Assembly (NCBI GenBank): GCA_045640525.1
Contig: JAZUFE010000007.1
Span: 1,008 to 65,007 of the forward strand
DNA: 64,000 nucleotides
Source: Lachnospiraceae bacterium
GTDB lineage: Bacteria; Bacillota; Clostridia; Lachnospirales; Lachnospiraceae
Direction: 5' to 3'
Part shown: in pieces, positions 1 to 64,000 of the stretch
How the letters are laid out: the number at the start of each line of letters is the position of its first letter
Numbering within the stretch: position 1 is the first letter of the stretch
Made by a program: the position numbers and the translations under genes
The notes under the pieces: model-generated
The model's database searches: none
Seen by the model: only the letters and a program-made list of their open reading frames with translations
Told to the model about the DNA's origin: nothing

Positions 1-250
1 CAACGAAGTCTGTTTCTGAGTTTACTTCAACAACAACTGCTGTATTTTTGCTAACTGCAACTTTAGCAATACCTTCTGCTGCAATTCTGCTGGCTTTCTT
101 TTCTACCTTTGCTGCACCGCTCTTTCTAAGAACATCTACAGCGGCTTCCATATTACCATCAGTTTCTGTAAGTGCCTTCTTACATTCCATCATTCCGGCA
201 CCGGTCATTTCTCTAAGTTCCTTAACCATAGAAGCTGTTATATTTGCCAT
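1..250 (-). CDS. tsf: Elongation factor Ts, N-terminal part (gene runs off the window start)
   Basis: Reverse-strand translation from the ATG at 250-248 gives [60 protein letters not shown]..., the typical EF-Ts N-terminus. It lies directly downstream of rpsB, the usual rpsB-tsf arrangement. It is absent from the ORF track because the window edge truncates it. Confidence 0.9.
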
Positions 251-302
251 ATATATTTATCCTCCAACTAATAGTCAAAAAAATCTTACTTCAGATACGC
301 AA

Positions 303-1067
303 TTATTCAGCGTCAGCAACTTCTTCCATATCTGTTGCCGGAGCTTCTGTATCTGCATTAGCGTCTGCAGCTGTAACGTTCTCTTCGCCTTCCTTAGCTT
401 CGATAACTGCATCTGCCATCTTTCCTGCGATAAGCTTAACGGCTCTGATAGCATCATCATTACCGGGGATGATGAAGTCAAGATCATCAGGATCGCAGTT
501 TGTATCACCGATACCAACCAATGTGATTCCCAATGCATGAGCTTCCTGAATACAAATTTTTTCTTTCTTTGAGTCAACTACGAAGATACAGTCGGGAATT
601 CTCTTCATTTCCTTGATACCGCCAATGTTCTTCTCAAGCTTATCCCATTCTTTCTTTAACTCGATAACTTCCTTCTTAGGCAATACATCAAATGTACCGT
701 CCTGAGACATTGCCTCGATTTTCTTAAGTCTTTCGATTCTTGACTGGATAGTCTTGAAGTTGGTAAGCATACCACCCAACCATCTTTCATTTACATAGTA
801 CATACCGCAACGCTCTGCTTCTGCCTTAACAGCATCCTGAGCCTGCTTCTTTGTACCTACGAACAAAACTGTACCACCCTGCTGTGCGATTTCGAAGATT
901 GCTCTGTAAGCTTCGTCAACCTTGCCTACTGTCTTCTGTAAATCGATGATGTGTACACCGTTTCTCTCTGTGTAGATGTAAGGAGCCATTTTAGGGTTCC
1001 ATCTTCTTGTCTGATGTCCGAAATGAACACCTGCTTCTAATAACTGTTTCATTGAAATTACGCTCAT
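303..1067 (-). CDS. rpsB: 30S ribosomal protein S2
   Basis: 254-aa ORF with an ATG start. The N-terminus [27 protein letters not shown] and the motif [10 protein letters not shown] are hallmark S2 sequence. It has an acidic C-terminal tail. Confidence 0.97.
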
Positions 1068-1187
1068 TTTTATACCTCCGTTTGGTTAATTCTTCCGTCT
1101 GATATGTTTCCATTTTCACTTTGTAGCCAACCCCGAGCATGGGCACCTGCTACCATATCAAACGTGTTTTATAGTTACAACTCATCG

Positions 1188-1216
1188 AGTGTAGCAAATA
1201 AATCAGCAAATAGCAA
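1188..1216 (-). promoter_or_regulatory. Candidate sigma-A promoter for rpsB-tsf (TTGCTA-17 nt-TACACT)
   Basis: The minus strand reads TTGCTA (1216-1211), a 17-nt spacer, then TACACT (1193-1188). This would leave a leader of about 110 nt before the rpsB ATG. Hexamer match only. Confidence 0.3.
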
Positions 1217-1237
1217 GGGGTTTTGCCGATTTTTTGC

Positions 1238-1272
1238 AACAAAAAACCCTTGAATCAATTTCAAGGGTTTTC
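1238..1272 (-). terminator. Rho-independent terminator downstream of the tRNA
   Basis: 11-bp stem AAACCCTTGAA (1244-1254) pairs with TTCAAGGGTTT (1260-1270), with a 5-nt loop. On the minus strand a T-run (TTTTTTGTTGC) follows. It lies between the tRNA 3' end and the rpsB promoter region. Confidence 0.55.
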
Positions 1273-1277
1273 ATCAA

Positions 1278-1350
1278 TCGGAGTGACAAGACTTGAACTT
1301 GCGGCCTCTTCGTCCCTAACGAAGCGCTCTACCACCTGAGCCACACCCCG
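1278..1350 (-). tRNA. tRNA-Pro, anticodon read as AGG
   Basis: Hand-folded 73-nt cloverleaf: acceptor CGGGGTG/CACTCCG, D arm GCTC-AGGTGGTA-GAGC, anticodon arm CTTCG-TTAGGGA-CGAAG, variable AGGCC, T arm GCAAG-TTCAAGT-CTTGT, discriminator A. No CCA is encoded. C1-G72, A73, G35 G36 and G37 fit bacterial tRNA-Pro identity. Position 34 reads A. Confidence 0.8.
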
Positions 1351-1378
1351 AAACGTTCTCGTTTCAAACGCAATGATG

Positions 1379-1407
1379 ATTATATATGCTTCACATCTTA
1401 AAAGCAA
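1379..1407 (-). promoter_or_regulatory. Candidate sigma-A promoter for the tRNA (TTGCTT-17 nt-TATAAT)
   Basis: The minus strand reads TTGCTT (1407-1402), a 17-nt spacer, then TATAAT (1384-1379), about 30 nt upstream of the tRNA 5' end. Confidence 0.4.
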
Positions 1408-1500
1408 GTACTTTTTTCAATTTCTTAAATTTTATGGTATGATACCGATATCATGGGGGTGGACGTTGAATCTATAAACACCGTCCCCTATCGGAGGCTG

Positions 1501-1785
1501 CATATGTTGGAAAAAGAACATTTTCACATCTTAAATTATGTCAAAAAGGAAGAATATACCGGCTCCATGAGCGGAATGCGATATATGATCAAAAAGATAT
1601 CTTCAGAAGAAATGGAAGTAACCATTTGGCCCGAACCTTATGCGTATGCCTACACGGACAAAGCTCTTAAAACGCGGAGAAACTTTCCTTTAAGCGAGGA
1701 AGGTATCATGGATGTATGCGACTATTTGAATGAGCAATACGAAACGCAGAAATCTTTATGGGAATTGAGCAAAAAAACTGTTTAA
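1501..1785 (+). CDS. Hypothetical small protein (94 aa from the ATG at 1501; the ORF extends to 1453)
   Basis: The ORF is 1453-1785. The internal ATG at 1501 is preceded by GGAGG (1492-1496), whereas the 1453 start has no RBS. I recognise no family motif. Confidence 0.5.
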   Translation, partial: HMLEKEHFHILNYVKKEEYTGSMSGMRYMIKKISSEEMEVTIWPEPYAYAYTDKALKTRRNFPLSEEGIMDVCDYLNEQYETQKSLWELSKKTV

Positions 1786-1842
1786 AAAACGCCTCAAAAG
1801 GTGTAGAATATTTTCAGAAATAAATTGTGTGAGGAATAGATA

Positions 1843-2112
1843 ATGTCTCAGTCGTTCAATAACGGAATAATGAGTCGTGAGGTGGCTTTCTGCAGAGTTT
1901 ACAGCAAAGATGCAAAGGATAAACTTGAAAAACTGTTTTTAAACAACCGCATTTCTTACTTTGTGGAATGGCAGAATCGTTCTTTTATTTCCAAGCTGTT
2001 AGGTAACAAAGAAAAGAATGTTTTTACAATCAAGATTAATGAAGAAGATGTTGCCAGAGCAACCGATTTGGTTAAAGATATGCAATCTGTCAAGATGCGT
2101 AAAAGCAATTAA
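1843..2112 (+). CDS. Hypothetical small protein (89 aa)
   Basis: ATG start preceded by a GAGGAA RBS. It is followed by a strong terminator. I recognise no family motif. Confidence 0.5.
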   Translation: MSQSFNNGIMSREVAFCRVYSKDAKDKLEKLFLNNRISYFVEWQNRSFISKLLGNKEKNVFTIKINEEDVARATDLVKDMQSVKMRKSN

Positions 2113-2142
2113 TCACTAAAGCTCCGACATTCATAAATAATT

Positions 2143-2174
2143 ATAAGACCGGTCAGCGACCGGTCTTATTTTTC
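2143..2174. terminator. Bidirectional rho-independent terminator between convergent genes
   Basis: Perfect 12-bp stem ATAAGACCGGTC (2143-2154) pairs with GACCGGTCTTAT (2158-2169), with a 3-nt loop. T-run on the plus side and A-run on the other side. It lies between the 1843-2112 (+) gene and pgmB (-). Confidence 0.7.
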
Positions 2175-2190
2175 AATCACTATTCAATTC

Positions 2191-2868
2191 TCAGCCTACG
2201 CTCTCAGCATATTTTTGCGTTCCGAGAATACCTATCAAATCCGAAAGTCTGTTAATACAATAATCTGCCTTTCCGCAATTTGTGGCATCGCCTATAGCTG
2301 CAGAAACCATCCCCCCTGCCACGGCTGCATCAATTCCCGATTCCGAATCCTCAACAACAATACAATTCACGGGATTGGAATCCAAAAATTCCGCTGCTTT
2401 CAAAAACACTTCCGGATCGGGTTTAGAATTCACAATATTGGTTCCATCCGATATTGCATCAAACTCGCCGTCCAAATTCACCCTTTCCAAGATAAACTTG
2501 GTATTTTTGCTTGAAGAACCTATTGCAACTTTGTAACCGTCCTGTTTTAACTGCCTTAAAGTATACCTGACATTATCGGACACATCGCACGGTTGCATAT
2601 TGCCCAGCAATTCTCTGTAATATGAGTTCTTACGCTCTGCCAATTCGAATTTGGCTTCTTCCGACAAAGGTTCGCCCTTATAATTCTCCAATATGATTTC
2701 CAAAGAAGCCATACGGCTTACACCTCTGAGTCTGTTATTGATTTTCTCATCAAAATATATCCCCATATCATCAGCCATTCTCTTCCATGCCAAATAATGA
2801 TATTTATCAGAGAAAACAAGGACTCCGTCCAAATCAAATATCACCGAATCCAATTTCACAATGATCAC
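2191..2868 (-). CDS. pgmB: Beta-phosphoglucomutase (HAD superfamily)
   Basis: 225 aa. It has the DxD nucleophile motif VIFDLDGVL, plus RLRGVSRMASLE, GSSSKN and VVEDSESGIDAA, typical of beta-PGM. The GTG start forms a GTGA overlap with the GH65 stop. It sits immediately downstream of a GH65 phosphorylase, the classical pairing. Confidence 0.85.
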   Translation of the reverse strand: MIIVKLDSVIFDLDGVLVFSDKYHYLAWKRMADDMGIYFDEKINNRLRGVSRMASLEIILENYKGEPLSEEAKFELAERKNSYYRELLGNMQPCDVSDNVRYTLRQLKQDGYKVAIGSSSKNTKFILERVNLDGEFDAISDGTNIVNSKPDPEVFLKAAEFLDSNPVNCIVVEDSESGIDAAVAGGMVSAAIGDATNCGKADYCINRLSDLIGILGTQKYAESVG

Positions 2869-5198
2869 CCTACCTTATCAATCGTTCTTGATGCGGCCAC
2901 GTCACTGTTTACCTTTACGACGACAGGTTCTTTCTCCACCAGTGTGTACTTCATATCATATATTGTTATGTCAACCAACTCTCCTTCGATGAGTTCTACC
3001 GTTACAACTGTTGAATTCGCCCATATTCTTATCAGCCTGTTTTGGTACATAACGTTAAACATATAGCCGTCCCACTCTTCGGGAACAAATGGTGCAATGT
3101 ACAATCCCGTATCGGTTATTCTCAATCCGGCGAAGCCGTTAACAATAGCCATATAACATCCGCCCATATTAGCGGTATGTATACCGTCTTTGGTATTATT
3201 ATGAGTATTCTCAAGATCCAGCATCGCCGAATCTCCGAAGTATTCATATCCTTTTTGGTGCATACCGAGTCTTGACGCCACTATGCTGAATGCACACGTA
3301 GACAAAGATGAATCATGCGTTGTTATCTTTTCATAATAATCATAGCTTCTGCGCATCACATCATAGTCCTGCATCTGCTCAAACATAAAGTATGCCAATA
3401 CCGTGTCGGCTTGCTTGCACACCTGATATCTATACAAATGTAACGGATGATAATGAAGCAACAAAGGATAGTTTTCCTTTGGTGTATGTTCAAAATCCCA
3501 AATAGGTTTATCCAAAAAGGAATCATCCTGCGGATTAATACCCGTCTTTTCGTCATATGGTAATAACATATTTGCAGCTGCAGTTTTCATCTTGTTCAAC
3601 TCGTCATATGTTATTCCGAGTCTGCTCTCCACATTCTTGTGAAGACCCAGTTCCTTTAAGCGTTCAAACAATTTGACCGCCCATTCAATATTGTATTTAG
3701 CCGCACAGTTTGTGTAATAGTTATTATCAACCATGCATGTATATTCATCGGGTCCTGTAACTTCGTTAAGTACAAATTCCCCGTCAGCATTATAGTTGCC
3801 CAAATCCATCCACAATCTTGCGGTCTCTATCAGTATTTCTTCGCCGTTTTCTTCAATAAAGTGAATATCTCCCGTAGCCAGGTAGTAGCCTATTACGGCA
3901 TATGCTATATCAGCATTTATATGATAGGCAGCCGAGCCTGATACAAAATAGCCCGAACATTCCTTACCTGTAATCGTTCTCCACGGGAACAATGCCCCTG
4001 ATTGATGGCCCAAAAGATAAGCATTCTTTCTGGCTTCATTCAAAGTACGGTAACGATATTTCAGAACCTTCTTGGCTAATTCCGGATTAGTCATTACCAA
4101 GAATGGAAGCACGAAAACTTCCGTATCCCAAAAATAGTGACCTTCATATCCCTCACCGCTCAATCCTTTGGCTGCTATGCTGCAATATGAATCCTTGGCC
4201 GACGATTGCAGTAATTGATACATATTGAAAGCTACCGAACGATTAACAATATCATTTCCGTATATTTCCATTCCGGATTGTTTCCAGAATCTCTCAAGAT
4301 AGTTTTTCTGTCTAATATAGTAGTATCGAATACCGTTGTTAAGGACTCGTTCGAGCACTTCTTGAGCAGCTTTCTTAACATCATCATATCTTAGCGAATC
4401 GGTATATATACAATACTTAATCAGTCTGACAGAATCACCCTTCTCAAGTTGCAATGTGAATCGCTCGATTGCCTTTTGTCCGTCATCAATACGTTCAGTA
4501 GAAATCCGGGAATTAACCGGTGCCTCAATCTTATTGCACACAAGCGAACACATTCTTATCTTGCTGACAGAGGTTTCGCTGATTTCATAGTTATAGTCAC
4601 CCTCCCATTTCATATCAATAACATTCATGTTCTTGATACTCTCCGAAGCCAATCTCGGATCTGTAGGGTCGCAATAATTTCTGATATCTGCATTGTGTAT
4701 CGAGTCAATTTCAATATCCACTTTATCGTTCACAGCAGTAATGCTGTATTCTACGGTAAAAAGCGGTAATTCCTCAAAGGAAGTCATCCTTTTGGACGTG
4801 ATTCGGATTTCTTTTTGTTTCTCCGAAATCCACTTTACATTCCTTAAGGTATAGCCTTCATCCATATTCAATTCACGCGAATGTTCAATCAGGTTTCCAT
4901 GCAACATATCAAAGTATTCGCCGTTTACTTTGCATTCAATCGACATTGTATCCGCAAGATTAACCATTGTGTCTTTTTTGTCAACGAAATTGCACAAATT
5001 TTCGGCCTGCTTCATTGGTATAACATCATAGAAACCGTTAATGTACGAACCGCGCATTGTATTCCAGTCATTCGGAACTCCCTCCTCCAACGCTCCACGG
5101 ATTCCGATATATCCGTTTGCGTTATGAAAAAGAGTTTCATTAAGATTATTATCTTTTTGCGTATGTTCCGTATATGTCTTTGTAATTATTCTATTCAA
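2865..5198 (-). CDS. Glycoside hydrolase family 65 alpha-glucoside phosphorylase (maltose/kojibiose/nigerose/trehalose phosphorylase type; substrate unresolved)
   Basis: 777 aa. The N-terminal ETLFHNANGYIGIRG and the catalytic-region GEGYEGHYFWDTEVFVLPF are GH65 signatures. The apparent start is TTG at 5198, preceded by GAGG; there is no nearby in-frame ATG. Confidence 0.9.
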   Translation of the reverse strand: MNRIITKTYTEHTQKDNNLNETLFHNANGYIGIRGALEEGVPNDWNTMRGSYINGFYDVIPMKQAENLCNFVDKKDTMVNLADTMSIECKVNGEYFDMLHGNLIEHSRELNMDEGYTLRNVKWISEKQKEIRITSKRMTSFEELPLFTVEYSITAVNDKVDIEIDSIHNADIRNYCDPTDPRLASESIKNMNVIDMKWEGDYNYEISETSVSKIRMCSLVCNKIEAPVNSRISTERIDDGQKAIERFTLQLEKGDSVRLIKYCIYTDSLRYDDVKKAAQEVLERVLNNGIRYYYIRQKNYLERFWKQSGMEIYGNDIVNRSVAFNMYQLLQSSAKDSYCSIAAKGLSGEGYEGHYFWDTEVFVLPFLVMTNPELAKKVLKYRYRTLNEARKNAYLLGHQSGALFPWRTITGKECSGYFVSGSAAYHINADIAYAVIGYYLATGDIHFIEENGEEILIETARLWMDLGNYNADGEFVLNEVTGPDEYTCMVDNNYYTNCAAKYNIEWAVKLFERLKELGLHKNVESRLGITYDELNKMKTAAANMLLPYDEKTGINPQDDSFLDKPIWDFEHTPKENYPLLLHYHPLHLYRYQVCKQADTVLAYFMFEQMQDYDVMRRSYDYYEKITTHDSSLSTCAFSIVASRLGMHQKGYEYFGDSAMLDLENTHNNTKDGIHTANMGGCYMAIVNGFAGLRITDTGLYIAPFVPEEWDGYMFNVMYQNRLIRIWANSTVVTVELIEGELVDITIYDMKYTLVEKEPVVVKVNSDVAASRTIDKVG

Positions 5199-5208
5199 CT
5201 TGACCTCA

Positions 5209-6051
5209 CTAACCCTTTACCGCGCCGGCTGCAACACCTTTAATGATGTACTTTTGACAAAACAGATAGAAAACAGCTACCGGAACTATCGTCACTACCA
5301 AAGCAGCCATAGCCTCGTTCCAGCTTATCGTATATTGTCCGAAGAATTTCGCAGTCGAAATCGGTATAGTTCTGTTTGCTTTACTCTTCAAAGTAAGCGA
5401 AGGTAACAGATAGTCATTCCATATCCAAATAACATCCAGAATGATTACCGTCATGGTTGTAGGTTTCAAAATCGGAAATACTATTTTCCAAAAAGTCTGC
5501 CAGGTATTGCAACCATCGATGATAGCCGCCTCTTCCAAAGACTTGGGAACCGATGTTACAAAACCGTGGTAGAGAAAAACTCCCATGCCTGCACCAAAAC
5601 CTATGTACATGAATATCAATCCCGGAACGGTATCGACCATCTTGATTCCGATGTTATTTCCAATCCAGTTCATTTCCTGCATAAGAGGCATCATTATTGT
5701 TTGGAAAGGTATCAGCATGGTAGCTACCAACACTCCGAACAAAAATCCGCTCAATTTGTTCTCACTTCTTACAAACATCCATGCCGTCATGGAGCAAAGA
5801 ACAACAAGTATAGCTATTGACACTATCGTAATAATCACCGAGTTGGTCAGTGATATTGAGAAATTCATTTTACTTAGTGCACTGCCATAATATTTACCCG
5901 TGATTTTCGAAGGGAGTGCCACCATATTCTCGTACATTTCCGCTCTGCTCTTTGACGAGTTCGTCAATATAAGATAGATAGGGAAAAGATACAGTAAGCA
6001 AAATATCATCAGTGAAAGATTTGCAACGATGTTATTATTCTTTGTTTTCAT
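5209..6051 (-). CDS. Carbohydrate ABC transporter permease (MalG-like)
   Basis: 280 aa and polytopic. EAA loop SLEEAAIIDGCNTWQTFWKIVFPILKP. A 1-nt overlap with the upstream permease stop suggests coupling. Confidence 0.9.
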   Translation of the reverse strand: MKTKNNNIVANLSLMIFCLLYLFPIYLILTNSSKSRAEMYENMVALPSKITGKYYGSALSKMNFSISLTNSVIITIVSIAILVVLCSMTAWMFVRSENKLSGFLFGVLVATMLIPFQTIMMPLMQEMNWIGNNIGIKMVDTVPGLIFMYIGFGAGMGVFLYHGFVTSVPKSLEEAAIIDGCNTWQTFWKIVFPILKPTTMTVIILDVIWIWNDYLLPSLTLKSKANRTIPISTAKFFGQYTISWNEAMAALVVTIVPVAVFYLFCQKYIIKGVAAGAVKG

Positions 6052-6896
6052 TACATCGATACCTCCCTCTTCTTGGTGATGCTAACCTGGATTAATGTTA
6101 TAACCGCAATAATCAGGAAGAAAATAATTGCCTTGGCCTGTCCGTATCCGAAGTTGCTCAAATCGAATATTTCGTTATAAATGTTAAGCGAGAACATTTC
6201 AGACTGGTAATTCGGTCCGGCTCCCGTAAGTGCAATATTAACATCATAAACTTTGAAGCAATTCGATAATGTCAGGAACAAACATATAGTTATTGAAGGC
6301 ATAAGCAACGGAAGTTTAACTCTAAACAGAGTTTGAAGGTATGATGCTCCGTCAACCATAGCTGCTTCTATAACATCATCGGGAATTGCCATAATTCCCG
6401 TAATGTAGACAATCATCACATAACCTGCCATCTGCCACGTGGTAACAATAATCATAGCTATCATTGCTTTGGTACTGTCTGTCAGCCAGTTTCCAAAACC
6501 GATCGACAGAAAATATTCAGAGAATACGCTCTTCCAAATATAACCCAAAATCAACCCGCCAATCAGATACGGAACAAACAGCATTGTTCTTGCCACATTG
6601 GCGACTCTCAGTTTGGTTGTAACGAGTAGGGCAAATATAAGCCCTACCACGTTAACAATCACAACACTGCAAAGTGTGTATACAGTCGTTCTTACCGCAG
6701 ATGTCAAGAATCTTTGATCCTTGAAAACCTCGACATAATTGCTTAATCCGACAAAGGTCATTTCGTGCTTGGCCAATCCGTCCCATTCCGTAAAGGATAA
6801 TCCGATTCCTATTACAAACGGCACTATCACTACCAAGGTAAATATGATCATCAGTGGAAATGTGAATAATGTATACCATCCTTTGTTTATTTTCAT
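6051..6896 (-). CDS. Carbohydrate ABC transporter permease (MalF-like)
   Basis: 281 aa and polytopic. EAA loop IEAAMVDGASYLQTLFRVKLPLLMP. Confidence 0.9.
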   Translation of the reverse strand: MKINKGWYTLFTFPLMIIFTLVVIVPFVIGIGLSFTEWDGLAKHEMTFVGLSNYVEVFKDQRFLTSAVRTTVYTLCSVVIVNVVGLIFALLVTTKLRVANVARTMLFVPYLIGGLILGYIWKSVFSEYFLSIGFGNWLTDSTKAMIAMIIVTTWQMAGYVMIVYITGIMAIPDDVIEAAMVDGASYLQTLFRVKLPLLMPSITICLFLTLSNCFKVYDVNIALTGAGPNYQSEMFSLNIYNEIFDLSNFGYGQAKAIIFFLIIAVITLIQVSITKKREVSM

Positions 6897-6930
6897 ATAA
6901 CCCCCTGTCCTTTACCGGACTTAATACTAA

Positions 6931-8226
6931 CTACTTACCTGCTTCTACAAATGCGTCATTAAGCTGGTTAACCAAATCTTCGCCTGTCATATCCGAAACA
7001 TAGAACTGACTTACGATAGGAGCCAATGATGAGCTGATACCTGCCGGCCAGTTAGCCATGCTCCAAGGAATTGTATTTCCTGATGCAGCAGCTTCCGATA
7101 CAGATTCGGAAATAGGATCGAGTTTCTCTGATGTCATACCTTCAACAACCGGTACGAAGCCGAAAGAATCCATTAAGTATCCTATACCCGATTCAGATGT
7201 GTATAACCATTCAAGGAATGCCTTGGCAGCTGCCTTGTCTGCTTCGGGAGCATCAACATTGATGTACCATGCAGCAGGAACGCTGACTGCGACCTTGTTG
7301 TTGTTGCACAAAGGAAGTGCTGCAATACCCATATCAAAATCAACATCATAGTCTGCGAACATTGAGTAGCCCCAGTTACCCTGATGAATCATAGCTGTCT
7401 TTCCTGTAGCAAAGTCACCGCAGTTATTATCATATGTAATATCTACAGGATTTGTGCAGTTCTCACGAACAGCTTCCATAAATGTGGCAAACTCTTTAAA
7501 TGCCTGATTATCAATCATTCTTTCACTTCCTGAAAGAATTGACTGCAAATACGCATCAGGATCTGCCTGAATTGCAAAAGGTGTATTAAGAACATGCATT
7601 ATAATGAAGTACTCTTCCTGAGAGAATCCCAAACCATTAATTCCATCATTCTTGGCATTCTGCAAGAATTCTACCAATGCATCTGTTGATGTAAGTTTTG
7701 AAGTATCTGCAAGATTTGAATTATATACAAGTCCGAAACCTTCAAGTGTATAAGGAATACCTACCTTCTTTCCGTTAACTTCATCTGTCATACCTGCCGA
7801 AATCTTGTCAACAAATGATAATGAAGATACATCTTCAAGGTAATCTGCCATTTCTTTAGACTCTGAACCGGGTGCCAAAGAGAACAGTGTAGGGCCTGCC
7901 TGTGTCGACAAATCCGTCTTAAGATCTGTGTAATAGTTATCACCTGTGGTCTCCCAAAGTTCTACTTCGATACCTGTCTCATCCGTAAACTGTTCAACAC
8001 AAGTATTAAGTGCATCCATTATTTCCGTCTTTGACTGGAAAATAGTAAGCTTTCCATATTCAACTTCTTCTGACGATTCCTCGGATTCCTCAGTTTTAGC
8101 AGTTTCTTGCGAAACCTCCTCTTTGCTTTCTGCAGAGCTTGCTGCAGGAGCTGCCTGTCCGCAGCCTGCCAAAACAATTGCAGTTGTCATAGTCAATGCA
8201 ATAGCTGATAATAATTTCTTCTTCAT
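6931..8226 (-). CDS. Extracellular sugar-binding lipoprotein of the ABC transporter
   Basis: 431 aa. Signal peptide with lipobox VLAGC, a Ser/Glu-rich linker, then a family-1 solute-binding-protein-like body. It is the first gene of the sugar operon. Confidence 0.85.
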   Translation of the reverse strand: MKKKLLSAIALTMTTAIVLAGCGQAAPAASSAESKEEVSQETAKTEESEESSEEVEYGKLTIFQSKTEIMDALNTCVEQFTDETGIEVELWETTGDNYYTDLKTDLSTQAGPTLFSLAPGSESKEMADYLEDVSSLSFVDKISAGMTDEVNGKKVGIPYTLEGFGLVYNSNLADTSKLTSTDALVEFLQNAKNDGINGLGFSQEEYFIIMHVLNTPFAIQADPDAYLQSILSGSERMIDNQAFKEFATFMEAVRENCTNPVDITYDNNCGDFATGKTAMIHQGNWGYSMFADYDVDFDMGIAALPLCNNNKVAVSVPAAWYINVDAPEADKAAAKAFLEWLYTSESGIGYLMDSFGFVPVVEGMTSEKLDPISESVSEAAASGNTIPWSMANWPAGISSSLAPIVSQFYVSDMTGEDLVNQLNDAFVEAGK

Positions 8227-8288
8227 AGCCTCTTCCTTTCATTTTCTGTATGAGTTAAGTAACCTAGTTTAACTTGTTTGCGCATCAA

Positions 8289-8302
8289 GTAAATCGTTGT
8301 AC
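8289..8302. promoter_or_regulatory. Candidate LacI-family operator / cre-like palindrome
   Basis: GTAAATCGTTGTAC is 10 of 14 positions self-complementary (GTAnAnCGnTnTAC). It lies just downstream of the candidate -10 of the sugar-operon promoter. Confidence 0.3.
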
Positions 8303-8306
8303 TGTA

Positions 8307-8335
8307 ATTTTAAAAAAATCATAAATCATCGTCAA
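8307..8335 (-). promoter_or_regulatory. Candidate sigma-A promoter of the sugar operon (TTGACG-17 nt-TAAAAT)
   Basis: The minus strand reads TTGACG (8335-8330), a 17-nt spacer, then TAAAAT (8312-8307), about 80 nt upstream of the binding-protein ATG. Confidence 0.4.
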
Positions 8336-8385
8336 TATTCTTGTAATTTTTTCGGTAATGTGCCCTTTGGTACTCATCGTTTTTG

Positions 8386-8414
8386 TTGAATTTTCACATA
8401 TGAAGTAGTAAAAT
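8386..8414 (+). promoter_or_regulatory. Candidate sigma-A promoter of the LacI-family regulator (TTGAAT-17 nt-TAAAAT)
   Basis: TTGAAT (8386-8391), a 17-nt spacer, then TAAAAT (8409-8414), about 90 nt upstream of the regulator start. Confidence 0.4.
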
Positions 8415-8416
8415 GG

Positions 8417-8442
8417 CAGTAAAATGATTCGTAATTTTACTG
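8417..8442. promoter_or_regulatory. Inverted repeat (candidate operator) overlapping the regulator transcription start
   Basis: CAGTAAAAT (8417-8425) and ATTTTACTG (8434-8442) are perfect 9-bp inverted repeats separated by 8 nt. They share the GTAAA/TTTAC half-sites seen at 8289-8302 and 8447-8461. Confidence 0.3.
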
Positions 8443-8446
8443 TCGA

Positions 8447-8461
8447 GGTAAATGTTTTACC
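8447..8461. promoter_or_regulatory. Second short inverted repeat with GTAAA/TTTAC half-sites
   Basis: GGTAAA-TGT-TTTACC: 6-bp arms with a 3-nt spacer. Confidence 0.25.
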
Positions 8462-8501
8462 TGATTTTACCAAGCATTAGCATCATAGGAAAGGAATGCA
8501 T

Positions 8502-9461
8502 ATGATAAAGATAACCGATGTTGCCAAAGCAGCCGGAGTTTCACCCTCTACAGTGTCAAATGTTCTTAACGGAAAGAAGAATGTCGGAGAAGCCACGCGC
8601 CTGAAAATACTGAGTTTATGTGAAGAACTGAACTACGCTCCCAATATAATCGGAAAAACTCTGAAAGAAGGAAGTGTCAAAACAATACTATTTGTTTTCA
8701 GTGATTTCGACAGACAATTCTATCTGAAAATCATTCAGGGAATCAGTGATTATGTATATTCCAAAGGATATGATCTTCTGATTTGTACCAATCAGAATTG
8801 CGAAAAATATATGAATCCGTCAATGACCTGCGGATGTATCATGCTGGATGTCAACAGTACTGATATGACTATAATCAGGAAAGCTTCAAGAGATTATCCC
8901 ATAGTTGTTTTGGATAGAGTAATCAGTGAGCCTTATATCAAAAGCATGCTTGTAAACAATTATGCTCCCGAAAAGGAATTAATCGAAACTCTAATCAAAA
9001 AGGGATGTAAACGCTTCGCTTTTTTGGGTGGGCTTGACACATTGGATACCAAGGAACGTTATCGGGCACTCATCGATACACTTGAAGCAAATCATCTAAC
9101 GCTCAAGCGTGAAGACTATTATGCAGGTGATTTCAGAGAAAAGAGCGGTCATCAGGCAGCCAGGCTTATTATGTTGAAAGAAAGTCTGCCCGATGTATTG
9201 GTATGTGCCAATGATGATATGGCAATAGGTGCTATCAGAACTTTTAAAGAGAACGGAATCCGAGTTCCCGACGGTTTATCCGTTGTCGGTTTCGACGATA
9301 CAGAACTTGCTCAGGCAATAGGTCTTACAACAATCAAAATACCGAATTATGAAAGAGGATATATTGCTGCACAGTATCTTGTTGAAGGAATTGAAGGAAC
9401 CGGCGACTATTCCGAATTCAAAATATCCGCCAATATCAAATGGCGCAAAACGACTATTTAG
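8502..9461 (+). CDS. LacI-family transcriptional regulator
   Basis: N-terminal HTH IKITDVAKAAGVSPSTVSNVLNG followed by a periplasmic-binding-protein-like sugar-binding core. The ORF begins at 8496, but the ATG at 8502 has better spacing from the GGAAAGGA RBS. It is divergent from the sugar operon. Confidence 0.9.
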   Translation: MIKITDVAKAAGVSPSTVSNVLNGKKNVGEATRLKILSLCEELNYAPNIIGKTLKEGSVKTILFVFSDFDRQFYLKIIQGISDYVYSKGYDLLICTNQNCEKYMNPSMTCGCIMLDVNSTDMTIIRKASRDYPIVVLDRVISEPYIKSMLVNNYAPEKELIETLIKKGCKRFAFLGGLDTLDTKERYRALIDTLEANHLTLKREDYYAGDFREKSGHQAARLIMLKESLPDVLVCANDDMAIGAIRTFKENGIRVPDGLSVVGFDDTELAQAIGLTTIKIPNYERGYIAAQYLVEGIEGTGDYSEFKISANIKWRKTTI

Positions 9462-9518
9462 CGCATACCATTTCGCATGCTGTCGTTAACAAACGCCCCT
9501 GTTTTACATCAATATAAT

Positions 9519-9546
9519 AAACGGGAGACATCAATGTCTCCCGTTT
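9519..9546. terminator. Bidirectional terminator between the regulator (+) and the end of the fla/che operon (-)
   Basis: Perfect 12-bp stem AAACGGGAGACA (9519-9530) pairs with TGTCTCCCGTTT (9535-9546), with a 4-nt loop and T-rich flanks on both strands. It overlaps the stop codon of the 9545-10282 gene. Confidence 0.65.
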
Positions 9547-10282
9547 ATTTACCGGCAATTATTTTAGCCACCTCTTCTTCGGTACTTCCCTTCGGAATCG
9601 TATAATCTCCGGCATATATATGCCTGTCCATTCCCGTGCTGCACAAATAGTTATCAAATTTCACAGCATCGGCAACCAATCCTTTTGAAACCAAATTCTT
9701 GGCTACCGCATATGATCCCTCTCCCTGACTGACCTTAAATGAAATCGCATCCTTGGCCAAAACGTCAGTCTCAGGTGCCTTGGTAGGTTCAGAGGTTTTA
9801 GTCGATTCCGGTTCCTTGGTAGGCTCCGGAGCTTTCGTAGGTTCGGGGGCCTTAGTCGGTTCAGGTTCCTTCGTTTGCTCGGGTTCCTTCGTTGTTTCAG
9901 GCTCCTTAGTCGGATTTTGATTCTCCACCACATTAATCAATGCAGCCTCCTCATCCGGAGACAAAGTAGCTTCCGGATTGGAATTATTTGCATCGGCTGA
10001 ATCAATAACTTCATCAATTGTGGTTGGAACGCTTTCATCTTGAGTTACCTGCTCATCCTCTGAAGTTTCGACAACAGTATCTTGGTCGCCGTCATCTTTT
10101 TGAGAATTTGCAACGGTATCGGCGAGTGTCTTGTTTTCCTCTACCATTCCCAAAGCCGATGCTCGTGCCTTAATTTGAGCGTCAGTCAATTCCGTATTGT
10201 TCTTGGACGCAATAACCAACATAATTATTGCCGTCACCAATATTCCGATACCTAAGCCTCTTAGGTAATACTTAAGGTTCAT
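9545..10282 (-). CDS. Membrane-anchored protein with a Pro/Thr/Lys/Glu hexapeptide repeat linker; C-terminal domain resembles the LysM-like N-domain of MltG/YceG
   Basis: 245 aa. N-terminal TM segment LGIGILVTAIIMLVIA, an acidic linker, about 8 copies of (P)TKEPE/PTKAPE, and the C-terminal FKVSQGEGSYAVAKNLVSKGLV...GDYTIPKGSTEEEVAKII. The domain resemblance is by eye only. Confidence 0.6.
   Translation of the reverse strand: MNLKYYLRGLGIGILVTAIIMLVIASKNNTELTDAQIKARASALGMVEENKTLADTVANSQKDDGDQDTVVETSEDEQVTQDESVPTTIDEVIDSADANNSNPEATLSPDEEAALINVVENQNPTKEPETTKEPEQTKEPEPTKAPEPTKAPEPTKEPESTKTSEPTKAPETDVLAKDAISFKVSQGEGSYAVAKNLVSKGLVADAVKFDNYLCSTGMDRHIYAGDYTIPKGSTEEEVAKIIAGK
9770..9913 (-). repeat. 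Tandem 18-nt (hexapeptide PTKEPE/PTKAPE) coding repeats
   Basis: Protein residues 124-171 read PTKEPETTKEPEQTKEPEPTKAPEPTKAPEPTKEPESTKTSEPTKAPE. An imperfect 18-nt periodicity is visible in the DNA. Confidence 0.8.
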
Positions 10283-10284
10283 TC

Positions 10285-11253
10285 TTACATTCCTTCAAAC
10301 AAATCTATAACTAATTTTACTTCACCAAGGCCAAGTCCGAGTTCTTTGGCAATAGCCATATTCGACTTACCGGCATTATGAAGTTCCAATATCTTGTCAT
10401 TATTATTTCTTCCGCCAACAGTCTTACCTACAGAATCAACTCCCAGATTAAGATTCGGTCCTTCCTTCGGCGTTCTGTTTTCAATACTTTCTTCTTTGGT
10501 GATGAGCTCAAGATTAGTATCAAATGCAGCATCTGCCGCAGCAAAACTATTTTCAAAAACAACCGCCTCTTCCTTAACCTTAGGTTTGGTAGTACGTCTC
10601 TTCCTTGGTTTGGGTTCTTCAATTTCAATAACCGGAGGTGTAAACGGTGTAAAATCTATCTTCGGTTCTTCTTCAGCAATCGGTTCATTGACAGTAGCCG
10701 CATCACTCATGGATTTCAATTCTTTCAATCGTTCAATAGCCGACGTTTGTGACGACATCTGAGCAGTTTGAGCATTCCTTGCTGCTTCCATTGCAGCGTC
10801 TTTTGCTTCCATAACCTGCTCCTTGGTTTCTTGAGCCGTAATTGCAGCATCCATAGCGGCTTGTTTGGCTTCGGAAGTCTTTCTGTCCATTTCCGAAACC
10901 GCATCTTTGATATTCTCATGCTTATCATTCAGCATATCATATAAAAATACAACTTCCTGATGATTTTTATTAATCTCAGAAAGGACGGTATCCGAATATT
11001 CGTTTACCGCCATCATCTTCTCGTTGGTCATTCTGTCCATACTACGTTCTGTCTTTTCCATTGCGTAGTTTATCGTTTCATCAACGATATCATTAATCTG
11101 AACCTTCGCAGACTCAACCTCTTTGCCCACAAGGTCTTTGATTACCTCTTCACTGAATTCAGTTGCCTTTTCGTCATCTGTCTTAACCGGGATAAGGAAG
11201 CTGATAACAAACACCGCCACTCCCAATGCCAAGAGTACATATCCAATCATCAT
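10285..11253 (-). CDS. Single-pass membrane protein with a coiled-coil region and a C-terminal helix-turn-helix
   Basis: 322 aa. N-terminal TM segment IGYVLLALGVAVFVISFLIPV, a long Ala/Glu/Lys/Gln-rich helical region, and a basic patch KPRKRRTTKPK. The C-terminal NNDKILELHNAGKSNMAIAKELGLGLGEVKLVIDLFEGM looks like a sigma-70 region-4/LuxR-type HTH. A 4-nt overlap with the upstream gene suggests coupling. Confidence 0.65.
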   Translation of the reverse strand: MMIGYVLLALGVAVFVISFLIPVKTDDEKATEFSEEVIKDLVGKEVESAKVQINDIVDETINYAMEKTERSMDRMTNEKMMAVNEYSDTVLSEINKNHQEVVFLYDMLNDKHENIKDAVSEMDRKTSEAKQAAMDAAITAQETKEQVMEAKDAAMEAARNAQTAQMSSQTSAIERLKELKSMSDAATVNEPIAEEEPKIDFTPFTPPVIEIEEPKPRKRRTTKPKVKEEAVVFENSFAAADAAFDTNLELITKEESIENRTPKEGPNLNLGVDSVGKTVGGRNNNDKILELHNAGKSNMAIAKELGLGLGEVKLVIDLFEGM

Positions 11254-11564
11254 ATCTTTATATCAAAACCATGTTGAACGCCTTTTAATAAGACCTTCCC
11301 GTCCTGCTCCTTCTTATTTCTGTCTTTGCCGCCGTCACCTTGATAATGGTTAGAACCCTCTTCTTTGGCATCAAATTTCTTTTGGCGGTTTTCCGAATGT
11401 TCCGCATCGTTTACATGATGTAGCTTAATATCAGCGGATTTGGTTGTCTGTTGAGCCAAATTGGACTGTTCAACCATTCCTCTGGTATCTTCATTATGTT
11501 TAATATTGGTAAAGTCCTGAGCTCTTAACGTCTGTCCTTGGAGTTCAACCCTGGAAATTGTCAT
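11250..11564 (-). CDS. Small hydrophilic hypothetical protein (104 aa)
   Basis: ATG start. Charged and His-rich with no TM segment. Its stop overlaps the next start (ATGA-type coupling). No family recognised. Confidence 0.5.
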   Translation of the reverse strand: MTISRVELQGQTLRAQDFTNIKHNEDTRGMVEQSNLAQQTTKSADIKLHHVNDAEHSENRQKKFDAKEEGSNHYQGDGGKDRNKKEQDGKVLLKGVQHGFDIKI

Positions 11565-11578
11565 AACCTGCCACCTGC

Positions 11579-13180
11579 TTATAATGCCTGCATCTTAACA
11601 TCGCCGTCAATCTTCTTAAAGCGACAATACTTCATTGTGGACTTAACTATCATCGAAACATCCGAAATGCATATTTTGGTTCCGGCATATACTTCACCTG
11701 AAACTTCCACCACGGAATCCGTTGTAGTATCCAAAACGTCTTCCAATGAATCATATTCTGTCTGCATTTCTTCAAGCTGCATCTTATGAGCTTTGTCTTC
11801 CTCGAGAATCGATTTCATATATAATTTCTGATCCATCGACAAAGAAGCTCCCGACTGCATTTTAGCCATAAAGCCGGCAATCGTGGGTTTGGACTGTTCA
11901 ATTGCCTTTTGCATATCCTGTATGCCTTTTTGAAGCTGCTGAATTCGAATCTTTACACCGGGATCCGCGCCAACTTCAATAACCGTATCCGCACCCATTT
12001 CCGATCCTAAATTTCGCACCTGAATTTTATTTTTGGCAGATACACGGCCTCCGGTAATGAACCCTTTTCTGCCGTTAACAACAATATCCGTACCGGCACT
12101 CACGTTACTGTGCAGAATAAGATCGGTCTCAATGAAGCCGGCTGCCGTTGCCGTCGAATTTTCAATAAATTTGGACAGTATGTTGTTTCCAGCCTTCAAA
12201 GTTCCCTTGCCCATACCCTTCATTCCTCGGGCGATAATTATATCAACTCCTGCCTCTATTTCAGCGCCTTCAACGACACCTTTTACGGTAACGCTTCCAC
12301 CTGCCTTGACCTTGAAATTTTCCTGAACATTACCAAGAATTGTTATATTTCCATCGTAATCTATGTTACCCGTTGCCGGACCTACATTATCAAGTTCCAT
12401 AACATCGGAAAGGAAAACCTTGTCATCTGCCAAAGATACGTGCCCGTTAATATCAGCAGTCATAACCATTCCGTCCTCCGAAATAGTTATGTTTCTTCCA
12501 CATTTGAGAACCCTGCGTTTAACCTCGGCAGCTTTGATTACTTCACCGAAAACAGTAGTTCCGTTAACTCCTCTTACTTCCGGTATTAATCTTGCCAAGA
12601 TATCACCTGCCTTAACGGAAGAGAATGTCTTCAGGTTAAAGAAATCAACAGTTCCGTCTTCGTTATGTGCAGGTTTCATGCTAAGTTCGGTATCGAAATA
12701 ATATTCAATTTTCGCACTTTGTCCCTGCTGTACTTCTTCGCCTTGAGCAACAACGAAATCGGTACAGTATTGCGGTGCGTTAAAAAAGGCTCTTATTCGG
12801 GCCTCATCAATTCCAAATTTAACGCCCTTCATTCCAAGTTCCTGAATAAACTCTTCTGCTGAAAGCCTCACGCCTTTCATTGAGGGCGGATATAATCGCA
12901 TCGTAAGTGTCATTTTGTCCGGAGTTGCTTTAAGGAGATAACTCTCCTTTATTTCTCCGATCATATCTTTGTTTAACAAAACTAAATGGTCAGGCTTACC
13001 GGACGCTGCAAGTGCGTCGATACCCTGGCCAACAGTACTGGCTGTATATAATATACCTTTATTTGATAAGTATTCAGTGATTTCTTTGGCACTAACCATT
13101 TCACCGCCATCGGTTGGTGCAACGAGTTTCAATATGGTTCCGTTTGGAGTACATCCAATCCTAAAATAACCATTACTCAT
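11579..13180 (-). CDS. FapA-family (DUF342) flagellar-assembly-associated protein
   Basis: 533 aa. The N-terminal GYFRIGCTPNGTILKLVAP region is followed by a long run of Gly-rich beta-helix-like repeats (VTVKGVVEGAEIEAGVDIII..., GFIETDLILHSNVSAGTDIVV..., ITGGRVSAKNKIQVRNLGS) and a C-terminal coiled coil, as in DUF342/FapA proteins. It overlaps the sigD stop by 4 nt. Confidence 0.7.
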   Translation of the reverse strand: MSNGYFRIGCTPNGTILKLVAPTDGGEMVSAKEITEYLSNKGILYTASTVGQGIDALAASGKPDHLVLLNKDMIGEIKESYLLKATPDKMTLTMRLYPPSMKGVRLSAEEFIQELGMKGVKFGIDEARIRAFFNAPQYCTDFVVAQGEEVQQGQSAKIEYYFDTELSMKPAHNEDGTVDFFNLKTFSSVKAGDILARLIPEVRGVNGTTVFGEVIKAAEVKRRVLKCGRNITISEDGMVMTADINGHVSLADDKVFLSDVMELDNVGPATGNIDYDGNITILGNVQENFKVKAGGSVTVKGVVEGAEIEAGVDIIIARGMKGMGKGTLKAGNNILSKFIENSTATAAGFIETDLILHSNVSAGTDIVVNGRKGFITGGRVSAKNKIQVRNLGSEMGADTVIEVGADPGVKIRIQQLQKGIQDMQKAIEQSKPTIAGFMAKMQSGASLSMDQKLYMKSILEEDKAHKMQLEEMQTEYDSLEDVLDTTTDSVVEVSGEVYAGTKICISDVSMIVKSTMKYCRFKKIDGDVKMQAL

Positions 13181-13941
13181 ACGTTAAATACCCCCATGTA
13201 ATCCCCCATCTTGGCTTTCATCTTCTGTAAAGCCTTAGTATGCAGCTGTGATACTCGAGACTCCGACACTTCAAGAATGTTGGCAATTTCCTTCAATGTC
13301 AGGTCTTCATAATAATAAAGCGTTACAACCTTTTGTTCCTTCTCCGTCAACAAAGATAACGCTTCTATAAGTTTCTGCTTGAGTTCCTCCTTATCAAGAG
13401 CTTCCTCCGGAGTTTCAAACCGATACTGCGTAGTCTGCTCTGTAGGAACCTCAGCCCCTGTTTCCATGAATTCATTGAGTGAAACGACTCCGGTAATCTT
13501 CATCTGCGACTGCATATCAGTATATTCATCCAAAGAAACGCCAAGTTTATCGGCTATTTCTTCGTCCGTTGCAGGTCGCCCTTGCGCAGCTTCGATTTCC
13601 TTCATTATAGTATCGATTTGGCGTTGGCGTTGTCTGATTGTTCTCGGAATCCAGTCCATTTTGCGAATTTGATCAAGAATTGAACCGCGAATACGTAATG
13701 AGGCATACGTCTCAAACTTAACGTCTTTCATCGTATCAAACTTGTCAATAGCATCAATCAATCCAAAGATACCATAGCTGCACAAATCTTCATACTCAAC
13801 GTTATATCCCAAATACATGCTCAAGCGTCCGGCTACAAGCTTAACCAACGGAGCATATTCCAATATCAATTGTTCGCGTACTTCCGCCGATTTGGTTCTC
13901 ACATAGTCAGACCAAAGTTTGGCTCTTTGCGCTTCATTCAT
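13177..13941 (-). CDS. sigD: Flagellar RNA polymerase sigma factor (sigma-28, FliA/SigD family)
   Basis: 254 aa. Region 2 YAPLVKLVAGRL...DLCSYGIFGLIDAIDKFD and region 4 EKEQKVVTLYYYEDLTLKEIANILEVSESRVSQLHTKAL. It sits after cheD as in the Bacillus fla/che operon. Confidence 0.9.
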   Translation of the reverse strand: MNEAQRAKLWSDYVRTKSAEVREQLILEYAPLVKLVAGRLSMYLGYNVEYEDLCSYGIFGLIDAIDKFDTMKDVKFETYASLRIRGSILDQIRKMDWIPRTIRQRQRQIDTIMKEIEAAQGRPATDEEIADKLGVSLDEYTDMQSQMKITGVVSLNEFMETGAEVPTEQTTQYRFETPEEALDKEELKQKLIEALSLLTEKEQKVVTLYYYEDLTLKEIANILEVSESRVSQLHTKALQKMKAKMGDYMGVFNV

Positions 13942-13965
13942 TTACTACCTACTCGCCCTCAATTA

Positions 13966-14313
13966 TTATAATTCCGGTCTCTCACGTTCCGGCATTTCTC
14001 CGGTTAACGGTGGAAGGGAATACTCTTCCTCACCATTATCGGATTCTTGTCCGGTTGCTTCTTCACCTGAAGCTTCCTTCTCAATAACGGCACCCTCAAG
14101 CTCTTCTCTTTGCCTTTCCAATTCTTCATTGGCTTCACAGAACTTATTCACACGTTTTTGTATCAGTGCGCCCAAGGTATAGAATACCACAAGGACAACA
14201 AGTAAAATCCATAACATGTCAATAAGCTTATATCCCCAATAAAGCATCATTCCCATCGCAATTGCTACAGCAAGCAATGTTAAGAAAGGAGCAAACAGCT
14301 TATTCTTTTTCAT
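13966..14313 (-). CDS. Small two-TM membrane protein with an acidic tail (115 aa)
   Basis: Two hydrophobic segments (FAPFLTLLAVAIAMGMMLYW and MLWILLVVLVVFYTLGALI) are followed by a Glu-rich tail. The ATGA overlap with the cheD stop supports translation. Confidence 0.55.
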   Translation of the reverse strand: MKKNKLFAPFLTLLAVAIAMGMMLYWGYKLIDMLWILLVVLVVFYTLGALIQKRVNKFCEANEELERQREELEGAVIEKEASGEEATGQESDNGEEEYSLPPLTGEMPERERPEL

Positions 14314-14798
14314 ATCTTCTTTTCCGGCTTTCCTACGGATTTGATTACATATTCTCCCGTAGCCGGATAAAAAATAACAGTACGACCGTAATTCTCACCC
14401 GTATCCTCAGCTATCAGCGGAATTTTCATTTCCTTGAGCATTGCCTTACAAGCTTCGACATTACGTTCACCGACTTTAACCATATCTGATTTGGCAGAAC
14501 CGAATGCAAACATCTGAGCTCCCCCGGCAATTTTGGCTACAAGTTTACTCATATTTGCACCCATCTTAACAAGTGCTGCCACCATATCGGTAATTCCCGT
14601 ATCGGCGAATTTAGCCCTGTTCGAATTATTTACAGTTTCTTTGCTGTTTGGAAGCATAACATGAGCCAACCCTCCGATTCCTGATTGAGGATCTCTGATT
14701 GCGACCCCGACACAAGATCCCAATCCCAAAGTTGTCACACCGTCTTCCTTTGTGCAAACCTTCCAATCGGCCATTCCGACCTTAATTATCTCACTCAT
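14310..14798 (-). CDS. cheD: Chemoreceptor glutamine deamidase CheD
   Basis: 162 aa. Motifs TLGLGSCVGVAIRDP and GGLAHVMLP. Confidence 0.9.
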   Translation of the reverse strand: MSEIIKVGMADWKVCTKEDGVTTLGLGSCVGVAIRDPQSGIGGLAHVMLPNSKETVNNSNRAKFADTGITDMVAALVKMGANMSKLVAKIAGGAQMFAFGSAKSDMVKVGERNVEACKAMLKEMKIPLIAEDTGENYGRTVIFYPATGEYVIKSVGKPEKKI

Positions 14799-14828
14799 TA
14801 CTACTCTCCATGTTCAAATCAAGTATAA

Positions 14829-15464
14829 TCACATAACTCCCAATGCGTGGAGTATCTTCTGATATGAATCCATATCCGGAATCAAAATGAAATAACCATC
14901 CAAATCAATATCATCAGAAAACTTGGTCTGAATCAGCAAGATATTGTCGCCCAGAATACCAAATTCCGCTGCCGGCACACTAAGTAATGCTCCGGCGTAG
15001 TCTATTCCCAACTGCGGAGGAGAAGGATATATCTTAAGATTGGTAATTGAAGACAATGCATTAAGATATGCACCTGTAATAATATTACCGACTTCCATCA
15101 TGGCCGATGTTTCCATCTCGCCAAACTCCATTTCCTCAATAGGGCGTTCAGGCATTCCAAGCATTCCCGCCATAAGTTTATTAACCAAATGTAAAGCTGA
15201 TTCCTGAGGCAAAGTAAACATCATACTTCCATCAATATCACCTTCAACCTGAAGATAAATACCTACAAGAATCTGTTCTTCTCCACCCAAAAGTTCTCCG
15301 AGTTCTGCGAACTCAAGAAGTCTTACCTGGGGAACCATCATATCAACTTTACAATTAATCAGTTCCGCCAATGCAGTAGTAGCATTACCTGCACCGATAT
15401 TACCGAGTTCTTTCAAGACATCGAAATAATCTCGTGTCAATTTTTCCATGCTTAGATCAGACAT
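14829..15464 (-). CDS. cheC: CheY-P phosphatase CheC
   Basis: 211 aa. It carries the duplicated CheC motifs LKELGNIGAGNATTALAELI and EVGNIITGAYLNALS. Confidence 0.9.
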   Translation of the reverse strand: MSDLSMEKLTRDYFDVLKELGNIGAGNATTALAELINCKVDMMVPQVRLLEFAELGELLGGEEQILVGIYLQVEGDIDGSMMFTLPQESALHLVNKLMAGMLGMPERPIEEMEFGEMETSAMMEVGNIITGAYLNALSSITNLKIYPSPPQLGIDYAGALLSVPAAEFGILGDNILLIQTKFSDDIDLDGYFILIPDMDSYQKILHALGVM

Positions 15465-15479
15465 AATCCCTCCCGGCTG

Positions 15480-15956
15480 TTACTTTTCAGCACAAACAGC
15501 ATTCATATCAAGTAGTGAAATCAACTGAGAATCGTTCTTACCTACTCCGAATACAAAATTCTGCTTTTCTTCAGTTCCGTCGTATGCTGTTTTCTCAATT
15601 TGAATTTCACTTAATGTAACAACTTCTTTTACTTCATCTACTATGAATCCCAGCAATCCATACTGTTCAACTTTAAGAATAATAATTCTGGATGCTTTGG
15701 TATCTTCTACCTCTTCCAAATTCATCTTAAGTCTCAAATTAAGAACCGGGATTACTTCACCTCTTAAATTGATAACACCCTTAATATATGCCGGTACATG
15801 GGGAACTCTTGTGATACTCTGCATTCTTACAATATTATCAATGTATTTAATATCTATACCATACTGCTCATGACCGAGTTTAATAACGATGTATTGAACC
15901 TTTTCACCTTCGTCAATAATCAAATCCGCATTGGTTACTCTTACTTCATCTGCCAT
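15480..15956 (-). CDS. cheW: Chemotaxis coupling protein CheW
   Basis: 158 aa. Motifs YIVIKLGHEQYGIDIKYIDNIV and GVINLRGEVIPVLNLR. Confidence 0.92.
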   Translation of the reverse strand: MADEVRVTNADLIIDEGEKVQYIVIKLGHEQYGIDIKYIDNIVRMQSITRVPHVPAYIKGVINLRGEVIPVLNLRLKMNLEEVEDTKASRIIILKVEQYGLLGFIVDEVKEVVTLSEIQIEKTAYDGTEEKQNFVFGVGKNDSQLISLLDMNAVCAEK

Positions 15957-15974
15957 CTTACTATCCCCCTATTC

Positions 15975-18077
15975 CTAAATCAAAGCGTTTGCATCAAGAA
16001 TCAAAGCGATTTCACCATCGCCCAGAATTGTTGCGCCGCTGATAATTTTACTCTTGTTAATATATTTGCCCAATGACTTAATAACGATTTCCTGCTGTCC
16101 GATAAGTTCATCGACAACCAAACCGGCAAGTTTCTCACCCTTTTTGGCAATTGCAACGATGAGATTATCATCAGGTCCCTTGGTTGATGTGGTATCAAGT
16201 TTCTTATCAAGTCTGATAATCGGAATAACATTACCACGAAGAGTAATAACTTCTTCATTTTGAACAAGCTTAATATCATCAGGTGAAACATCTTCTATAG
16301 TCTGTATGCTTCCCAATGAAATTGCATATTTTTCTCCGCCGATAACTACCATCAGAGCCTGAATAATTGCAAGTGTTAACGGAAGTCTGATAGTCCATGT
16401 ACTTCCCTCACCATATTTAGATTCAACTTCAACCTCACCGCTGAGGGATTCTATCTTAGACTTAACAACATCAAGACCTACACCTCTTCCGGATACGTCC
16501 GAAATCTTTTTGGCTGTAGAGAAGCCTGCATTAAACAGCAGATTGATAACATCCTTTTCGGCCATATTTTCTGCCTGTTCGGGAGTTATAATGCCTCTTT
16601 CGATAGCCTTGCCCTTAACTGCTTCAACATCAATTCCGTTACCATCATCTCTAACCTCGATGACAACGTTGTTACCTTCTTGATATGCATCAAGGAAAAT
16701 GGAACCTACTTCCGGCTTACCGCGCTGTGCACGAATTTCTGCAGATTCAAGACCATGGTCGGCACTGTTTCTTAACAAGTGCATCAAAGGATCACCGATT
16801 TCATCAACCACTGTACGGTCAAGTTCTGTCTCCTCACCTGTCATGTACAATTCCATCTTCTTATCGAGTTTCTTCGAAAGGTCTCGAATCATTCTCGGGA
16901 ACTTAGATACAACGGATTCGATAGGAACCATTCGAACCTTCATAACAGATTCATGAAGGTTGGTTGTAACGCTTTCAAGATATTCTATCTGCTCATTGAA
17001 TCCTGCACCGGAAACGCCTTCCGAAACAGAAGCCGAAACAAGTGAGTTCTTTGCAATGATAAGTTCTGAAACCAAGTTCATCAAGACATCGAGTTTCTCA
17101 ATATCTACACGAACCGTTCTGTTAACAACAGGCTTGCCACCTGTCTTAGACTGCGATTTCTGAGGTGCCGAATTCTGAGGTGCTGCAGGTGCAACTGCTG
17201 TCTCGGCTGCTGCTTTGGCAGGTTCTTCTGTCGAAGCTGCTTCTGATGCTGCTCCATCGGATTCTGAGGTTGCCTTGACCTCGAGTTCTCCACCCACTAC
17301 TTTATCAATTTCGGATACTGCCTTGGCAACCGAAATGATATCATCCAAAGGAGACTCTGAAATCACTATCAAGCTGAAATCAAAGTCAAACTTTTCATCC
17401 TCAATATCCTGTGCTGAAGGATTCGAAACAATTATCTCACCCTTTTCCTCAACAGCTTTATATACCAAAAATGCTCTTGCTGCTTTTAACAGACAGTTCT
17501 CATTTACATATACGGTTAATCCGAATACGTTCTTTCCGTCTGCCTTGGCTGCTGCAATTACAGTCTGTTCGGATTCACCGATAGCCACCTGATTATACTT
17601 GGCTTCATCTGAGTTCTCTGCAGCCTTGGGAGCTTCTTCTTTCTTCTCTTCTTTAGCTTCTTCCTTAGGTGCTTCTGCTTTCGGAGCCTCACCCTTATTC
17701 TTAAGGTATTCGTTCAGCATATCAATAATAGGCTGATTATCATTGGTTCCTTCATCACCCGATTCCTGGATATTGGCGGTATATTCTTCCAATGCATCCA
17801 AAGACTGGAACAAAGTATCAATCATGGGAGATGTAATTTTCATGGCACCGTTACGGATTTCCGTAAATACATTCTCCATGTCATGGGTCAAATTCTGCAT
17901 ACGCTTATAACCCATGGTTCCTGCCATACCCTTCAAAGAGTGTGCGGCACGGAAAATTTCATTGATTGTATCAGCATCCTCGGGATTTTGCTCCAAGTTG
18001 AGAATCTGAGTATTCAATGATTCCAAATGTTCTCTTGTTTCATCCAAAAAGATTTCTAAATACTGACTAACATCCAT
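15975..18077 (-). CDS. cheA: Chemotaxis histidine kinase CheA
   Basis: 700 aa. HPt motif FRAAHSLKGMAGTMG, kinase boxes HLLRNSADHGLE, DDGNGID and GRGVGLDVV, and a C-terminal CheW-like domain. There is an Ala/Glu/Lys/Pro-rich linker after HPt. Confidence 0.95.
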   Translation of the reverse strand: MDVSQYLEIFLDETREHLESLNTQILNLEQNPEDADTINEIFRAAHSLKGMAGTMGYKRMQNLTHDMENVFTEIRNGAMKITSPMIDTLFQSLDALEEYTANIQESGDEGTNDNQPIIDMLNEYLKNKGEAPKAEAPKEEAKEEKKEEAPKAAENSDEAKYNQVAIGESEQTVIAAAKADGKNVFGLTVYVNENCLLKAARAFLVYKAVEEKGEIIVSNPSAQDIEDEKFDFDFSLIVISESPLDDIISVAKAVSEIDKVVGGELEVKATSESDGAASEAASTEEPAKAAAETAVAPAAPQNSAPQKSQSKTGGKPVVNRTVRVDIEKLDVLMNLVSELIIAKNSLVSASVSEGVSGAGFNEQIEYLESVTTNLHESVMKVRMVPIESVVSKFPRMIRDLSKKLDKKMELYMTGEETELDRTVVDEIGDPLMHLLRNSADHGLESAEIRAQRGKPEVGSIFLDAYQEGNNVVIEVRDDGNGIDVEAVKGKAIERGIITPEQAENMAEKDVINLLFNAGFSTAKKISDVSGRGVGLDVVKSKIESLSGEVEVESKYGEGSTWTIRLPLTLAIIQALMVVIGGEKYAISLGSIQTIEDVSPDDIKLVQNEEVITLRGNVIPIIRLDKKLDTTSTKGPDDNLIVAIAKKGEKLAGLVVDELIGQQEIVIKSLGKYINKSKIISGATILGDGEIALILDANALI

Positions 18078-18078
18078 T

Positions 18079-18666
18079 TTAAAATACCCCCACGTTCTGA
18101 ATAATTTCTATTGCTATCGACTGAAGATCCAATGCCTCATCCGCAAGTTTGGCTTTGATCACAGATTTCGGCATACCGAAAACCGTACACGATTCTTCGT
18201 TTTGAACCAATATTGTCGTTTTCTTTTGTTCAGATAATGACCTAATTCCTTCGGTTCCGTCGGCTCCCATTCCGGTCAAAACCACACACACTATCTCGTC
18301 ATAACCTGAATTAATTAACGATTCGTACATGTAGTTTGCGCATGGTTTAACGCCTTCTCTGCTTGGTTCATCGGTATAGTGAATCATGTGCCTTATACCG
18401 GACCTGACCAAATTCATATGCATCCCGCCGTTTGCGATGTACACATGCCCATTCTCAATGTGCTCACCTTCCTGGGCCAGTGAAACCGAAATCGGACTCA
18501 ACTGATCCAGTCTTTGCGCCAATGCCTGAGTGAACCCTGCCGGCATATGTTGTACTATGCATACCGGGGCGTTAAGATTTGACGGTAACAAAGGAATTAA
18601 TTCTTGTAGCGCTTTAGGCCCTCCTGTTGAGGAAGCAAGTGCCACAATTTTCTTCCCGATACTCAT
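18079..18666 (-). CDS. cheB: CheB-type chemoreceptor methylesterase, catalytic domain only (no receiver domain)
   Basis: 195 aa. Motifs IVALASSTGGPKAL, CIVQHMP and LTGMGADG. The ORF starts 112 nt after the preceding gene, which leaves no room for an N-terminal REC domain. Confidence 0.85.
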   Translation of the reverse strand: MSIGKKIVALASSTGGPKALQELIPLLPSNLNAPVCIVQHMPAGFTQALAQRLDQLSPISVSLAQEGEHIENGHVYIANGGMHMNLVRSGIRHMIHYTDEPSREGVKPCANYMYESLINSGYDEIVCVVLTGMGADGTEGIRSLSEQKKTTILVQNEESCTVFGMPKSVIKAKLADEALDLQSIAIEIIQNVGVF

Positions 18667-18778
18667 TGCGATCTCATGCCTTTTCTATTAATTGGTTTAA
18701 AACCATACAATGAGTATATCACACACTAAACTTCACATGCGTGCAAAGTAACATTCGACCTAAAAATATTCAGAAAAT

Positions 18779-19507
18779 TTACATACCTTTTTCACGTTTT
18801 CTGTGTTTTCGTTCCTCTTCAAAGATAAATCGAATAATTTCTTCACGATCATAGGTATCTATATCAATATACTGGGCTCGATGTTCAAAAACCCCGGGTC
18901 TGTTGTCAAGCTCTCGTACCGTAAGTACCTTACATATCAAAGTATACTCCTTGGAGTTACCGTCAATGATCAAATTGTACTTACAATATATTAAATTCTC
19001 GGGTTCATATTTAAAACTACTGATAAATCGTATTCCGCCGCCCGAAATATCCACCACTACAGATCTCTTAAGAGGAAGCCCGGGAACCAGATATAAGTCT
19101 GCTTTATTGTCCATCGCCTCTTTCTCTTCTTTTTCAAGAAGTCGTGCACTCATTTCCAACGCACAGCTTAGTCTGTAATAGTCTCTTCTTTGGAATTTTC
19201 GCAAGTTGGAAGTAAGCTCCATCAAAAGCACGTACTGCGTTCCGTCTTTATAGCGGTCTATTACGTTGGCAAAGCACTGATACAGTCCCTGCGGAGTATA
19301 AAAATATAAGTCGAATTCGGTATTTACCGGCAGAAGAATTATCTTGGACTTCTCCATAGGCATATAGATTTCAATCTGGTCATCGCTCAAAATATCACGA
19401 ACCTGAGAAATATATACTTTCTTCTTTGATTCCTCGTCGGCAAGTTTAACCTTTTCCACTGCCTGAATCTCTATTTTATTACCGGGAACTATGTAATTCG
19501 ATAACAT
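18779..19507 (-). CDS. PilZ-domain flagellar brake-type c-di-GMP receptor (YcgR/MotI-like)
   Basis: 242 aa. An N-terminal PilZN-like half is followed by the PilZ signatures QRRDYYRL (RxxxR) and DISGGGIRF (D/NxSxxG). Confidence 0.8.
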   Translation of the reverse strand: MLSNYIVPGNKIEIQAVEKVKLADEESKKKVYISQVRDILSDDQIEIYMPMEKSKIILLPVNTEFDLYFYTPQGLYQCFANVIDRYKDGTQYVLLMELTSNLRKFQRRDYYRLSCALEMSARLLEKEEKEAMDNKADLYLVPGLPLKRSVVVDISGGGIRFISSFKYEPENLIYCKYNLIIDGNSKEYTLICKVLTVRELDNRPGVFEHRAQYIDIDTYDREEIIRFIFEEERKHRKREKGM

Positions 19508-19521
19508 AAAGCCTCCAATTA

Positions 19522-20412
19522 TTAACTGTTTTTCTTTCCTGCCACGATATGGCTGAAGAACGCAGCCATTCCGCGCTTGGGAATAATATTCTCACACTCT
19601 TTATTCATCAGTGTATTGGCAATCTGCTCATACGCCAACGCTGATTTGGCACTCGGTGAAGCCAAAGATACAGGAGTTTGCTGCATTACCGCTCTTGATA
19701 ACTGTGAATCCTCCGGCACCGCGCCCAAATAAGAAATCGGAAGCTTCAGATATCTTGCAACCACTGCATTAAGCTTATTAAATAACATCTGTCCTTCTTC
19801 TTTTCCACTCACTTTATTGGCAAGCATTTTAACCTGTGAATTCTCCTGAGAAAATCTTGGGTGTCTGTTCAATGCTTTGAGCAGCGAATAAGAATCCGTA
19901 ATAGATGTAGGTTCCGGAGTTGTCACCAAAATAATTTCACCGCTTGCTACCAAGAATTCCAAAACAGCATCCGAAATACCCGCACCCGTATCTACTATTA
20001 TTATATCTGCAATTGCATCAAGTTCGGCAAGGTTCTGTATTATGTAAACTAGGTAGTCTCTGCTAAGATTTGACAATCCCGCTATACCCGAACCTCCGGA
20101 AATAAATCCCACATCGGACGGTCCCCATGTGATTATCTCCTTTATATTTTTGTTCTGATATATTAAATCACACAAGTTATGTTTGGGAACTGCGCCAAAC
20201 ATAATCTCGATATTGGCCAATCCGAAATCGGCATCAAGAATTATTACTCTCTGCCCCATCTTTTTAAATTGAATCGCCAAATTAATTGCCGTATTTGATT
20301 TACCCACTCCACCTTTTCCACTGGTAACCGTAATTACCCTTGCCAACGGTCTAGGCGGTCTTTTAATGTTTTCGGCTTTTATTATGTTACGTAACTGTTC
20401 TGCCTGATCCAT
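19522..20412 (-). CDS. flhG: MinD/ParA-type ATPase FlhG (YlxH)
   Basis: 296 aa. Deviant Walker A TVTSGKGGVGKSNTAINLA. It follows flhF. Confidence 0.9.
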   Translation of the reverse strand: MDQAEQLRNIIKAENIKRPPRPLARVITVTSGKGGVGKSNTAINLAIQFKKMGQRVIILDADFGLANIEIMFGAVPKHNLCDLIYQNKNIKEIITWGPSDVGFISGGSGIAGLSNLSRDYLVYIIQNLAELDAIADIIIVDTGAGISDAVLEFLVASGEIILVTTPEPTSITDSYSLLKALNRHPRFSQENSQVKMLANKVSGKEEGQMLFNKLNAVVARYLKLPISYLGAVPEDSQLSRAVMQQTPVSLASPSAKSALAYEQIANTLMNKECENIIPKRGMAAFFSHIVAGKKNS

Positions 20413-20426
20413 TCTCTACCTCTAAA

Positions 20427-21749
20427 TCAATTGCGTCTTCCACCCAATAACTGCTTTACGGTTTTTTGAGGATTGAACTCCTCAATATCCTCCGGAACGT
20501 TTTGTCCGCAGGTTACATAGCTCAATGACGCTCCCGTATGCAACTTGATATTCAGTAAATTGCCCAACGTGGTAGTTTCATCAAGTTTGGTAAATATAAG
20601 TTTGTATTCCGTCATAGCCGAATAAGTATCGGCTATACTGATTAAATCACGCAACTTAGTCGTTGCCGAGAGAACCAAAAATACTTCTTTTTCAACCTGA
20701 CCGTCTACCGAATGTATAAATCCGTTCATGACATCACGTTGTGCCTCATTTTGGTGTGAATGTCCTGCCGTATCGACAAGAATATAATCATAATCCTTAA
20801 AGTCTACCAAAGCTTTCTCAACTTCTTCTATTGCATAGATTATTCTAAAAGGTATCTCAAGAATATTGGCATAAGTATGAAGCTGTTCGGCAGCTGCTAT
20901 TCTATACGTATCCGCTGTCAGCAAAGCAACCTTCTTCTTGGCTTCAACACTGAACTTCGATGCTATTTTAGCTATTGTAGTGGTTTTACCCACACCGGTC
21001 GGGCCTACAAAGAAAACAACTTTGGGTCCTCTTGCGGAAGGTGTGATTGTTTCCGGATTACCGAATTTCAAAATCATCTTCTGATATGTATTGGAAAGTG
21101 CCATCTCAAAAGGAGTGTTGGGATTAATATTTTTCTCCATCTCCTCTATTATCTGATTGGCATACTTCTCGTTAATTTCGTTATCAATCATCGTATTATA
21201 CAAAAGCTTAATAAACTTGCTGACTTCCGATGAAAGTTCGGGTGCATTGACAACTTCCGAATCCTGTGAGTCACTGTCGGGCTTTTGAAGTTGAGCTTCA
21301 AGCATCGTATGAAGTGAATCAAGCTTTTCTTCTATAACACTGCTGTCACTTTTTCTGTTACTCAATCGCTCAAGAGCCGTAGGAGCAACGGTAATCTTTT
21401 CGTCCGCCTTGATATCAATCTTTGATTCACTCTTAACAGGAGCCTCTTCTACTGTCGCAGCTGTCGAAGCCGTTGAAGAGGCCAAATTCGAGTTCTTCTC
21501 CTCCTTAACCATCGAATCGGCCACACTTCTGATTCCGGCTATAGCTTCAACTATCTCTGAATTCTGGGTACGAACAACTTCGTCCTCAAGTGCAACGGTA
21601 ACCTCAACCAGTTGAGGGCGCAGGAAACTAAACAAGCCTTTTTTCTTGACGTTACGCACATTCATTTCAACAACATTGGGACCCAGTTCCTGATATGCCG
21701 CACTCAATGCTTCTTCTTTGGTTTTACCTTGGAACTTCTTAATTATCAT
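20427..21749 (-). CDS. flhF: SRP-type GTPase FlhF
   Basis: 440 aa. N-terminal MIIKKFQGKTKEEAL and GTPase motifs FVGPTGVGKTTTIAKIA, DTAGHS and TKLDET. Confidence 0.92.
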   Translation of the reverse strand: MIIKKFQGKTKEEALSAAYQELGPNVVEMNVRNVKKKGLFSFLRPQLVEVTVALEDEVVRTQNSEIVEAIAGIRSVADSMVKEEKNSNLASSTASTAATVEEAPVKSESKIDIKADEKITVAPTALERLSNRKSDSSVIEEKLDSLHTMLEAQLQKPDSDSQDSEVVNAPELSSEVSKFIKLLYNTMIDNEINEKYANQIIEEMEKNINPNTPFEMALSNTYQKMILKFGNPETITPSARGPKVVFFVGPTGVGKTTTIAKIASKFSVEAKKKVALLTADTYRIAAAEQLHTYANILEIPFRIIYAIEEVEKALVDFKDYDYILVDTAGHSHQNEAQRDVMNGFIHSVDGQVEKEVFLVLSATTKLRDLISIADTYSAMTEYKLIFTKLDETTTLGNLLNIKLHTGASLSYVTCGQNVPEDIEEFNPQKTVKQLLGGRRN

Positions 21750-23787
21750 TTATTGTCACCATTCCTACAGACTGTAATTCTATATTACTCTCTATTTCAT
21801 TATAAGACACAACTATCAAATCTTTAAAGTAATCTTCCGTCAATCGTTTAAAATACATACGAACAATCGGAGATGTAACCACAATAGGGTTCTTGCCCAT
21901 ATTTTCCAATTTGTCGACTTCGCTCTGAACCGAATTGATGATTGCCTTGCTTCTTTCAGGGTCGAGTGTCAAATAAGCTCCCGTCTCTGTCTGCTTAACG
22001 GAACTCATGATTTCCTGTTCAATCTTAGGATCAACCGTAACAACAGATGTCATTTCATTAGGTGCAAAGAATTTACCTGAAATTGCACGTTTCAATGACT
22101 GTCTTACATATTCCGTCAAAATATCGGTATCTCTCGTAGTTGTAGCATAATCTGCCAGCGTTTCGAATATCGTAAGCAAATCTCTTATTGATATTCCTTC
22201 TTTAAGCAGATTCTGCAAAACCTTCTGAACTTCGCCAAGTCCAAGCAGCTTAGGCACAAGTTCCTCGACAAGTGAAGGATTTGAATCCTTCAAATTGTTG
22301 ATAAGGTTCTGAACATCCTGTCTTGTCAGCAATTCCGAAATGTGCTGTCTTATTATCTCTGTCAAATGTGTTGCAATAATTGACGGCGGATCAACAACCG
22401 TATATCCGACCGACTCCGCACGTTCACGCTGACTTTCGGTAATCCATATCGCCGGCAAATGGAAAGAAGGTTCGAATGTCGGAATACCCATAATTTCTTC
22501 TTCCACATATCCCGGATTCATTGCCATATAGTGGTCAAACAGTATTTCGCCTTCGGAAATCTGAATGCCCTTTATCTTTATAATATACTGATTCGGATTC
22601 AGCTGAATATTATCACGCAATCTTATAATAGGAACAACCGTACCAAGTTCAAGAGCCACCTGTCTTCGTATCATTACCACACGGTCAAGCAGGTCACCGC
22701 CTTGATTAACGTCGGCCAGCGGAATGATTCCGTATCCGAATTCCAATTCGATAGGGTCAACCTGCAAAAGCGAATTGACATTCTCCGGTTGCCGGATTTC
22801 CTCTGCGGCAGCCTCCTCTTTGGTAACTTCCTTCTCTATCTTAGCCGTTTCAATATGTGCGGATACACTTCTTCCCACAACAACAAACACCAAACCCAAG
22901 GCCAGGAATATTATGGTCGGCAGAGGGGTAACCACTCCGAGCAAACACAATATCGCGCCTACGATATACAATGCTTTGGGGAGTCCGAACAGCTGCTTAA
23001 CAAGAACAGAACCAAAGTCTGCATCTTTCGAGCCCTTGGTAACCAAAATACCCGTTGATAAAGATATAAGCAGTGACGGAATCTGCGATACCAATCCATC
23101 ACCTATGGTAAGTACCACGTATTTGTTCAGTGCGGCACTAAAATCCAGATTCTGTCTCAAAACACCCATTGCGATACCGCCTACGACATTAACCGCGGTT
23201 ATTATCAATCCTGCTACGGCATCTCCTTTAACATACTTAACGGCACCATCCATAGAGCCGAAGAAAGAAGCTTCCTCCTGCATCTTATCTCTTCTTCTCT
23301 TGGCCTCGGCATCATCAATAGCACCTGTATTTAAATCCGCATCAATGGCCATCTGTTTACCGGGCATGGCGTCCAAGGTAAATCTTGCGGTTACTTCCGC
23401 TACTCTTTCCGAACCTTTGTTGATTACCATGAACTGGACAATCAAAAGTATAATAAAGACTATCGCACCTACAATCAGGTCTCCACCACCGACATAACTT
23501 CCGAAAGTCTGTACAACCTGTCCCGGATCACCTGTTGTCAAAATGAGTTTGGTGGATGAAATATTCAGTGCAATTCTAAAAATCGTTGTAAACAAAAGAA
23601 TCGTAGGATAGAAAGAAAGGTCTAAAACCTCTACCGAGAACATAGAAACGAACAAAATAGTAAATGCCACGGCAATATTTACTGCCAAAAGTACGTCCAG
23701 CAAGCCTGATGGTAATGTAATTATCATCATGACGAAAGCAGCAACAACATAGAATGCTATTCCGACATCGGCTCTGCTAAGTTTCAT
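21739..23787 (-). CDS. flhA: Flagellar export apparatus protein FlhA
   Basis: 682 aa. The N-terminal TM domain has FRIALNISSTKLIL and there is a large C-terminal cytoplasmic domain. Order flhB-flhA-flhF. Confidence 0.95.
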   Translation of the reverse strand: MKLSRADVGIAFYVVAAFVMMIITLPSGLLDVLLAVNIAVAFTILFVSMFSVEVLDLSFYPTILLFTTIFRIALNISSTKLILTTGDPGQVVQTFGSYVGGGDLIVGAIVFIILLIVQFMVINKGSERVAEVTARFTLDAMPGKQMAIDADLNTGAIDDAEAKRRRDKMQEEASFFGSMDGAVKYVKGDAVAGLIITAVNVVGGIAMGVLRQNLDFSAALNKYVVLTIGDGLVSQIPSLLISLSTGILVTKGSKDADFGSVLVKQLFGLPKALYIVGAILCLLGVVTPLPTIIFLALGLVFVVVGRSVSAHIETAKIEKEVTKEEAAAEEIRQPENVNSLLQVDPIELEFGYGIIPLADVNQGGDLLDRVVMIRRQVALELGTVVPIIRLRDNIQLNPNQYIIKIKGIQISEGEILFDHYMAMNPGYVEEEIMGIPTFEPSFHLPAIWITESQRERAESVGYTVVDPPSIIATHLTEIIRQHISELLTRQDVQNLINNLKDSNPSLVEELVPKLLGLGEVQKVLQNLLKEGISIRDLLTIFETLADYATTTRDTDILTEYVRQSLKRAISGKFFAPNEMTSVVTVDPKIEQEIMSSVKQTETGAYLTLDPERSKAIINSVQSEVDKLENMGKNPIVVTSPIVRMYFKRLTEDYFKDLIVVSYNEIESNIELQSVGMVTINDN

Positions 23788-23838
23788 CTGTTCTCCTCCT
23801 TTCCCGAATCTGCAATTTCTTAATAACTAATCCAAAAT

Positions 23839-24954
23839 TTATAATTTACCCTGCAATTGATATACAAATGCAAGAACGTTGGCAACCGGTTCATACAATT
23901 CCGGAGGAATCAATTGCCCTACCTCAACGGTTGCATAAAGCATTCTGGCAAGCGGCTTGTCTTCCATGATGTAAACATCATTTTCTTTGGCAACAGCCTT
24001 TATTTTCTGTGCCAGATAATCGGCACCTTTAGCTACCACAATCGGCGCTCCCAAATCCGAATCCCTGTCGTATTTAATTGCTACGGCATAGTGAGTCGGG
24101 TTGGTAATAACTACATCGGCAGTCGGAAGTTCCTGCATCATTCTTCGCATGGATGCTTCTCTCATACGTTGCTTAATCTTACCCTTAACCTGCGGATCAC
24201 CTTCCTGGTTCTTATACTCATCCTTGACTTCCTGTTTGGTCATCATCATATCCTGTTTGAATTTCCACTTTTGATAAGCGAAATCCGCAGCAGCAAGAAT
24301 AATATAAACAGCGGCTATCCTTATTCCCAAATCAACGACCGTCTCCCCGATCAATCCGATAGCCTGCTTAATCGGCATATCATACAGCAGATACAATTGC
24401 CCCGAAACACCCATGATATAGGAATATACAACGTATCCTACCAGCAATAGTTTCAGCAGGGCTTTCAATAATTCCATCAACGAATTTGCCGAAAAAATTC
24501 TTTTAAAACCGTTAATCGGATTCAATTTACTGAATTTGGGTTTCAACGGTTTGGTAGTAGGTTTCCATTTAACCTGAACCACGTCACACACAAATGCGAC
24601 CGCAAAAGCAACAATGAAAAACGGAAGCAGCATCAAAACAGTCCTGACCATTGCCGTATTAACAAATGTTAATATCGAAGCCTGCGGAATATTGCCGTCA
24701 TATTCTTGAATCGTTCCCGGAATCTGAGCATATAAGTTTTCAAACAATCCCAAAAAATCCGTTCCCAAAGTACCTATGTATATCTTTACCAGAATAAACA
24801 TAGCCATTATTCCGGCAGCATTGGCAATTTCTTTGCTCTTGGCTACCTGACCTTCTTTTCTGGCATCCTCGAGCTTTTTGGATGTGGGTTCCTCGGTTTT
24901 CTCACCGCCGGGACCGTCTTTGGCAAATAACTGCAGATTAAGTTCCAACATCAT
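23839..24954 (-). CDS. flhB: Flagellar export switch protein FlhB
   Basis: 371 aa. N-terminal GEKTEEPTSKKLEDARKEGQVAKSKE and the autocleavage motif NPTHYAVAIKY. Confidence 0.95.
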   Translation of the reverse strand: MMLELNLQLFAKDGPGGEKTEEPTSKKLEDARKEGQVAKSKEIANAAGIMAMFILVKIYIGTLGTDFLGLFENLYAQIPGTIQEYDGNIPQASILTFVNTAMVRTVLMLLPFFIVAFAVAFVCDVVQVKWKPTTKPLKPKFSKLNPINGFKRIFSANSLMELLKALLKLLLVGYVVYSYIMGVSGQLYLLYDMPIKQAIGLIGETVVDLGIRIAAVYIILAAADFAYQKWKFKQDMMMTKQEVKDEYKNQEGDPQVKGKIKQRMREASMRRMMQELPTADVVITNPTHYAVAIKYDRDSDLGAPIVVAKGADYLAQKIKAVAKENDVYIMEDKPLARMLYATVEVGQLIPPELYEPVANVLAFVYQLQGKL

Positions 24955-25733
24955 CAGCTGACAGCCTCCACCATCGTTACAACCATATGTTTCATCTCGG
25001 TAAATATCATGTCAGCCGCATCCGGCAACATTGTCATCGTCAAGAACAAAATTCCCAATCCGACCAATACTTTAATCTGTATTCCCACCGCAAACATATT
25101 AAGCTGGGGAGATACCTTGGCCAAAACGCCCAAAACCGCATTCAAAATAATCATGGTTGCAAATATCGGTAAACATATTCTGAAACCGATTACGACATAA
25201 TCACCCATGAATTCAAGCATACCGCTCATCAATCGGTTAACATGAAATACCTGACCGTTTATCGGTATTAACGTGTATGTTTCCACCAGAGCACTTAACA
25301 AATACCTGTGCATTCCCGAAAGAAGCATCATAAGCATGATAGAATAGTTATACAAAGCACCTGTTATTGTAACCGAATCCTTTGTTGCCGGATCGAACAA
25401 TGTCACCATACTAAGGCCCATTTCCATATCCGCTATATGTCCAGCGAAATTGACAACCATCATACAGATATTGGCCCCGAATCCGATAATCAGCCCTGAA
25501 ATAACTTCTTTTAGGATTAGTATTGTATATTGCAAAAGTGACTCGTATATCGGTCCCTCATGGGGAATCAGTTTAAAAATCAAAGCACTGATAAAAATGC
25601 TTAACAAAATACGTATATGTCTCGGAGTGTTGCTCATGCTAAAAAAGGGAGCCACAAAAATAAAACTTGCTACCCTCATAAGCACCAAAAGAAACAACTC
25701 CAAATCTTGATATGTAAAAGAGTAATCAAACAT
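24954..25733 (-). CDS. fliR: Flagellar export apparatus protein FliR
   Basis: 259 aa and polytopic. Position fliP-fliQ-fliR-flhB. Start and stop are coupled with flhB. Confidence 0.9.
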   Translation of the reverse strand: MFDYSFTYQDLELFLLVLMRVASFIFVAPFFSMSNTPRHIRILLSIFISALIFKLIPHEGPIYESLLQYTILILKEVISGLIIGFGANICMMVVNFAGHIADMEMGLSMVTLFDPATKDSVTITGALYNYSIMLMMLLSGMHRYLLSALVETYTLIPINGQVFHVNRLMSGMLEFMGDYVVIGFRICLPIFATMIILNAVLGVLAKVSPQLNMFAVGIQIKVLVGLGILFLTMTMLPDAADMIFTEMKHMVVTMVEAVS

Positions 25734-25738
25734 ATGCG

Positions 25739-26008
25739 CTATTTAATGTATATACTGAAATTGGACCACAAAGACTCCATAAATCCCGTCATGTTATTTA
25801 ACATCCAGTGACCCAAAAGAATAATCGCCAAAAAGATTGCTATAACTTTGGGAACAAACGTAAGCGTCTGCTCCTGAATGGAGGTTACGGTTTGAAAAAT
25901 ACTGACAATCAATCCGACAATAAGAGAAACCAACAGAATTGGTGCCGAAGTCTTGATTACTATATATAATGCATCGCTCGATATAGCTGCCACATCATCT
26001 ATATTCAT
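25739..26008 (-). CDS. fliQ: Flagellar export apparatus protein FliQ
   Basis: 89 aa with two TM segments. Motif LIVGLIVSIFQTVTSIQEQTLTFVPK. Confidence 0.92.
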   Translation of the reverse strand: MNIDDVAAISSDALYIVIKTSAPILLVSLIVGLIVSIFQTVTSIQEQTLTFVPKVIAIFLAIILLGHWMLNNMTGFMESLWSNFSIYIK

Positions 26009-26020
26009 GGCCTACCCCCG

Positions 26021-26872
26021 TCAATAAAATGTTTTAACCAAATTGCCGATAATCAGATTCCATCCGTCGGCAAGCACAAACAACAATATCTTAAACGGCA
26101 TCGAAATTGTTGTCGGAGGCAGCATCATCATACCCATACTCATAAGTGCTGACGCAACTACCATATCTATCACAATAAACGGAATATATATTAAAAAGCC
26201 TATAATAAAGGCTGTTCGTAATTCACTTACAACAAAGGAAGGAATCAAAACCTCGGTAGGTATAGATTCCAAAGAACCATCCCATTCTTGTTTGCTGATT
26301 TCCAAAAACATTTTCACATCCTTGGTCTGAGTCTGTCCGTACATAAACTCTCGCATAGGTGTAACTGCTTCTTCGAAAAACTCTTCCTGCGTAATTGTTC
26401 CTTGGTCAAACGGCTGAATCGCATTCGTATATATCTGGCCCAAAGTAGGTCTCATGATGAAAAAGCTTAAAAACAAAGCTAACCCAATCAACACCTGGTT
26501 AGGAGGCGCTGTTTGGGTATTCAATGCAGCTCTTGTAAAGTGCAAAACAATAAGAATTCGGGTATAACTGGTTAACATAATTAGCAACGTAGGTGCTATT
26601 GCTATTAATGTCAGAGTAATCAAAATTCTTAATGTTCCATTGACCGAACCATTATCACCTTGGGTTGTAATGGTTATGCTGTTGGCTATATTCAATTCTC
26701 CCAAATCTTCCTGTGATTCAGCTGTTCCGGGATTCTCAATATTGGTTCTTGAATCGGTTTCACCTGTCAAATGAGAATCTACCGTTGTTGCAGCATAAAC
26801 AGGAAAAGAAGGCAATATACATAATATGCCCACCGTTACCAGTAGGCATAATATATTCCGTATCTTCTTCAT
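26021..26872 (-). CDS. fliP: Flagellar export apparatus protein FliP
   Basis: 283 aa. Signal peptide plus an N-terminal extension, then conserved FliP sequence LTLIAIAPTLLIMLTSYTRILIVLHFTR ... FKILLFVLADGWNLIIGNLVKTF. Confidence 0.93.
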   Translation of the reverse strand: MKKIRNILCLLVTVGILCILPSFPVYAATTVDSHLTGETDSRTNIENPGTAESQEDLGELNIANSITITTQGDNGSVNGTLRILITLTLIAIAPTLLIMLTSYTRILIVLHFTRAALNTQTAPPNQVLIGLALFLSFFIMRPTLGQIYTNAIQPFDQGTITQEEFFEEAVTPMREFMYGQTQTKDVKMFLEISKQEWDGSLESIPTEVLIPSFVVSELRTAFIIGFLIYIPFIVIDMVVASALMSMGMMMLPPTTISMPFKILLFVLADGWNLIIGNLVKTFY

Positions 26873-26881
26873 TAACTAAAC

Positions 26882-27253
26882 CTAATCTTCTTTCTTCTTG
26901 TTTAGGTTTTTGACTTTATCCAAAACGGCCGCAAATGTAGCGTTTGGTTGTTCTTCTGTCTTAAATACAATGTCTTCTTCGGCAATTTCGGAAACAACAT
27001 GAACCTCGTCCTTGCCTATGGCAATGACAAAATACTTGTTGCCCGCACGCACAATCTGAAGGAACTTATTGTTTGAAATGCGCTGTGTCTCAATTACTTC
27101 CAAATTGGCGCCACCACCCATTTGCCCCTTTTGAATCTTTCCGATCCATCTGGTGGTAAACCAGGTAATAACCAAAACAAAGACAAACAGTAAAAGAACT
27201 GTCAGAAACTGCATTACACTATTCGCCCTGGATGAAATTTGCGACAGGAGCAT
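26882..27253 (-). CDS. fliO: Flagellar biosynthesis protein FliO (FliZ of Bacillus)
   Basis: 123 aa with a single TM segment (LTVLLLFVFVLVITWF). It sits immediately upstream of fliP. Confidence 0.75.
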   Translation of the reverse strand: MLLSQISSRANSVMQFLTVLLLFVFVLVITWFTTRWIGKIQKGQMGGGANLEVIETQRISNNKFLQIVRAGNKYFVIAIGKDEVHVVSEIAEEDIVFKTEEQPNATFAAVLDKVKNLNKKKED

Positions 27254-27255
27254 TA

Positions 27256-27618
27256 TTAACCAACTACCTTCTTAACTGCTTCAAGAACACGATCGGCCTG
27301 GAAAGGCTTAACGATGAAGTCTTTGGCACCGGCTTGAATTGATTCAATAACCATAGCCTGCTGACCCATTGCCGAGCACATTATTATCAATGCATTAGGA
27401 TCGGAACCCTTAATTTTCTTTAATGCGCCAATACCATCCAATTCAGGCATTGTAATATCCATAAGAACAAGATCCGGATGTAATTCTGCATACTTCTCAA
27501 CAGCCTTTGCACCGTTCTCTGCTTCGCCGACAACGTTATAGCCGTTCTTAGACAGGATATCCTTAATCATCATTCGCATGAAAGCCGCATCATCAACAAT
27601 TAAAATATTCTTCGCCAT
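27256..27618 (-). CDS. cheY: Chemotaxis response regulator CheY
   Basis: 120 aa, stand-alone receiver. Motifs ILIVDDAAFMR, VLMDITMPELDG, CSAMGQ and FIVKPF. Confidence 0.95.
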   Translation of the reverse strand: MAKNILIVDDAAFMRMMIKDILSKNGYNVVGEAENGAKAVEKYAELHPDLVLMDITMPELDGIGALKKIKGSDPNALIIMCSAMGQQAMVIESIQAGAKDFIVKPFQADRVLEAVKKVVG

Positions 27619-27629
27619 TTTTACTCTCC

Positions 27630-28868
27630 TTAATTTATAATTTCGGTTACACGAATACCAAAACTTTCTTCAATTACAACAACTTCGCCCTTAGCAACAA
27701 ACTTGCCGTTAACAAGTACATCTATGGGTTCACCCGCTATTTTATCAAGTTCGATAATAGTTCCGGGTGCAAAGTCCAAAATTTCTGAAATCAGTTTCGT
27801 CGTTCTTCCCAACTCAACTGTGACTTCAAGTGGTACATCTTTAATGATACCTATATTTTCCGCTCCCGGAACCTGTGAATAGTCCGGGGTAAAGGATTGG
27901 AACTGAGCCGGTGTAATACTCATCTGAGGCATCTGCATCGGTGGATAACCCATTGGCGGATATCCCATCGGCATTCCCATCTGAGGCATTGGCTGCGGCT
28001 GCTCTGCTACAGGTGGCACATACGGTGCCGGTTGTGGTGCCGGAGCAGGTGCAGGTGCCGGAGCAGGTGCAGGTGCCGGTGCCGGAGCAGGTTCCGGTTC
28101 GGGCTCAGGTTCATCACCCTGACCTGAGAAGGTATTATACAAATCCTTTGCGAAATCTATCGGATACAATTGCATTATGGTTGAATCAACCAAGTCATCA
28201 ATCTGCATCCTGAAGGAAATCTTTGCGAATGTTCCGGCTAAGAATGGTGCAATAGCCTCGGCATCCATGATTTCCGTCAAATCTACCAAAGAAGCTTCCG
28301 GTGGTGATATATCAATCATCTTACCAAGCATGGTTGATAATGAAGTTGCCGAAGAACCCATCATCTGATTCATCGCTTCCGATATGGCTGACAGATGTAA
28401 TTCTCCAAGTTCACCGTCGGTATTGGTTCCGTCACCACCCATCATCAAATCGGTGATAACCTTAACATCATGTTCCTTAAGTACCATGATGTTGGATCCG
28501 TCCAGACCAACCGTATACTTAATCTGAATAAATACACACGGTCGCTGATAATCCTCGATAACCGTCTTCCAGTTAGCTAAAGTAACTGTCGGCGTTGTGA
28601 TATTAACTTTTCGATTAACAAGAGAATAAAGCGTTGTTGCCGAAGATCCCATACTGATATTGGCAATTTCTCCGACCGCATCTCTTTCTTCCGGGCTCAA
28701 GAGTGATTCATCAACCTCTCCCGGGTCTGAAGATCCTACAATTATCGGTGGTGTATCCGATGAGCCGCCATCCTGTGGTGCTGGGTCAGCAGGTGCATCC
28801 CCACCTGAAACATCCATTCCGGAAAGTAGAGCATTTATTTCGTCTTGTGATAACATTCCTCCGTCCAT
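27630..28868 (-). CDS. fliY: Flagellar motor switch phosphatase FliY (CheC-like domain fused to FliN)
   Basis: 412 aa. N-terminal LSQDEINALL, CheC-type motifs VGEIANISMGSSATTL and ISEAMNQMMGSSATSL, a Pro-rich linker, and a C-terminal FliN/SpoA domain PLEVTVELGRTTKLISEILDFAPGTIIELDK...VNGKFVAKGEVVV. Confidence 0.93.
   Translation of the reverse strand: MDGGMLSQDEINALLSGMDVSGGDAPADPAPQDGGSSDTPPIIVGSSDPGEVDESLLSPEERDAVGEIANISMGSSATTLYSLVNRKVNITTPTVTLANWKTVIEDYQRPCVFIQIKYTVGLDGSNIMVLKEHDVKVITDLMMGGDGTNTDGELGELHLSAISEAMNQMMGSSATSLSTMLGKMIDISPPEASLVDLTEIMDAEAIAPFLAGTFAKISFRMQIDDLVDSTIMQLYPIDFAKDLYNTFSGQGDEPEPEPEPAPAPAPAPAPAPAPAPAPQPAPYVPPVAEQPQPMPQMGMPMGYPPMGYPPMQMPQMSITPAQFQSFTPDYSQVPGAENIGIIKDVPLEVTVELGRTTKLISEILDFAPGTIIELDKIAGEPIDVLVNGKFVAKGEVVVIEESFGIRVTEIIN
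28023..28112 (-). repeat. Dipeptide (Pro-Glu)4(Pro-Ala)9-type coding microsatellite in the FliY linker
   Basis: Residues 253-282 read EPEPEPEPAPAPAPAPAPAPAPAPAPQPAP. The DNA shows repeated GCAGGTGCCGGAGCAGGT units. Confidence 0.85.
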
Positions 28869-28871
28869 GCC

Positions 28872-29852
28872 TTACTCCCCCTCTCTTCTTACTGACGTTA
28901 CACGTACAGCATATTTATCTTTGCTGGAACCGGGTAAGGCTGTAAACTTACGAATATTTCCAACATAGATGTCCATTTCCGAATCAACGGATGAACCGAG
29001 TCTTACTACGTCTCCTACCTGCAATCCTAAGAATTCATTGACGGAAATTGAACTCTTACCCAAAACTGCACGAACCGGGACCTCGACTCTTTGTATTAAG
29101 CTTTCAATATGATCCTGGTAATCCATAGAATCATCTTTTTGCATCGTTGAAAACCAATACTTGGTATTAAGTTTATCCATAACTTCCTCAAGTGTAAAGT
29201 AAGGAAGACAGATATTCATAAAGCCTTCGGTATCACCGATTTTGATATTCATTGTCACAATGGCTATCATATCGGTAGGTGCAATTACCTGGGCGAACTG
29301 TGCATTGGTTTCTATTCGCTCCATAATAGGATTGATTTCCATTACGTTCTTCCATGGCTCTTTCATAAGCTGCATGCATATAATCATCAATTTCTCTATT
29401 ATGGTCATTTCTATCTCTGAAAAATCTCTGTTCTTTTCCAAGGGGAGACCCGGACCGCCAAGCATTCTGTCTATCATAGCGAATCCCAAATTCGGAGATA
29501 ACTCTATAATAACATTTCCGTTCAAAGGTTTAAAGTCTATAATTCCCAATATTACAGGATTTGAAAGAGCGTTCGAAAATTCCGAGAAGGTAACCGTTTC
29601 CGAAGATGCTACCGTAGTCTGTACGGATTTTCGAAGATATAACGGCAGGTTGGTAGAAATCAATCTGCCATAATGTTCATATATAATTTCAAGAGTACGC
29701 AGATGCTCTTTTGAGAATTTCGCAGGTCGCTTAAAGTCATAGTCTTTGACCGGCTTTTCATTAATCTCATGCATCTGATCCACATCCAACTCACCGGTCG
29801 TTAACGCTGCCAGCAGGTTGTCTATTTCACTTTGGGACAGTACCTCGCCCAC
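28872..29852 (-). CDS. fliM: Flagellar motor switch protein FliM
   Basis: 326 aa. N-terminal CheY-binding LSQSEIDNLL. GTG start preceded by AAGGAGGTG with a 7-nt spacer. It lies between fliL and fliY. Confidence 0.93.
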   Translation of the reverse strand: MGEVLSQSEIDNLLAALTTGELDVDQMHEINEKPVKDYDFKRPAKFSKEHLRTLEIIYEHYGRLISTNLPLYLRKSVQTTVASSETVTFSEFSNALSNPVILGIIDFKPLNGNVIIELSPNLGFAMIDRMLGGPGLPLEKNRDFSEIEMTIIEKLMIICMQLMKEPWKNVMEINPIMERIETNAQFAQVIAPTDMIAIVTMNIKIGDTEGFMNICLPYFTLEEVMDKLNTKYWFSTMQKDDSMDYQDHIESLIQRVEVPVRAVLGKSSISVNEFLGLQVGDVVRLGSSVDSEMDIYVGNIRKFTALPGSSKDKYAVRVTSVRREGE

Positions 29853-29887
29853 GAATTCTCACCTCCTTAGGGCCAAAGAATCGTATC

Positions 29888-30409
29888 TTACTGATACAAG
29901 GCACTACTAAAGGTTACATCAAATATGAAGTCTGAATTATATAAAGACTGAATCTTTAGCAAAATTTCATTACAAATCGATGCGGAATTGGCCTTGGCTT
30001 CTTCCATAGTATATTGGCTGATAACCGAATTGATCTGTCCTCTTAAAAGATCTTCCTTATCAGCAATACCTGCACCGTAAGTAGCATAATCTTCACTCAA
30101 TGTATTCATCGAAAGAGCCACGGAAACCATAGCATAGTGATCCTTTCCGTCTGCCCCTCCCTTAAGAGGTATGGTCATATCCGCAATAGTATATGTAGCT
30201 ACATCCGCAATGGATAACTGCTGTGTTTCCTCTGCTTCGGATGCAACAGTTCCGTCGGTAAGTTCAAGATTAATTGCCGATGCAATATCCGTTACCAATT
30301 TGGCTGTCTTCTTATTGGTACTAAGAACGCTGAACATCATAATTCCCGTTAATACCAGATTAACAATCAATAACGCCAAAATACCGATAGAAATTAAACT
30401 CTTTTTCAT
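29888..30409 (-). CDS. fliL: Flagellar basal-body-associated protein FliL
   Basis: 173 aa. N-terminal TM segment followed by a FliL-like periplasmic domain. It lies between motB and fliM. Confidence 0.8.
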   Translation of the reverse strand: MKKSLISIGILALLIVNLVLTGIMMFSVLSTNKKTAKLVTDIASAINLELTDGTVASEAEETQQLSIADVATYTIADMTIPLKGGADGKDHYAMVSVALSMNTLSEDYATYGAGIADKEDLLRGQINSVISQYTMEEAKANSASICNEILLKIQSLYNSDFIFDVTFSSALYQ

Positions 30410-30424
30410 TTTATCTCCCTGGTC

Positions 30425-31279
30425 TTAGTAATTACTAAGCGTATTATATATCCTGATTTCAACGCGACGGTTCATGGATCTTCCTTCTGCTGTTGAATTA
30501 TCAGCTATTGGTTTATACTCGCCTCTTCCTGAATGTTTAACCATTCCCACATCAATAAGAGAATTGTCTTTCAAATAGTTAAATACCGAAAGAGCACGTC
30601 CCGAGCTTAGCTCGTCATTGTTGGAATACTTGCCGCCGCTGTGCATCGGAACATTATCCGTATGTCCTTCTATTTCAATGGTTGACTCAGCGTATCTTTC
30701 GAGAATCTTGCCTACATTGTCAAGAACCGGCAAGGATTCCTTCTTAAGTTCCACCGAACCCGAATCAAACAAAAGTGCACCGTTCAAAGTTAATTGAACA
30801 TATTGAGAAGTAAACTCTATATCGACTTCCTTATCAAGTTTCTCTTCTTCAAGAGCTTCTTCTATCTTCTCGGCAAGTTCCTCGGATTCCGCCATCTTGG
30901 CCTCGTCCAAAGATTCCATTGCTTCTTTGAGCTTCTCTTCTGCAGGATTGGCTGCATCATTCTGATTATCCTGCTCGCCTTCTCCGACTTCCTGACCTTC
31001 TTCGCCTCGGCCCGTTGAATTGATATAATCATCCAATTCATTCAACTGGCTCACTCCGTTACTTATAAGCACACCATCACCGATGGCATTGGCGCCGCCG
31101 GAAAAGATACTGAAAGTCTGGTTAAACGAAGCCGCTAACATTTCGAATTTCTGTTGGTCTACACTTGACATTGAAAACAACAACACGAAGAAGCACAAAA
31201 GAAGGTTCATCAAATCCGAGAAAGTCGCCATCCACGCGGGCGACCCTTTCGGAGGATCCTCTTCCCTCTTCTTAGCCAT
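30425..31279 (-). CDS. motB: Flagellar stator protein MotB (OmpA-like)
   Basis: The plausible start is MAKKREEDPPKGSPAWMATFSDLMNLLLCFFVLLFS at 31279, which overlaps the motA stop by 8 nt; the ORF track extends to 31351. The conserved Asp lies in the FSDLM plug/TM region. C-terminal OmpA-like IEGHTDNVP...NRRVEIRI. Confidence 0.9.
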   Translation of the reverse strand: MAKKREEDPPKGSPAWMATFSDLMNLLLCFFVLLFSMSSVDQQKFEMLAASFNQTFSIFSGGANAIGDGVLISNGVSQLNELDDYINSTGRGEEGQEVGEGEQDNQNDAANPAEEKLKEAMESLDEAKMAESEELAEKIEEALEEEKLDKEVDIEFTSQYVQLTLNGALLFDSGSVELKKESLPVLDNVGKILERYAESTIEIEGHTDNVPMHSGGKYSNNDELSSGRALSVFNYLKDNSLIDVGMVKHSGRGEYKPIADNSTAEGRSMNRRVEIRIYNTLSNY

Positions 31280-32084
31280 CGGCTTCACCTCCCTCATCGG
31301 ATGAAACCGTTCTCTCTGCAGGTGCCAGGAACGACTTAAGCTTCTCCTCAATTACACGCGGGTTTTCACCTGCCTGAATCGAAAGAAGACCTTCTATCAT
31401 AATATTCTTAACCATCATTTCGTTACCGTTATTGCTCTTAAGCTTGGCCGAAACAGGAGCACATATCCAGTTGGCAAGCATTGAACCGTACAACGTAGTA
31501 ATCAGGGCAACCGCCATGTTGGGACCTACGGCATTGATATCACTAAGGTCATTAAGCATGTTGATAAGTCCGATAAGGGTACCGATCATACCCCAGGCAG
31601 GACCCATACCTCCAAGGTCATCCCAGAACTGTATATTTTCTTTATGTCTGTCTTCGCAGGCCATCATTTCCGTTTCAAGAATACCTCTTACCAAATCCGG
31701 ATCGGTACCGTCTACGATAAGCAATATTCCCTTCTTCATGAAAGCATCATCAAGTTCATTGGCAGCTTCTTCCAAAGAAAGAAGTCCGTCCTTACGAGCT
31801 ACATTCGACAAATCGATAATCTTGGCAATAATACCCTTAATGTCAAATGAAGGTGCCTTGAATATCAAAAGCATCGATTTAAGACCGTTTATAAATCCTG
31901 CCATCGGTTTCATACACAAAACCGCAGCAAACGCACCACCGAATGTAATAATCGCTGATGGCGGATCAAGATAGTTTGTAACACCGGCAATGGAACCTGT
32001 GGAACTTATAATTCCGTACAGCACCATTCCAAAGCACATGACAAAGCCGATAAGTGACGCTAAATCCACTTTTAAAACCTCCAT
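31272..32084 (-). CDS. motA: Flagellar stator protein MotA
   Basis: 270 aa. Four TM segments and a C-terminal region PNMAVALITTLYGSMLANWICAPVSAKL typical of the MotA/TolQ/ExbB family. Confidence 0.92.
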   Translation of the reverse strand: MEVLKVDLASLIGFVMCFGMVLYGIISSTGSIAGVTNYLDPPSAIITFGGAFAAVLCMKPMAGFINGLKSMLLIFKAPSFDIKGIIAKIIDLSNVARKDGLLSLEEAANELDDAFMKKGILLIVDGTDPDLVRGILETEMMACEDRHKENIQFWDDLGGMGPAWGMIGTLIGLINMLNDLSDINAVGPNMAVALITTLYGSMLANWICAPVSAKLKSNNGNEMMVKNIMIEGLLSIQAGENPRVIEEKLKSFLAPAERTVSSDEGGEADG

Positions 32085-32089
32085 CCGGC

Positions 32090-32275
32090 CTAATGGCCAA
32101 AGATGTCCTTTCTATACGATTTTACAAGATTTTGTACATCTTGTCTACCTTCTTTTACTATTATCTTGCGTCCTGTGGTAAACGCAACCACAGTATCTGG
32201 TGTCTCTTCCACCAATTCTATCAAATCAGGATTAACTAATACTTTTTGTCCATTCATTTTAGTCAATTCAATCAT
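32090..32275 (-). CDS. flbD: Flagellar protein FlbD
   Basis: 61 aa, MIELTKMNGQKVLVNPDLIELVEETPDTVVAFTTGRKIIVKE. It sits between flgE and motA as in clostridial and spirochaete operons. Confidence 0.9.
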   Translation of the reverse strand: MIELTKMNGQKVLVNPDLIELVEETPDTVVAFTTGRKIIVKEGRQDVQNLVKSYRKDIFGH

Positions 32276-32351
32276 TTTTTCTTTCTTTCCAACAAATCAA
32301 CTGTTTTGTTTAAATACTTAGAAAACTTTTCACATCTTTAATAGCACTTAA

Positions 32352-32375
32352 GGGAAACAGCCTTTGCTGTTCCCC
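32352..32375 (-). promoter_or_regulatory. Stem-loop downstream of flgE (candidate partial terminator / mRNA stabiliser)
   Basis: The minus strand reads GGGGAACAGC-AAAG-GCTGTTTCCC: a 10-bp stem with no clear U-run after it. It lies in the 150-nt flgE-flbD gap. Confidence 0.4.
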
Positions 32376-32426
32376 TTTAATGCCGAATATTAATTTTTAA
32401 CAAACTATATCTTTATCCGATTAATA

Positions 32427-33818
32427 CTATCTCTTAAGGTTGGTCAATTCTTCAAGCAATGTATCGGATACGGTAATAATACGGGAGTTAGCCTGGAAAC
32501 CACGCTGGGTTGTAATCATTTCGGTAAATTCTGCCGAAAGGTCAACGTTTGACATTTCCAAAACACCGGTATTCATGTAACCGCCGCCTGCCGTAATATC
32601 AACGCCGATACCGTCGAAATCACCTGAGTTCTGTGTTGATGAGTAAAGGTTATCGCCTTCCTTGGCAAGACCTGATGCATTAGCGAATGAAGCTGTTGCA
32701 ATCTGTCCTAAAAGTCTTGACTGACCATTGTCGTATGTTGCGTAAATCTTACCATCCTTTTGAATGGAAATACCCGACATTTCACCAAGCATACGTCCTG
32801 AGCCACCGCCCGTTGATGAACCACGGGTTGCAACAGTTGTTGAAGTTCCGTTATTGTTAAGGTTCGACATTGCCGTACAATCAACCGTAATTGTTGCAGG
32901 GAAGCTCGGAATTGCAGTTCCGGTAACCGTACCTAAATCAAGTGAAAGCTTACCGTCGGTAATTGCTGTGCCACCGCTGGGAGTAATTGATGTAAGTTTA
33001 CCGTCAACCGTGCTGAATTCAAATTCCCAGCTGCTGGTAGTCGGCATGGCATCATCAGCTATCTTAACACCTTTAGGGTCATCAATCTCGGTAAGTGTAA
33101 GGTTAAAGTGACCTGCATCGAGTGTTGTTCTGTTAGGAGGTGTTGCCGTATCCTCAGTATAATTAGTAATCTTGAATTTAGCCGTATATTTAAAACCTAA
33201 GTTATCATAAAAGTCCAATGTAACAAGTTTACCATCGTTAGCCACATTCGAATCGAACGAATCAACGATACCTGACATCTGAGCCTGTGATGTTGCCTCA
33301 GGAGGATATGTCATATATTTGTCAGCCATAATCTGAAGCGGCTTAACGATATCCTGTTTGATGGCAAGTGTCTTATCTTCTGTTTCTTCTGCAAGCCATC
33401 CCATTACGTTATAACCTGTAGAAGTCATACACAAGTTACCTGCTCCGTCAACGTAGAAAGAACCATCTCTTGTGAAGAAGTTTTCGGTACCGTTTGATAC
33501 TACGAAGAAGTTAGAACCCGTAATCATAATATCAAAAGGATCATTGGTCGTCTGCGAAGCACCCTGACCTGTAATAGCTGTCTTAATGGCAGAAGTCTTG
33601 GCACCAAGACCGATCTGACGGGCATTGACACCACCGACACCGGTTTCTGCATTGGCACCGGAAGCTGCCTGTGTTGTCTGATACATCAAATCAGAAAATG
33701 TCATTGACTGTGACTTATATGCTGTTGTATTAACGTTGGCGATATTATTACCTATAACGTCCATTCTTGTCTGGTGTGTCTTAAGACCTGCTACACCAGA
33801 GTAAAGTGATCTCATCAT
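32427..33818 (-). CDS. flgE: Flagellar hook protein FlgE
   Basis: 463 aa. N-terminal MRSLYSGVAGLKTHQTRMDVIGNNIANVNTTAYK and C-terminal GVLEMSNVDLSAEFTEMITTQRGFQANSRIITVSDTLLEEL. Confidence 0.95.
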   Translation of the reverse strand: MMRSLYSGVAGLKTHQTRMDVIGNNIANVNTTAYKSQSMTFSDLMYQTTQAASGANAETGVGGVNARQIGLGAKTSAIKTAITGQGASQTTNDPFDIMITGSNFFVVSNGTENFFTRDGSFYVDGAGNLCMTSTGYNVMGWLAEETEDKTLAIKQDIVKPLQIMADKYMTYPPEATSQAQMSGIVDSFDSNVANDGKLVTLDFYDNLGFKYTAKFKITNYTEDTATPPNRTTLDAGHFNLTLTEIDDPKGVKIADDAMPTTSSWEFEFSTVDGKLTSITPSGGTAITDGKLSLDLGTVTGTAIPSFPATITVDCTAMSNLNNNGTSTTVATRGSSTGGGSGRMLGEMSGISIQKDGKIYATYDNGQSRLLGQIATASFANASGLAKEGDNLYSSTQNSGDFDGIGVDITAGGGYMNTGVLEMSNVDLSAEFTEMITTQRGFQANSRIITVSDTLLEELTNLKR

Positions 33819-33896
33819 AATTAGTGACCTCCTTAGTTTATTTGCCGTATCCGTTCTTATCCGTCATTCAAAGAACTAAGCCTCCATAAGGTCCGG

Positions 33897-34292
33897 CTAC
33901 ATTATTACGGCACCGTCTATGTTTGTAAAAATATTATCCTGTGTTTCTTCACTGTTCATTGCCGTCACCACCGTGTTACTCGGAATATTGACTATGAATG
34001 CCAATGAATCAACCATTATCAAAGATTCCTTTATACCCTTAGACTGAGCTTTCAGTGTACCTTCCTGCAGTCTTCCCAACTGGTTATCCGTAAGTTCGAT
34101 ATTTCTTGATGATAATCTGTTGGCTGCATGCTTCGAGAATTTAACCTCCCCCGGCATATCCGACTTCTGAGTAAGTATATCTTTAAAAGATAAGCCTTCA
34201 GAAGTCTTTGCGGGGCTATTGGTCTTGTTATTGTTAAGGTACCGGTCCTGAAGCTGTTCTATGGATATAAATCTTCCTGAATTAATATCCAT
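33897..34292 (-). CDS. Conserved flagellar operon protein found between flgD and flgE in Firmicutes/spirochaetes (flg_new type)
   Basis: 131 aa. FSKHAANRLSSRNIELTDNQLGRLQEG and the position match the small conserved protein seen between flgD and flgE. Function unknown. Confidence 0.65.
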   Translation of the reverse strand: MDINSGRFISIEQLQDRYLNNNKTNSPAKTSEGLSFKDILTQKSDMPGEVKFSKHAANRLSSRNIELTDNQLGRLQEGTLKAQSKGIKESLIMVDSLAFIVNIPSNTVVTAMNSEETQDNIFTNIDGAVIM

Positions 34293-34307
34293 AATGACCT
34301 CCCTGTC

Positions 34308-35081
34308 TTATGCTTCCTGTACGGGTTCTGCCTGTTCTTCGCCACCCGTTGTCTCTTCCGTGCCATTTTCTTCGGCAGGAGTAACCTCCTTTTCAGTTTC
34401 CTCGGCCGCTGCTTCGGCTTCGGATTGAGCTTTCTTCTCTGCCTGAAGTACAAGTTCTTCCATTCTGTCCGAATATTGTTTTAAAAGATCTACGTAGCTT
34501 GAATCAACGAATGACTGCTGATATGTTGTCATATTATTGAATCCATCTACCAAAGTGGTAACCGCTTCAAGATCTCCCAACGTTAATTCATAAAGTTTAG
34601 GAAGCTTGTTTATCGCATCCGCGAGCGAGTTTGCCAGGTTATATGCTGTATTGTATGTTTCGTCAATAACGGCCGTTACCTGATCTGCGGGATACATGTC
34701 GCCGTCTACACAAACATATGCTTTACCGGCTTCATATTTAACGTAATCCACAGTTCCCTCAACTGTCTTTTCCTCGCCTTTTTCAGTGGTGGTGGAAATT
34801 TCAACCGTCTTACCCACCATAGTTGAAGCTCTCGATAATTCCATGGTTCCTGCCATATTCTGAAGCTGTTCAACTTGTGAGAATGTAGCGTATTGGGAAA
34901 TATATTCGGTATTTGATGTAGGTTCAAGCGGATCTTGGTACTTCATCTGAGCCACAAGAAGCTGCATGAATGCATCTTTATCGTATCCGTTATTTGATTT
35001 AACATTTTGGGATTCCTTAGTAGAAGTTTGAGACACTGTCTCTACCAACTCTCCGCCCTTTACAATTGCATTTACTGCCAT
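34308..35081 (-). CDS. flgD: Flagellar hook assembly (capping) protein FlgD
   Basis: 257 aa. Motif DAFMQLLVAQMKYQDPLEP. It has an extended C-terminal region ending in an acidic tail. Confidence 0.9.
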   Translation of the reverse strand: MAVNAIVKGGELVETVSQTSTKESQNVKSNNGYDKDAFMQLLVAQMKYQDPLEPTSNTEYISQYATFSQVEQLQNMAGTMELSRASTMVGKTVEISTTTEKGEEKTVEGTVDYVKYEAGKAYVCVDGDMYPADQVTAVIDETYNTAYNLANSLADAINKLPKLYELTLGDLEAVTTLVDGFNNMTTYQQSFVDSSYVDLLKQYSDRMEELVLQAEKKAQSEAEAAAEETEKEVTPAEENGTEETTGGEEQAEPVQEA

Positions 35082-35114
35082 ATTAGCTCCTTTCTTAGCA
35101 GGTCTGCCTGCTAA

Positions 35115-36545
35115 TTAAGCAGTGAAATCAACTGTATTTCCGTTAGCTTCCATCATTTCGGCTGCTAACTTTTCTTCCTCGGTAGCTTCGTCTGCAAACA
35201 GCGCGTCAAGTTCATTAAGATTAATTCTTCTTGTTCTTCTTTCACTGCTGTTTCTTGACTGTGCTTCCGAATCATGTCCCTTTCCCTGCCACAGGTTCGA
35301 ATCAAAACTCTGAAGTTCTACCGAAACCTCTATCTGGGTAACTCTGGTTCCCGATGCTTTAAAGGTTTCTCTTAAATCATTCAGTTGGGATTCTACCGCT
35401 GCTTTCACAAGTTCGTTCTGAACTTTAAATTCGGCTGTGACTTCTCCTGCTTTATTGGCGGTAAGATTCACCTTAACGCTTCCTAAGCTTGACGGGTGAA
35501 GCTGCATTTCGATTTCTTCGGTCTCGGGTTTTAAATCGATTTTCATTCGATCCATAATCTGATTCATTATGTCCTGAGTTTGTTCCGAAACAAATCTCAT
35601 CGGTGCTTCGGGGGAAGTTGTTTCACTTACTTCATTTACTAAGTTGTTTAAAACCGGATTCTTGATTCCCATCTCCGGTCTCGAATCAAGTTGAGATTCA
35701 TGATGATTGTCATCTTTCGATTTGTTCTCACCTAAATCCGAATCCTGATTCTTGGTTTCATAACCATCAGCCTTAGTATTATTGTCTACGGTAACTGTTT
35801 TGATTTCATTTCCGTTCTTATCTATCTCAACGGTTCTGTCTTCAACCTGCACCGTAAATCTTGGAGCCTCTTTAATCGTATCGGTATCTGAGTCAGCCTC
35901 GACACTCATTTCCGTTTCGAAATTACCTGTTTGAACCTCGGCAAGTTCAATCAGTTCTTTGGCATTCGAAACTTCGATGTCCATATCTTGAGCCAAATCC
36001 GCTGTAGTGGCGTCCACTATAGCTGTCAGATTCGTAATTGCATCAAAGAGATTTTCATTGGTAACTAAGGCAATCGGTTCGGTTTCATCGCTAAGTTCCA
36101 AAACCAATTGATTAAGGTTTGACGGTTCTAAGAGAGATATTACCGAAAGTCCAAGGATTTCCATGGCTTCCTCAACATCCTCAACCGATACTTCCATTTC
36201 ATCCGCTACGGCTTCCATTATCTTTTCGCCTGCTTCCTCAATTTGGGAAAGCTCTTCGTCACTGAGTTTGACCTCTTCTTCAACCGCTTGGTCGGTTTCC
36301 TTCGGTTTTTGAATCGAGTTCGTCTCGGGACGTTCGGCGAATTTTTCTTTAGCCGTCTCGTCGGTTTTGGGCATCTTAGCATTGACCTTATCATTGCTCG
36401 TTTGAGTTTGACCTTCGCTTGCTTTCATCATTGCGTTTCCAAAATCCGGTGTTGTCTGAAAACCTTTGGTTTTTCCTGCCGACTGACCGGTGGAATTAAC
36501 GTAGTTCATCAAGCCGCCCAGGTCTTTGACTGATGTACTGGTCAT
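35115..36545 (-). CDS. fliK: Flagellar hook-length control protein FliK
   Basis: C-terminal Flg_hook-type segment EIEMQLHPSSLGSVKVNLTANKAGEVTAEFKVQN. The rest is acidic and low-complexity. The likely start is MTSTSVKD at 36545, preceded by AAGGAGG with a 7-nt spacer; the ORF track extends to 36566. Confidence 0.85.
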   Translation of the reverse strand: MTSTSVKDLGGLMNYVNSTGQSAGKTKGFQTTPDFGNAMMKASEGQTQTSNDKVNAKMPKTDETAKEKFAERPETNSIQKPKETDQAVEEEVKLSDEELSQIEEAGEKIMEAVADEMEVSVEDVEEAMEILGLSVISLLEPSNLNQLVLELSDETEPIALVTNENLFDAITNLTAIVDATTADLAQDMDIEVSNAKELIELAEVQTGNFETEMSVEADSDTDTIKEAPRFTVQVEDRTVEIDKNGNEIKTVTVDNNTKADGYETKNQDSDLGENKSKDDNHHESQLDSRPEMGIKNPVLNNLVNEVSETTSPEAPMRFVSEQTQDIMNQIMDRMKIDLKPETEEIEMQLHPSSLGSVKVNLTANKAGEVTAEFKVQNELVKAAVESQLNDLRETFKASGTRVTQIEVSVELQSFDSNLWQGKGHDSEAQSRNSSERRTRRINLNELDALFADEATEEEKLAAEMMEANGNTVDFTA

Positions 36546-36608
36546 TGCTTTCCTCCTTATATTCATATTTCAAGGTACATAGTTTATATCGGATGAATAA
36601 TCGAAAAC

Positions 36609-37487
36609 TTAAGAGTCGGGATCCATAATTTTAGTGATTTTGGCCGCGATTTCTTCATCCATGGCTCCAAGAATTGATCCTCTGTCCGCAGGCTCCATTA
36701 CGGAGAGAATTCTGGCAACCAAATCAAGGTTATCCGTCATTTTTTCGAATATGGCCGCTGCCTGTTTAGGCTTCATAGCCGAATATGCCTGAGCATAATC
36801 CTTGATTTCCTGAGTTTCCTCGTTTTGTATAACTACCTGTTTATAAAGATATTCTGCTGTCGCAGGATCCATGTTCTCGTAATACTTTTGGTACTCTTCA
36901 ATTCCCGGTCCCTTGTCGGCATATACAACTTCTTCGTAAAATTCGGTCTTAATTCTTTGGAATTCAACCTGAGCATCTTCAAACGTTTTAAGTCGCTCTA
37001 TTTCGGCTTTCATTGCCGAAATGTCATCCGTATTGGTAGAATCATTGGCCTTGGCTCTTTCAAGTTCAAGTTCAAGCTCTTTGATATAATCTACCGCTTC
37101 CTTAAGATTGGTATATCCGCCGTAGCTTTCATCCTCACCATCCGTCACTATGGTATCTGCGCCCTCCGGCAAGATGAGATTCAAAACCGGAACATCCTTC
37201 AGAATCGGAGTAAGCACGTTACTTCCGAATCCTCCAAGGTCAAGCTTGATAACCAAACAAAGTATGGCTATCCAAATCAATACAATAACAAATGTTACCA
37301 TAAAGACCGAGCCGCCGCCTTGTTCCTCTTCTTCATAAAGGTCAGCTTCCTGTGAGGCTATTTCTTTTGCTCTTTTCTTAGCTTCCTTCTTCTGCTCTTT
37401 TTGCTCTTTTTGAAGTTGTTTCTTTTCTTCCTTCAGGCGGGCATGTTCTGCTTTAGCCTGTTCGGGAGTCATTCCCTCTTCTGCCAT
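36609..37487 (-). CDS. YlxF/FlbB-like flagellar protein with an MgtE-N-like C-terminal domain
   Basis: 292 aa. Lys/Glu-rich N-terminus, one TM segment (FMVTFVIVLIWIAILCLVI), and C-terminal AYSAMKPKQAAAIFEKM...ILSVMEPADRGSILGAMD resembling the MgtE intracellular N domain. It sits between fliJ and fliK as ylxF does in Bacillus. Confidence 0.65.
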   Translation of the reverse strand: MAEEGMTPEQAKAEHARLKEEKKQLQKEQKEQKKEAKKRAKEIASQEADLYEEEEQGGGSVFMVTFVIVLIWIAILCLVIKLDLGGFGSNVLTPILKDVPVLNLILPEGADTIVTDGEDESYGGYTNLKEAVDYIKELELELERAKANDSTNTDDISAMKAEIERLKTFEDAQVEFQRIKTEFYEEVVYADKGPGIEEYQKYYENMDPATAEYLYKQVVIQNEETQEIKDYAQAYSAMKPKQAAAIFEKMTDNLDLVARILSVMEPADRGSILGAMDEEIAAKITKIMDPDS

Positions 37488-37937
37488 TTATCGTTCTATC
37501 CTCTGTCCGTATGTATAGCTGGTCAGTTCATCCACTTCTTTGGCTTCCTGACGATTCAGTTCCTTCTTGAATTCTTCAAAAGCCTTTTCTTTTAACTTAT
37601 TTTGTATCTTTGTCTCCTGCATGGCCTTGGTCAGGTTATCCCTGGCCTTATCCAAAACCTTTTGAGCCTTGGCAACCTGCTCTTCTTGCGCCTGTATGTA
37701 TTCATCCATTCTCTCAAGCGCGTATTTGTTCTCGTTTATTTTTTGAAAATCCAAGGTGGAATTGAGCAGCTTCTTTCGCTCATCTTCATACCCTTCCTTG
37801 CGCCTTTTTAAAGCATCCAACTTATCAGTTTCTTCGTTAAGCTTCATCTGGGCTGCGGCGAATTCGTTCTTGGCCTGGGTTTCAAGCTTTTCTTTAATGT
37901 TCAGAACGCTCTGCATTCGATACTTAAATTTGGCCAT
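37488..37937 (-). CDS. fliJ: Flagellar export chaperone FliJ
   Basis: 149 aa coiled-coil protein, MAKFKYRMQSVLNIKEKLE.... It lies directly after fliI. Confidence 0.85.
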   Translation of the reverse strand: MAKFKYRMQSVLNIKEKLETQAKNEFAAAQMKLNEETDKLDALKRRKEGYEDERKKLLNSTLDFQKINENKYALERMDEYIQAQEEQVAKAQKVLDKARDNLTKAMQETKIQNKLKEKAFEEFKKELNRQEAKEVDELTSYTYGQRIER

Positions 37938-39247
37938 TATTCAAACAATCCTTCCAGCAGTCCGAGGGTATCTTCAAGCGAGTACTTGTCTTCCGTGCTC
38001 TGCATCAAAAAATCGTTAACCGCATTAATCTTCTGAATTGCATAATCGATATTCGGATTTGACCCCGATTTGTATGCACCTATATTAATTAAGTCTTCGG
38101 CTTCCGCATATGTAGCCAGCACATTTTTCAATCTGCCTGCGGCCGCCTTATGGTCCTTTTCGCAAATTTGTGACATGCAACGACTTATGCTTTGCAGAAC
38201 ATCTATCGCAGGATAATGATTCTTATGGGCAAGCCGTCTGTCCAGCATAATATGTCCGTCCAAAATCGAACGTGCCGTATCTGTTATCGGCTCATTGAAA
38301 TCATCGCCATCCACAAGTACCGTATACAGTCCCGTAATCGAACCTCGGTCGGAACACCCTGCACGTTCCAGCAATTTAGGTAATTCCGAATAAACCGAAG
38401 GCGGGTATCCTCTCGATACCGGAGGTTCTCCCGATGCCAGTCCAATCTCTCTTTGTGCCATGCAGAATCGAGTCATGGAATCCATCATCAAAAGAACATC
38501 TTTACCTTGATCTCTGAAATACTCAGCTATGGCAGTTGCTGTTTGAGCCGCTCTTTTTCTTTCAAGAGCAGGTTTGTCCGAAGTCGCCACAACAACAACC
38601 GACCTCTTCATTCCTTCGGGGCCCAAATCTCTTTCTATAAACTCGCGCACCTCACGGCCACGTTCTCCGATAAGTGCTATAACGTTAATATCCGCTTTGG
38701 TATTTCTTGCAAACATTCCCATCAGCGTGGACTTTCCGACTCCGGATCCGGCAAAGATACCGATTCTTTGTCCCTTTCCTATGGTTATAAGTCCGTCAAC
38801 CGCCTTAACGCCAAGCGGAAGAACATCTGCAATAATCTTTCGCGTCATAGGGTCAGGTGCTCCGGCTTCGATAGGATAGTCAACGCCATTGTATATTTCA
38901 CCGCAATTAGGGCGTCCCAAACCATCCAGGGTCATCCCGAGCAAATCTTCGGACACTTTGACATTCAATGTATGTCCACTGTTTTCAACACTGCTTCCGG
39001 GACCTATGCCCTCAACGCTGTCATAAGGCATAAGAAGATTCATTCCCTCTTTAAAACCGACGATTTCAGCCATCGACGGCTTGCACTCATCCGCTGATGA
39101 AGAAGGATAAATATAGCAGACATCGCCAAGCTTAGCCTGCGGTCCTGCCGATTCAATGGTAAGTCCTACAGCATTAACCACTTTTCCTCTTACTTTAAAC
39201 AGCTTTTCGCCGTATATACTGTTGTACTTACTAAAATCTATATTCAT
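37937..39247 (-). CDS. fliI: Flagellum-specific ATPase FliI
   Basis: 436 aa. Walker A GSGVGKSTLMGM, Walker B VLLMMDSMTR, and F1-ATPase-like architecture. Confidence 0.96.
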   Translation of the reverse strand: MNIDFSKYNSIYGEKLFKVRGKVVNAVGLTIESAGPQAKLGDVCYIYPSSSADECKPSMAEIVGFKEGMNLLMPYDSVEGIGPGSSVENSGHTLNVKVSEDLLGMTLDGLGRPNCGEIYNGVDYPIEAGAPDPMTRKIIADVLPLGVKAVDGLITIGKGQRIGIFAGSGVGKSTLMGMFARNTKADINVIALIGERGREVREFIERDLGPEGMKRSVVVVATSDKPALERKRAAQTATAIAEYFRDQGKDVLLMMDSMTRFCMAQREIGLASGEPPVSRGYPPSVYSELPKLLERAGCSDRGSITGLYTVLVDGDDFNEPITDTARSILDGHIMLDRRLAHKNHYPAIDVLQSISRCMSQICEKDHKAAAGRLKNVLATYAEAEDLINIGAYKSGSNPNIDYAIQKINAVNDFLMQSTEDKYSLEDTLGLLEGLFE

Positions 39248-39248
39248 A

Positions 39249-40106
39249 TCAGTCTTTTCGATAAGCCAAAATCATAAGCTTGCGCTTAAGTTCCCTAAGC
39301 TCCGTAGCAAGTGAGCAATCATATACTCCGTTCACCGTTTCGATTATTCCTCCGCCCTGCGCCAAAGAAGCATCCTGAATGAACTCTATATTGTCTTCCA
39401 ATATTCCGGTTTCCGACAATATGTCTTCTTTTTGCTCCAAAATATCGGAATAATCATCCTTGGAAACATGAACGATAATATTTTTGTTGGCATCGGAGCC
39501 GTTAATAGCTTCGGTGACCAAGTGAAAAACAATATTACGGTAAGCATCAAGATCCACTTTAAATATATGCTCGTATATATCGGTCAGAGTATCCACGAAG
39601 TTAGGTTCAAGTTCCTCTACCATGGAAGCATACTCTTCTTCAAGGGCAGTCTTTTCTTGGGCAAGATCTGCCTTAATTGAATCAACCTCTGCCATTCCGA
39701 CTTCATAGCCTTCATTGTAGCCTTGTGCTTTGCCATCTTCAAAAGCCTGACTTTTAATATTCTGTGCCTCGTTTTCGGCTTCTTCCAAAATCTGAGCCGC
39801 TTCCGCTTTGATTGACTCAAGCTCATCTCTGGCTGCCTGAAGCTGATTCATTGCCTCTTCCAGTTCATTGTTGGTATTAGATTTAATAACAGCCGTTTGG
39901 GCATCCTCGTCCACAAGAGCATCAATATTTTCAAAGGGTAACCCTTCTGTGAAATCATCCTCTGTATCAAGAGGCTCCTGTTCGGCTACAAGCCTGGCAC
40001 GTCGCTCCTCTTCTTCCTTAACCTTGAGTTCTACAAGATTATTGGAATCAACCATTCTGGCATCGTCCCCAACCGACACCCAGTAACCCTTCAATATATT
40101 AGACAA
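39249..40106 (-). CDS. fliH: Flagellar assembly protein FliH
   Basis: 285 aa. An acidic coiled-coil centre and a C-terminal FliH-like domain. It lies between fliG and fliI. The apparent start is TTG at 40106, preceded by GGAGGTG with a 9-nt spacer, and it overlaps the fliG stop by 8 nt. Confidence 0.8.
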   Translation of the reverse strand: MSNILKGYWVSVGDDARMVDSNNLVELKVKEEEERRARLVAEQEPLDTEDDFTEGLPFENIDALVDEDAQTAVIKSNTNNELEEAMNQLQAARDELESIKAEAAQILEEAENEAQNIKSQAFEDGKAQGYNEGYEVGMAEVDSIKADLAQEKTALEEEYASMVEELEPNFVDTLTDIYEHIFKVDLDAYRNIVFHLVTEAINGSDANKNIIVHVSKDDYSDILEQKEDILSETGILEDNIEFIQDASLAQGGGIIETVNGVYDCSLATELRELKRKLMILAYRKD

Positions 40107-41118
40107 TTATCTCGTCACCTCCGCCTCTTGAAATAACAATTTCTCCGGCATCCTCAAGCTTACGGATAACTGCAACTATCTTCTGCTGAGCTTCTTCAAC
40201 ATCCTTCATTCTGACAGGTCCCATGAATTCCATGTCTTCCTTAATCATCGTTGCCAAACGCTTTGACAGGTTGTTAAAGATTGTCGTCTGTACCTGCTCA
40301 TTGGAACCCTTAAGGGCAATTGCAAGGTCATTGTTTTCAATATCACGAAGCACTCTTTGAATTGCTCTGTCATCAAGCAACAGAATATCTTCGAATACGA
40401 ACATCTTCTTACGGATTTCATCTGCAAGCTCGGGCTCTTCGATTTCCAATGTTTCCATGATATGCTTTTCGGTTCCTCGGTCTACCGTATTCAAAATTTC
40501 AACAACGGCATCGACACCACCGATAATCGTGTAATCCTGATTAACGAGTGAAGCAAGTTTAGATTCAAGCACCTTTTCAACTTCCTTAATAACATCCGGC
40601 GACGTTCTGTCCATAACCGCAATTCTCTTGGCAACATCTGCCTGTCTGTCAGGAGGCAGAGCCGATACAATCTGTGCTGCCTGAGAAGCCGGCAGATATG
40701 ACAATATAAGGGCAATCGTCTGAGGATGTTCGTCCTGAATAAAGTTAAACAGCTGTGAAGCATCTGTTTTTCTGACAAATTCGAACGGCTTAACCTGCAA
40801 GGATGCCGTAAGTTTACTGATAACATCCATTGCCTTGTCGTTACCGAAGGATTTTTCAAGCAGGTCTCTGGCGTAGTTGATACCGCCTTCCGCAATGTAC
40901 TGCTGTGCAAGACATATCTGATAGAATTCCTCGATTACCGTTTCCTTTATCTGAGGTGTGATTGACCTTGTGTTGGCTATCTCCAAAGTCAGTTCTTCAA
41001 TTTCTTCTTCCTTAAGATGTTTGAATATTGTGGCTGATCGCTCAGGTCCCAGTGCAATCAGCAGTACTGCTGCCTTTTGCAAGCCACTCAAAGCTTCTTC
41101 CATACCAGACTTGGCCAT
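40099..41118 (-). CDS. fliG: Flagellar motor switch protein FliG
   Basis: 339 aa. N-terminal LSGLQKAAVLLIALGPERSATIFKHL and a C-terminal torque-helix region ALKGSNEQVQTTIFNNLSKRLATMIKEDME. Confidence 0.95.
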   Translation of the reverse strand: MAKSGMEEALSGLQKAAVLLIALGPERSATIFKHLKEEEIEELTLEIANTRSITPQIKETVIEEFYQICLAQQYIAEGGINYARDLLEKSFGNDKAMDVISKLTASLQVKPFEFVRKTDASQLFNFIQDEHPQTIALILSYLPASQAAQIVSALPPDRQADVAKRIAVMDRTSPDVIKEVEKVLESKLASLVNQDYTIIGGVDAVVEILNTVDRGTEKHIMETLEIEEPELADEIRKKMFVFEDILLLDDRAIQRVLRDIENNDLAIALKGSNEQVQTTIFNNLSKRLATMIKEDMEFMGPVRMKDVEEAQQKIVAVIRKLEDAGEIVISRGGGDEIIV

Positions 41119-41121
41119 TAT

Positions 41122-42723
41122 TTACCCCCACTCCTCTGTCAGCCAGTTACGTAACAGATTGGCTGCTGCTTCCGGATTTTCATCAACAAATTTTTCTACC
41201 ATGCGGCGAGTCTCGGAAATCTGTTCGGTAGAAATATTCTCAAGATCCGATTCAGGCTGCGACTGAAGCAGTGTTTCCACCGTAAGTTCTTCGGGCTCTT
41301 CCGGTTCCTTCTCGGTCTTCATGCTTCTTAATACTACGAACAAAAGCAATCCCAAAATCACGACTATAAGCACAATAGTCATAACATCCGTTGCTGTAAT
41401 TCCGAGACCTTCCTTGTCTATGAACATATTCTCGGAATATGCAACTATCGAAATGTTGGCTGCGCTAAATCCCGTAGCTTTGGCAACCATGTCATATATA
41501 CTGTCATCTACTTCCTGCACCGTACGTGCCTGATTGGCAAGTTTATACTCTTCCCAGGTGATGCCGTCCAAAAGGCCCTGCGCTTCCGTATCTTCTTCTC
41601 TGACAACAACCACCTTGGTCAGAGCCAGTGATATTGATGAGTTAGCGTAATTAATTCCTCCTGCAGGAGTCGACTTATCCGTTATTCTTTCAGAAGGCAG
41701 ATAGTTCTTCTCAACTTCCTCCACCGTTGACGATGACTGTTGATTATCCTGCCATACGTATTCCGTATCACCGTTGGAATCGGTTCCCGGAACATCCTCA
41801 TTACCGTTGGTGGATTCAGAGTTATAAGTACGCTCGGAAGAAAGATATCCTTGAGACTGTCCGTCATCAACATAATATTGGTGGTCGGTTTCCGAATATG
41901 TGCTGAAGTCCACATCCAAATTAACTGCCACTTCCGCCTTACTGTATTCGCCCGTTCCCAAAACAACCTGACGAACTTCCGACTTAACCACATTTTCAAA
42001 TTGCGACTTAACCGAAAGCTGTGTACTTGCCGTTCCCGAAACACTGTACGTGTCCGCACCCGAGAACAACGTATTACCCTCGGTATCCATAATTACTATG
42101 TTTTCATCCGACTTATTGCCTATGGCAACCGCTACGGCATGCGCAAGTCCCGCTGCCTGATCGGGAACCAGTTCATTACCGTCCAAGTCTACCAAAACCC
42201 ATGCCGAAGAATCCTCTTCTTTAGCAATCAAAGTACCGTCGTTTTCAGGTATATACAAGTCCACTACCGCGCTCTTAACGAAATTGAATTTACCGATAAT
42301 ATCCTGTGCAAGTCTGTTTTCAAGGTAAACCTCGTACTTCTTTTGCTTATCCGATTCTGTTGTGGCAAATCCGCCATCGGTAACGTTACTGATGGTATAT
42401 GCACTTGACTGTATATCGTTGGCTCCCAAAAGAAGATTAGCTTCAGATTGCTGATCTTTATTGATTTTGATCTGATAGCCGTCATCGGAAACCTGGAAAT
42501 CAAGTCCCTCTCCTTCCAAAAGCTCAGATACCTCCGAAGCCTCCTTGGTCGTATCGCAGTTAAGAAGAACAATGTATTGCGGCTGGCTTAAAACCGTGAT
42601 TACTATTGCAAGCGCAAGAATCACACCCGCCGCGGCTGCGATTATGTATGTTTTTTGTTTAGTTGTGAATTTGTTCCACCAATCAAGAACCTTCTGAAGA
42701 AGTTCTTTGAGTTTCTCAGGCAT
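41122..42723 (-). CDS. fliF: Flagellar MS-ring protein FliF
   Basis: 533 aa. N-terminal TM segment, a large periplasmic region, a second TM segment (IVLIVVILGLLLFVVL), and a C-terminal FliG-binding tail AANLLRNWLTEE. Confidence 0.93.
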   Translation of the reverse strand: MPEKLKELLQKVLDWWNKFTTKQKTYIIAAAAGVILALAIVITVLSQPQYIVLLNCDTTKEASEVSELLEGEGLDFQVSDDGYQIKINKDQQSEANLLLGANDIQSSAYTISNVTDGGFATTESDKQKKYEVYLENRLAQDIIGKFNFVKSAVVDLYIPENDGTLIAKEEDSSAWVLVDLDGNELVPDQAAGLAHAVAVAIGNKSDENIVIMDTEGNTLFSGADTYSVSGTASTQLSVKSQFENVVKSEVRQVVLGTGEYSKAEVAVNLDVDFSTYSETDHQYYVDDGQSQGYLSSERTYNSESTNGNEDVPGTDSNGDTEYVWQDNQQSSSTVEEVEKNYLPSERITDKSTPAGGINYANSSISLALTKVVVVREEDTEAQGLLDGITWEEYKLANQARTVQEVDDSIYDMVAKATGFSAANISIVAYSENMFIDKEGLGITATDVMTIVLIVVILGLLLFVVLRSMKTEKEPEEPEELTVETLLQSQPESDLENISTEQISETRRMVEKFVDENPEAAANLLRNWLTEEWG

Positions 42724-42763
42724 TTTCCTAACCCCTTACCGCAGAATAAAAATATAAGCGCAC

Positions 42764-43078
42764 TTATATCTGCATCTGCATTATTTCTCTATAAGCTTCC
42801 AAAACCTTATCACGTACGGCAACCGTATACTGCAAAGAAGTCTGCGCCTTTTGGAGAGCAATCGTCAATTCATGAGTATTGTCTGTCTCACCCAGTGCCC
42901 ACTTCAATTCTTCGTTCTCGGCATCCGACAAATACGAATTGGTAAGGCTCAAATTTTCAACAGCCTTATCAAATAAACTGGCAAACTCACCCGTAGATTC
43001 AATGTTGGCAATGGATGAATTATCTGCCGCATTCTGTATTGCTTTGGAAGAAATATTATAAAATGTTGAAATATCCAT
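42764..43078 (-). CDS. fliE: Flagellar hook-basal body protein FliE
   Basis: 104 aa. C-terminal LQYTVAVRDKVLEAYREIMQMQI is typical of FliE. Confidence 0.9.
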   Translation of the reverse strand: MDISTFYNISSKAIQNAADNSSIANIESTGEFASLFDKAVENLSLTNSYLSDAENEELKWALGETDNTHELTIALQKAQTSLQYTVAVRDKVLEAYREIMQMQI

Positions 43079-43088
43079 CTAATTCTCC

Positions 43089-43538
43089 TTAGCTGTTAGT
43101 CATGTTAAGTCCCGTTGTTGCAATTGACTTTGATGTATTAAATGCTGTTGCGTTAGCCTCATAGGTACGTGAAGCATCTATAAGGTTGGTCATCTCGGTT
43201 ACAATATTGACATTCGGATACGTAACATAACCGTTCTCGTCAGCATCCGGATGTGACGGGTCATAAACCATATTCATCTGAGTCCATGTATCTTCCGTTA
43301 CTTTTGATACCTTAACTCCCTGTCCCGTGTACTGTTCTGTAGCTCTTCCCAAATACGAATGAAAGCTTGCGGGAGTGGCATTCTTCTCCTGAAAAGTTAC
43401 AACCTTACGTCTGTACGGAGTTCCGTCAGCCGTACGTGTTGTATTAACATTGGCAACATTCTCGGCAATAACATCCATTCGATATCTTTCGGCTGTCATG
43501 CCCGATGCATTGATATTAAACGAATTAAATATACTCAT
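43089..43538 (-). CDS. flgC: Flagellar basal-body rod protein FlgC
   Basis: 149 aa. Motif SGMTAERYRMDVIAENVANVNTTRT and a C-terminal rod-family motif. Confidence 0.95.
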   Translation of the reverse strand: MSIFNSFNINASGMTAERYRMDVIAENVANVNTTRTADGTPYRRKVVTFQEKNATPASFHSYLGRATEQYTGQGVKVSKVTEDTWTQMNMVYDPSHPDADENGYVTYPNVNIVTEMTNLIDASRTYEANATAFNTSKSIATTGLNMTNS

Positions 43539-43550
43539 ATGCTATCCCCC

Positions 43551-43940
43551 TTACTTCATTACCATCTGGAGATTTGAAAACTCCTGATTCACGCTCTGTA
43601 TCAAACCCTGATATTTAATCTGATTGGACGCAAGTTCAACACCTTCCGTATCGATATCCACATTGTTTCCGTCAAGTCGATAAGAAAAGTTCGACGCATC
43701 CGTATAAACTCTTGGTTTAAGCTCGGTAGACGTCAGGTGTGATACTTTGGCATCAACCGATTTATACCTGAAGTTTCCGAGTGCTCTGCTTAGTTGCTGT
43801 TCAAAATCAATATCCTGGCGCTTATACCCGGGAGTATTGACGTTGGCCATATTGTTGGCCAATACATCATTTCTTTGCCATGCTGCATCAGCAGTTTTGC
43901 CCAGCACGTTTATATAATCATAGACATTAGTATTAAACAT
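43551..43940 (-). CDS. flgB: Flagellar basal-body rod protein FlgB
   Basis: Motif LANNMANVNTPGYKRQD. The likely start is MFNTNVYD at 43940, preceded by GGAGGAAAA; the ORF track extends to 43970. Confidence 0.93.
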   Translation of the reverse strand: MFNTNVYDYINVLGKTADAAWQRNDVLANNMANVNTPGYKRQDIDFEQQLSRALGNFRYKSVDAKVSHLTSTELKPRVYTDASNFSYRLDGNNVDIDTEGVELASNQIKYQGLIQSVNQEFSNLQMVMK

Positions 43941-43978
43941 TTTTCCTCCATGTGGACATAATCCACCCACCCTACTTA

Positions 43979-44006
43979 ATTATATAGAAATTATTGAAAA
44001 AAACAA
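43979..44006 (-). promoter_or_regulatory. Candidate sigma-A promoter of the fla/che operon (TTGTTT-16 nt-TATAAT)
   Basis: The minus strand reads TTGTTT (44006-44001), a 16-nt spacer, then TATAAT (43984-43979), about 40 nt upstream of the flgB ATG. Confidence 0.4.
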
Positions 44007-44129
44007 GGAATTTTTTGGTCAAAACCACAGTATATTGTGGTAGGTTGCGTTGACATAATACCATATCTTGTCATTTCAAAGTCCCTGAAACGCCGATTTT
44101 TCAAGGGTTTGGTAAATATAGCTAGTATG

Positions 44130-44156
44130 ATATCGGTTACATAACCACTATATCTA
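44130..44156 (-). promoter_or_regulatory. Candidate sigma-28 (SigD)-type promoter (TAGA-15 nt-ACCGATAT)
   Basis: The minus strand reads cTAGA (44156-44153), a 15-nt spacer, then ACCGATAT (44137-44130). The Bacillus SigD consensus is TAAA-N15-GCCGATAT, so each element has one mismatch. It lies just downstream of the codY terminator. Confidence 0.3.
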
Positions 44157-44181
44157 GTGCAGTAAAAACCAAGAAATATAA

Positions 44182-44217
44182 AAAGGGACTTATGATCGGT
44201 ATGTCATAAATCCCTTT
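44182..44217 (-). terminator. Rho-independent terminator after codY
   Basis: The 14-bp arms AAAGGGACTTATGA (44182-44195) and TCATAAATCCCTTT (44204-44217) pair with one mismatch. On the minus strand TTTTTATAT follows. Confidence 0.6.
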
Positions 44218-44253
44218 AAACCTGTTATTCCTTTAGCACTATTGAATTCTCTA

Positions 44254-45036
44254 CTAGCTTCTTTCGACCTTAAGCTTGTTAATTTCGTCGAATACCATGT
44301 CATTGAGTACCTTGATATAGGTTCCTTTCATTCCGGAAGACCTGCTTTCAATGACACCTGCCGACTCAAACTTACGTAAGGCATTAACAATAACCGATCT
44401 TGTTATACCTACTCTATCGGCTATTTTCGACGCAACCAATATACCTTCGGTACCATTTAATTCCTCAAATATATGAATTACCGCTTCCATCTCCGAATAA
44501 GAAAGCGTATTGATTGCGGATTGAATAACCGCAAGCTTTCTTGTTTCTTCCGCAGATTCTTCATTGACGGCTCTTAGCATTTCAAGTCCGACTACGGTAG
44601 TTCCGTATTCACACAGAATAATATCATCTATTTCGTACTGCTGTGCCGATTTATAAATGAACAAAGTTCCCAATCTTTCACCGGCAATTTCAATCGGTGT
44701 TATTATTGCATGGAATTTGTTAACATCCTTCTCGTTAAATCCCAAAGTTTCAAGGTTAACATTCTCCTTGGTAGATAATACGGCAAGCAATCTTTCATTA
44801 AGCATGCTGTCTATAAAACCGCCCACGCGATCCACAATAAGCTCTGTTATCGAGTCTACCCCTTCGGCATCACCTACTCCGAGGACCTTACCTTTCTTCG
44901 AAATTACAAGAACATTTGAGTCCAAAATCTCACATAAAACCGAGCAAATGTCATTAAACACAACCTTGCTGGAGTTATTGTTATGCAGAAGTTTGCCAAT
45001 TTTTCGCGTCTTGTCCAAAAGTTGTACACTACTCAT
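44254..45036 (-). CDS. codY: GTP/BCAA-sensing global regulator CodY
   Basis: 260 aa from MSSVQLLDKTRKIGKLL (ATG at 45036, preceded by GGAGGT with a 7-nt spacer). GAF-like N-domain and C-terminal winged HTH ASKIADRVGITRSVIVNALRKFESAGVIESRS. The ORF track extension to 45168 overlaps topA and was rejected. Confidence 0.93.
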   Translation of the reverse strand: MSSVQLLDKTRKIGKLLHNNNSSKVVFNDICSVLCEILDSNVLVISKKGKVLGVGDAEGVDSITELIVDRVGGFIDSMLNERLLAVLSTKENVNLETLGFNEKDVNKFHAIITPIEIAGERLGTLFIYKSAQQYEIDDIILCEYGTTVVGLEMLRAVNEESAEETRKLAVIQSAINTLSYSEMEAVIHIFEELNGTEGILVASKIADRVGITRSVIVNALRKFESAGVIESRSSGMKGTYIKVLNDMVFDEINKLKVERS

Positions 45037-45040
45037 AAAA

Positions 45041-45071
45041 AATACCTCCATATGACCACTATGGAGGTATT
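45041..45071 (-). promoter_or_regulatory. Perfect 12-bp hairpin plus U-run between topA and codY; its 3' arm contains the codY RBS
   Basis: AATACCTCCATA (45041-45052) and TATGGAGGTATT (45060-45071) pair with a 7-nt loop. On the minus strand the 3' arm UAUGGAGGUAUU is followed by UUUU and then the codY AUG. Confidence 0.6.
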
Positions 45072-45080
45072 TTAACACAC

Positions 45081-45108
45081 ATTTTAGGTTCGCGCAAGCA
45101 ATTGTCAG
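45081..45108 (-). promoter_or_regulatory. Candidate sigma-A promoter for codY (CTGACA-16 nt-TAAAAT)
   Basis: The minus strand reads CTGACA (45108-45103), a 16-nt spacer, then TAAAAT (45086-45081). It lies directly after the topA stop and just upstream of the hairpin. Confidence 0.35.
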
Positions 45109-45113
45109 ACAAC

Positions 45114-47084
45114 TTATATTGTCGGCTTCGTCCAACTCATATAATCGCATTCGGGATTTCCAAGGCATCCGTAATATCTGCGTCCTTTTCTTGTACGCTT
45201 AATCACAATATCCTGACCGCACTTGGGACACGGTACACCGATTTTTTCAAAGAACGGTTTGGTGTTTCTACACTCGGGGAATCCCGGGCAGGCAATAAAC
45301 TTGCCGTGTGCGCCATATTTAATAACCATCTGGCGGCCGCACTCTTCACAAATTTCTTCGGACAATTCATCCTTTATCTCAACCTGGGCAAGTTCAGCCT
45401 CGGCTTTATTAACGGCAGTATCCAAATCCGGATAGAAATTTTCTATAATAGTCTTCCACTTAACATTTCCGTCTTCAACCGCATCAAGCAATGCTTCCAT
45501 GTTAGCAGTGAAATTAACGTCCACTATCTCCGGGAAAGCATCAATCATCATCTGATTAACCACTTCACCGATTTCCGTAACAAATATATTTTTGCCTTCC
45601 TTAACAATATAACGTCTGTTAAGAATTACCCCTATGGTAGGAGCATACGTACTCGGGCGACCGATTCCAAGCTCCTCGAGGGCTCTGACGAGACTTGCCT
45701 CTGTGTAATGTGCCGGAGGCTGTGTGAAATGCTGTGTGCCCTCGACATCTTCAAGCGTTAAAATATCACCTGTTTTTATTGATGATGTAAGTGTATTGGG
45801 TTCTTCATTGTCATCATCGTCTTTATATACACTCATAAAGCCGTCAAATTTCAATTTAGATGCCGCTACCGTGAACCTGTGCTTGCCGGCATCAATCTTA
45901 ACGGATGTTGTCTCATATTTGGCATTTTCCATGCGGCTTGCAAGGAAACGCTTATAGATCAACTGATACAATCTAAGCTGCTCACGCGACAGCGAATCCT
46001 TGATTACGGATGGTTCAAACTCAAGATACGTAGGTCGAATTGCCTCATGCGCATCCTGTATCTTTTTATCATCCTTCTTAACCTGTGTCTTGGAAGCGGC
46101 ATATTCTTCGCCATACTTCTCCTTAATATAGCTTTCGGCTGCAGCCTCTGCCTCTGCCGAAACACGGGTTGAATCGGTTCTTAGATATGTAATAATTCCG
46201 ACAGTTCCGTGTCCTTTGATTGCTATACCTTCATATAACTGCTGCGCTATACGCATGGTTTTTTGCGTCGAATAATTCAGCTGCTTTGAAGCTTCCTGCT
46301 GAAGAGTTGACGTCGTGAAAGGAAGCGGTGCCTTTTTGGTTCTTTCGCCAACCTTGACATCCGCAACTTCAAACTTGGATTTCTTAATATCTTTAATAAT
46401 ACCGTCGGATTGTTCTTTTGAAGTTATGTCAACCTTTGTGTCTTTTTCGCCATAGTACTTGGCTATCAAAGGCTTCTTCTGTCCCTTTAACGAGAATGAT
46501 GCCTCCATCGTCCAATACTCTTCCGGAACAAATGCGGCGATTTCATTCTCACGGTCGCAGATAATTCTAAGAGCAACAGACTGAACACGGCCTGCAGACA
46601 GACCTCTTTTGACTTTAGCCCAAAGAATCGGTGAAATTCTGTATCCCACAACACGGTCCAAAATACGTCTGGCCTGTTGTGCATCAACCAGATTCATATC
46701 GATGTCTCTGGCATTTTTCAATGATTCCTTAACCGCTGTTTTGGTAATTTCATTAAATGTAATTCTCTTGACCTTCTTATCTTCCATCTTAATTGCTTTG
46801 GTCAAGTGCCAGCTGATAGCCTCACCTTCACGGTCAGGGTCAGTTGCAAGATATATCGTATCGGCTTTCTTAACTTCCTTTCTTAATGAAGCAAGCAGAT
46901 CGCCCTTACCTCTTATTGTAATATATTTAGGTTCATAACCGTTCTGAGGATCAACTCCCAGTTGAGATTTCGGAAGGTCTCTTACATGACCTTGTGATGC
47001 AACAACCTCATAATTACTTCCCAAAAACTTTTTAATTGTATTCACCTTGGCAGGTGACTCCACAATGACCAGATTTTTTGCCAT
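45114..47084 (-). CDS. topA: DNA topoisomerase I
   Basis: 656 aa. Toprim N-terminus LVIVESPAKVNTIKKFLG, DPDREGEAISWH, the active-site region ITYLRTDSTR, and C-terminal Cys4 zinc ribbons (CEECGRQM...CPGFPEC; CPKCG...CLGNPEC). Confidence 0.97.
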   Translation of the reverse strand: MAKNLVIVESPAKVNTIKKFLGSNYEVVASQGHVRDLPKSQLGVDPQNGYEPKYITIRGKGDLLASLRKEVKKADTIYLATDPDREGEAISWHLTKAIKMEDKKVKRITFNEITKTAVKESLKNARDIDMNLVDAQQARRILDRVVGYRISPILWAKVKRGLSAGRVQSVALRIICDRENEIAAFVPEEYWTMEASFSLKGQKKPLIAKYYGEKDTKVDITSKEQSDGIIKDIKKSKFEVADVKVGERTKKAPLPFTTSTLQQEASKQLNYSTQKTMRIAQQLYEGIAIKGHGTVGIITYLRTDSTRVSAEAEAAAESYIKEKYGEEYAASKTQVKKDDKKIQDAHEAIRPTYLEFEPSVIKDSLSREQLRLYQLIYKRFLASRMENAKYETTSVKIDAGKHRFTVAASKLKFDGFMSVYKDDDDNEEPNTLTSSIKTGDILTLEDVEGTQHFTQPPAHYTEASLVRALEELGIGRPSTYAPTIGVILNRRYIVKEGKNIFVTEIGEVVNQMMIDAFPEIVDVNFTANMEALLDAVEDGNVKWKTIIENFYPDLDTAVNKAEAELAQVEIKDELSEEICEECGRQMVIKYGAHGKFIACPGFPECRNTKPFFEKIGVPCPKCGQDIVIKRTRKGRRYYGCLGNPECDYMSWTKPTI

Positions 47085-47159
47085 TTCGATTTCCTTTTTA
47101 TGTACCCCTCATCCAACCGCAAACAACTGCTGTTTCAACGATTGCGCTTACGAATTGCT

Positions 47160-47188
47160 ATTTTAGTAAGGAAAAAAGATTCTGTCAA
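47160..47188 (-). promoter_or_regulatory. Candidate sigma-A promoter for topA (TTGACA-17 nt-TAAAAT)
   Basis: The minus strand reads TTGACA (47188-47183), a 17-nt spacer, then TAAAAT (47165-47160), about 75 nt upstream of the topA ATG. Confidence 0.5.
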
Positions 47189-47202
47189 GAATTTTCAAAT
47201 AA

Positions 47203-47234
47203 AATCGCCAATATGCCTAAGCACACTGGCGATT
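47203..47234 (-). terminator. Candidate terminator of the pilus operon
   Basis: AATCGCCA (47203-47210) pairs with TGGCGATT (47227-47234), with a 16-nt loop that has some internal pairing. On the minus strand TTATTTGAAAATT follows. It lies 22 nt after the stop of the giant gene. Confidence 0.45.
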
Positions 47235-47255
47235 AATTATTCATTACGACATTGA

Positions 47256-50200
47256 TTATTCAAGTTCAAACAACTGAGCCGCACTTATACTTAATCCCGA
47301 CATACGCTCGGTTGCGGGAAGCTCATCATATGTGCCGTCAACCATGGCCCCTTCGGTTCCGATTCTGATATAGAACTCATTCAAATCGTCTCCCAAAATA
47401 CCTGTACCGAAGTTAATATCACCAAGCGAGAAGTACGTCTGGTATATCTTATAGTTGGTCAAAACATCCGATGCAACGAGCGTCCTGGTTCCGTCACCCG
47501 CAACCTGATAGAAGCCCTTGGAAGAGGCGGGAGTAACCCTCTTATAATACTTGTTACCAATAGTAAGTGTAGCCTCACCGGGATTTTTAACCTGCACATA
47601 ATATGCCGCATATATAGGCTTACCGCTGTCTTTGAAGTTATTGTTCATAACCTTAAAGTTAACCGTAAGATACTCATCAAGCCAGCGTCCCGTCGTCGAA
47701 TCGGAATCGGCATCCTCCATATCTTTGGCCATCTGCACATCGTAAGGAAGAATAGATGACTTAATTTCCGGAGCCGACTCCCACGGATTAGCCTTAAATA
47801 CAACTCTGGGAGCATGTAAACCGTTATTGTATGCTGCAATCAGCGTGTTAACGAAAAGTTTTCTCTCCTGATCGGAGCTGACCGCACTGTGTCCGGAACC
47901 TGTATAAACAACATTTCCTTTACTGAAAATATAGTAATTGTTTCGTACATCATTAGGGATAGCCCTGTAATATCTGTGAGATGGCGTATATCCATCGGTT
48001 GATTCAATATTGTTGCTTATCGTGTACCATACCACAACATCATCATTGGTATTGTCATCCAATGAATCCGTATCCAGATTAAGCTGGAAATACTGCGCAT
48101 GCGTTGCTGCCACGTTGAAAGTATCTCCCACATTCTGCGTAATAAGGAACGGATACTGGGTTATCTGTCCGTTGTTAACTGCCGTAACCGTCTCAACCTC
48201 GCTCGTATTGGTACCCGTAGATTGGTATGCCTTAAGATTGGTAGCTTTTAATGAAGTATTACCGTATCCCGTAGTTTGAGCGAATCTGTTACTGTCACTT
48301 TCATTCATACCCGTCTTTTCAACCTCATCCCCCTTAAGCTTGGCATAATCATATACCGATTTATACTCACCTACGGTAACACCCGGGCGGTCGAATTTGT
48401 ATGTATTATCACTAAAGTTCAAGACATTGAATCTGTCCATACCCTGAATATCACGCCAGAAATTATTGGCATAATATCCCCATGCATCCATACCCGTTCT
48501 GTGCGAACTAAGGTCATGGGTAAACAATATGCTTCGTCCGGACAGCGCATATTCTCTAATTGCCAGAGCAGCGTCATGATATATATCACGACGATTCATC
48601 CAGCCGTTACCCGCTACATAAACCGTATCCCAGTTAAGGTGATCCGCATCCATATTAAATCCGTACATATCGGTGAATCCGAGCACTACCATATCAAACT
48701 GGCAAAGATAATCGTAATACGAATACTTAGACTGATCGGATGCCGAGCCGTCCGAGTTGGTACCATACTTAATCAAATACTGGAATACATCCTTGGTGGT
48801 AACCTGAACGTCAAAGTCTTCAACCTGGTTATAAAGATAGTCCATAGCCGCATTTGACAGATTGAAGGTATTGGTCTGATTAACCGGTACTATCTGAAGT
48901 ACCTTAACAATCGGCCGCTGACCTTCCGCCGGCACTGCGGAATAACCCGTAATAGCGCTTCTGACACTCGTCTCGTCCGAATCCGAAGTCTGTGTCTTCT
49001 TTTCGTTTTGAATGAATGCCAATTTCCACGAAATAAATCCTACATAGTCCTCAGGCGTTCTTCTTGAAATATTGTATGTATTTCCGGCATAAAGATGGAA
49101 CTTACCGTCCGAAGTATCCTGTCCCTCGATTTCTATACCGTCCTGAGCCTCGTCTTCTTCGAATTTGCCGTCCGCATCCATATCAAGATACAATTTACAG
49201 TCATATGAAGTTCCTGCCGGATCCAATGCCACATTGTTATTGAGCTTAACCTTATATCTAAGATGATAGAATCCGTCACCTTCTTTGGTCAGATATCTTC
49301 CCTGCGAATCGGTTCCGTCGTTATACGCCTGAGGCTTCTCCAAAACCTCGAGCTCAAGCTTCGAAATATTCACATACTTAATGAAGTCACTTCTGTTGGT
49401 ATCATATCCTCGCTGCTCTACCTCAAGTGCACCCTTTCGGAATACGTTCTTTCCATAATAAAGATATGAGTCATCCTTCTTGGCCAGTACTACATCCTTA
49501 ATGAATTCATACATATGAGAAGAGCTGTCAACTCTTGATGTATTTATATCTTTAATGGTTCCGTCATCATTAAGATTAAAGAAGTCATCCGAAACAAGCA
49601 CAGCATAACCAGCACGCACATATTCGGTCAATTCTCTTAACTTATCACTTGTAATATCATTTCCTGCGAATCTTACGTCCTTCGTATTGTCTTCAAAATT
49701 GGCATTAACCTGATCACCAACATGAGCATAAACAAGTCCGTTCATTCCCGAATTATTATAAACAGTAGTAAATTTCTCGGAATTAAGAGCCGTATTCATC
49801 AGCATCTTATCCATACCGATGTATATCATGTCATAAGTTGCGTTAAGATCGTCATTATGACCGATGAATTCCTTGGTACCCATCTGCGTAACAGTGATAT
49901 CAAACTCATCCTTCTCCTCATCCGTAGGATTAATAAGATTGGTCAATACCCAGTCTTTACTGATGATGTCACGATACTTGGCATTATATATATCTTTGCT
50001 CTTATTGACACTGTCGGTATCATAAGTAGCTATATTATTCGAATCGGTTAAATAGTTCTGGTCCTCATACTGCGAAGACTGATACGGTTCAATATCCAAA
50101 ATATTAAGTTTAGTTTTAACAACATACCTGTTATTATTGGCATTCAGAATGTATCTGATACTTGTTGCCTTGGATATGGCGGAGTTAAAATCATCCCATT

Positions 50201-52940
50201 CACCGTATGTTTCGATAATAGGTCTTTCATTATCGTATTCGTTTTGAATCTCATCAAAACCGTGTATGCTCTCAAGCTTACCGTCCGAATATGCGGAATT
50301 GAAATTCGGAGCTATTATCTTCGCATTGGTATCGGTAGATACGTGTCCTTGTTCATTAACCGTTCCGTCATCATTGTATGTAGTATCTACCCAGTCATCG
50401 TTAACAAATACCGTTCCGCATACGAAGCTCACATCTTTATCATCCAGCACATCTCGGATTGAATAACGCATGCTTTTTAGTGAGCTTGACCTGTGAGTAC
50501 TTATGTAATTATCAATTCCATACTGTTCGGGGTGATCCTCATCTGCCGGAATAATATCAGAATTGGGTCTGTTGGCGAAATTATCGATGGTATTGTCAAC
50601 AGAATAAGATACCGTTCCCGTCAACGCTGCCCAGTCTTCTTCACTGATACTTTTCTTGTTGCTTTGCATTAATGACATGGCAAGAAGTGTCAGGTTGACC
50701 CTTTCGGAATTGGCATTCATATCATCGTCATCTGCGAACGCAACGGTAAAATCACTACGCTTATCAAGATTGGCATAATATGTGGACCTCTCCATTGCTA
50801 CCGGGAAGTTATCCTCAACTACCTTATTCAAAATCTTCCGTCCTACGGAAGCCGAAATATCTTCAGTATATCTGCCGCCTGCAAAATATATCAAATCAGC
50901 TTCGCCCAATTCGTCATCGGACAGTTCACTGAGCATTTGAGCAGTAATGGGCTTAACGTCTATATACAGATTGTCGCATTGAGAGCCCGAATCTCTGTCA
51001 AATACGAATCTCTTAAACCACTCATTATTGTATATTCCGCCTGCATAAGTAACGGTTTGATAAACCTCCTTCGTGTAATCGGCGTAGAAATTGTAATCCC
51101 CCTCGGGATTGCCCGAACCATCTACCGCATATACATAATCATCCGTTTCGGCAGTTCTGATATAATACGGTCCCTTATCGGTTGCACAGTTACCGCTGTC
51201 ATATGAATCACCGAGTACTTCCGTATATTCTACTCTTCTTCCGAGGAAAGACTCATCATCCTCAACGACACTGTTAATAATAAGACAATCCGCTTCCGCT
51301 TCACTGATTTCGGTTACTATATAGTAATAATACTGAGTACCGTCAGTTACTTCGCCGGGGCCTATGGTTCCGTCGCCGTCATCATCATAGCCGTCTCCGT
51401 CATATAGCATTTCCTCACGGGGAGCAATTCTTCCCGGTGCGGGCACGAAATCTATTTCAAAGCCGGGATTATTATCTATAGGATTACCGTTCGGGTCTGT
51501 TTGATCATTTCCGGTATTCCCGTCGGTACCTGTTCCATCTCCGCCGGTATTTTGATCGCCACCTGTTTCATCGTTTCCGGTATTTCCATCGGTGCCATCA
51601 TCGCCTGTTCCACCATCTCCTTGCGGTACCTGCGTCGGAGACTCACTTGGTGTAGCCGTAGGATTTATATTATCTGTAGGCGTAGGTGTTGCATTAGAAT
51701 CCGGTGTTCCTGTCGGTGCAGGCGATGCATTAGGATCCAATGTCCCCGTAGGTGTAGGCGTAGCGTTAGGGTCCGGTGTTCCCGTAGGTGTAGGCGTAGC
51801 GTTAGGATCCGGCGTACCTGTCGGTGTAGGCGTAGGTCTTGCTAAACTTCTGAACCCACCCATTGATGATAACGAATATGGCGTTGCCGTATACGGGAAA
51901 TCACTGTCATTTCCGTTATATCTTCTCAAAACCAGATTACCGTTGGAAGCCTGCTCTATCTTACCAAAGCTCTCAAGATAATCTCCGTTTGGATTTTCCG
52001 AAATAAATATCCACTGCCCTTCCTCAAGGGTAGTAGAAGCCGTCACCAAAGATGCCTTGAAATACTGCCAGTTATAAATAGGGAGTGTCCGGTCTGTAGA
52101 ACCGTTAACCTCATGACCGCCCTCATCATCTCTGGATTGAATCGGCATAATATCATCGCTGCCCGGCTTCTTAATCTGAATTCTGTATGCACCTGTGTAA
52201 TAGTCACTCTGTTCTCTGTATGCTTCAGTATGTCTGTAGGGAACGTCAATATTATCGGCTTCCCACAAATTGTTGACAGGATAAGTGTCCTTGCCGTCTA
52301 TGGTTCCGGTCGAAGGCTTGATACTGTAATTATAATCACTTGGAGCTTCACCGTAATACTTGGCTTGGAATGCATCGGAATAATCGTTCGGATCATAATA
52401 TCCCGTGTCTGCATCCACACTCTTGAACGTACCTCTTACATCGGTTGTTCTCGAATCCGGAGTAGGATCTTCGGGATTGACCGGAGTAGGTACCGGCTCC
52501 GTATATTTATTCTCTTCGGAGTAAGAATATGCTCCTTCATTCAAAAGAGCTTTGGCCGAGTCGAAATTGAAGTTGGAATCTCCGCTGTGAGAATCCGCAT
52601 AAGGATCGAACTTATTGCCAAACCATCTGTTTCGCTCCCGCTCAGACGGCATATCTTTAATGGATTTACCTTCGTGAATCGGCTCCTCTCCGCCAACAAG
52701 ATAACCTAGCGAAGCATCCGCAAGGTTGGGAACAACTTCATAAATGATAAACGGGTTAGGCGCTTCGTCACCGCTCTTTTGCGTATGCTCACTGACAATA
52801 TCCTCGATACCTCTTAAGGTAACGCGGGCATAAGCCTTATCGGAATTAAAATAGAGCGCACCTGCAACCGTCGTTGCCAAAAGAGCAACAGCCACACCCG
52901 ATGCCAATATTCTGTTTCTAAGCTTATGAGATACTTTCAA
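47256..52940 (-). CDS. Giant (~1,895 aa) secreted or N-terminally anchored protein of unknown function; last gene of the pilus operon
   Basis: Uninterrupted ORF 47256-52955. There is no in-frame ATG near the 5' end. The TTG at 52940 is preceded by GGAGAG with a 7-nt spacer, giving MKVSHKLRNRILASGVAVALLATTVAGALYFNSDKAYA (signal peptide or signal anchor with an AYA site). It has no prepilin motif and no LPXTG. It contains Pro/Thr and Gly/Asp/Thr/Asn linkers, EF-hand-like loops, and recurring (I/V)L(D/Q/E)(I/V)xP ... D(L/M)(I/V)(Y/V)xG modules. Only 5 nt separate the ORF from the upstream gene. Confidence 0.8.
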   Translation of the reverse strand: MKVSHKLRNRILASGVAVALLATTVAGALYFNSDKAYARVTLRGIEDIVSEHTQKSGDEAPNPFIIYEVVPNLADASLGYLVGGEEPIHEGKSIKDMPSERERNRWFGNKFDPYADSHSGDSNFNFDSAKALLNEGAYSYSEENKYTEPVPTPVNPEDPTPDSRTTDVRGTFKSVDADTGYYDPNDYSDAFQAKYYGEAPSDYNYSIKPSTGTIDGKDTYPVNNLWEADNIDVPYRHTEAYREQSDYYTGAYRIQIKKPGSDDIMPIQSRDDEGGHEVNGSTDRTLPIYNWQYFKASLVTASTTLEEGQWIFISENPNGDYLESFGKIEQASNGNLVLRRYNGNDSDFPYTATPYSLSSMGGFRSLARPTPTPTGTPDPNATPTPTGTPDPNATPTPTGTLDPNASPAPTGTPDSNATPTPTDNINPTATPSESPTQVPQGDGGTGDDGTDGNTGNDETGGDQNTGGDGTGTDGNTGNDQTDPNGNPIDNNPGFEIDFVPAPGRIAPREEMLYDGDGYDDDGDGTIGPGEVTDGTQYYYYIVTEISEAEADCLIINSVVEDDESFLGRRVEYTEVLGDSYDSGNCATDKGPYYIRTAETDDYVYAVDGSGNPEGDYNFYADYTKEVYQTVTYAGGIYNNEWFKRFVFDRDSGSQCDNLYIDVKPITAQMLSELSDDELGEADLIYFAGGRYTEDISASVGRKILNKVVEDNFPVAMERSTYYANLDKRSDFTVAFADDDDMNANSERVNLTLLAMSLMQSNKKSISEEDWAALTGTVSYSVDNTIDNFANRPNSDIIPADEDHPEQYGIDNYISTHRSSSLKSMRYSIRDVLDDKDVSFVCGTVFVNDDWVDTTYNDDGTVNEQGHVSTDTNAKIIAPNFNSAYSDGKLESIHGFDEIQNEYDNERPIIETYGEWDDFNSAISKATSIRYILNANNNRYVVKTKLNILDIEPYQSSQYEDQNYLTDSNNIATYDTDSVNKSKDIYNAKYRDIISKDWVLTNLINPTDEEKDEFDITVTQMGTKEFIGHNDDLNATYDMIYIGMDKMLMNTALNSEKFTTVYNNSGMNGLVYAHVGDQVNANFEDNTKDVRFAGNDITSDKLRELTEYVRAGYAVLVSDDFFNLNDDGTIKDINTSRVDSSSHMYEFIKDVVLAKKDDSYLYYGKNVFRKGALEVEQRGYDTNRSDFIKYVNISKLELEVLEKPQAYNDGTDSQGRYLTKEGDGFYHLRYKVKLNNNVALDPAGTSYDCKLYLDMDADGKFEEDEAQDGIEIEGQDTSDGKFHLYAGNTYNISRRTPEDYVGFISWKLAFIQNEKKTQTSDSDETSVRSAITGYSAVPAEGQRPIVKVLQIVPVNQTNTFNLSNAAMDYLYNQVEDFDVQVTTKDVFQYLIKYGTNSDGSASDQSKYSYYDYLCQFDMVVLGFTDMYGFNMDADHLNWDTVYVAGNGWMNRRDIYHDAALAIREYALSGRSILFTHDLSSHRTGMDAWGYYANNFWRDIQGMDRFNVLNFSDNTYKFDRPGVTVGEYKSVYDYAKLKGDEVEKTGMNESDSNRFAQTTGYGNTSLKATNLKAYQSTGTNTSEVETVTAVNNGQITQYPFLITQNVGDTFNVAATHAQYFQLNLDTDSLDDNTNDDVVVWYTISNNIESTDGYTPSHRYYRAIPNDVRNNYYIFSKGNVVYTGSGHSAVSSDQERKLFVNTLIAAYNNGLHAPRVVFKANPWESAPEIKSSILPYDVQMAKDMEDADSDSTTGRWLDEYLTVNFKVMNNNFKDSGKPIYAAYYVQVKNPGEATLTIGNKYYKRVTPASSKGFYQVAGDGTRTLVASDVLTNYKIYQTYFSLGDINFGTGILGDDLNEFYIRIGTEGAMVDGTYDELPATERMSGLSISAAQLFELE
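51675..51839 (-). repeat. Tandem 36-nt (12-aa TPTPTGTPDPNA) coding repeats, about 4.5 copies
   Basis: Residues 373-427 of the giant ORF read RPTPTPTGTPDPNATPTPTGTPDPNATPTPTGTLDPNASPAPTGTPDSNATPTPT. Near-identical 36-nt units are visible in the DNA (GTAGGTGTAGGCGTAGCGTTAGGGTCCGGTGTTCCC on the plus strand). Confidence 0.9.
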
Positions 52941-52960
52941 AACTCTACTCTCCAAACTGA

Positions 52961-55486
52961 CTACTTATTATAAGTTCCGTTAACAATCGTATATTCACGC
53001 ACATCCGAATTGGTATCCGTGAACTTGGCTGTTACATAATTGCCCTTGCCGTCGCAGATACGACATACCCATATGAAGCTCCTGGGTACTTTTTGCGAAC
53101 TGATCCAATCCTTCGGATGCATCTTAAGATAAAGATATAATCTGTTATCTATCTGCTCGTTAAACTTAAATGCAGCTTCATAGCCTTTAGAAACCTTAAA
53201 GGTTCCGTACCATTCGGTTTTGGTGCTAAACAAATTCTTATCGTAACTGTTGTTTCCATAGAACAGCCATCCTGCCGAAGTTCCGTCCGAGCGGTCCAAC
53301 GTAGGATTAGCCAATCCCGTAGACTGATAATTGTTTATCAGACCTAAGTTCTTGCCATAATTCAAATAAGTTACCGACAATCCCGTAAAAGTAGGATTAA
53401 ACACCTTGTAATAATATGTTGCGGCATCACCGTCCCAGCCAACGCTGTGCTTTTGGGTTCCGACCGTCATGGTTGTTGTAAATACGGAATCCAAATCCTT
53501 ACCGGAGGCATTCTGCTGATCCTTAAATACCACATAGGTAGGTTCAAGCATTACCTCTACCTTATCCATCTTAACCAGTATCGATGCCGTGTAGGCTTCA
53601 TTCTTGTTACCGGTCGTTATTTTATTAAACTCCATGGAATCATCACTCGGAAGTTTGAAATACTTGGCATTATTCTTAAATTGCTCTATATTGTTTCCCG
53701 CATATCTTTGTGTATGGGGATTATATATCTTCATACGAAGGTTAACTCTGTAGGTAAACGTCTCAGACCAGTCTGTTTGAGGTTCAACATATACGAAGAT
53801 ATCTCTTGCCGTCTGGGCAGATACGTACGTCTTACCATTTCCGAGTTTATTACCGTTTCTGTCACAAAGATATACCAAATCGTCGAATTTGGTTCTGTCC
53901 TTCTTACTGTTCTTATTCCAATTGCCGCATGAGTTATCATCATAAGTCAATTCCCACTCAAGGAAATATACACAACTGATATCGTTGGCATAACCATATC
54001 TTCCATATCCACCGTACGTAGGAGCACCCTGAGTCCAGAATCCGTACAAAGGATTAGCCATACCTCGGTTGGCGGTTTCGGAACCGCCGATAACGGGAAC
54101 TGTCATTTCCTTCTTGGTCGGAACGGCACCTTTGGGAATTGTTAATTCGATAACATCCGTTACCGCTTCGCCTTCAGCATCACGCTGATTTACCGTAACC
54201 GTAATTACATAAGTATGCTCTTCCATCGATTTGGTTACAAGAAACTCTCCGTTAACAGCATCGGTCGAAGTGAAACCTGCACCTCTGGGAATAGTATCAT
54301 CTGCAGTTTTACCCGTAACCGTATAGGAAATCTTCGAATAAGCGCCCTCGCCCTTAAGCGGATTGACCATCTTGCCGTCAACAGGATTTTTTACCTTGGC
54401 CGTATATGTAATTTCATGTGCGAACGTATAAAGAAGTTGTCCGTTGATTATATCCTTAAGTTCCGTATACGAAGATGTAATGGAAACCGGATATACACCG
54501 TCGGAAGTTACTTTAATTCTAAGTTTCGCCTGAACCTTGGGGTCTTCATTCGAGCTTGCCACTATTGCAAAATACTTTCCGTTCATGTAATCTTCGGGAC
54601 GTTTGGTTATCACGCCTGCGGAATTGGTTACATTCTTAACTGTTACATGACCGGAAGCATCAATGCTGATGCATTCCTCATAGCCTTCTTTCAAGGTTGT
54701 GATATCAAGTGACCATGTTACGGATTTATCTATTTCTTTATCATAAGATTTCTTCTTAGTAACAACAGCTTCATACGTAGCGGTGGTTGAATTACCTGCC
54801 ATTGCTATGGTATCCGTCTTACCCTGGCTAAACGCATGACCGTCTCTTGAAATGATTACGTTGGCAACATGAGAATAGAATTCTGTTGTCTCCTTCTCAT
54901 AATATTCACTCAGCTTCTCGTCGGATGTGGCATCAATCTTGGAAATCATATTTCTAAGTGCCACCAGGGTAGTTACTTTAACTTCCTTATCATCTATTTT
55001 GAAGGTTATATCTATCGTAACCTTACCGTTCTCAATGTCCGAATCGTCAACCTCAAATGCCGAAACGCAATCTGATAGAACACTGGTAGGTCCCAAGTCG
55101 GAAATACTTGAAATCACCGTTGTATCAGGCATATTAACGTGTTCCTTAATCATCAGCTTATTATCCGCAGCATTAAGGCTGATTTGAGATACCGAGCACA
55201 TATCAGACGGTCCTGTAGCATCGGGATTGTCACTAAATACCAAAAGTCTTTTGGTCGTAGTATCAAAAGACAGTCCACGACTTGTTTCAAGCACTATGTC
55301 CCTCACCCGGTTTACACATACCTGCTGGTCATACTGAAGCTTCACATTTTCGTTTGACACCGTGTAGTTCTTGGAACAAAAAGATACAAACGCACAAATA
55401 GCAATCCCCACAATAGCAAGGATTGCAACTGCAACAATTAATTCGACCAAAGATAGTCCTCGATTGTTCTTTAGCGTTTTCTTCAT
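52961..55486 (-). CDS. Large (841 aa) pilin-like protein with a prepilin N-terminal cleavage/methylation motif and Ig-like module(s)
   Basis: The N-terminus MKKTLKNNRG|LSLVELIVAVAILAIVGIA has Gly at -1, Glu at +5 and a hydrophobic alpha-1 helix. An internal segment SVTWSLDITT...ISIDASGHVTVKNVTNSAGV...AKLRIKVTS resembles a bacterial Ig-like (Big_2-type) domain. The C-terminal part is Trp/Tyr-rich. Confidence 0.8.
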   Translation of the reverse strand: MKKTLKNNRGLSLVELIVAVAILAIVGIAICAFVSFCSKNYTVSNENVKLQYDQQVCVNRVRDIVLETSRGLSFDTTTKRLLVFSDNPDATGPSDMCSVSQISLNAADNKLMIKEHVNMPDTTVISSISDLGPTSVLSDCVSAFEVDDSDIENGKVTIDITFKIDDKEVKVTTLVALRNMISKIDATSDEKLSEYYEKETTEFYSHVANVIISRDGHAFSQGKTDTIAMAGNSTTATYEAVVTKKKSYDKEIDKSVTWSLDITTLKEGYEECISIDASGHVTVKNVTNSAGVITKRPEDYMNGKYFAIVASSNEDPKVQAKLRIKVTSDGVYPVSITSSYTELKDIINGQLLYTFAHEITYTAKVKNPVDGKMVNPLKGEGAYSKISYTVTGKTADDTIPRGAGFTSTDAVNGEFLVTKSMEEHTYVITVTVNQRDAEGEAVTDVIELTIPKGAVPTKKEMTVPVIGGSETANRGMANPLYGFWTQGAPTYGGYGRYGYANDISCVYFLEWELTYDDNSCGNWNKNSKKDRTKFDDLVYLCDRNGNKLGNGKTYVSAQTARDIFVYVEPQTDWSETFTYRVNLRMKIYNPHTQRYAGNNIEQFKNNAKYFKLPSDDSMEFNKITTGNKNEAYTASILVKMDKVEVMLEPTYVVFKDQQNASGKDLDSVFTTTMTVGTQKHSVGWDGDAATYYYKVFNPTFTGLSVTYLNYGKNLGLINNYQSTGLANPTLDRSDGTSAGWLFYGNNSYDKNLFSTKTEWYGTFKVSKGYEAAFKFNEQIDNRLYLYLKMHPKDWISSQKVPRSFIWVCRICDGKGNYVTAKFTDTNSDVREYTIVNGTYNK

Positions 55487-55491
55487 GAATA

Positions 55492-56115
55492 CTAACTTTC
55501 TATTTTATGTGTTCCGACCTCGGCATCAAATGTTATGGTATATGTTCTGACGCCGCTTTCGAATGTCATCTTGGTAATCACACCATCTCCCGAAGAAGAC
55601 CATGTTCCGTCCGCCGAAGATGATGTACCGGACATAGTACCCATCTGAGCATTTTTAAGTTTGCCCGATTTTCTGTCAAACTCAAGCATGATTCCGGTAG
55701 TTCCGTCATTCTTGATTTCATAATCTGTGCCGCCTATCGTAGCTTTAATCGTTACCTTCTTGGCACCTATTCTTGAATATTCCGAATCTCCGATCGGTTG
55801 TACGATGGTTGTCGTATTATCTATGGTTTCGATTCGCTTATCGGCATAGAAACCGGGAGAATCAATACCCTTTTGGGCATAAGCATCCTCGTCGCCGCTC
55901 GGAACGTCAATATAATAAATATACATGCACTCCGAAGCTCTGCTCATGGCTCCTGTCTTAATATCATTAAGCTGAGCATCCATACTCTTGCAGGCAGAAC
56001 GGGCTTCAACACCAAGAAGCATCGAAAGTCCGAATATTGACCCCCCTATTAGAACAGCCATAATGGCAATAACTACAATTAATTCAATTAATGATAATCC
56101 TCTGTTATCTTTCAT
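55492..56115 (-). CDS. Minor pilin-like protein (207 aa)
   Basis: The N-terminus MKDNRG|LSLIELIVVIAIMAVLIGG is a canonical prepilin motif with Glu at +5. Confidence 0.85.
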   Translation of the reverse strand: MKDNRGLSLIELIVVIAIMAVLIGGSIFGLSMLLGVEARSACKSMDAQLNDIKTGAMSRASECMYIYYIDVPSGDEDAYAQKGIDSPGFYADKRIETIDNTTTIVQPIGDSEYSRIGAKKVTIKATIGGTDYEIKNDGTTGIMLEFDRKSGKLKNAQMGTMSGTSSSADGTWSSSGDGVITKMTFESGVRTYTITFDAEVGTHKIES

Positions 56116-56133
56116 CTAATTACCAATCACGTG

Positions 56134-58533
56134 TTATTTGTGTGCAGATACATCAACGCTCTTCGTCCAGTTCTCAAACTTAACCAAATCCTCAAGCTTG
56201 ATTTCTTCCGTATTGCCGTTCTTCTTGGAAATATATCTGACCTCATCCATATCTCTGAATACATCGGCTACCGTATATACATGAGTTTCCTCATCCTCTA
56301 TGAACATGCACTCGTTAACAAGCTCATCATTCGCCTTGAATTCGAAATTGCCGGAAGGAACGTTAATCTTACCCTTGGCAATAATCAATCCCTCAAACTT
56401 GGATCCTGTGAGTGTTACATCCCCCGTTGAAACTACCAAGTGTACATCAGGATCTGATACGGTTACATTGGCATCCTTAATAATTGCCTTATTACCGCTT
56501 ATTTCGAAGGTTCCATCCATCTCCTTAAGCATTTCTTCATTAATTACGTTATTAAACAATGCCTTATTATCGTCATCAGCAGGATAAGAAGTTCCTGTTC
56601 CCTCTACTTCATATGCGCTTCCTCGCTGATATACATCGGTCAGAGAATCCAAATACGGTGTCAGCTTGGTGCTGTATCCTGTGAACTGCTCCGAATAAGA
56701 TTGGAAATCGTCTTCAAACGAATCGGTTATCGAATCAAATTCCGTTCCCGGAACTTTCAGATATCCGACCGTATTTCTGTCCTTCTTGCCGTCTCCGTCC
56801 AAGTCTGCGGTATCGGCTACAATGTTTCCGGCTATATTCAATCTCAATGCCAAATCCGATGATGACGGAATTGTTATTGCATCAAGATAAACTCTCATAT
56901 AATTATCTACTGCATCTTTATTCACACCATAGTACTTGGCAAAGTACAAATTGGCTGCCTCTTCGTCTTTAAAGTGCATATAAAGATATACCATGGTCTC
57001 CGAAGCTGTTGAAGGTCTGACAAATACTGTCTTAAAGTCGTCATCCTCCATGAATTGACCAAGTGTATAGACATCACCCAAAACGGATACCGGCTTGTTG
57101 GTTGCCACCATTGTCAGGGTATCATCGCCTTTAATATCATTAAATTCCTCATATGTAAGAGGATTCTTGTTATACTTTGAAAAGCCTTCGGCATTAACAC
57201 CGATACAATCTGTCGGAACCAGATACATAAGCTGATCCGCCTTGGCTGCAATTGACTGACCTACGTATACCTGCATGCTTTCGGTTGTATCCAGCGTATC
57301 CGAAACCACACCGATTTTCTGATTGGCCTTGGTCTTGTTTCCGGCCTTGTCCTTGGTATTGGTTCCTATATAAGCATGACCTGCCAGATTCAGTTTCTTG
57401 ATTGCCGACAAATCAAGTGTTGTATTCTTACCGTTGACAAGGATTGCCGAACTCTTGGATCCCTCTGTAATTGAATTACCGTATCCAAGATAGTAATCCT
57501 TGATGGTAACTATACAATCCTTACCTTTGATATTCAGGTCATCCTGCACATATGAATAACCTGCCAGGGTGACATTCGAGCTTTCGGCTACAATATCGTC
57601 CGTCCATAGGGTAGAGGCTTCATATGTGGTAAGGCCTCCGTTTTTGATATTCATGGATGTTGCAACTATATGTTTATCATCACCTGTTGCTGTAGGCTTA
57701 TACTCGAGCTTACCGCCTATATCATTAACGGCATAGGCGAACGAATTACCCTGTATTGTTACGGTTGATGCCGTTCCTTTATTGGTACCGAGATTTCTTA
57801 TTTCAAGCGCCGTATCGGTTATGAAAGTATAGTTGCTGATTTCCGGCATAACCGGATTATCAAAGCTAAACTCCGGGTATATCAAATGAATATCCGTCTT
57901 AACCGAAGATACGAAACCGTTCGAATCTCTGTAGTAAACTACCAAATCCTTCAAAATGATACCGCTTTTAGCGTCCTCTTTGATATCGCCTGTGTAATAT
58001 TGGGCAGAAGAATCGGTTGTATTGGCACTTGAACGAATGAACGCACCGTACTCGGTCGAAACATCCCCTGTCTCATGCCATCTTGTTGAATCTTTAACGA
58101 AACGATACAGTCCCTCAGTCGGATTGGTTGCCGTTAAGTCAACCGGCATTGCTACGTACTTCTTCGTGTCGGAAGGAAGTGCCAGCATACCTTTAATGTA
58201 CTCATAGAACTTAACCTTAACCAGTTCATTCTTCTCATCCGAAGTTGTTTCATCCAAATCATACTGAGTCAGCACCGATGAATAGGCACTGCCGAGTGCA
58301 TCGGAAACCATCTGCTGTAATCCTACCTGAATTTCGTCAAGTACAACTTCGGCCGAATAGAACGAATCCTTGGCATAAACATTCACGTTACGCATCTTGA
58401 AGTTAACCGCAGATGAAAGCAGAAGAACATTCACCAAAACGACAACAAAACCAATAGCCACGATAACCGTCACTATTGATAAACCTTGGTTGTTACATAT
58501 TCTTTTGTTAATTTTCTTAAACAAATTAACCAT
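56134..58533 (-). CDS. Large (799 aa) pilin-like protein lacking Glu+5 (PilX/GspK-like position)
   Basis: The N-terminus MVNLFKKINKRICNNQG|LSIVTVIVAIGFVVVLVNVLLL has Gly at -1 and a hydrophobic helix, but Thr at +5 in place of Glu. There is an internal DLDGDGKKD (DxDxDG) loop. Confidence 0.7.
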   Translation of the reverse strand: MVNLFKKINKRICNNQGLSIVTVIVAIGFVVVLVNVLLLSSAVNFKMRNVNVYAKDSFYSAEVVLDEIQVGLQQMVSDALGSAYSSVLTQYDLDETTSDEKNELVKVKFYEYIKGMLALPSDTKKYVAMPVDLTATNPTEGLYRFVKDSTRWHETGDVSTEYGAFIRSSANTTDSSAQYYTGDIKEDAKSGIILKDLVVYYRDSNGFVSSVKTDIHLIYPEFSFDNPVMPEISNYTFITDTALEIRNLGTNKGTASTVTIQGNSFAYAVNDIGGKLEYKPTATGDDKHIVATSMNIKNGGLTTYEASTLWTDDIVAESSNVTLAGYSYVQDDLNIKGKDCIVTIKDYYLGYGNSITEGSKSSAILVNGKNTTLDLSAIKKLNLAGHAYIGTNTKDKAGNKTKANQKIGVVSDTLDTTESMQVYVGQSIAAKADQLMYLVPTDCIGVNAEGFSKYNKNPLTYEEFNDIKGDDTLTMVATNKPVSVLGDVYTLGQFMEDDDFKTVFVRPSTASETMVYLYMHFKDEEAANLYFAKYYGVNKDAVDNYMRVYLDAITIPSSSDLALRLNIAGNIVADTADLDGDGKKDRNTVGYLKVPGTEFDSITDSFEDDFQSYSEQFTGYSTKLTPYLDSLTDVYQRGSAYEVEGTGTSYPADDDNKALFNNVINEEMLKEMDGTFEISGNKAIIKDANVTVSDPDVHLVVSTGDVTLTGSKFEGLIIAKGKINVPSGNFEFKANDELVNECMFIEDEETHVYTVADVFRDMDEVRYISKKNGNTEEIKLEDLVKFENWTKSVDVSAHK

Positions 58534-58536
58534 ATC

Positions 58537-59928
58537 TTATTCCAACAATGTTCCGGTAAGTTCTACCGCTACCGGCCACTCATCACCCGTCGTCGGCTTT
58601 TCAACCGTTACGGTAACATCATATATTCTGTCGGTAATGGTTGATGCATCCAACGTCTTACCGTCCGTAGTCTGTGCATTAAGGGCTTTTGATGCACTTT
58701 CATTCTCGAAAGAACCCTTCTTATTTTTAATTCGATTCCAAACCGTGGGTGTAAACACGGCTGTCGTAGAATCCGGATCCGATGTCGGAGAACCGATATT
58801 CAAATAACACTGCACCGGAACCTGTGCGGAAGTATCCGTCTTTAAATACTCCAAATCAGCGGAATCATATAAGTTGGTACGCAAAAGAATCGGTTGCTTA
58901 TCACCACCGTTTTCTTCATCCTCAACTTCGTTTTCGTATATTTCCAATATCAATCCGCCCTTGGCAGACTGTTTACGATAGTCTTCCCAAGCTTCCGAGC
59001 CGTCATTTTGTGCCACAACATACAAATCTGCTTCAACCGAATCGTGATTATGAACGATTATGATATCTCCGCCTTCTTTGGCTGTCTCATAGTTAGGTTG
59101 ATACATGATAAAGACAGACCTGAACGGAGCCTTGGAAGATGCATTGTTGAATATCTGTTTCTTTAAGGCAACATATGAAACCTTATCATCATCCACTACT
59201 TTCGGATCATTGTCACTTAGCAGATATGATATGGTTGCATAAACAGAAACCTTATCTATTGTATTACCGTCAGCATCTACCATAGTACCTACCTTGTCTA
59301 TATCAATGCTGATTTCACGATATAACTTTCCTCTGAAACCCGAAGCCGTTACTGTATCCGTCGTCGGATAAATATGCTGATACGCCTCGTTCCTCTTTTC
59401 AAATTCACGGCAGGCCTTCTCTTCATATACATCCTTGAAAATGCCCGGCGTTCCGTCGGAATTCACCGATTTGGGCATGTTCAAAATGGCTGCGGTCTTC
59501 GCCGATACGGAATCAAATTCCGACAGATTGACCGCATTGGCATTCTTGTAGAATTGCGGGTCAATCTCTATCTTTACATTAAAGCCCTTGGAAAGAGCTG
59601 AATTAACTTCACTGTCGTACGCCGTAAATGTACCGCCCGCAACGCCCGTGATGTTAAGTGTATATTTACCGTTACCATCCAAAGTGGCTGATTCGGTACC
59701 GTACTTTTCAACCACTCCCGCGCGTGTAAGTGTCTTCATATCTTCCATGATATTTTCGGCAGCGTTCGTGGCATACATCTTATATTTGGATTTGGAAGTA
59801 GTCTGTGCCGAAGAAACAAAGGCGTGCAAAACCGGAATGCTGACAATTGCAAGTATAATAACCGCAATCAGCACCTCTAAAAGAGTAAAACCGGAATTAT
59901 TCAATTGGCCTTGATTCTTTTGGTCCAT
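58537..59928 (-). CDS. Large (463 aa) minor pilin-like protein (PilV/GspI-like N-terminus)
   Basis: The N-terminus MDQKNQGQLNNSG|FTLLEVLIAVIILAIVSIP is a canonical prepilin motif. It is the first of four consecutive pilin-like genes. Confidence 0.8.
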   Translation of the reverse strand: MDQKNQGQLNNSGFTLLEVLIAVIILAIVSIPVLHAFVSSAQTTSKSKYKMYATNAAENIMEDMKTLTRAGVVEKYGTESATLDGNGKYTLNITGVAGGTFTAYDSEVNSALSKGFNVKIEIDPQFYKNANAVNLSEFDSVSAKTAAILNMPKSVNSDGTPGIFKDVYEEKACREFEKRNEAYQHIYPTTDTVTASGFRGKLYREISIDIDKVGTMVDADGNTIDKVSVYATISYLLSDNDPKVVDDDKVSYVALKKQIFNNASSKAPFRSVFIMYQPNYETAKEGGDIIIVHNHDSVEADLYVVAQNDGSEAWEDYRKQSAKGGLILEIYENEVEDEENGGDKQPILLRTNLYDSADLEYLKTDTSAQVPVQCYLNIGSPTSDPDSTTAVFTPTVWNRIKNKKGSFENESASKALNAQTTDGKTLDASTITDRIYDVTVTVEKPTTGDEWPVAVELTGTLLE

Positions 59929-59940
59929 TACTAAACTACC

Positions 59941-60792
59941 TTATGCTGCGGGAACATCTTCGGGTGCCAATTCATCCTGAAGGTCCTCGGGGGTTACAGG
60001 GGTTGCATCCACTTCGTTCTCAACCGGTGCATCTGCAGGGTTCGTAAGTAAAGATACAGTATCCGCTCCTGTATGGAATACATCGCTCAATCCCTTAGGT
60101 ACAGCAGGAATGAATGTAGGAACATACTCTTTTTCAAGACCTTCTATGTAGTAAAGTTCTACTCCAACTGCTCCTGTCAAATAGCCTGTTTCCTCATCAT
60201 AATATATCTCGAATCCGATAATGGAATTCTTATTGGTCTGGCTTGTGATGTAATTGATCATATACTTAAGTCCGTTGTAAGTACATGCGAAATTCATAGC
60301 CATCGGCGCTCCGAAAAGCTTATACTTGGCGCTGATATCATCTACCTGCTCGTCAAGGAAATATTCCTTTCCGTCTTCTTCGGTAATAATATCAACGTTT
60401 TCAAGGCTTTCCCCATCAACTCCTGCCACATAAACGGCATCATCGACTTCTCTTATTTCCAAATCTCCGAAGCGAAGTTCAAGAGGAAGCGCCGTATCAA
60501 TGTTAGCCCAGAACATCATCAAATCTTCTGTGCTGACCAGTGCCGGATATCTATCCGTAATCTCTGCGATTTTGGCTTCTGCCGTTGTGATTCCTTCTTC
60601 ATACTCATCAAGTCTGGACATTATTGACTGATATTGCTCGGCTTTCGCTGAAAGCGTCACATTTTCTGCTTCAACAGCCGCAAGTTCTTCTTTCATGGGA
60701 CTTACTATCAAGAACCAAACAACTACCAAAATCAGTACTCCGAGTACTCCTATAAGTAAATTTTTCTCTTTAGGTCCAATCTGCATATTCAT
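59941..60792 (-). CDS. pilO: Type IV pilus assembly protein PilO-like
   Basis: The likely start is MNMQIGPKEKNLLIGVLGVLILVVVWFLIVSPMKEELAAVEAENVTL at 60792, 1 nt after the upstream stop; the ORF track extends to 60864. TM segment plus coiled coil plus ferredoxin-like C-domain, in the position expected for PilO. Acidic C-terminal tail. Confidence 0.75.
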   Translation of the reverse strand: MNMQIGPKEKNLLIGVLGVLILVVVWFLIVSPMKEELAAVEAENVTLSAKAEQYQSIMSRLDEYEEGITTAEAKIAEITDRYPALVSTEDLMMFWANIDTALPLELRFGDLEIREVDDAVYVAGVDGESLENVDIITEEDGKEYFLDEQVDDISAKYKLFGAPMAMNFACTYNGLKYMINYITSQTNKNSIIGFEIYYDEETGYLTGAVGVELYYIEGLEKEYVPTFIPAVPKGLSDVFHTGADTVSLLTNPADAPVENEVDATPVTPEDLQDELAPEDVPAA

Positions 60793-60793
60793 C

Positions 60794-62614
60794 TTATAGG
60801 CCCTCCTGTGCATTAGCATCTTCGGCTTCATCGCCCTCTTCTTCGTATGGTGCGAAGTAGGCATCTATAGTAAAGCCATAGAGGATTTCGCCCAAATCGT
60901 TTTCAAGTAAAGATACCGATGTAACCTCTGCCGAAGAGAACATCTCATTCTCTTTAATCTTCTTAAGTACGGACGCTGTTTCTTCCTTGCTGCTGACCGT
61001 AAGATCCAAGGTTACCTTCTCCATATCCGATTCTATACTGTTAAGGCAGAACGAATAAGGCATCTCTTTTTCAAGATATGCTATTAACTCATGCATTTCA
61101 TTGTTTCTGTTTTCACCTGCATTATCCAAGCCTTCAAGATATTCAAGGTTGGCCATGTTTTCAAGATATTCTTTATATGTTTCAACTGCAGGTTCACAAT
61201 CGGCTATTGTCTTTTCATAGCCTGCCTTCAGGTCTTTGGCCTCGTTAAGAGGTATCCATGTAAGAAGGAAAAGAAGTGCTGAGGCAACCACACAAATAAG
61301 GAAGACGCCCAATGCAATGATTGTATTTCTTCCGTCATTGGCACCTGAAGAAGACGAACCCTTCTTGCCTTCGTCGTCATGATCCTTATAGAAATTAATG
61401 GGAGCAATTGTAGCACCGATAACGGTTACATATTCTCCGTAAGAAACATCCTGGAAAACCTTCTCTGCGTCAATACCTGCAAGATGTGTAAGATTCTTAA
61501 CCTTAATTCCGAGCTCATTGCTAAGAAGGTTCTGCAATCCGGAGAAGTCAGCACCGATACCCGTAATGAAAGCTCTCTCGATAGGTCTTGATGAATGATT
61601 TGAGTTATAATAATCGATTACTCGCAAGATACCGCCGCCAAGAGTTCTTAATGACTGGGTAACGGCCTGTTTCTCGATTCTGATCTGTGTAGCCTCTGAA
61701 TCGTCCTCTTGAGCGTCAGCCTCTGTCGGGCCTCCGTCGAAGCTTGAAAGAATGACTGTCTTACGTCTTGCCACTTCAATGGCATCATTATAAGTAGTCA
61801 TAGGACCAAGTGTCTTGGTATCAAGCAATGTACTAACGGCTTCATCGATACCGTAAGAAATTGTACGGTTCAATGTAATAGCGCCATCCTCGGTAACCAT
61901 CAGCAACGAGTTCTTCTCATCAATCTTAACGATTAACTGAACACCCTTTTGAGCCTCTTCTCTGGCTGCCTGATAAATAGAGTTACCGTTATAATCAATT
62001 GAAACAATATCCAATGTAAGAGCCTTGGCAAGTCTCTCATATCCTGCAATCAACTGCTTGGGAGCTGCCAAAACCATAAGCTTATAGCCTGTGGGCTTAG
62101 CCTGCTTGGTAAGTTCCGCCTTAGCAGCTTTAGACTTCTTGCCTGCGTCCTTGGCGTTCTCGGTGTTCTCACCCTCTTCGCCGTTTTCGGAATCCTCTTT
62201 GTCCAAATCTATTATAGGAAGTGAAGGTGCATCTTCTCTTACAAGACCAATAATTGAATGGCTGAACATATATTGGTTGGGATCTATCGGGAAATAGTCC
62301 GTAAGATTAGCCCTTACAATATCCTGGAGCTGCTTTTCCTTAACGAAAGGAACAACAACTTCTCTGGTAGCTATCTTACTGCTGGCAATTGTAAAGATAA
62401 CTTTTCTCGTCTTAATCTTGTTATCATTCAGAATTGATTTGAATGTGTTGGCAAATACATCGTTGGTATCAACCATACCGTCGGTAATCATACCCTCGGG
62501 GGTCGAAATAACGAAGCTGTTGAAAATCTTATTATGTCCGTTGGTGTTGCGTTCAACCTCGCACACCTTAGTAAAGAGATAGCCAATCTCAATACTTAAT
62601 ACTCTTTCAGCCAT
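60794..62614 (-). CDS. pilMN: Fused PilM (actin-like ATPase fold) - PilN type IV pilus assembly protein
   Basis: 606 aa. The N-terminus VLSIEIGYLFTKVCEV, then ...VLAAPKQLIAGYERL and ...FITGIGADFSGLQNLL, fit PilM. A TM segment (NTIIALGVFLICVVASALLFLLTW) follows near residue 430, and then a PilN-like domain. The PilM part carries an acidic/Lys-rich insertion DLDKEDSENGEEGENTENAKDAGKKSKAAKAE. Confidence 0.8.
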   Translation of the reverse strand: MAERVLSIEIGYLFTKVCEVERNTNGHNKIFNSFVISTPEGMITDGMVDTNDVFANTFKSILNDNKIKTRKVIFTIASSKIATREVVVPFVKEKQLQDIVRANLTDYFPIDPNQYMFSHSIIGLVREDAPSLPIIDLDKEDSENGEEGENTENAKDAGKKSKAAKAELTKQAKPTGYKLMVLAAPKQLIAGYERLAKALTLDIVSIDYNGNSIYQAAREEAQKGVQLIVKIDEKNSLLMVTEDGAITLNRTISYGIDEAVSTLLDTKTLGPMTTYNDAIEVARRKTVILSSFDGGPTEADAQEDDSEATQIRIEKQAVTQSLRTLGGGILRVIDYYNSNHSSRPIERAFITGIGADFSGLQNLLSNELGIKVKNLTHLAGIDAEKVFQDVSYGEYVTVIGATIAPINFYKDHDDEGKKGSSSSGANDGRNTIIALGVFLICVVASALLFLLTWIPLNEAKDLKAGYEKTIADCEPAVETYKEYLENMANLEYLEGLDNAGENRNNEMHELIAYLEKEMPYSFCLNSIESDMEKVTLDLTVSSKEETASVLKKIKENEMFSSAEVTSVSLLENDLGEILYGFTIDAYFAPYEEEGDEAEDANAQEGL

Positions 62615-62644
62615 TTTCCCTCTCCTTAAATGCCTTCTTTTCTA

Positions 62645-63406
62645 TTAAAATCCCAGTACCGACATGTACCAGGAAATCATTTCGTTTCCAAACAATACTG
62701 CAATCAATATTCCCGCACTTAGGTACGGTCCGAAAGCAAGCTGATGATCTGCTTTCGATATTCTCATTCGAGCCACATGAATTATGGCTCCCAAAACGCA
62801 TCCTAATAAGAATGCAAGAACTATATTTTTCCACCCGAGCATAAGCCCAGCTGCTGCCATGAGCTTCATATCTCCGCCGCCCATGCCACGACCTTTGGTG
62901 GCCAGTATAATGATAAAGATAAACACACTGACAGCAAAGAAGCCGATTACGTGATTAATCCAGTCTTCATAATGAATTACAGTCATAATCAGCCCCAGCG
63001 TCAGTATAAAGATATTGATTCCGAGCGGAATCTCATACGTCCTCCAGTCTATTACGCTAAGCGTAATAAGTGCTGATATTAACAGGCAGTAGAGTAGGGA
63101 ATCTACATTTACCCCGTTAATAATAAAAGTAATTACATAAAGCACCCCGTTCAGTCCCTCAATAAGAGGGTACTGAACAGATATATGTGCTTGACAGTGG
63201 CGGCACTTGCCGCCCTGGACCAAATAGCTAAACAACGGTATCAACTCATACCATTCAAGCTTGTGGCCACAGCTCATACAATGAGACCGTGTCTTAACAA
63301 TATTCTCTTTTAGCGGTATGCGATAAATACATACGTTGAGGAAACTACCAATCACTATGCCGTAGAGGAAGGTGATTGCATAGATTAAAATTAGTATTGG
63401 GTCCAT
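62645..63406 (-). CDS. pilD: Prepilin peptidase / N-methyltransferase (peptidase A24, PilD)
   Basis: 253 aa. Motif GSFLNVCIYRIP, Cys pairs CMSCGHKL...GKCRHC, and the two catalytic Asp contexts SVIDWRTYEIP and GMGGGDMKLMAAAG. Confidence 0.93.
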   Translation of the reverse strand: MDPILILIYAITFLYGIVIGSFLNVCIYRIPLKENIVKTRSHCMSCGHKLEWYELIPLFSYLVQGGKCRHCQAHISVQYPLIEGLNGVLYVITFIINGVNVDSLLYCLLISALITLSVIDWRTYEIPLGINIFILTLGLIMTVIHYEDWINHVIGFFAVSVFIFIIILATKGRGMGGGDMKLMAAAGLMLGWKNIVLAFLLGCVLGAIIHVARMRISKADHQLAFGPYLSAGILIAVLFGNEMISWYMSVLGF

Positions 63407-63421
63407 AAATCGTTTTAAATA

Positions 63422-63847
63422 CTAAGAAACTTTTGTTCCGTCCTGCTTATATGTAGAACCCTTAGCAGTTGTTGATGTTGTCCATTGATAGTTCTTATAT
63501 TTCCAAATAATATCACCATCCCAGGTTGCTTTCAAAGCGGTAGGCTTAGAATCGTCAATACCATATTCTTTTAAATCTTTACCTGAAGGTAAGCCTGAAA
63601 CTTTAATGTTCTTTGAAGTCATGCTTGCTGTTACAGTTATTTCAGTAGTTGGTGATAACTCATTATCAGCCGCAAATGATTCTACGGCTGTCTTAACCTC
63701 AGTAATATTCTGAAGATCTGTAGACTCTCTAGACTGAGCCACATATTTAATAAACTGAGGTGCTAAAACACCAATCAATACTGCCATGATAGCAATAACG
63801 ATGATTAACTCAACGAGTGAAAAACGTTTGTTTGAATTCTTTTTCAT
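63422..63847 (-). CDS. pilA: Type IV pilin (major-pilin candidate, 141 aa) with a non-canonical residue at -1
   Basis: ATG at 63847, preceded by AAGGAG with an 8-nt spacer. The N-terminus MKKNSNKR|FSLVELIIVIAIMAVLIGVLAPQFIKYV has Phe at +1, Glu at +5 and a hydrophobic alpha-1 helix. The codon at -1 is CGT (Arg), not Gly. The ORF track extension to 63985 was rejected. Confidence 0.8.
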   Translation of the reverse strand: MKKNSNKRFSLVELIIVIAIMAVLIGVLAPQFIKYVAQSRESTDLQNITEVKTAVESFAADNELSPTTEITVTASMTSKNIKVSGLPSGKDLKEYGIDDSKPTALKATWDGDIIWKYKNYQWTTSTTAKGSTYKQDGTKVS

Positions 63848-63929
63848 AAGAATTTTCTCCTTTACTTTTGTGTTTATTAATTTTATATTATACGCTCCGT
63901 CCCTACACGAAGGCGAATAACCAAATGAA

Positions 63930-64000
63930 TTACAGACTATCAAGAGCCTGGTACATGGTAAGCATAGGTGCAAGGCAGGCACCAACGATTACACCAACGA
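63930..64000 (-). CDS. pilC: 3' end of a PilC/GspF-family platform protein gene (the rest lies beyond the window)
   Basis: The minus-strand frame ending in TAA at 63932-63930 translates to VGVIVGACLAPMLTMYQALDSL*. This resembles the hydrophobic last TM segment and MY..L tail of GspF/PilC proteins, and its position upstream of pilA fits. Only 23 codons are visible. Confidence 0.5.
   Translation of the reverse strand, partial: VGVIVGACLAPMLTMYQALDSL

Follow-up and report, generated by a model that had tools for sequence, protein, structure and literature searches.

A giant DUF5057 protein encoded at the end of a Lachnospiraceae type IV pilus operon is a candidate non-pilin accessory protein of the pilus

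The last gene of a type IV pilus operon in a 64,000-nucleotide window of Lachnospiraceae DNA encodes a 1,894-residue protein of the DUF5057 family. We propose, by analogy and with a probability of about one half, that this protein is a non-pilin accessory component of the Lachnospiraceae type IV pilus, an analogue rather than a homologue of PilY1, PilC and MshQ that would be held by minor pilins. Its position in the operon, left unexplained in an earlier note on the same DNA, is its most informative feature. All coordinates below refer to the window, and all features lie on its minus strand.

Gene, operon and synteny

The open reading frame spans 47256..52955 and comprises 1,899 codons without interruption, as expected from the earlier description of an unbroken 5.7-kb frame. 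The same note had favored a non-ATG start, TTG at 52940 over TTG at 52955, and this choice holds: a GGAGAG ribosome-binding site (52948..52953) lies 7 nt 5' of the preferred codon, the database copy of the protein (P0001) is 1,894 aa long and 100% identical to the window protein, and in the alignment the homologues start at a K/R-rich N-terminus beginning with methionine that is equivalent to the product of TTG 52940. The gene was accordingly placed at 47256..52940 (1,894 aa plus the stop codon), and residue numbers follow the 1,894-aa protein, with the addition of five giving the numbering of the earlier note. A split or frameshifted frame arising from sequencing error was considered and rejected, as no sign of a frameshift was seen and full-length orthologues of 1,250-2,420 aa occur in more than 60 genomes.

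In the window, the giant gene comes after genes for the prepilin peptidase PilD, a 606-aa PilM-like protein and a PilO-like protein with a weak T2SSM match (together 59941..63406), followed by four pilin-like genes. The latter encode a 463-aa minor pilin (58537..59928; NNSG then FTLLEV), a 799-aa pilin-like protein in which Thr replaces Glu5 (56134..58533; NNQG then LSIVTV) and for which a Pfam scan gave no match, a 207-aa minor pilin (55492..56115; NRG then LSLIEL), and an 841-aa minor pilin (52961..55486) whose cleavage motif places NRG before LSLVEL. The stop codon of this last pilin gene (52961-52963) adjoins the giant gene across a gap of 20 nt, and a terminator-like hairpin with a T-run (47203..47234) follows at the end of the operon.

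This order is also found in loci L001-L004, down to 24% identity. In approximately 61 of 65 loci from Lachnospiraceae, Oscillospiraceae and Acetivibrio, the DUF5057 gene directly follows the genes for PilM, PilO and four minor pilins, with one DUF5057 gene per pilus operon in the loci compared; a few homologues (L037, L050 and L061) lie away from pilus operons. Since the synteny is kept across families at identities as low as 24%, it argues that the genes are linked by function and not co-transcribed by chance. Separately, L001 carries a second giant open reading frame that is unrelated to the DUF5057 protein.

Membership of the DUF5057 family

The protein had been described as belonging to no recognizable family, which proved to be wrong. 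It matches Pfam PF16480 (DUF5057) with 150.1 bits against a cut-off of 27.9 (E 1.5e-43), and homologues already carry the label 'DUF5057 domain-containing protein' in databases. The match (48648..49661) covers only aa 1094-1431 and crosses three structural domains without regard to their borders, running from the end of module M2 through domain B into the start of module M3 as defined below. Thirty-five of 36 homologous M3 segments match the same model. The family comprises 1,279 clusters at 50% identity from at least 327 species, mostly Lachnospiraceae.

Outside this match, the full-length protein gave one chance match and nothing else in Pfam at E<=1, scans against NCBIfam and PHROGs returned no match, and its sequence matched PDB entries in the low-complexity PT linker alone. 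Literature searches found no paper on DUF5057, no description of its function or operon context, and no description of a Lachnospiraceae pilus tip protein.

Export signal and sorting motifs

Residues 1-38 (52827..52940) have the layout of a Sec-type signal peptide or signal anchor, with a K/R-rich start, a hydrophobic stretch at aa 10-31 and the sequence A-Y-A at aa 36-38. This agrees with the N-terminus read previously by eye, and the layout recurs in 66 of 67 homologues. A loose A-x-A pattern just past the hydrophobic segment is found in 36 of the 67, essentially those that keep an adjacent TLxGIE. The signal peptide might stay uncleaved, in which case the protein would be a membrane-anchored component.

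Motif and hydrophobicity scans of the giant protein detected neither a prepilin motif nor anything resembling LPXTG, and aa 10-31 are the sole hydrophobic stretch, with no second TM-like segment; the absence of a prepilin motif, an LPXTG motif and a C-terminal TM segment noted earlier is thereby borne out, and an anchor is absent throughout the family. Two identities were rejected on this basis: that of a pilin (no G|[FML]xxxE class III motif and no N_methyl match) and that of a sortase substrate (no LPXTG-like motif and no hydrophobic C-terminal segment).

Repeated modules and a variable insertion

Structure models and profile comparisons divide the protein into three alpha/beta modules, which share a b1-b2-b3-helix-b4 core and are modeled with strands and helices in alternation, together with beta-sandwich domains. 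Module M1 and its helical region (aa 641-935; 50136..51020) contribute strands 2-4 (LYIDVK, LIYF, PVAM). Module M2 (aa 936-1194; 49359..50135) contains ILDIEP, ITVTQMGT, YDMIYIGMD and AGYAVLVSDD, and is followed by beta-sandwich domain B (aa 1195-1337; 48930..49358), which has Ig-like sandwich matches in Foldseek and carries a conserved calcium-type loop. Module M3 (aa 1338-1715; 47796..48929) contains VLQIVP, FDMVVLGF, SGRSILFTHD, NNGQITQYPF, ATHAQY, VVVWY, RNNYY and KGNVVYTGSGHS.

The recurring strand signatures pointed out previously are beyond chance. Profile-profile comparison with hhalign aligned M2 (936-1200) to M3 (1336-1715) with 93.7% probability (E 2e-7; 89-94% across comparisons), and this alignment pairs exactly the strands that had been picked out by eye. 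The relationship of M1 to M2 varied with the alignment used (28-81%) and that of M1 to M3 was weak (10-19%). The internal repeats are confirmed, M2/M3 being the strongest pair. M3 is the most conserved part of the protein, with 24 invariant columns among 36 homologues and the highest mean information content (2.38 bits). The previously flagged SGRSILFTHD and GNVVYTGSGHS are both present, and their H, D, G, G and H are invariant in 36 diverse homologues.

The first module had been suggested to be split by an insertion of about 550 aa, and the data support this. The NLYIDVKPIT segment of M1 aligns to the second strand of M2 and M3 rather than to their first, while the conserved N-terminal piece (aa 39-160; 52461..52826; pLDDT 88-96) carries the strand PFIIYEVVP, which is universal among homologues and falls in register with the first strand of both M2 and M3, in a profile alignment that is not significant by itself. 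A chimeric profile joining the N-terminal piece to M1 gave an alignment that did not extend to strand 1. Across 66 homologues, PFIIYEVVP and M1 are separated by anything between 115 and 905 aa.

Between the two halves lies the variable insertion (aa 161-640; 51021..52460), delimited from the model, tandem repeats and homologue lengths. It is modeled as two all-beta domains (161-342 and 534-640) joined by a disordered linker with PT/GD-rich repeats (343-533). The low-complexity repeats and EF-hand reported for this linker are both there, as DNA tandem repeats (36 nt x 4.4 at 51676-51835 and 33 nt x 2.9 at 51497-51591) and as an EF-hand-type loop at aa 519-530. Strain-level substitutions and one repeat-copy change cluster in aa 1-883, including the insertion. 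Pfam searches of 34 variable inserts found SHIRT stalk domains in two homologues and nothing else. Read from sequence, the length range of the insertion, the SHIRT stalks and the strain variation form an adhesin-like pattern.

Relationship to ThuA-like and amidotransferase folds

The motifs of the giant protein had been likened to those of ThuA-like proteins and class-I glutamine amidotransferases. The fold pattern may be similar: ThuA-like 1t0b, PfpI/DJ-1 and the CTP synthase C-domain have a three-layer alpha/beta arrangement, to which the b1-b2-b3-helix-b4 order, present three times in the giant protein, may correspond. Membership in these families was not supported. The giant protein differs from them in having no HMM match and no Cys-His-Glu triad, with fold matches at E 0.004-0.9. 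Pfam searches of the complete protein and of 36 M3 segments gave no ThuA or amidotransferase family with E<=1, the M3 profile returned nothing from the PDB, and a distant-homologue search with the same profile recovered DUF5057 fragments alone. None of the six cysteines (552, 585, 655, 841, 1248, 1413) sits at the strand-4 elbow, and none is invariant.

Foldseek searches of the PDB, run with two whole 1,200-residue models left undivided and giving matches without query ranges, yielded nothing strong, with ThuA-like 1t0b at E 0.3, PfpI at E 0.6-0.9 and CTP synthase at E 0.0038 (prob 0.97) to 0.5. Aminotransferase/PLP-enzyme and SGNH (esterase) folds scored on par with the amidotransferase-like folds. 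The top matches of the C-terminal model, multi-domain glycosidases with TM 0.1-0.2 and rmsd >20 A, were treated as Ig-domain noise. A ThuA motif scan of 50 kb of pSymB and all loci compared, seeking a ThuA reference, gave no match, and a literature search found no connection between ThuA and type IV pili.

A calcium-type loop and a conserved C-terminus

A motif scan located a canonical EF-hand-type loop, DMDADGKFEEDE (aa 1253-1264; 49149..49184), that is absent from the earlier note. The full 12-residue EF-hand pattern is present in 40 of 67 homologues, and its D-x-[DN]-x-DG core was seen by inspection in nearly all of them, L017 and L061 being exceptions. This predicted calcium site sits in a sandwich rather than a propeller. 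No beta-propeller was present in the model of the C-terminal 900 aa or named among the best fold matches; propeller-containing integrin alpha-V chains were among the matches of the C-terminal model, with the aligned region not reported.

The C-terminal beta-sandwich domain (aa 1716-1894; 47259..47795) is the least conserved folded domain according to the model and conservation profile, and yet it ends in a conserved peptide, LSISAAQLFELE (aa 1883-1894; 47259..47294), with the pattern L-F-[DE]-L-[DE]-COOH. This pattern is present in 64 of 67 homologues, and the position of the stop is common to all 67. The last five residues carry 3.6, 3.2, 2.0, 4.2 and 2.5 bits against a domain mean of 1.43, making the terminal pentapeptide the best-conserved spot in the domain. 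In the monomer model, aa 1878-1889 form a strand within the sandwich (pLDDT about 77-87), so the conserved end could simply be a core element of the domain.

Comparison with known pilus-associated proteins

PilY1/PilC of type IVa pili (Pseudomonas, Neisseria, Myxococcus, Acinetobacter) are likewise large Sec-type non-pilins encoded directly after minor-pilin genes, with a variable N-terminal half, a conserved C-terminal half and a calcium-type loop, all of which are also found in the giant protein. An EF-hand-like site is needed for PilY1 function, as Orans et al. reportedly found in 2010. In Myxococcus, PilY1 function depends on an EF-hand-like site (PMC8833165). The extreme C-terminus, strongly conserved here, is functionally critical in PilC/PilY1, where the last ~10-12 residues are required for pilus assembly (PMC13533445). 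The two groups differ in that the giant protein has no sequence similarity to PilY1/PilC by Pfam, lacks the C-terminal beta-propeller of that family, is built instead from three alpha/beta modules and beta-sandwiches, is about twice as long, and comes from a Gram-positive host that lacks a secretin.

The same 2026 strand-addition paper shows beta-strand addition by PilC/PilY1 to a PilK-type minor pilin and predicts C-terminal strand donation by MshQ, a protein of ~1,200 residues encoded right after pilIJK homologues at a locus without a predicted PilY1 homologue (PMC13533445). It holds that large tip adhesins originate within the T4aP/T2SS/MSHA lineage, and a Gram-positive (clostridial) type IVa pilus is not among the systems it models. 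The Vibrio cholerae protein MshQ, which belongs to the MSHA pilus and is likened here by its description, is also a large protein encoded after minor-pilin genes, from a different phylum with a different envelope, and by analogy it is a precedent for unrelated giants filling the PilY1 role.

Other large tip-associated proteins, CpaL/TadG of Tad pili and PilB/PilC of the Gram-positive Streptococcus sanguinis, similarly equip a type IV filament with functional modules; they carry a class III signal peptide or a pilin domain, as pilins or pilin-like proteins, whereas the giant protein has neither. TcpF and CofJ are Sec-exported non-pilins that are encoded in pilus operons and bind a minor pilin, but they are small, released and bound through their N-termini, in contrast to the conserved C-terminus of the giant protein.

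Proposed role and alternatives

In the accessory-protein reading that we prefer, the giant protein would be exported by Sec and its signal peptide probably cut after A-Y-A. As it has no membrane or wall anchor, it would be held by a minor-pilin complex, presumably the one formed by the products of the four minor-pilin genes that precede its own, as the synteny suggests. The L-F-[DE]-L-[DE]-COOH end may act as the docking element and, hypothetically, add a beta-strand to one minor pilin. The complex would prime pilus assembly and finish at the pilus tip, where the hypervariable insertion, with its two beta domains and repeat linker, would provide an adhesive or ligand-specific surface. The conserved core of three modules, calcium-type loop and M3 pocket, the last lined by invariant His, Asp, Arg, Asn, Gln, Trp and Tyr, would serve the family-wide function, which could be the binding of a ligand, possibly a glycan, or assembly control.

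M3 resembles a catalytic or ligand-binding pocket, which suits a secreted enzyme as well as it does a tip protein. The giant protein could be a soluble enzyme or colonization factor that leaves the cytoplasm via Sec and relies on the pilus for passage through the wall or for release, without being a stable tip component. This is comparable to TcpF/CofJ of type IVb pili and to type II secretion substrates, and PMC6048534 describes a secreted protein that cooperates with a type IVb minor pilin. The Sec-type signal without an anchor, the single such gene in each operon and the enzyme-like invariant polar and aromatic residues of M3 are consistent with it. We consider it unlikely, as a C-terminal pentapeptide fixed in position suggests that the protein is retained and not released, the hypervariable insert, repeat linker and SHIRT stalks are typical of surface display, and Gram-positive cells lack an outer membrane that would have to be crossed.

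It is unlikely, too, that the protein is an envelope assembly factor, retained by an uncleaved anchor with its ectodomain at the base of the machine and helping the fiber through peptidoglycan as the secretin complex does in diderms. The hydrophobic segment is long (~21 residues, modeled as a single helix over aa 2-36), co-occurrence with PilM and PilO is strict, wall crossing by Gram-positive pili is an open question (PMC6916266), and five of 36 M3 segments weakly match the transglycosylase family SLT_4. The SLT_4 matches, however, are sub-threshold (best E 0.0014) and confined to few members, the loose A-x-A pattern follows the hydrophobic segment in 36 of 67 homologues, and a hypervariable insert of 115-905 aa with strain variation is unexpected in a basal part.

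That the giant protein is an unrelated surface enzyme, for example one that is ThuA-like and sugar-converting or of another class-I amidotransferase fold, and merely co-transcribed with the pilus genes, is improbable: the weak fold matches to 1t0b, PfpI and the CTP synthase amidotransferase domain and a putative ThuA-like motif resemblance are outweighed by the lack of any enzyme family linked by sequence, the absent nucleophile Cys and the synteny held across families down to 24% identity.

Implications

Gram-positive type IV pili have been thought to lack a PilY1-type protein, and their adhesion and the priming of their tip complex are open questions (PMC6916266). Here, a family of more than 1,000 clusters occupies the PilY1/MshQ position in the dominant gut genera Blautia, Agathobacter, Roseburia, Coprococcus and Acetatifactor, and this work gives DUF5057 its first proposed function together with an accurate domain map. 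A bolder version of the accessory-protein reading, which we regard as speculative and rather unlikely, is that a tip protein evolved independently from three degenerate amidotransferase/ThuA-like modules, with M3 active or glycan-specific and the whole locked in place by strand donation from L-F-D-L-D. If true, the clostridial pilus tip would carry an enzyme or lectin, and the strand-addition licensing rule would reach Gram-positive type IVa pili through a family unrelated to PilY1 and MshQ. The DUF5057 protein is a concrete candidate for the missing PilY1-type component, and a candidate determinant of gut colonization or of attachment to fiber or mucus.

A tip-protein candidate in the DUF5057 family

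We propose, at a probability of about one half, that the giant DUF5057 protein encoded in the window is a clostridial analogue of the Gram-negative non-pilin tip proteins PilY1, PilC and MshQ, whose profile its features fit. The gene is a single unbroken frame (47256..52955, minus strand) with a non-ATG start, as the earlier note had read it, and a check of the other sequence features given there found every one of them. The second TTG (52940) is the likely start codon, because GGAGAG lies 7 nt 5' of it, the identical database protein (P0001) is 1,894 aa long and orthologues begin at the equivalent position; residues are numbered here on this 1,894-aa protein, and those of the earlier note are five higher. 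A frameshift artefact, including the splitting of the frame by sequencing errors, is ruled out by full-length relatives of 1,250-2,420 aa in more than 60 genomes, and the base composition of the gene is the same as that of the adjoining genes. The suggestion that the protein has no recognisable family is contradicted by a match to Pfam PF16480 (DUF5057; 150 bits, E 1.5e-43). As this family has a Pfam number, the giant is by its sequence already classified, and its relatives carry the database name 'DUF5057 domain-containing protein [Lachnospiraceae bacterium]'. A literature search found no paper containing the name DUF5057 and no account of its function, operon rule or domain map.

Operon context and distribution

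On the same strand, 5' of the giant gene, lie a candidate major pilin, PilD, a PilM-like gene, a PilO-like gene and four pilin-like genes, the last of which ends 20 nt before the giant start; a terminator-like hairpin and a promoter-like site for topA follow on the 3' side. The pilin-like proteins, all encoded on the minus strand, comprise 463 aa (G|FTLLE, the bar marking the prepilin cleavage site), 799 aa (56134-58533, NNQG|LSIVTV), 207 aa (G|LSLIE) and 841 aa (G|LSLVE, adjoining the giant gene). The 799-aa protein has no Pfam match, and Thr replaces Glu at the fifth residue after the cut; this Glu5 is also absent from its counterparts in many related loci. Missing Glu5 is a trait of GspK/PilX-type tip pilins, and the PilK equivalent may be this protein rather than the 841-aa pilin. 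The minor pilin directly 5' of the giant ranges from ~180 to ~1,380 aa between genomes and is itself a giant modular pilin in some species (other loci: L042 2051-6193; L065 4509-8129; L003 6783-9971). The candidate major pilin (63422-63847, minus strand, 141 aa from ATG 63847, MKKNSNKR|FSLVELIIV) has Arg, not Gly, at position -1 of the cleavage site, where Gly is near-universal, and its Pfam N_methyl match is weak (E 0.0087). The PilM-like and PilO-like frames (59941-62614, minus strand) have a listed overlap of 71 nt, and the true PilO-like start is probably a later ATG; the PilM-like frame, at 606 aa, is far longer than plain PilM and may be a fusion with a PilN-like part. Directly after the pilus operon, the minus strand of 1-47084 carries topA and codY and, as one long operon, flagellar genes (flgB, flgC, fliE, fliF, fliG onwards); distant relatives (loci L002 and L003) preserve this pilus-topA-codY-flagella order.

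Four metagenomic contigs share the gene order of the window, down to 24% identity. In ~61 of 65 loci with a complete giant frame, the giant comes after PilM-like, PilO-like and four pilin-like genes, with gaps mostly below 60 nt. The exceptions are two Blautia loci (L037 and L050), in which the giant lies apart from a pil operon with a lone opposite-strand pilin ~1.7 kb upstream, and L061 (8414-16832), in which two tandem DUF5057 paralogues of 1,362 and 1,349 aa have no pilus genes nearby and both end in the C-terminal motif described below. Scanning one genome per species gave a relative in at least 327 species, the best 80 of which are nearly all Lachnospiraceae (among them Blautia, Agathobacter, Roseburia, Coprococcus catus, Anaerocolumna, Anaerosporobacter, Acetatifactor and Waltera), with a few Oscillospiraceae and Acetivibrio. 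With aa 1336-1894 as the query, an exhaustive search (E<=1e-3) yielded 1,279 clusters; almost all are proteins of 1,300-2,300 aa that match near the C-terminal end.

Export signal, C-terminal peptide and variable regions

The sole hydrophobic segment of the giant (aa 10-31) has K/R residues before it and A-Y-A (aa 36-38) after it, in agreement with the Sec-like signal or anchor noted earlier; a scan of its sequence likewise found no prepilin motif, LPXTG-like motif or C-terminal hydrophobic segment. A K/R-rich N-terminus leading into a hydrophobic segment is present in 66 of 67 homologues, no homologue contains another such segment, and closer relatives have A-x-A ahead of a conserved TLxGIE motif. 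We infer that the signal peptide is cleaved, in which case a ~200-kDa protein with no anchor of any kind would have to be held by a partner. The giant could instead be a pilus-dependent secreted protein, which we regard as unlikely; that it serves as a membrane-anchored wall-passage factor is about as unlikely.

The C-terminal domain has the lowest conservation among the folded domains (1.43 bits), except for its last five residues: L (58/67), F (54/67), D/E, L (66/67) and D/E/K. All 67 homologues terminate at the same position, directly after this pentapeptide. Two EF-hand-type loops are present, at aa 519-530 and aa 1253-1264. The former lies with the low-complexity linkers (tandem repeats of 36 nt x 4.4 and 33 nt x 2.9) as previously described, and the calcium-type loop D-x-[DN]-x-D-G-[KR]-[FY] of the beta-sandwich B is kept in nearly all of the family. 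Strain variants differ mainly in aa 1-883: the 36-nt PT-rich repeat (51676-51835, minus strand) varies in copy number, and one variant (P0107) lacks exactly one 12-aa PT unit (aa 370-381). SHIRT stalk domains occur in the inserts of two homologues, and a Laminin_G_3 domain in one.

Domain organization and internal repeats

Two AlphaFold2 models, made from an alignment of 71 sequences, cover aa 1-1200 (mean pLDDT 77, pTM 0.65) and aa 695-1894 (mean pLDDT 85, pTM 0.78). Their secondary structure and confidence delimit an N-terminal signal helix (aa 2-36), a confident piece with strand PFIIYEVVP (aa 39-160), a first all-beta domain (aa 161-342), a disordered PT/GD linker (aa 343-533), a second all-beta domain (aa 534-640), alpha/beta modules M1 (aa 641-935) and M2 (aa 936-1194), the beta-sandwich B with loop DMDADGKFEEDE (aa 1195-1337), a third alpha/beta module, M3 (aa 1338-1715), and a C-terminal beta-sandwich (aa 1716-1894). 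The PF16480 span (aa 1094-1431) therefore crosses the borders of M2, B and M3.

Profile-profile comparison of M2 with M3 gave 93.7% (E 2e-7; 72-89% with other alignments) and paired the very strand signatures that had been picked out by eye (VLDIEP/VLQIVP, ITVTQMGT/DVQVTT, YDMIYIGMD/FDMVVLGF and AGYAVLVSDD/SGRSILFTHD). Values were 28-81% for M1 with M2 and 10-19% for M1 with M3. The NLYIDVKPIT of M1 pairs with strand 2 of M2 and M3, not strand 1, and M1 thus has no first strand of its own nearby. Strand 1 of M2 and of M3 aligns in register with the N-terminal PFIIYEVVP, a match that alone is not significant (E 0.05 and 0.27). Because the strand-1 motif [IV]LE[IV]VP and the M1 strands occur in essentially all 66 homologues, at spacings of 115 to 905 aa, the sequences support the proposal that an insertion splits the first module and mark this insertion as the hypervariable part of the family.

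The modules likely adopt the flavodoxin-like three-layer alpha/beta fold suggested earlier, and a class-I amidotransferase-like fold is possible. The suggested resemblance to ThuA or amidotransferase families is not supported as membership: sequence tests linked the modules to neither, Cys is absent from every strand-4 elbow, and fold searches matched ThuA-like 1t0b (E 0.3) and PfpI proteases (E 0.6-0.9, 24-25% identity over ~100 columns) weakly. CTP synthase, also a weak hit, matched the C-terminal model at E 0.0038 (probability 0.97) and the N-terminal model at E ~0.5, and PLP-enzyme and SGNH-esterase domains equalled all of these in score.

M3 is the best-conserved part of the giant (mean 2.38 bits). 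Its 24 invariant columns among 36 diverse homologues, including H, D, R, R, N, T-H-x-Q, W, N, Y, G-x-G-H and E, point to a putative pocket lined by these residues. M3 could equally be an enzyme, which counts against the tip-protein reading; that the giant is an unrelated, co-transcribed enzyme is very improbable. Sub-threshold matches to the SLT_4 (PF19489) transglycosylase in 5 of the 36 M3 segments (best E 0.0014) may be chance or a hint of wall-related activity.

Comparison with Gram-negative tip proteins

PilY1 and PilC are Sec-exported and calcium-dependent, are encoded after minor pilins, and have a conserved C-terminal half and a variable N-terminal half. The giant resembles them in its Sec-type signal, minor-pilin-adjacent gene, variable N-terminal half, a loop of calcium-type sequence and conserved C-terminal peptide, but tests found neither a PilY1/PilC sequence match nor a beta-propeller, and membership of that family is rejected on these grounds. 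The last ~10-12 residues of PilC/PilY1 insert as a beta-strand into a PilK-type minor pilin, which licenses pilus assembly and keeps the adhesin at the tip (PMC13533445). The same is predicted for MshQ, a large protein whose gene directly follows the pilIJK homologues at a locus where no PilY1 homologue is predicted, and modelling was suggested as a possible route to further unidentified tip components; clostridial type IVa pili are not treated there (PMC13533445). As a counterpoint to strand donation by the giant, aa 1878-1889 form a strand of the C-terminal sandwich in its monomer model.

As a tip protein, the giant would lose its signal peptide, be bound by the minor pilins, reside at the pilus tip and donate its C-terminal strand, while the variable insert would have an adhesive role and M3 would have a ligand. 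The DUF5057 giant plausibly works like PilY1/PilC.
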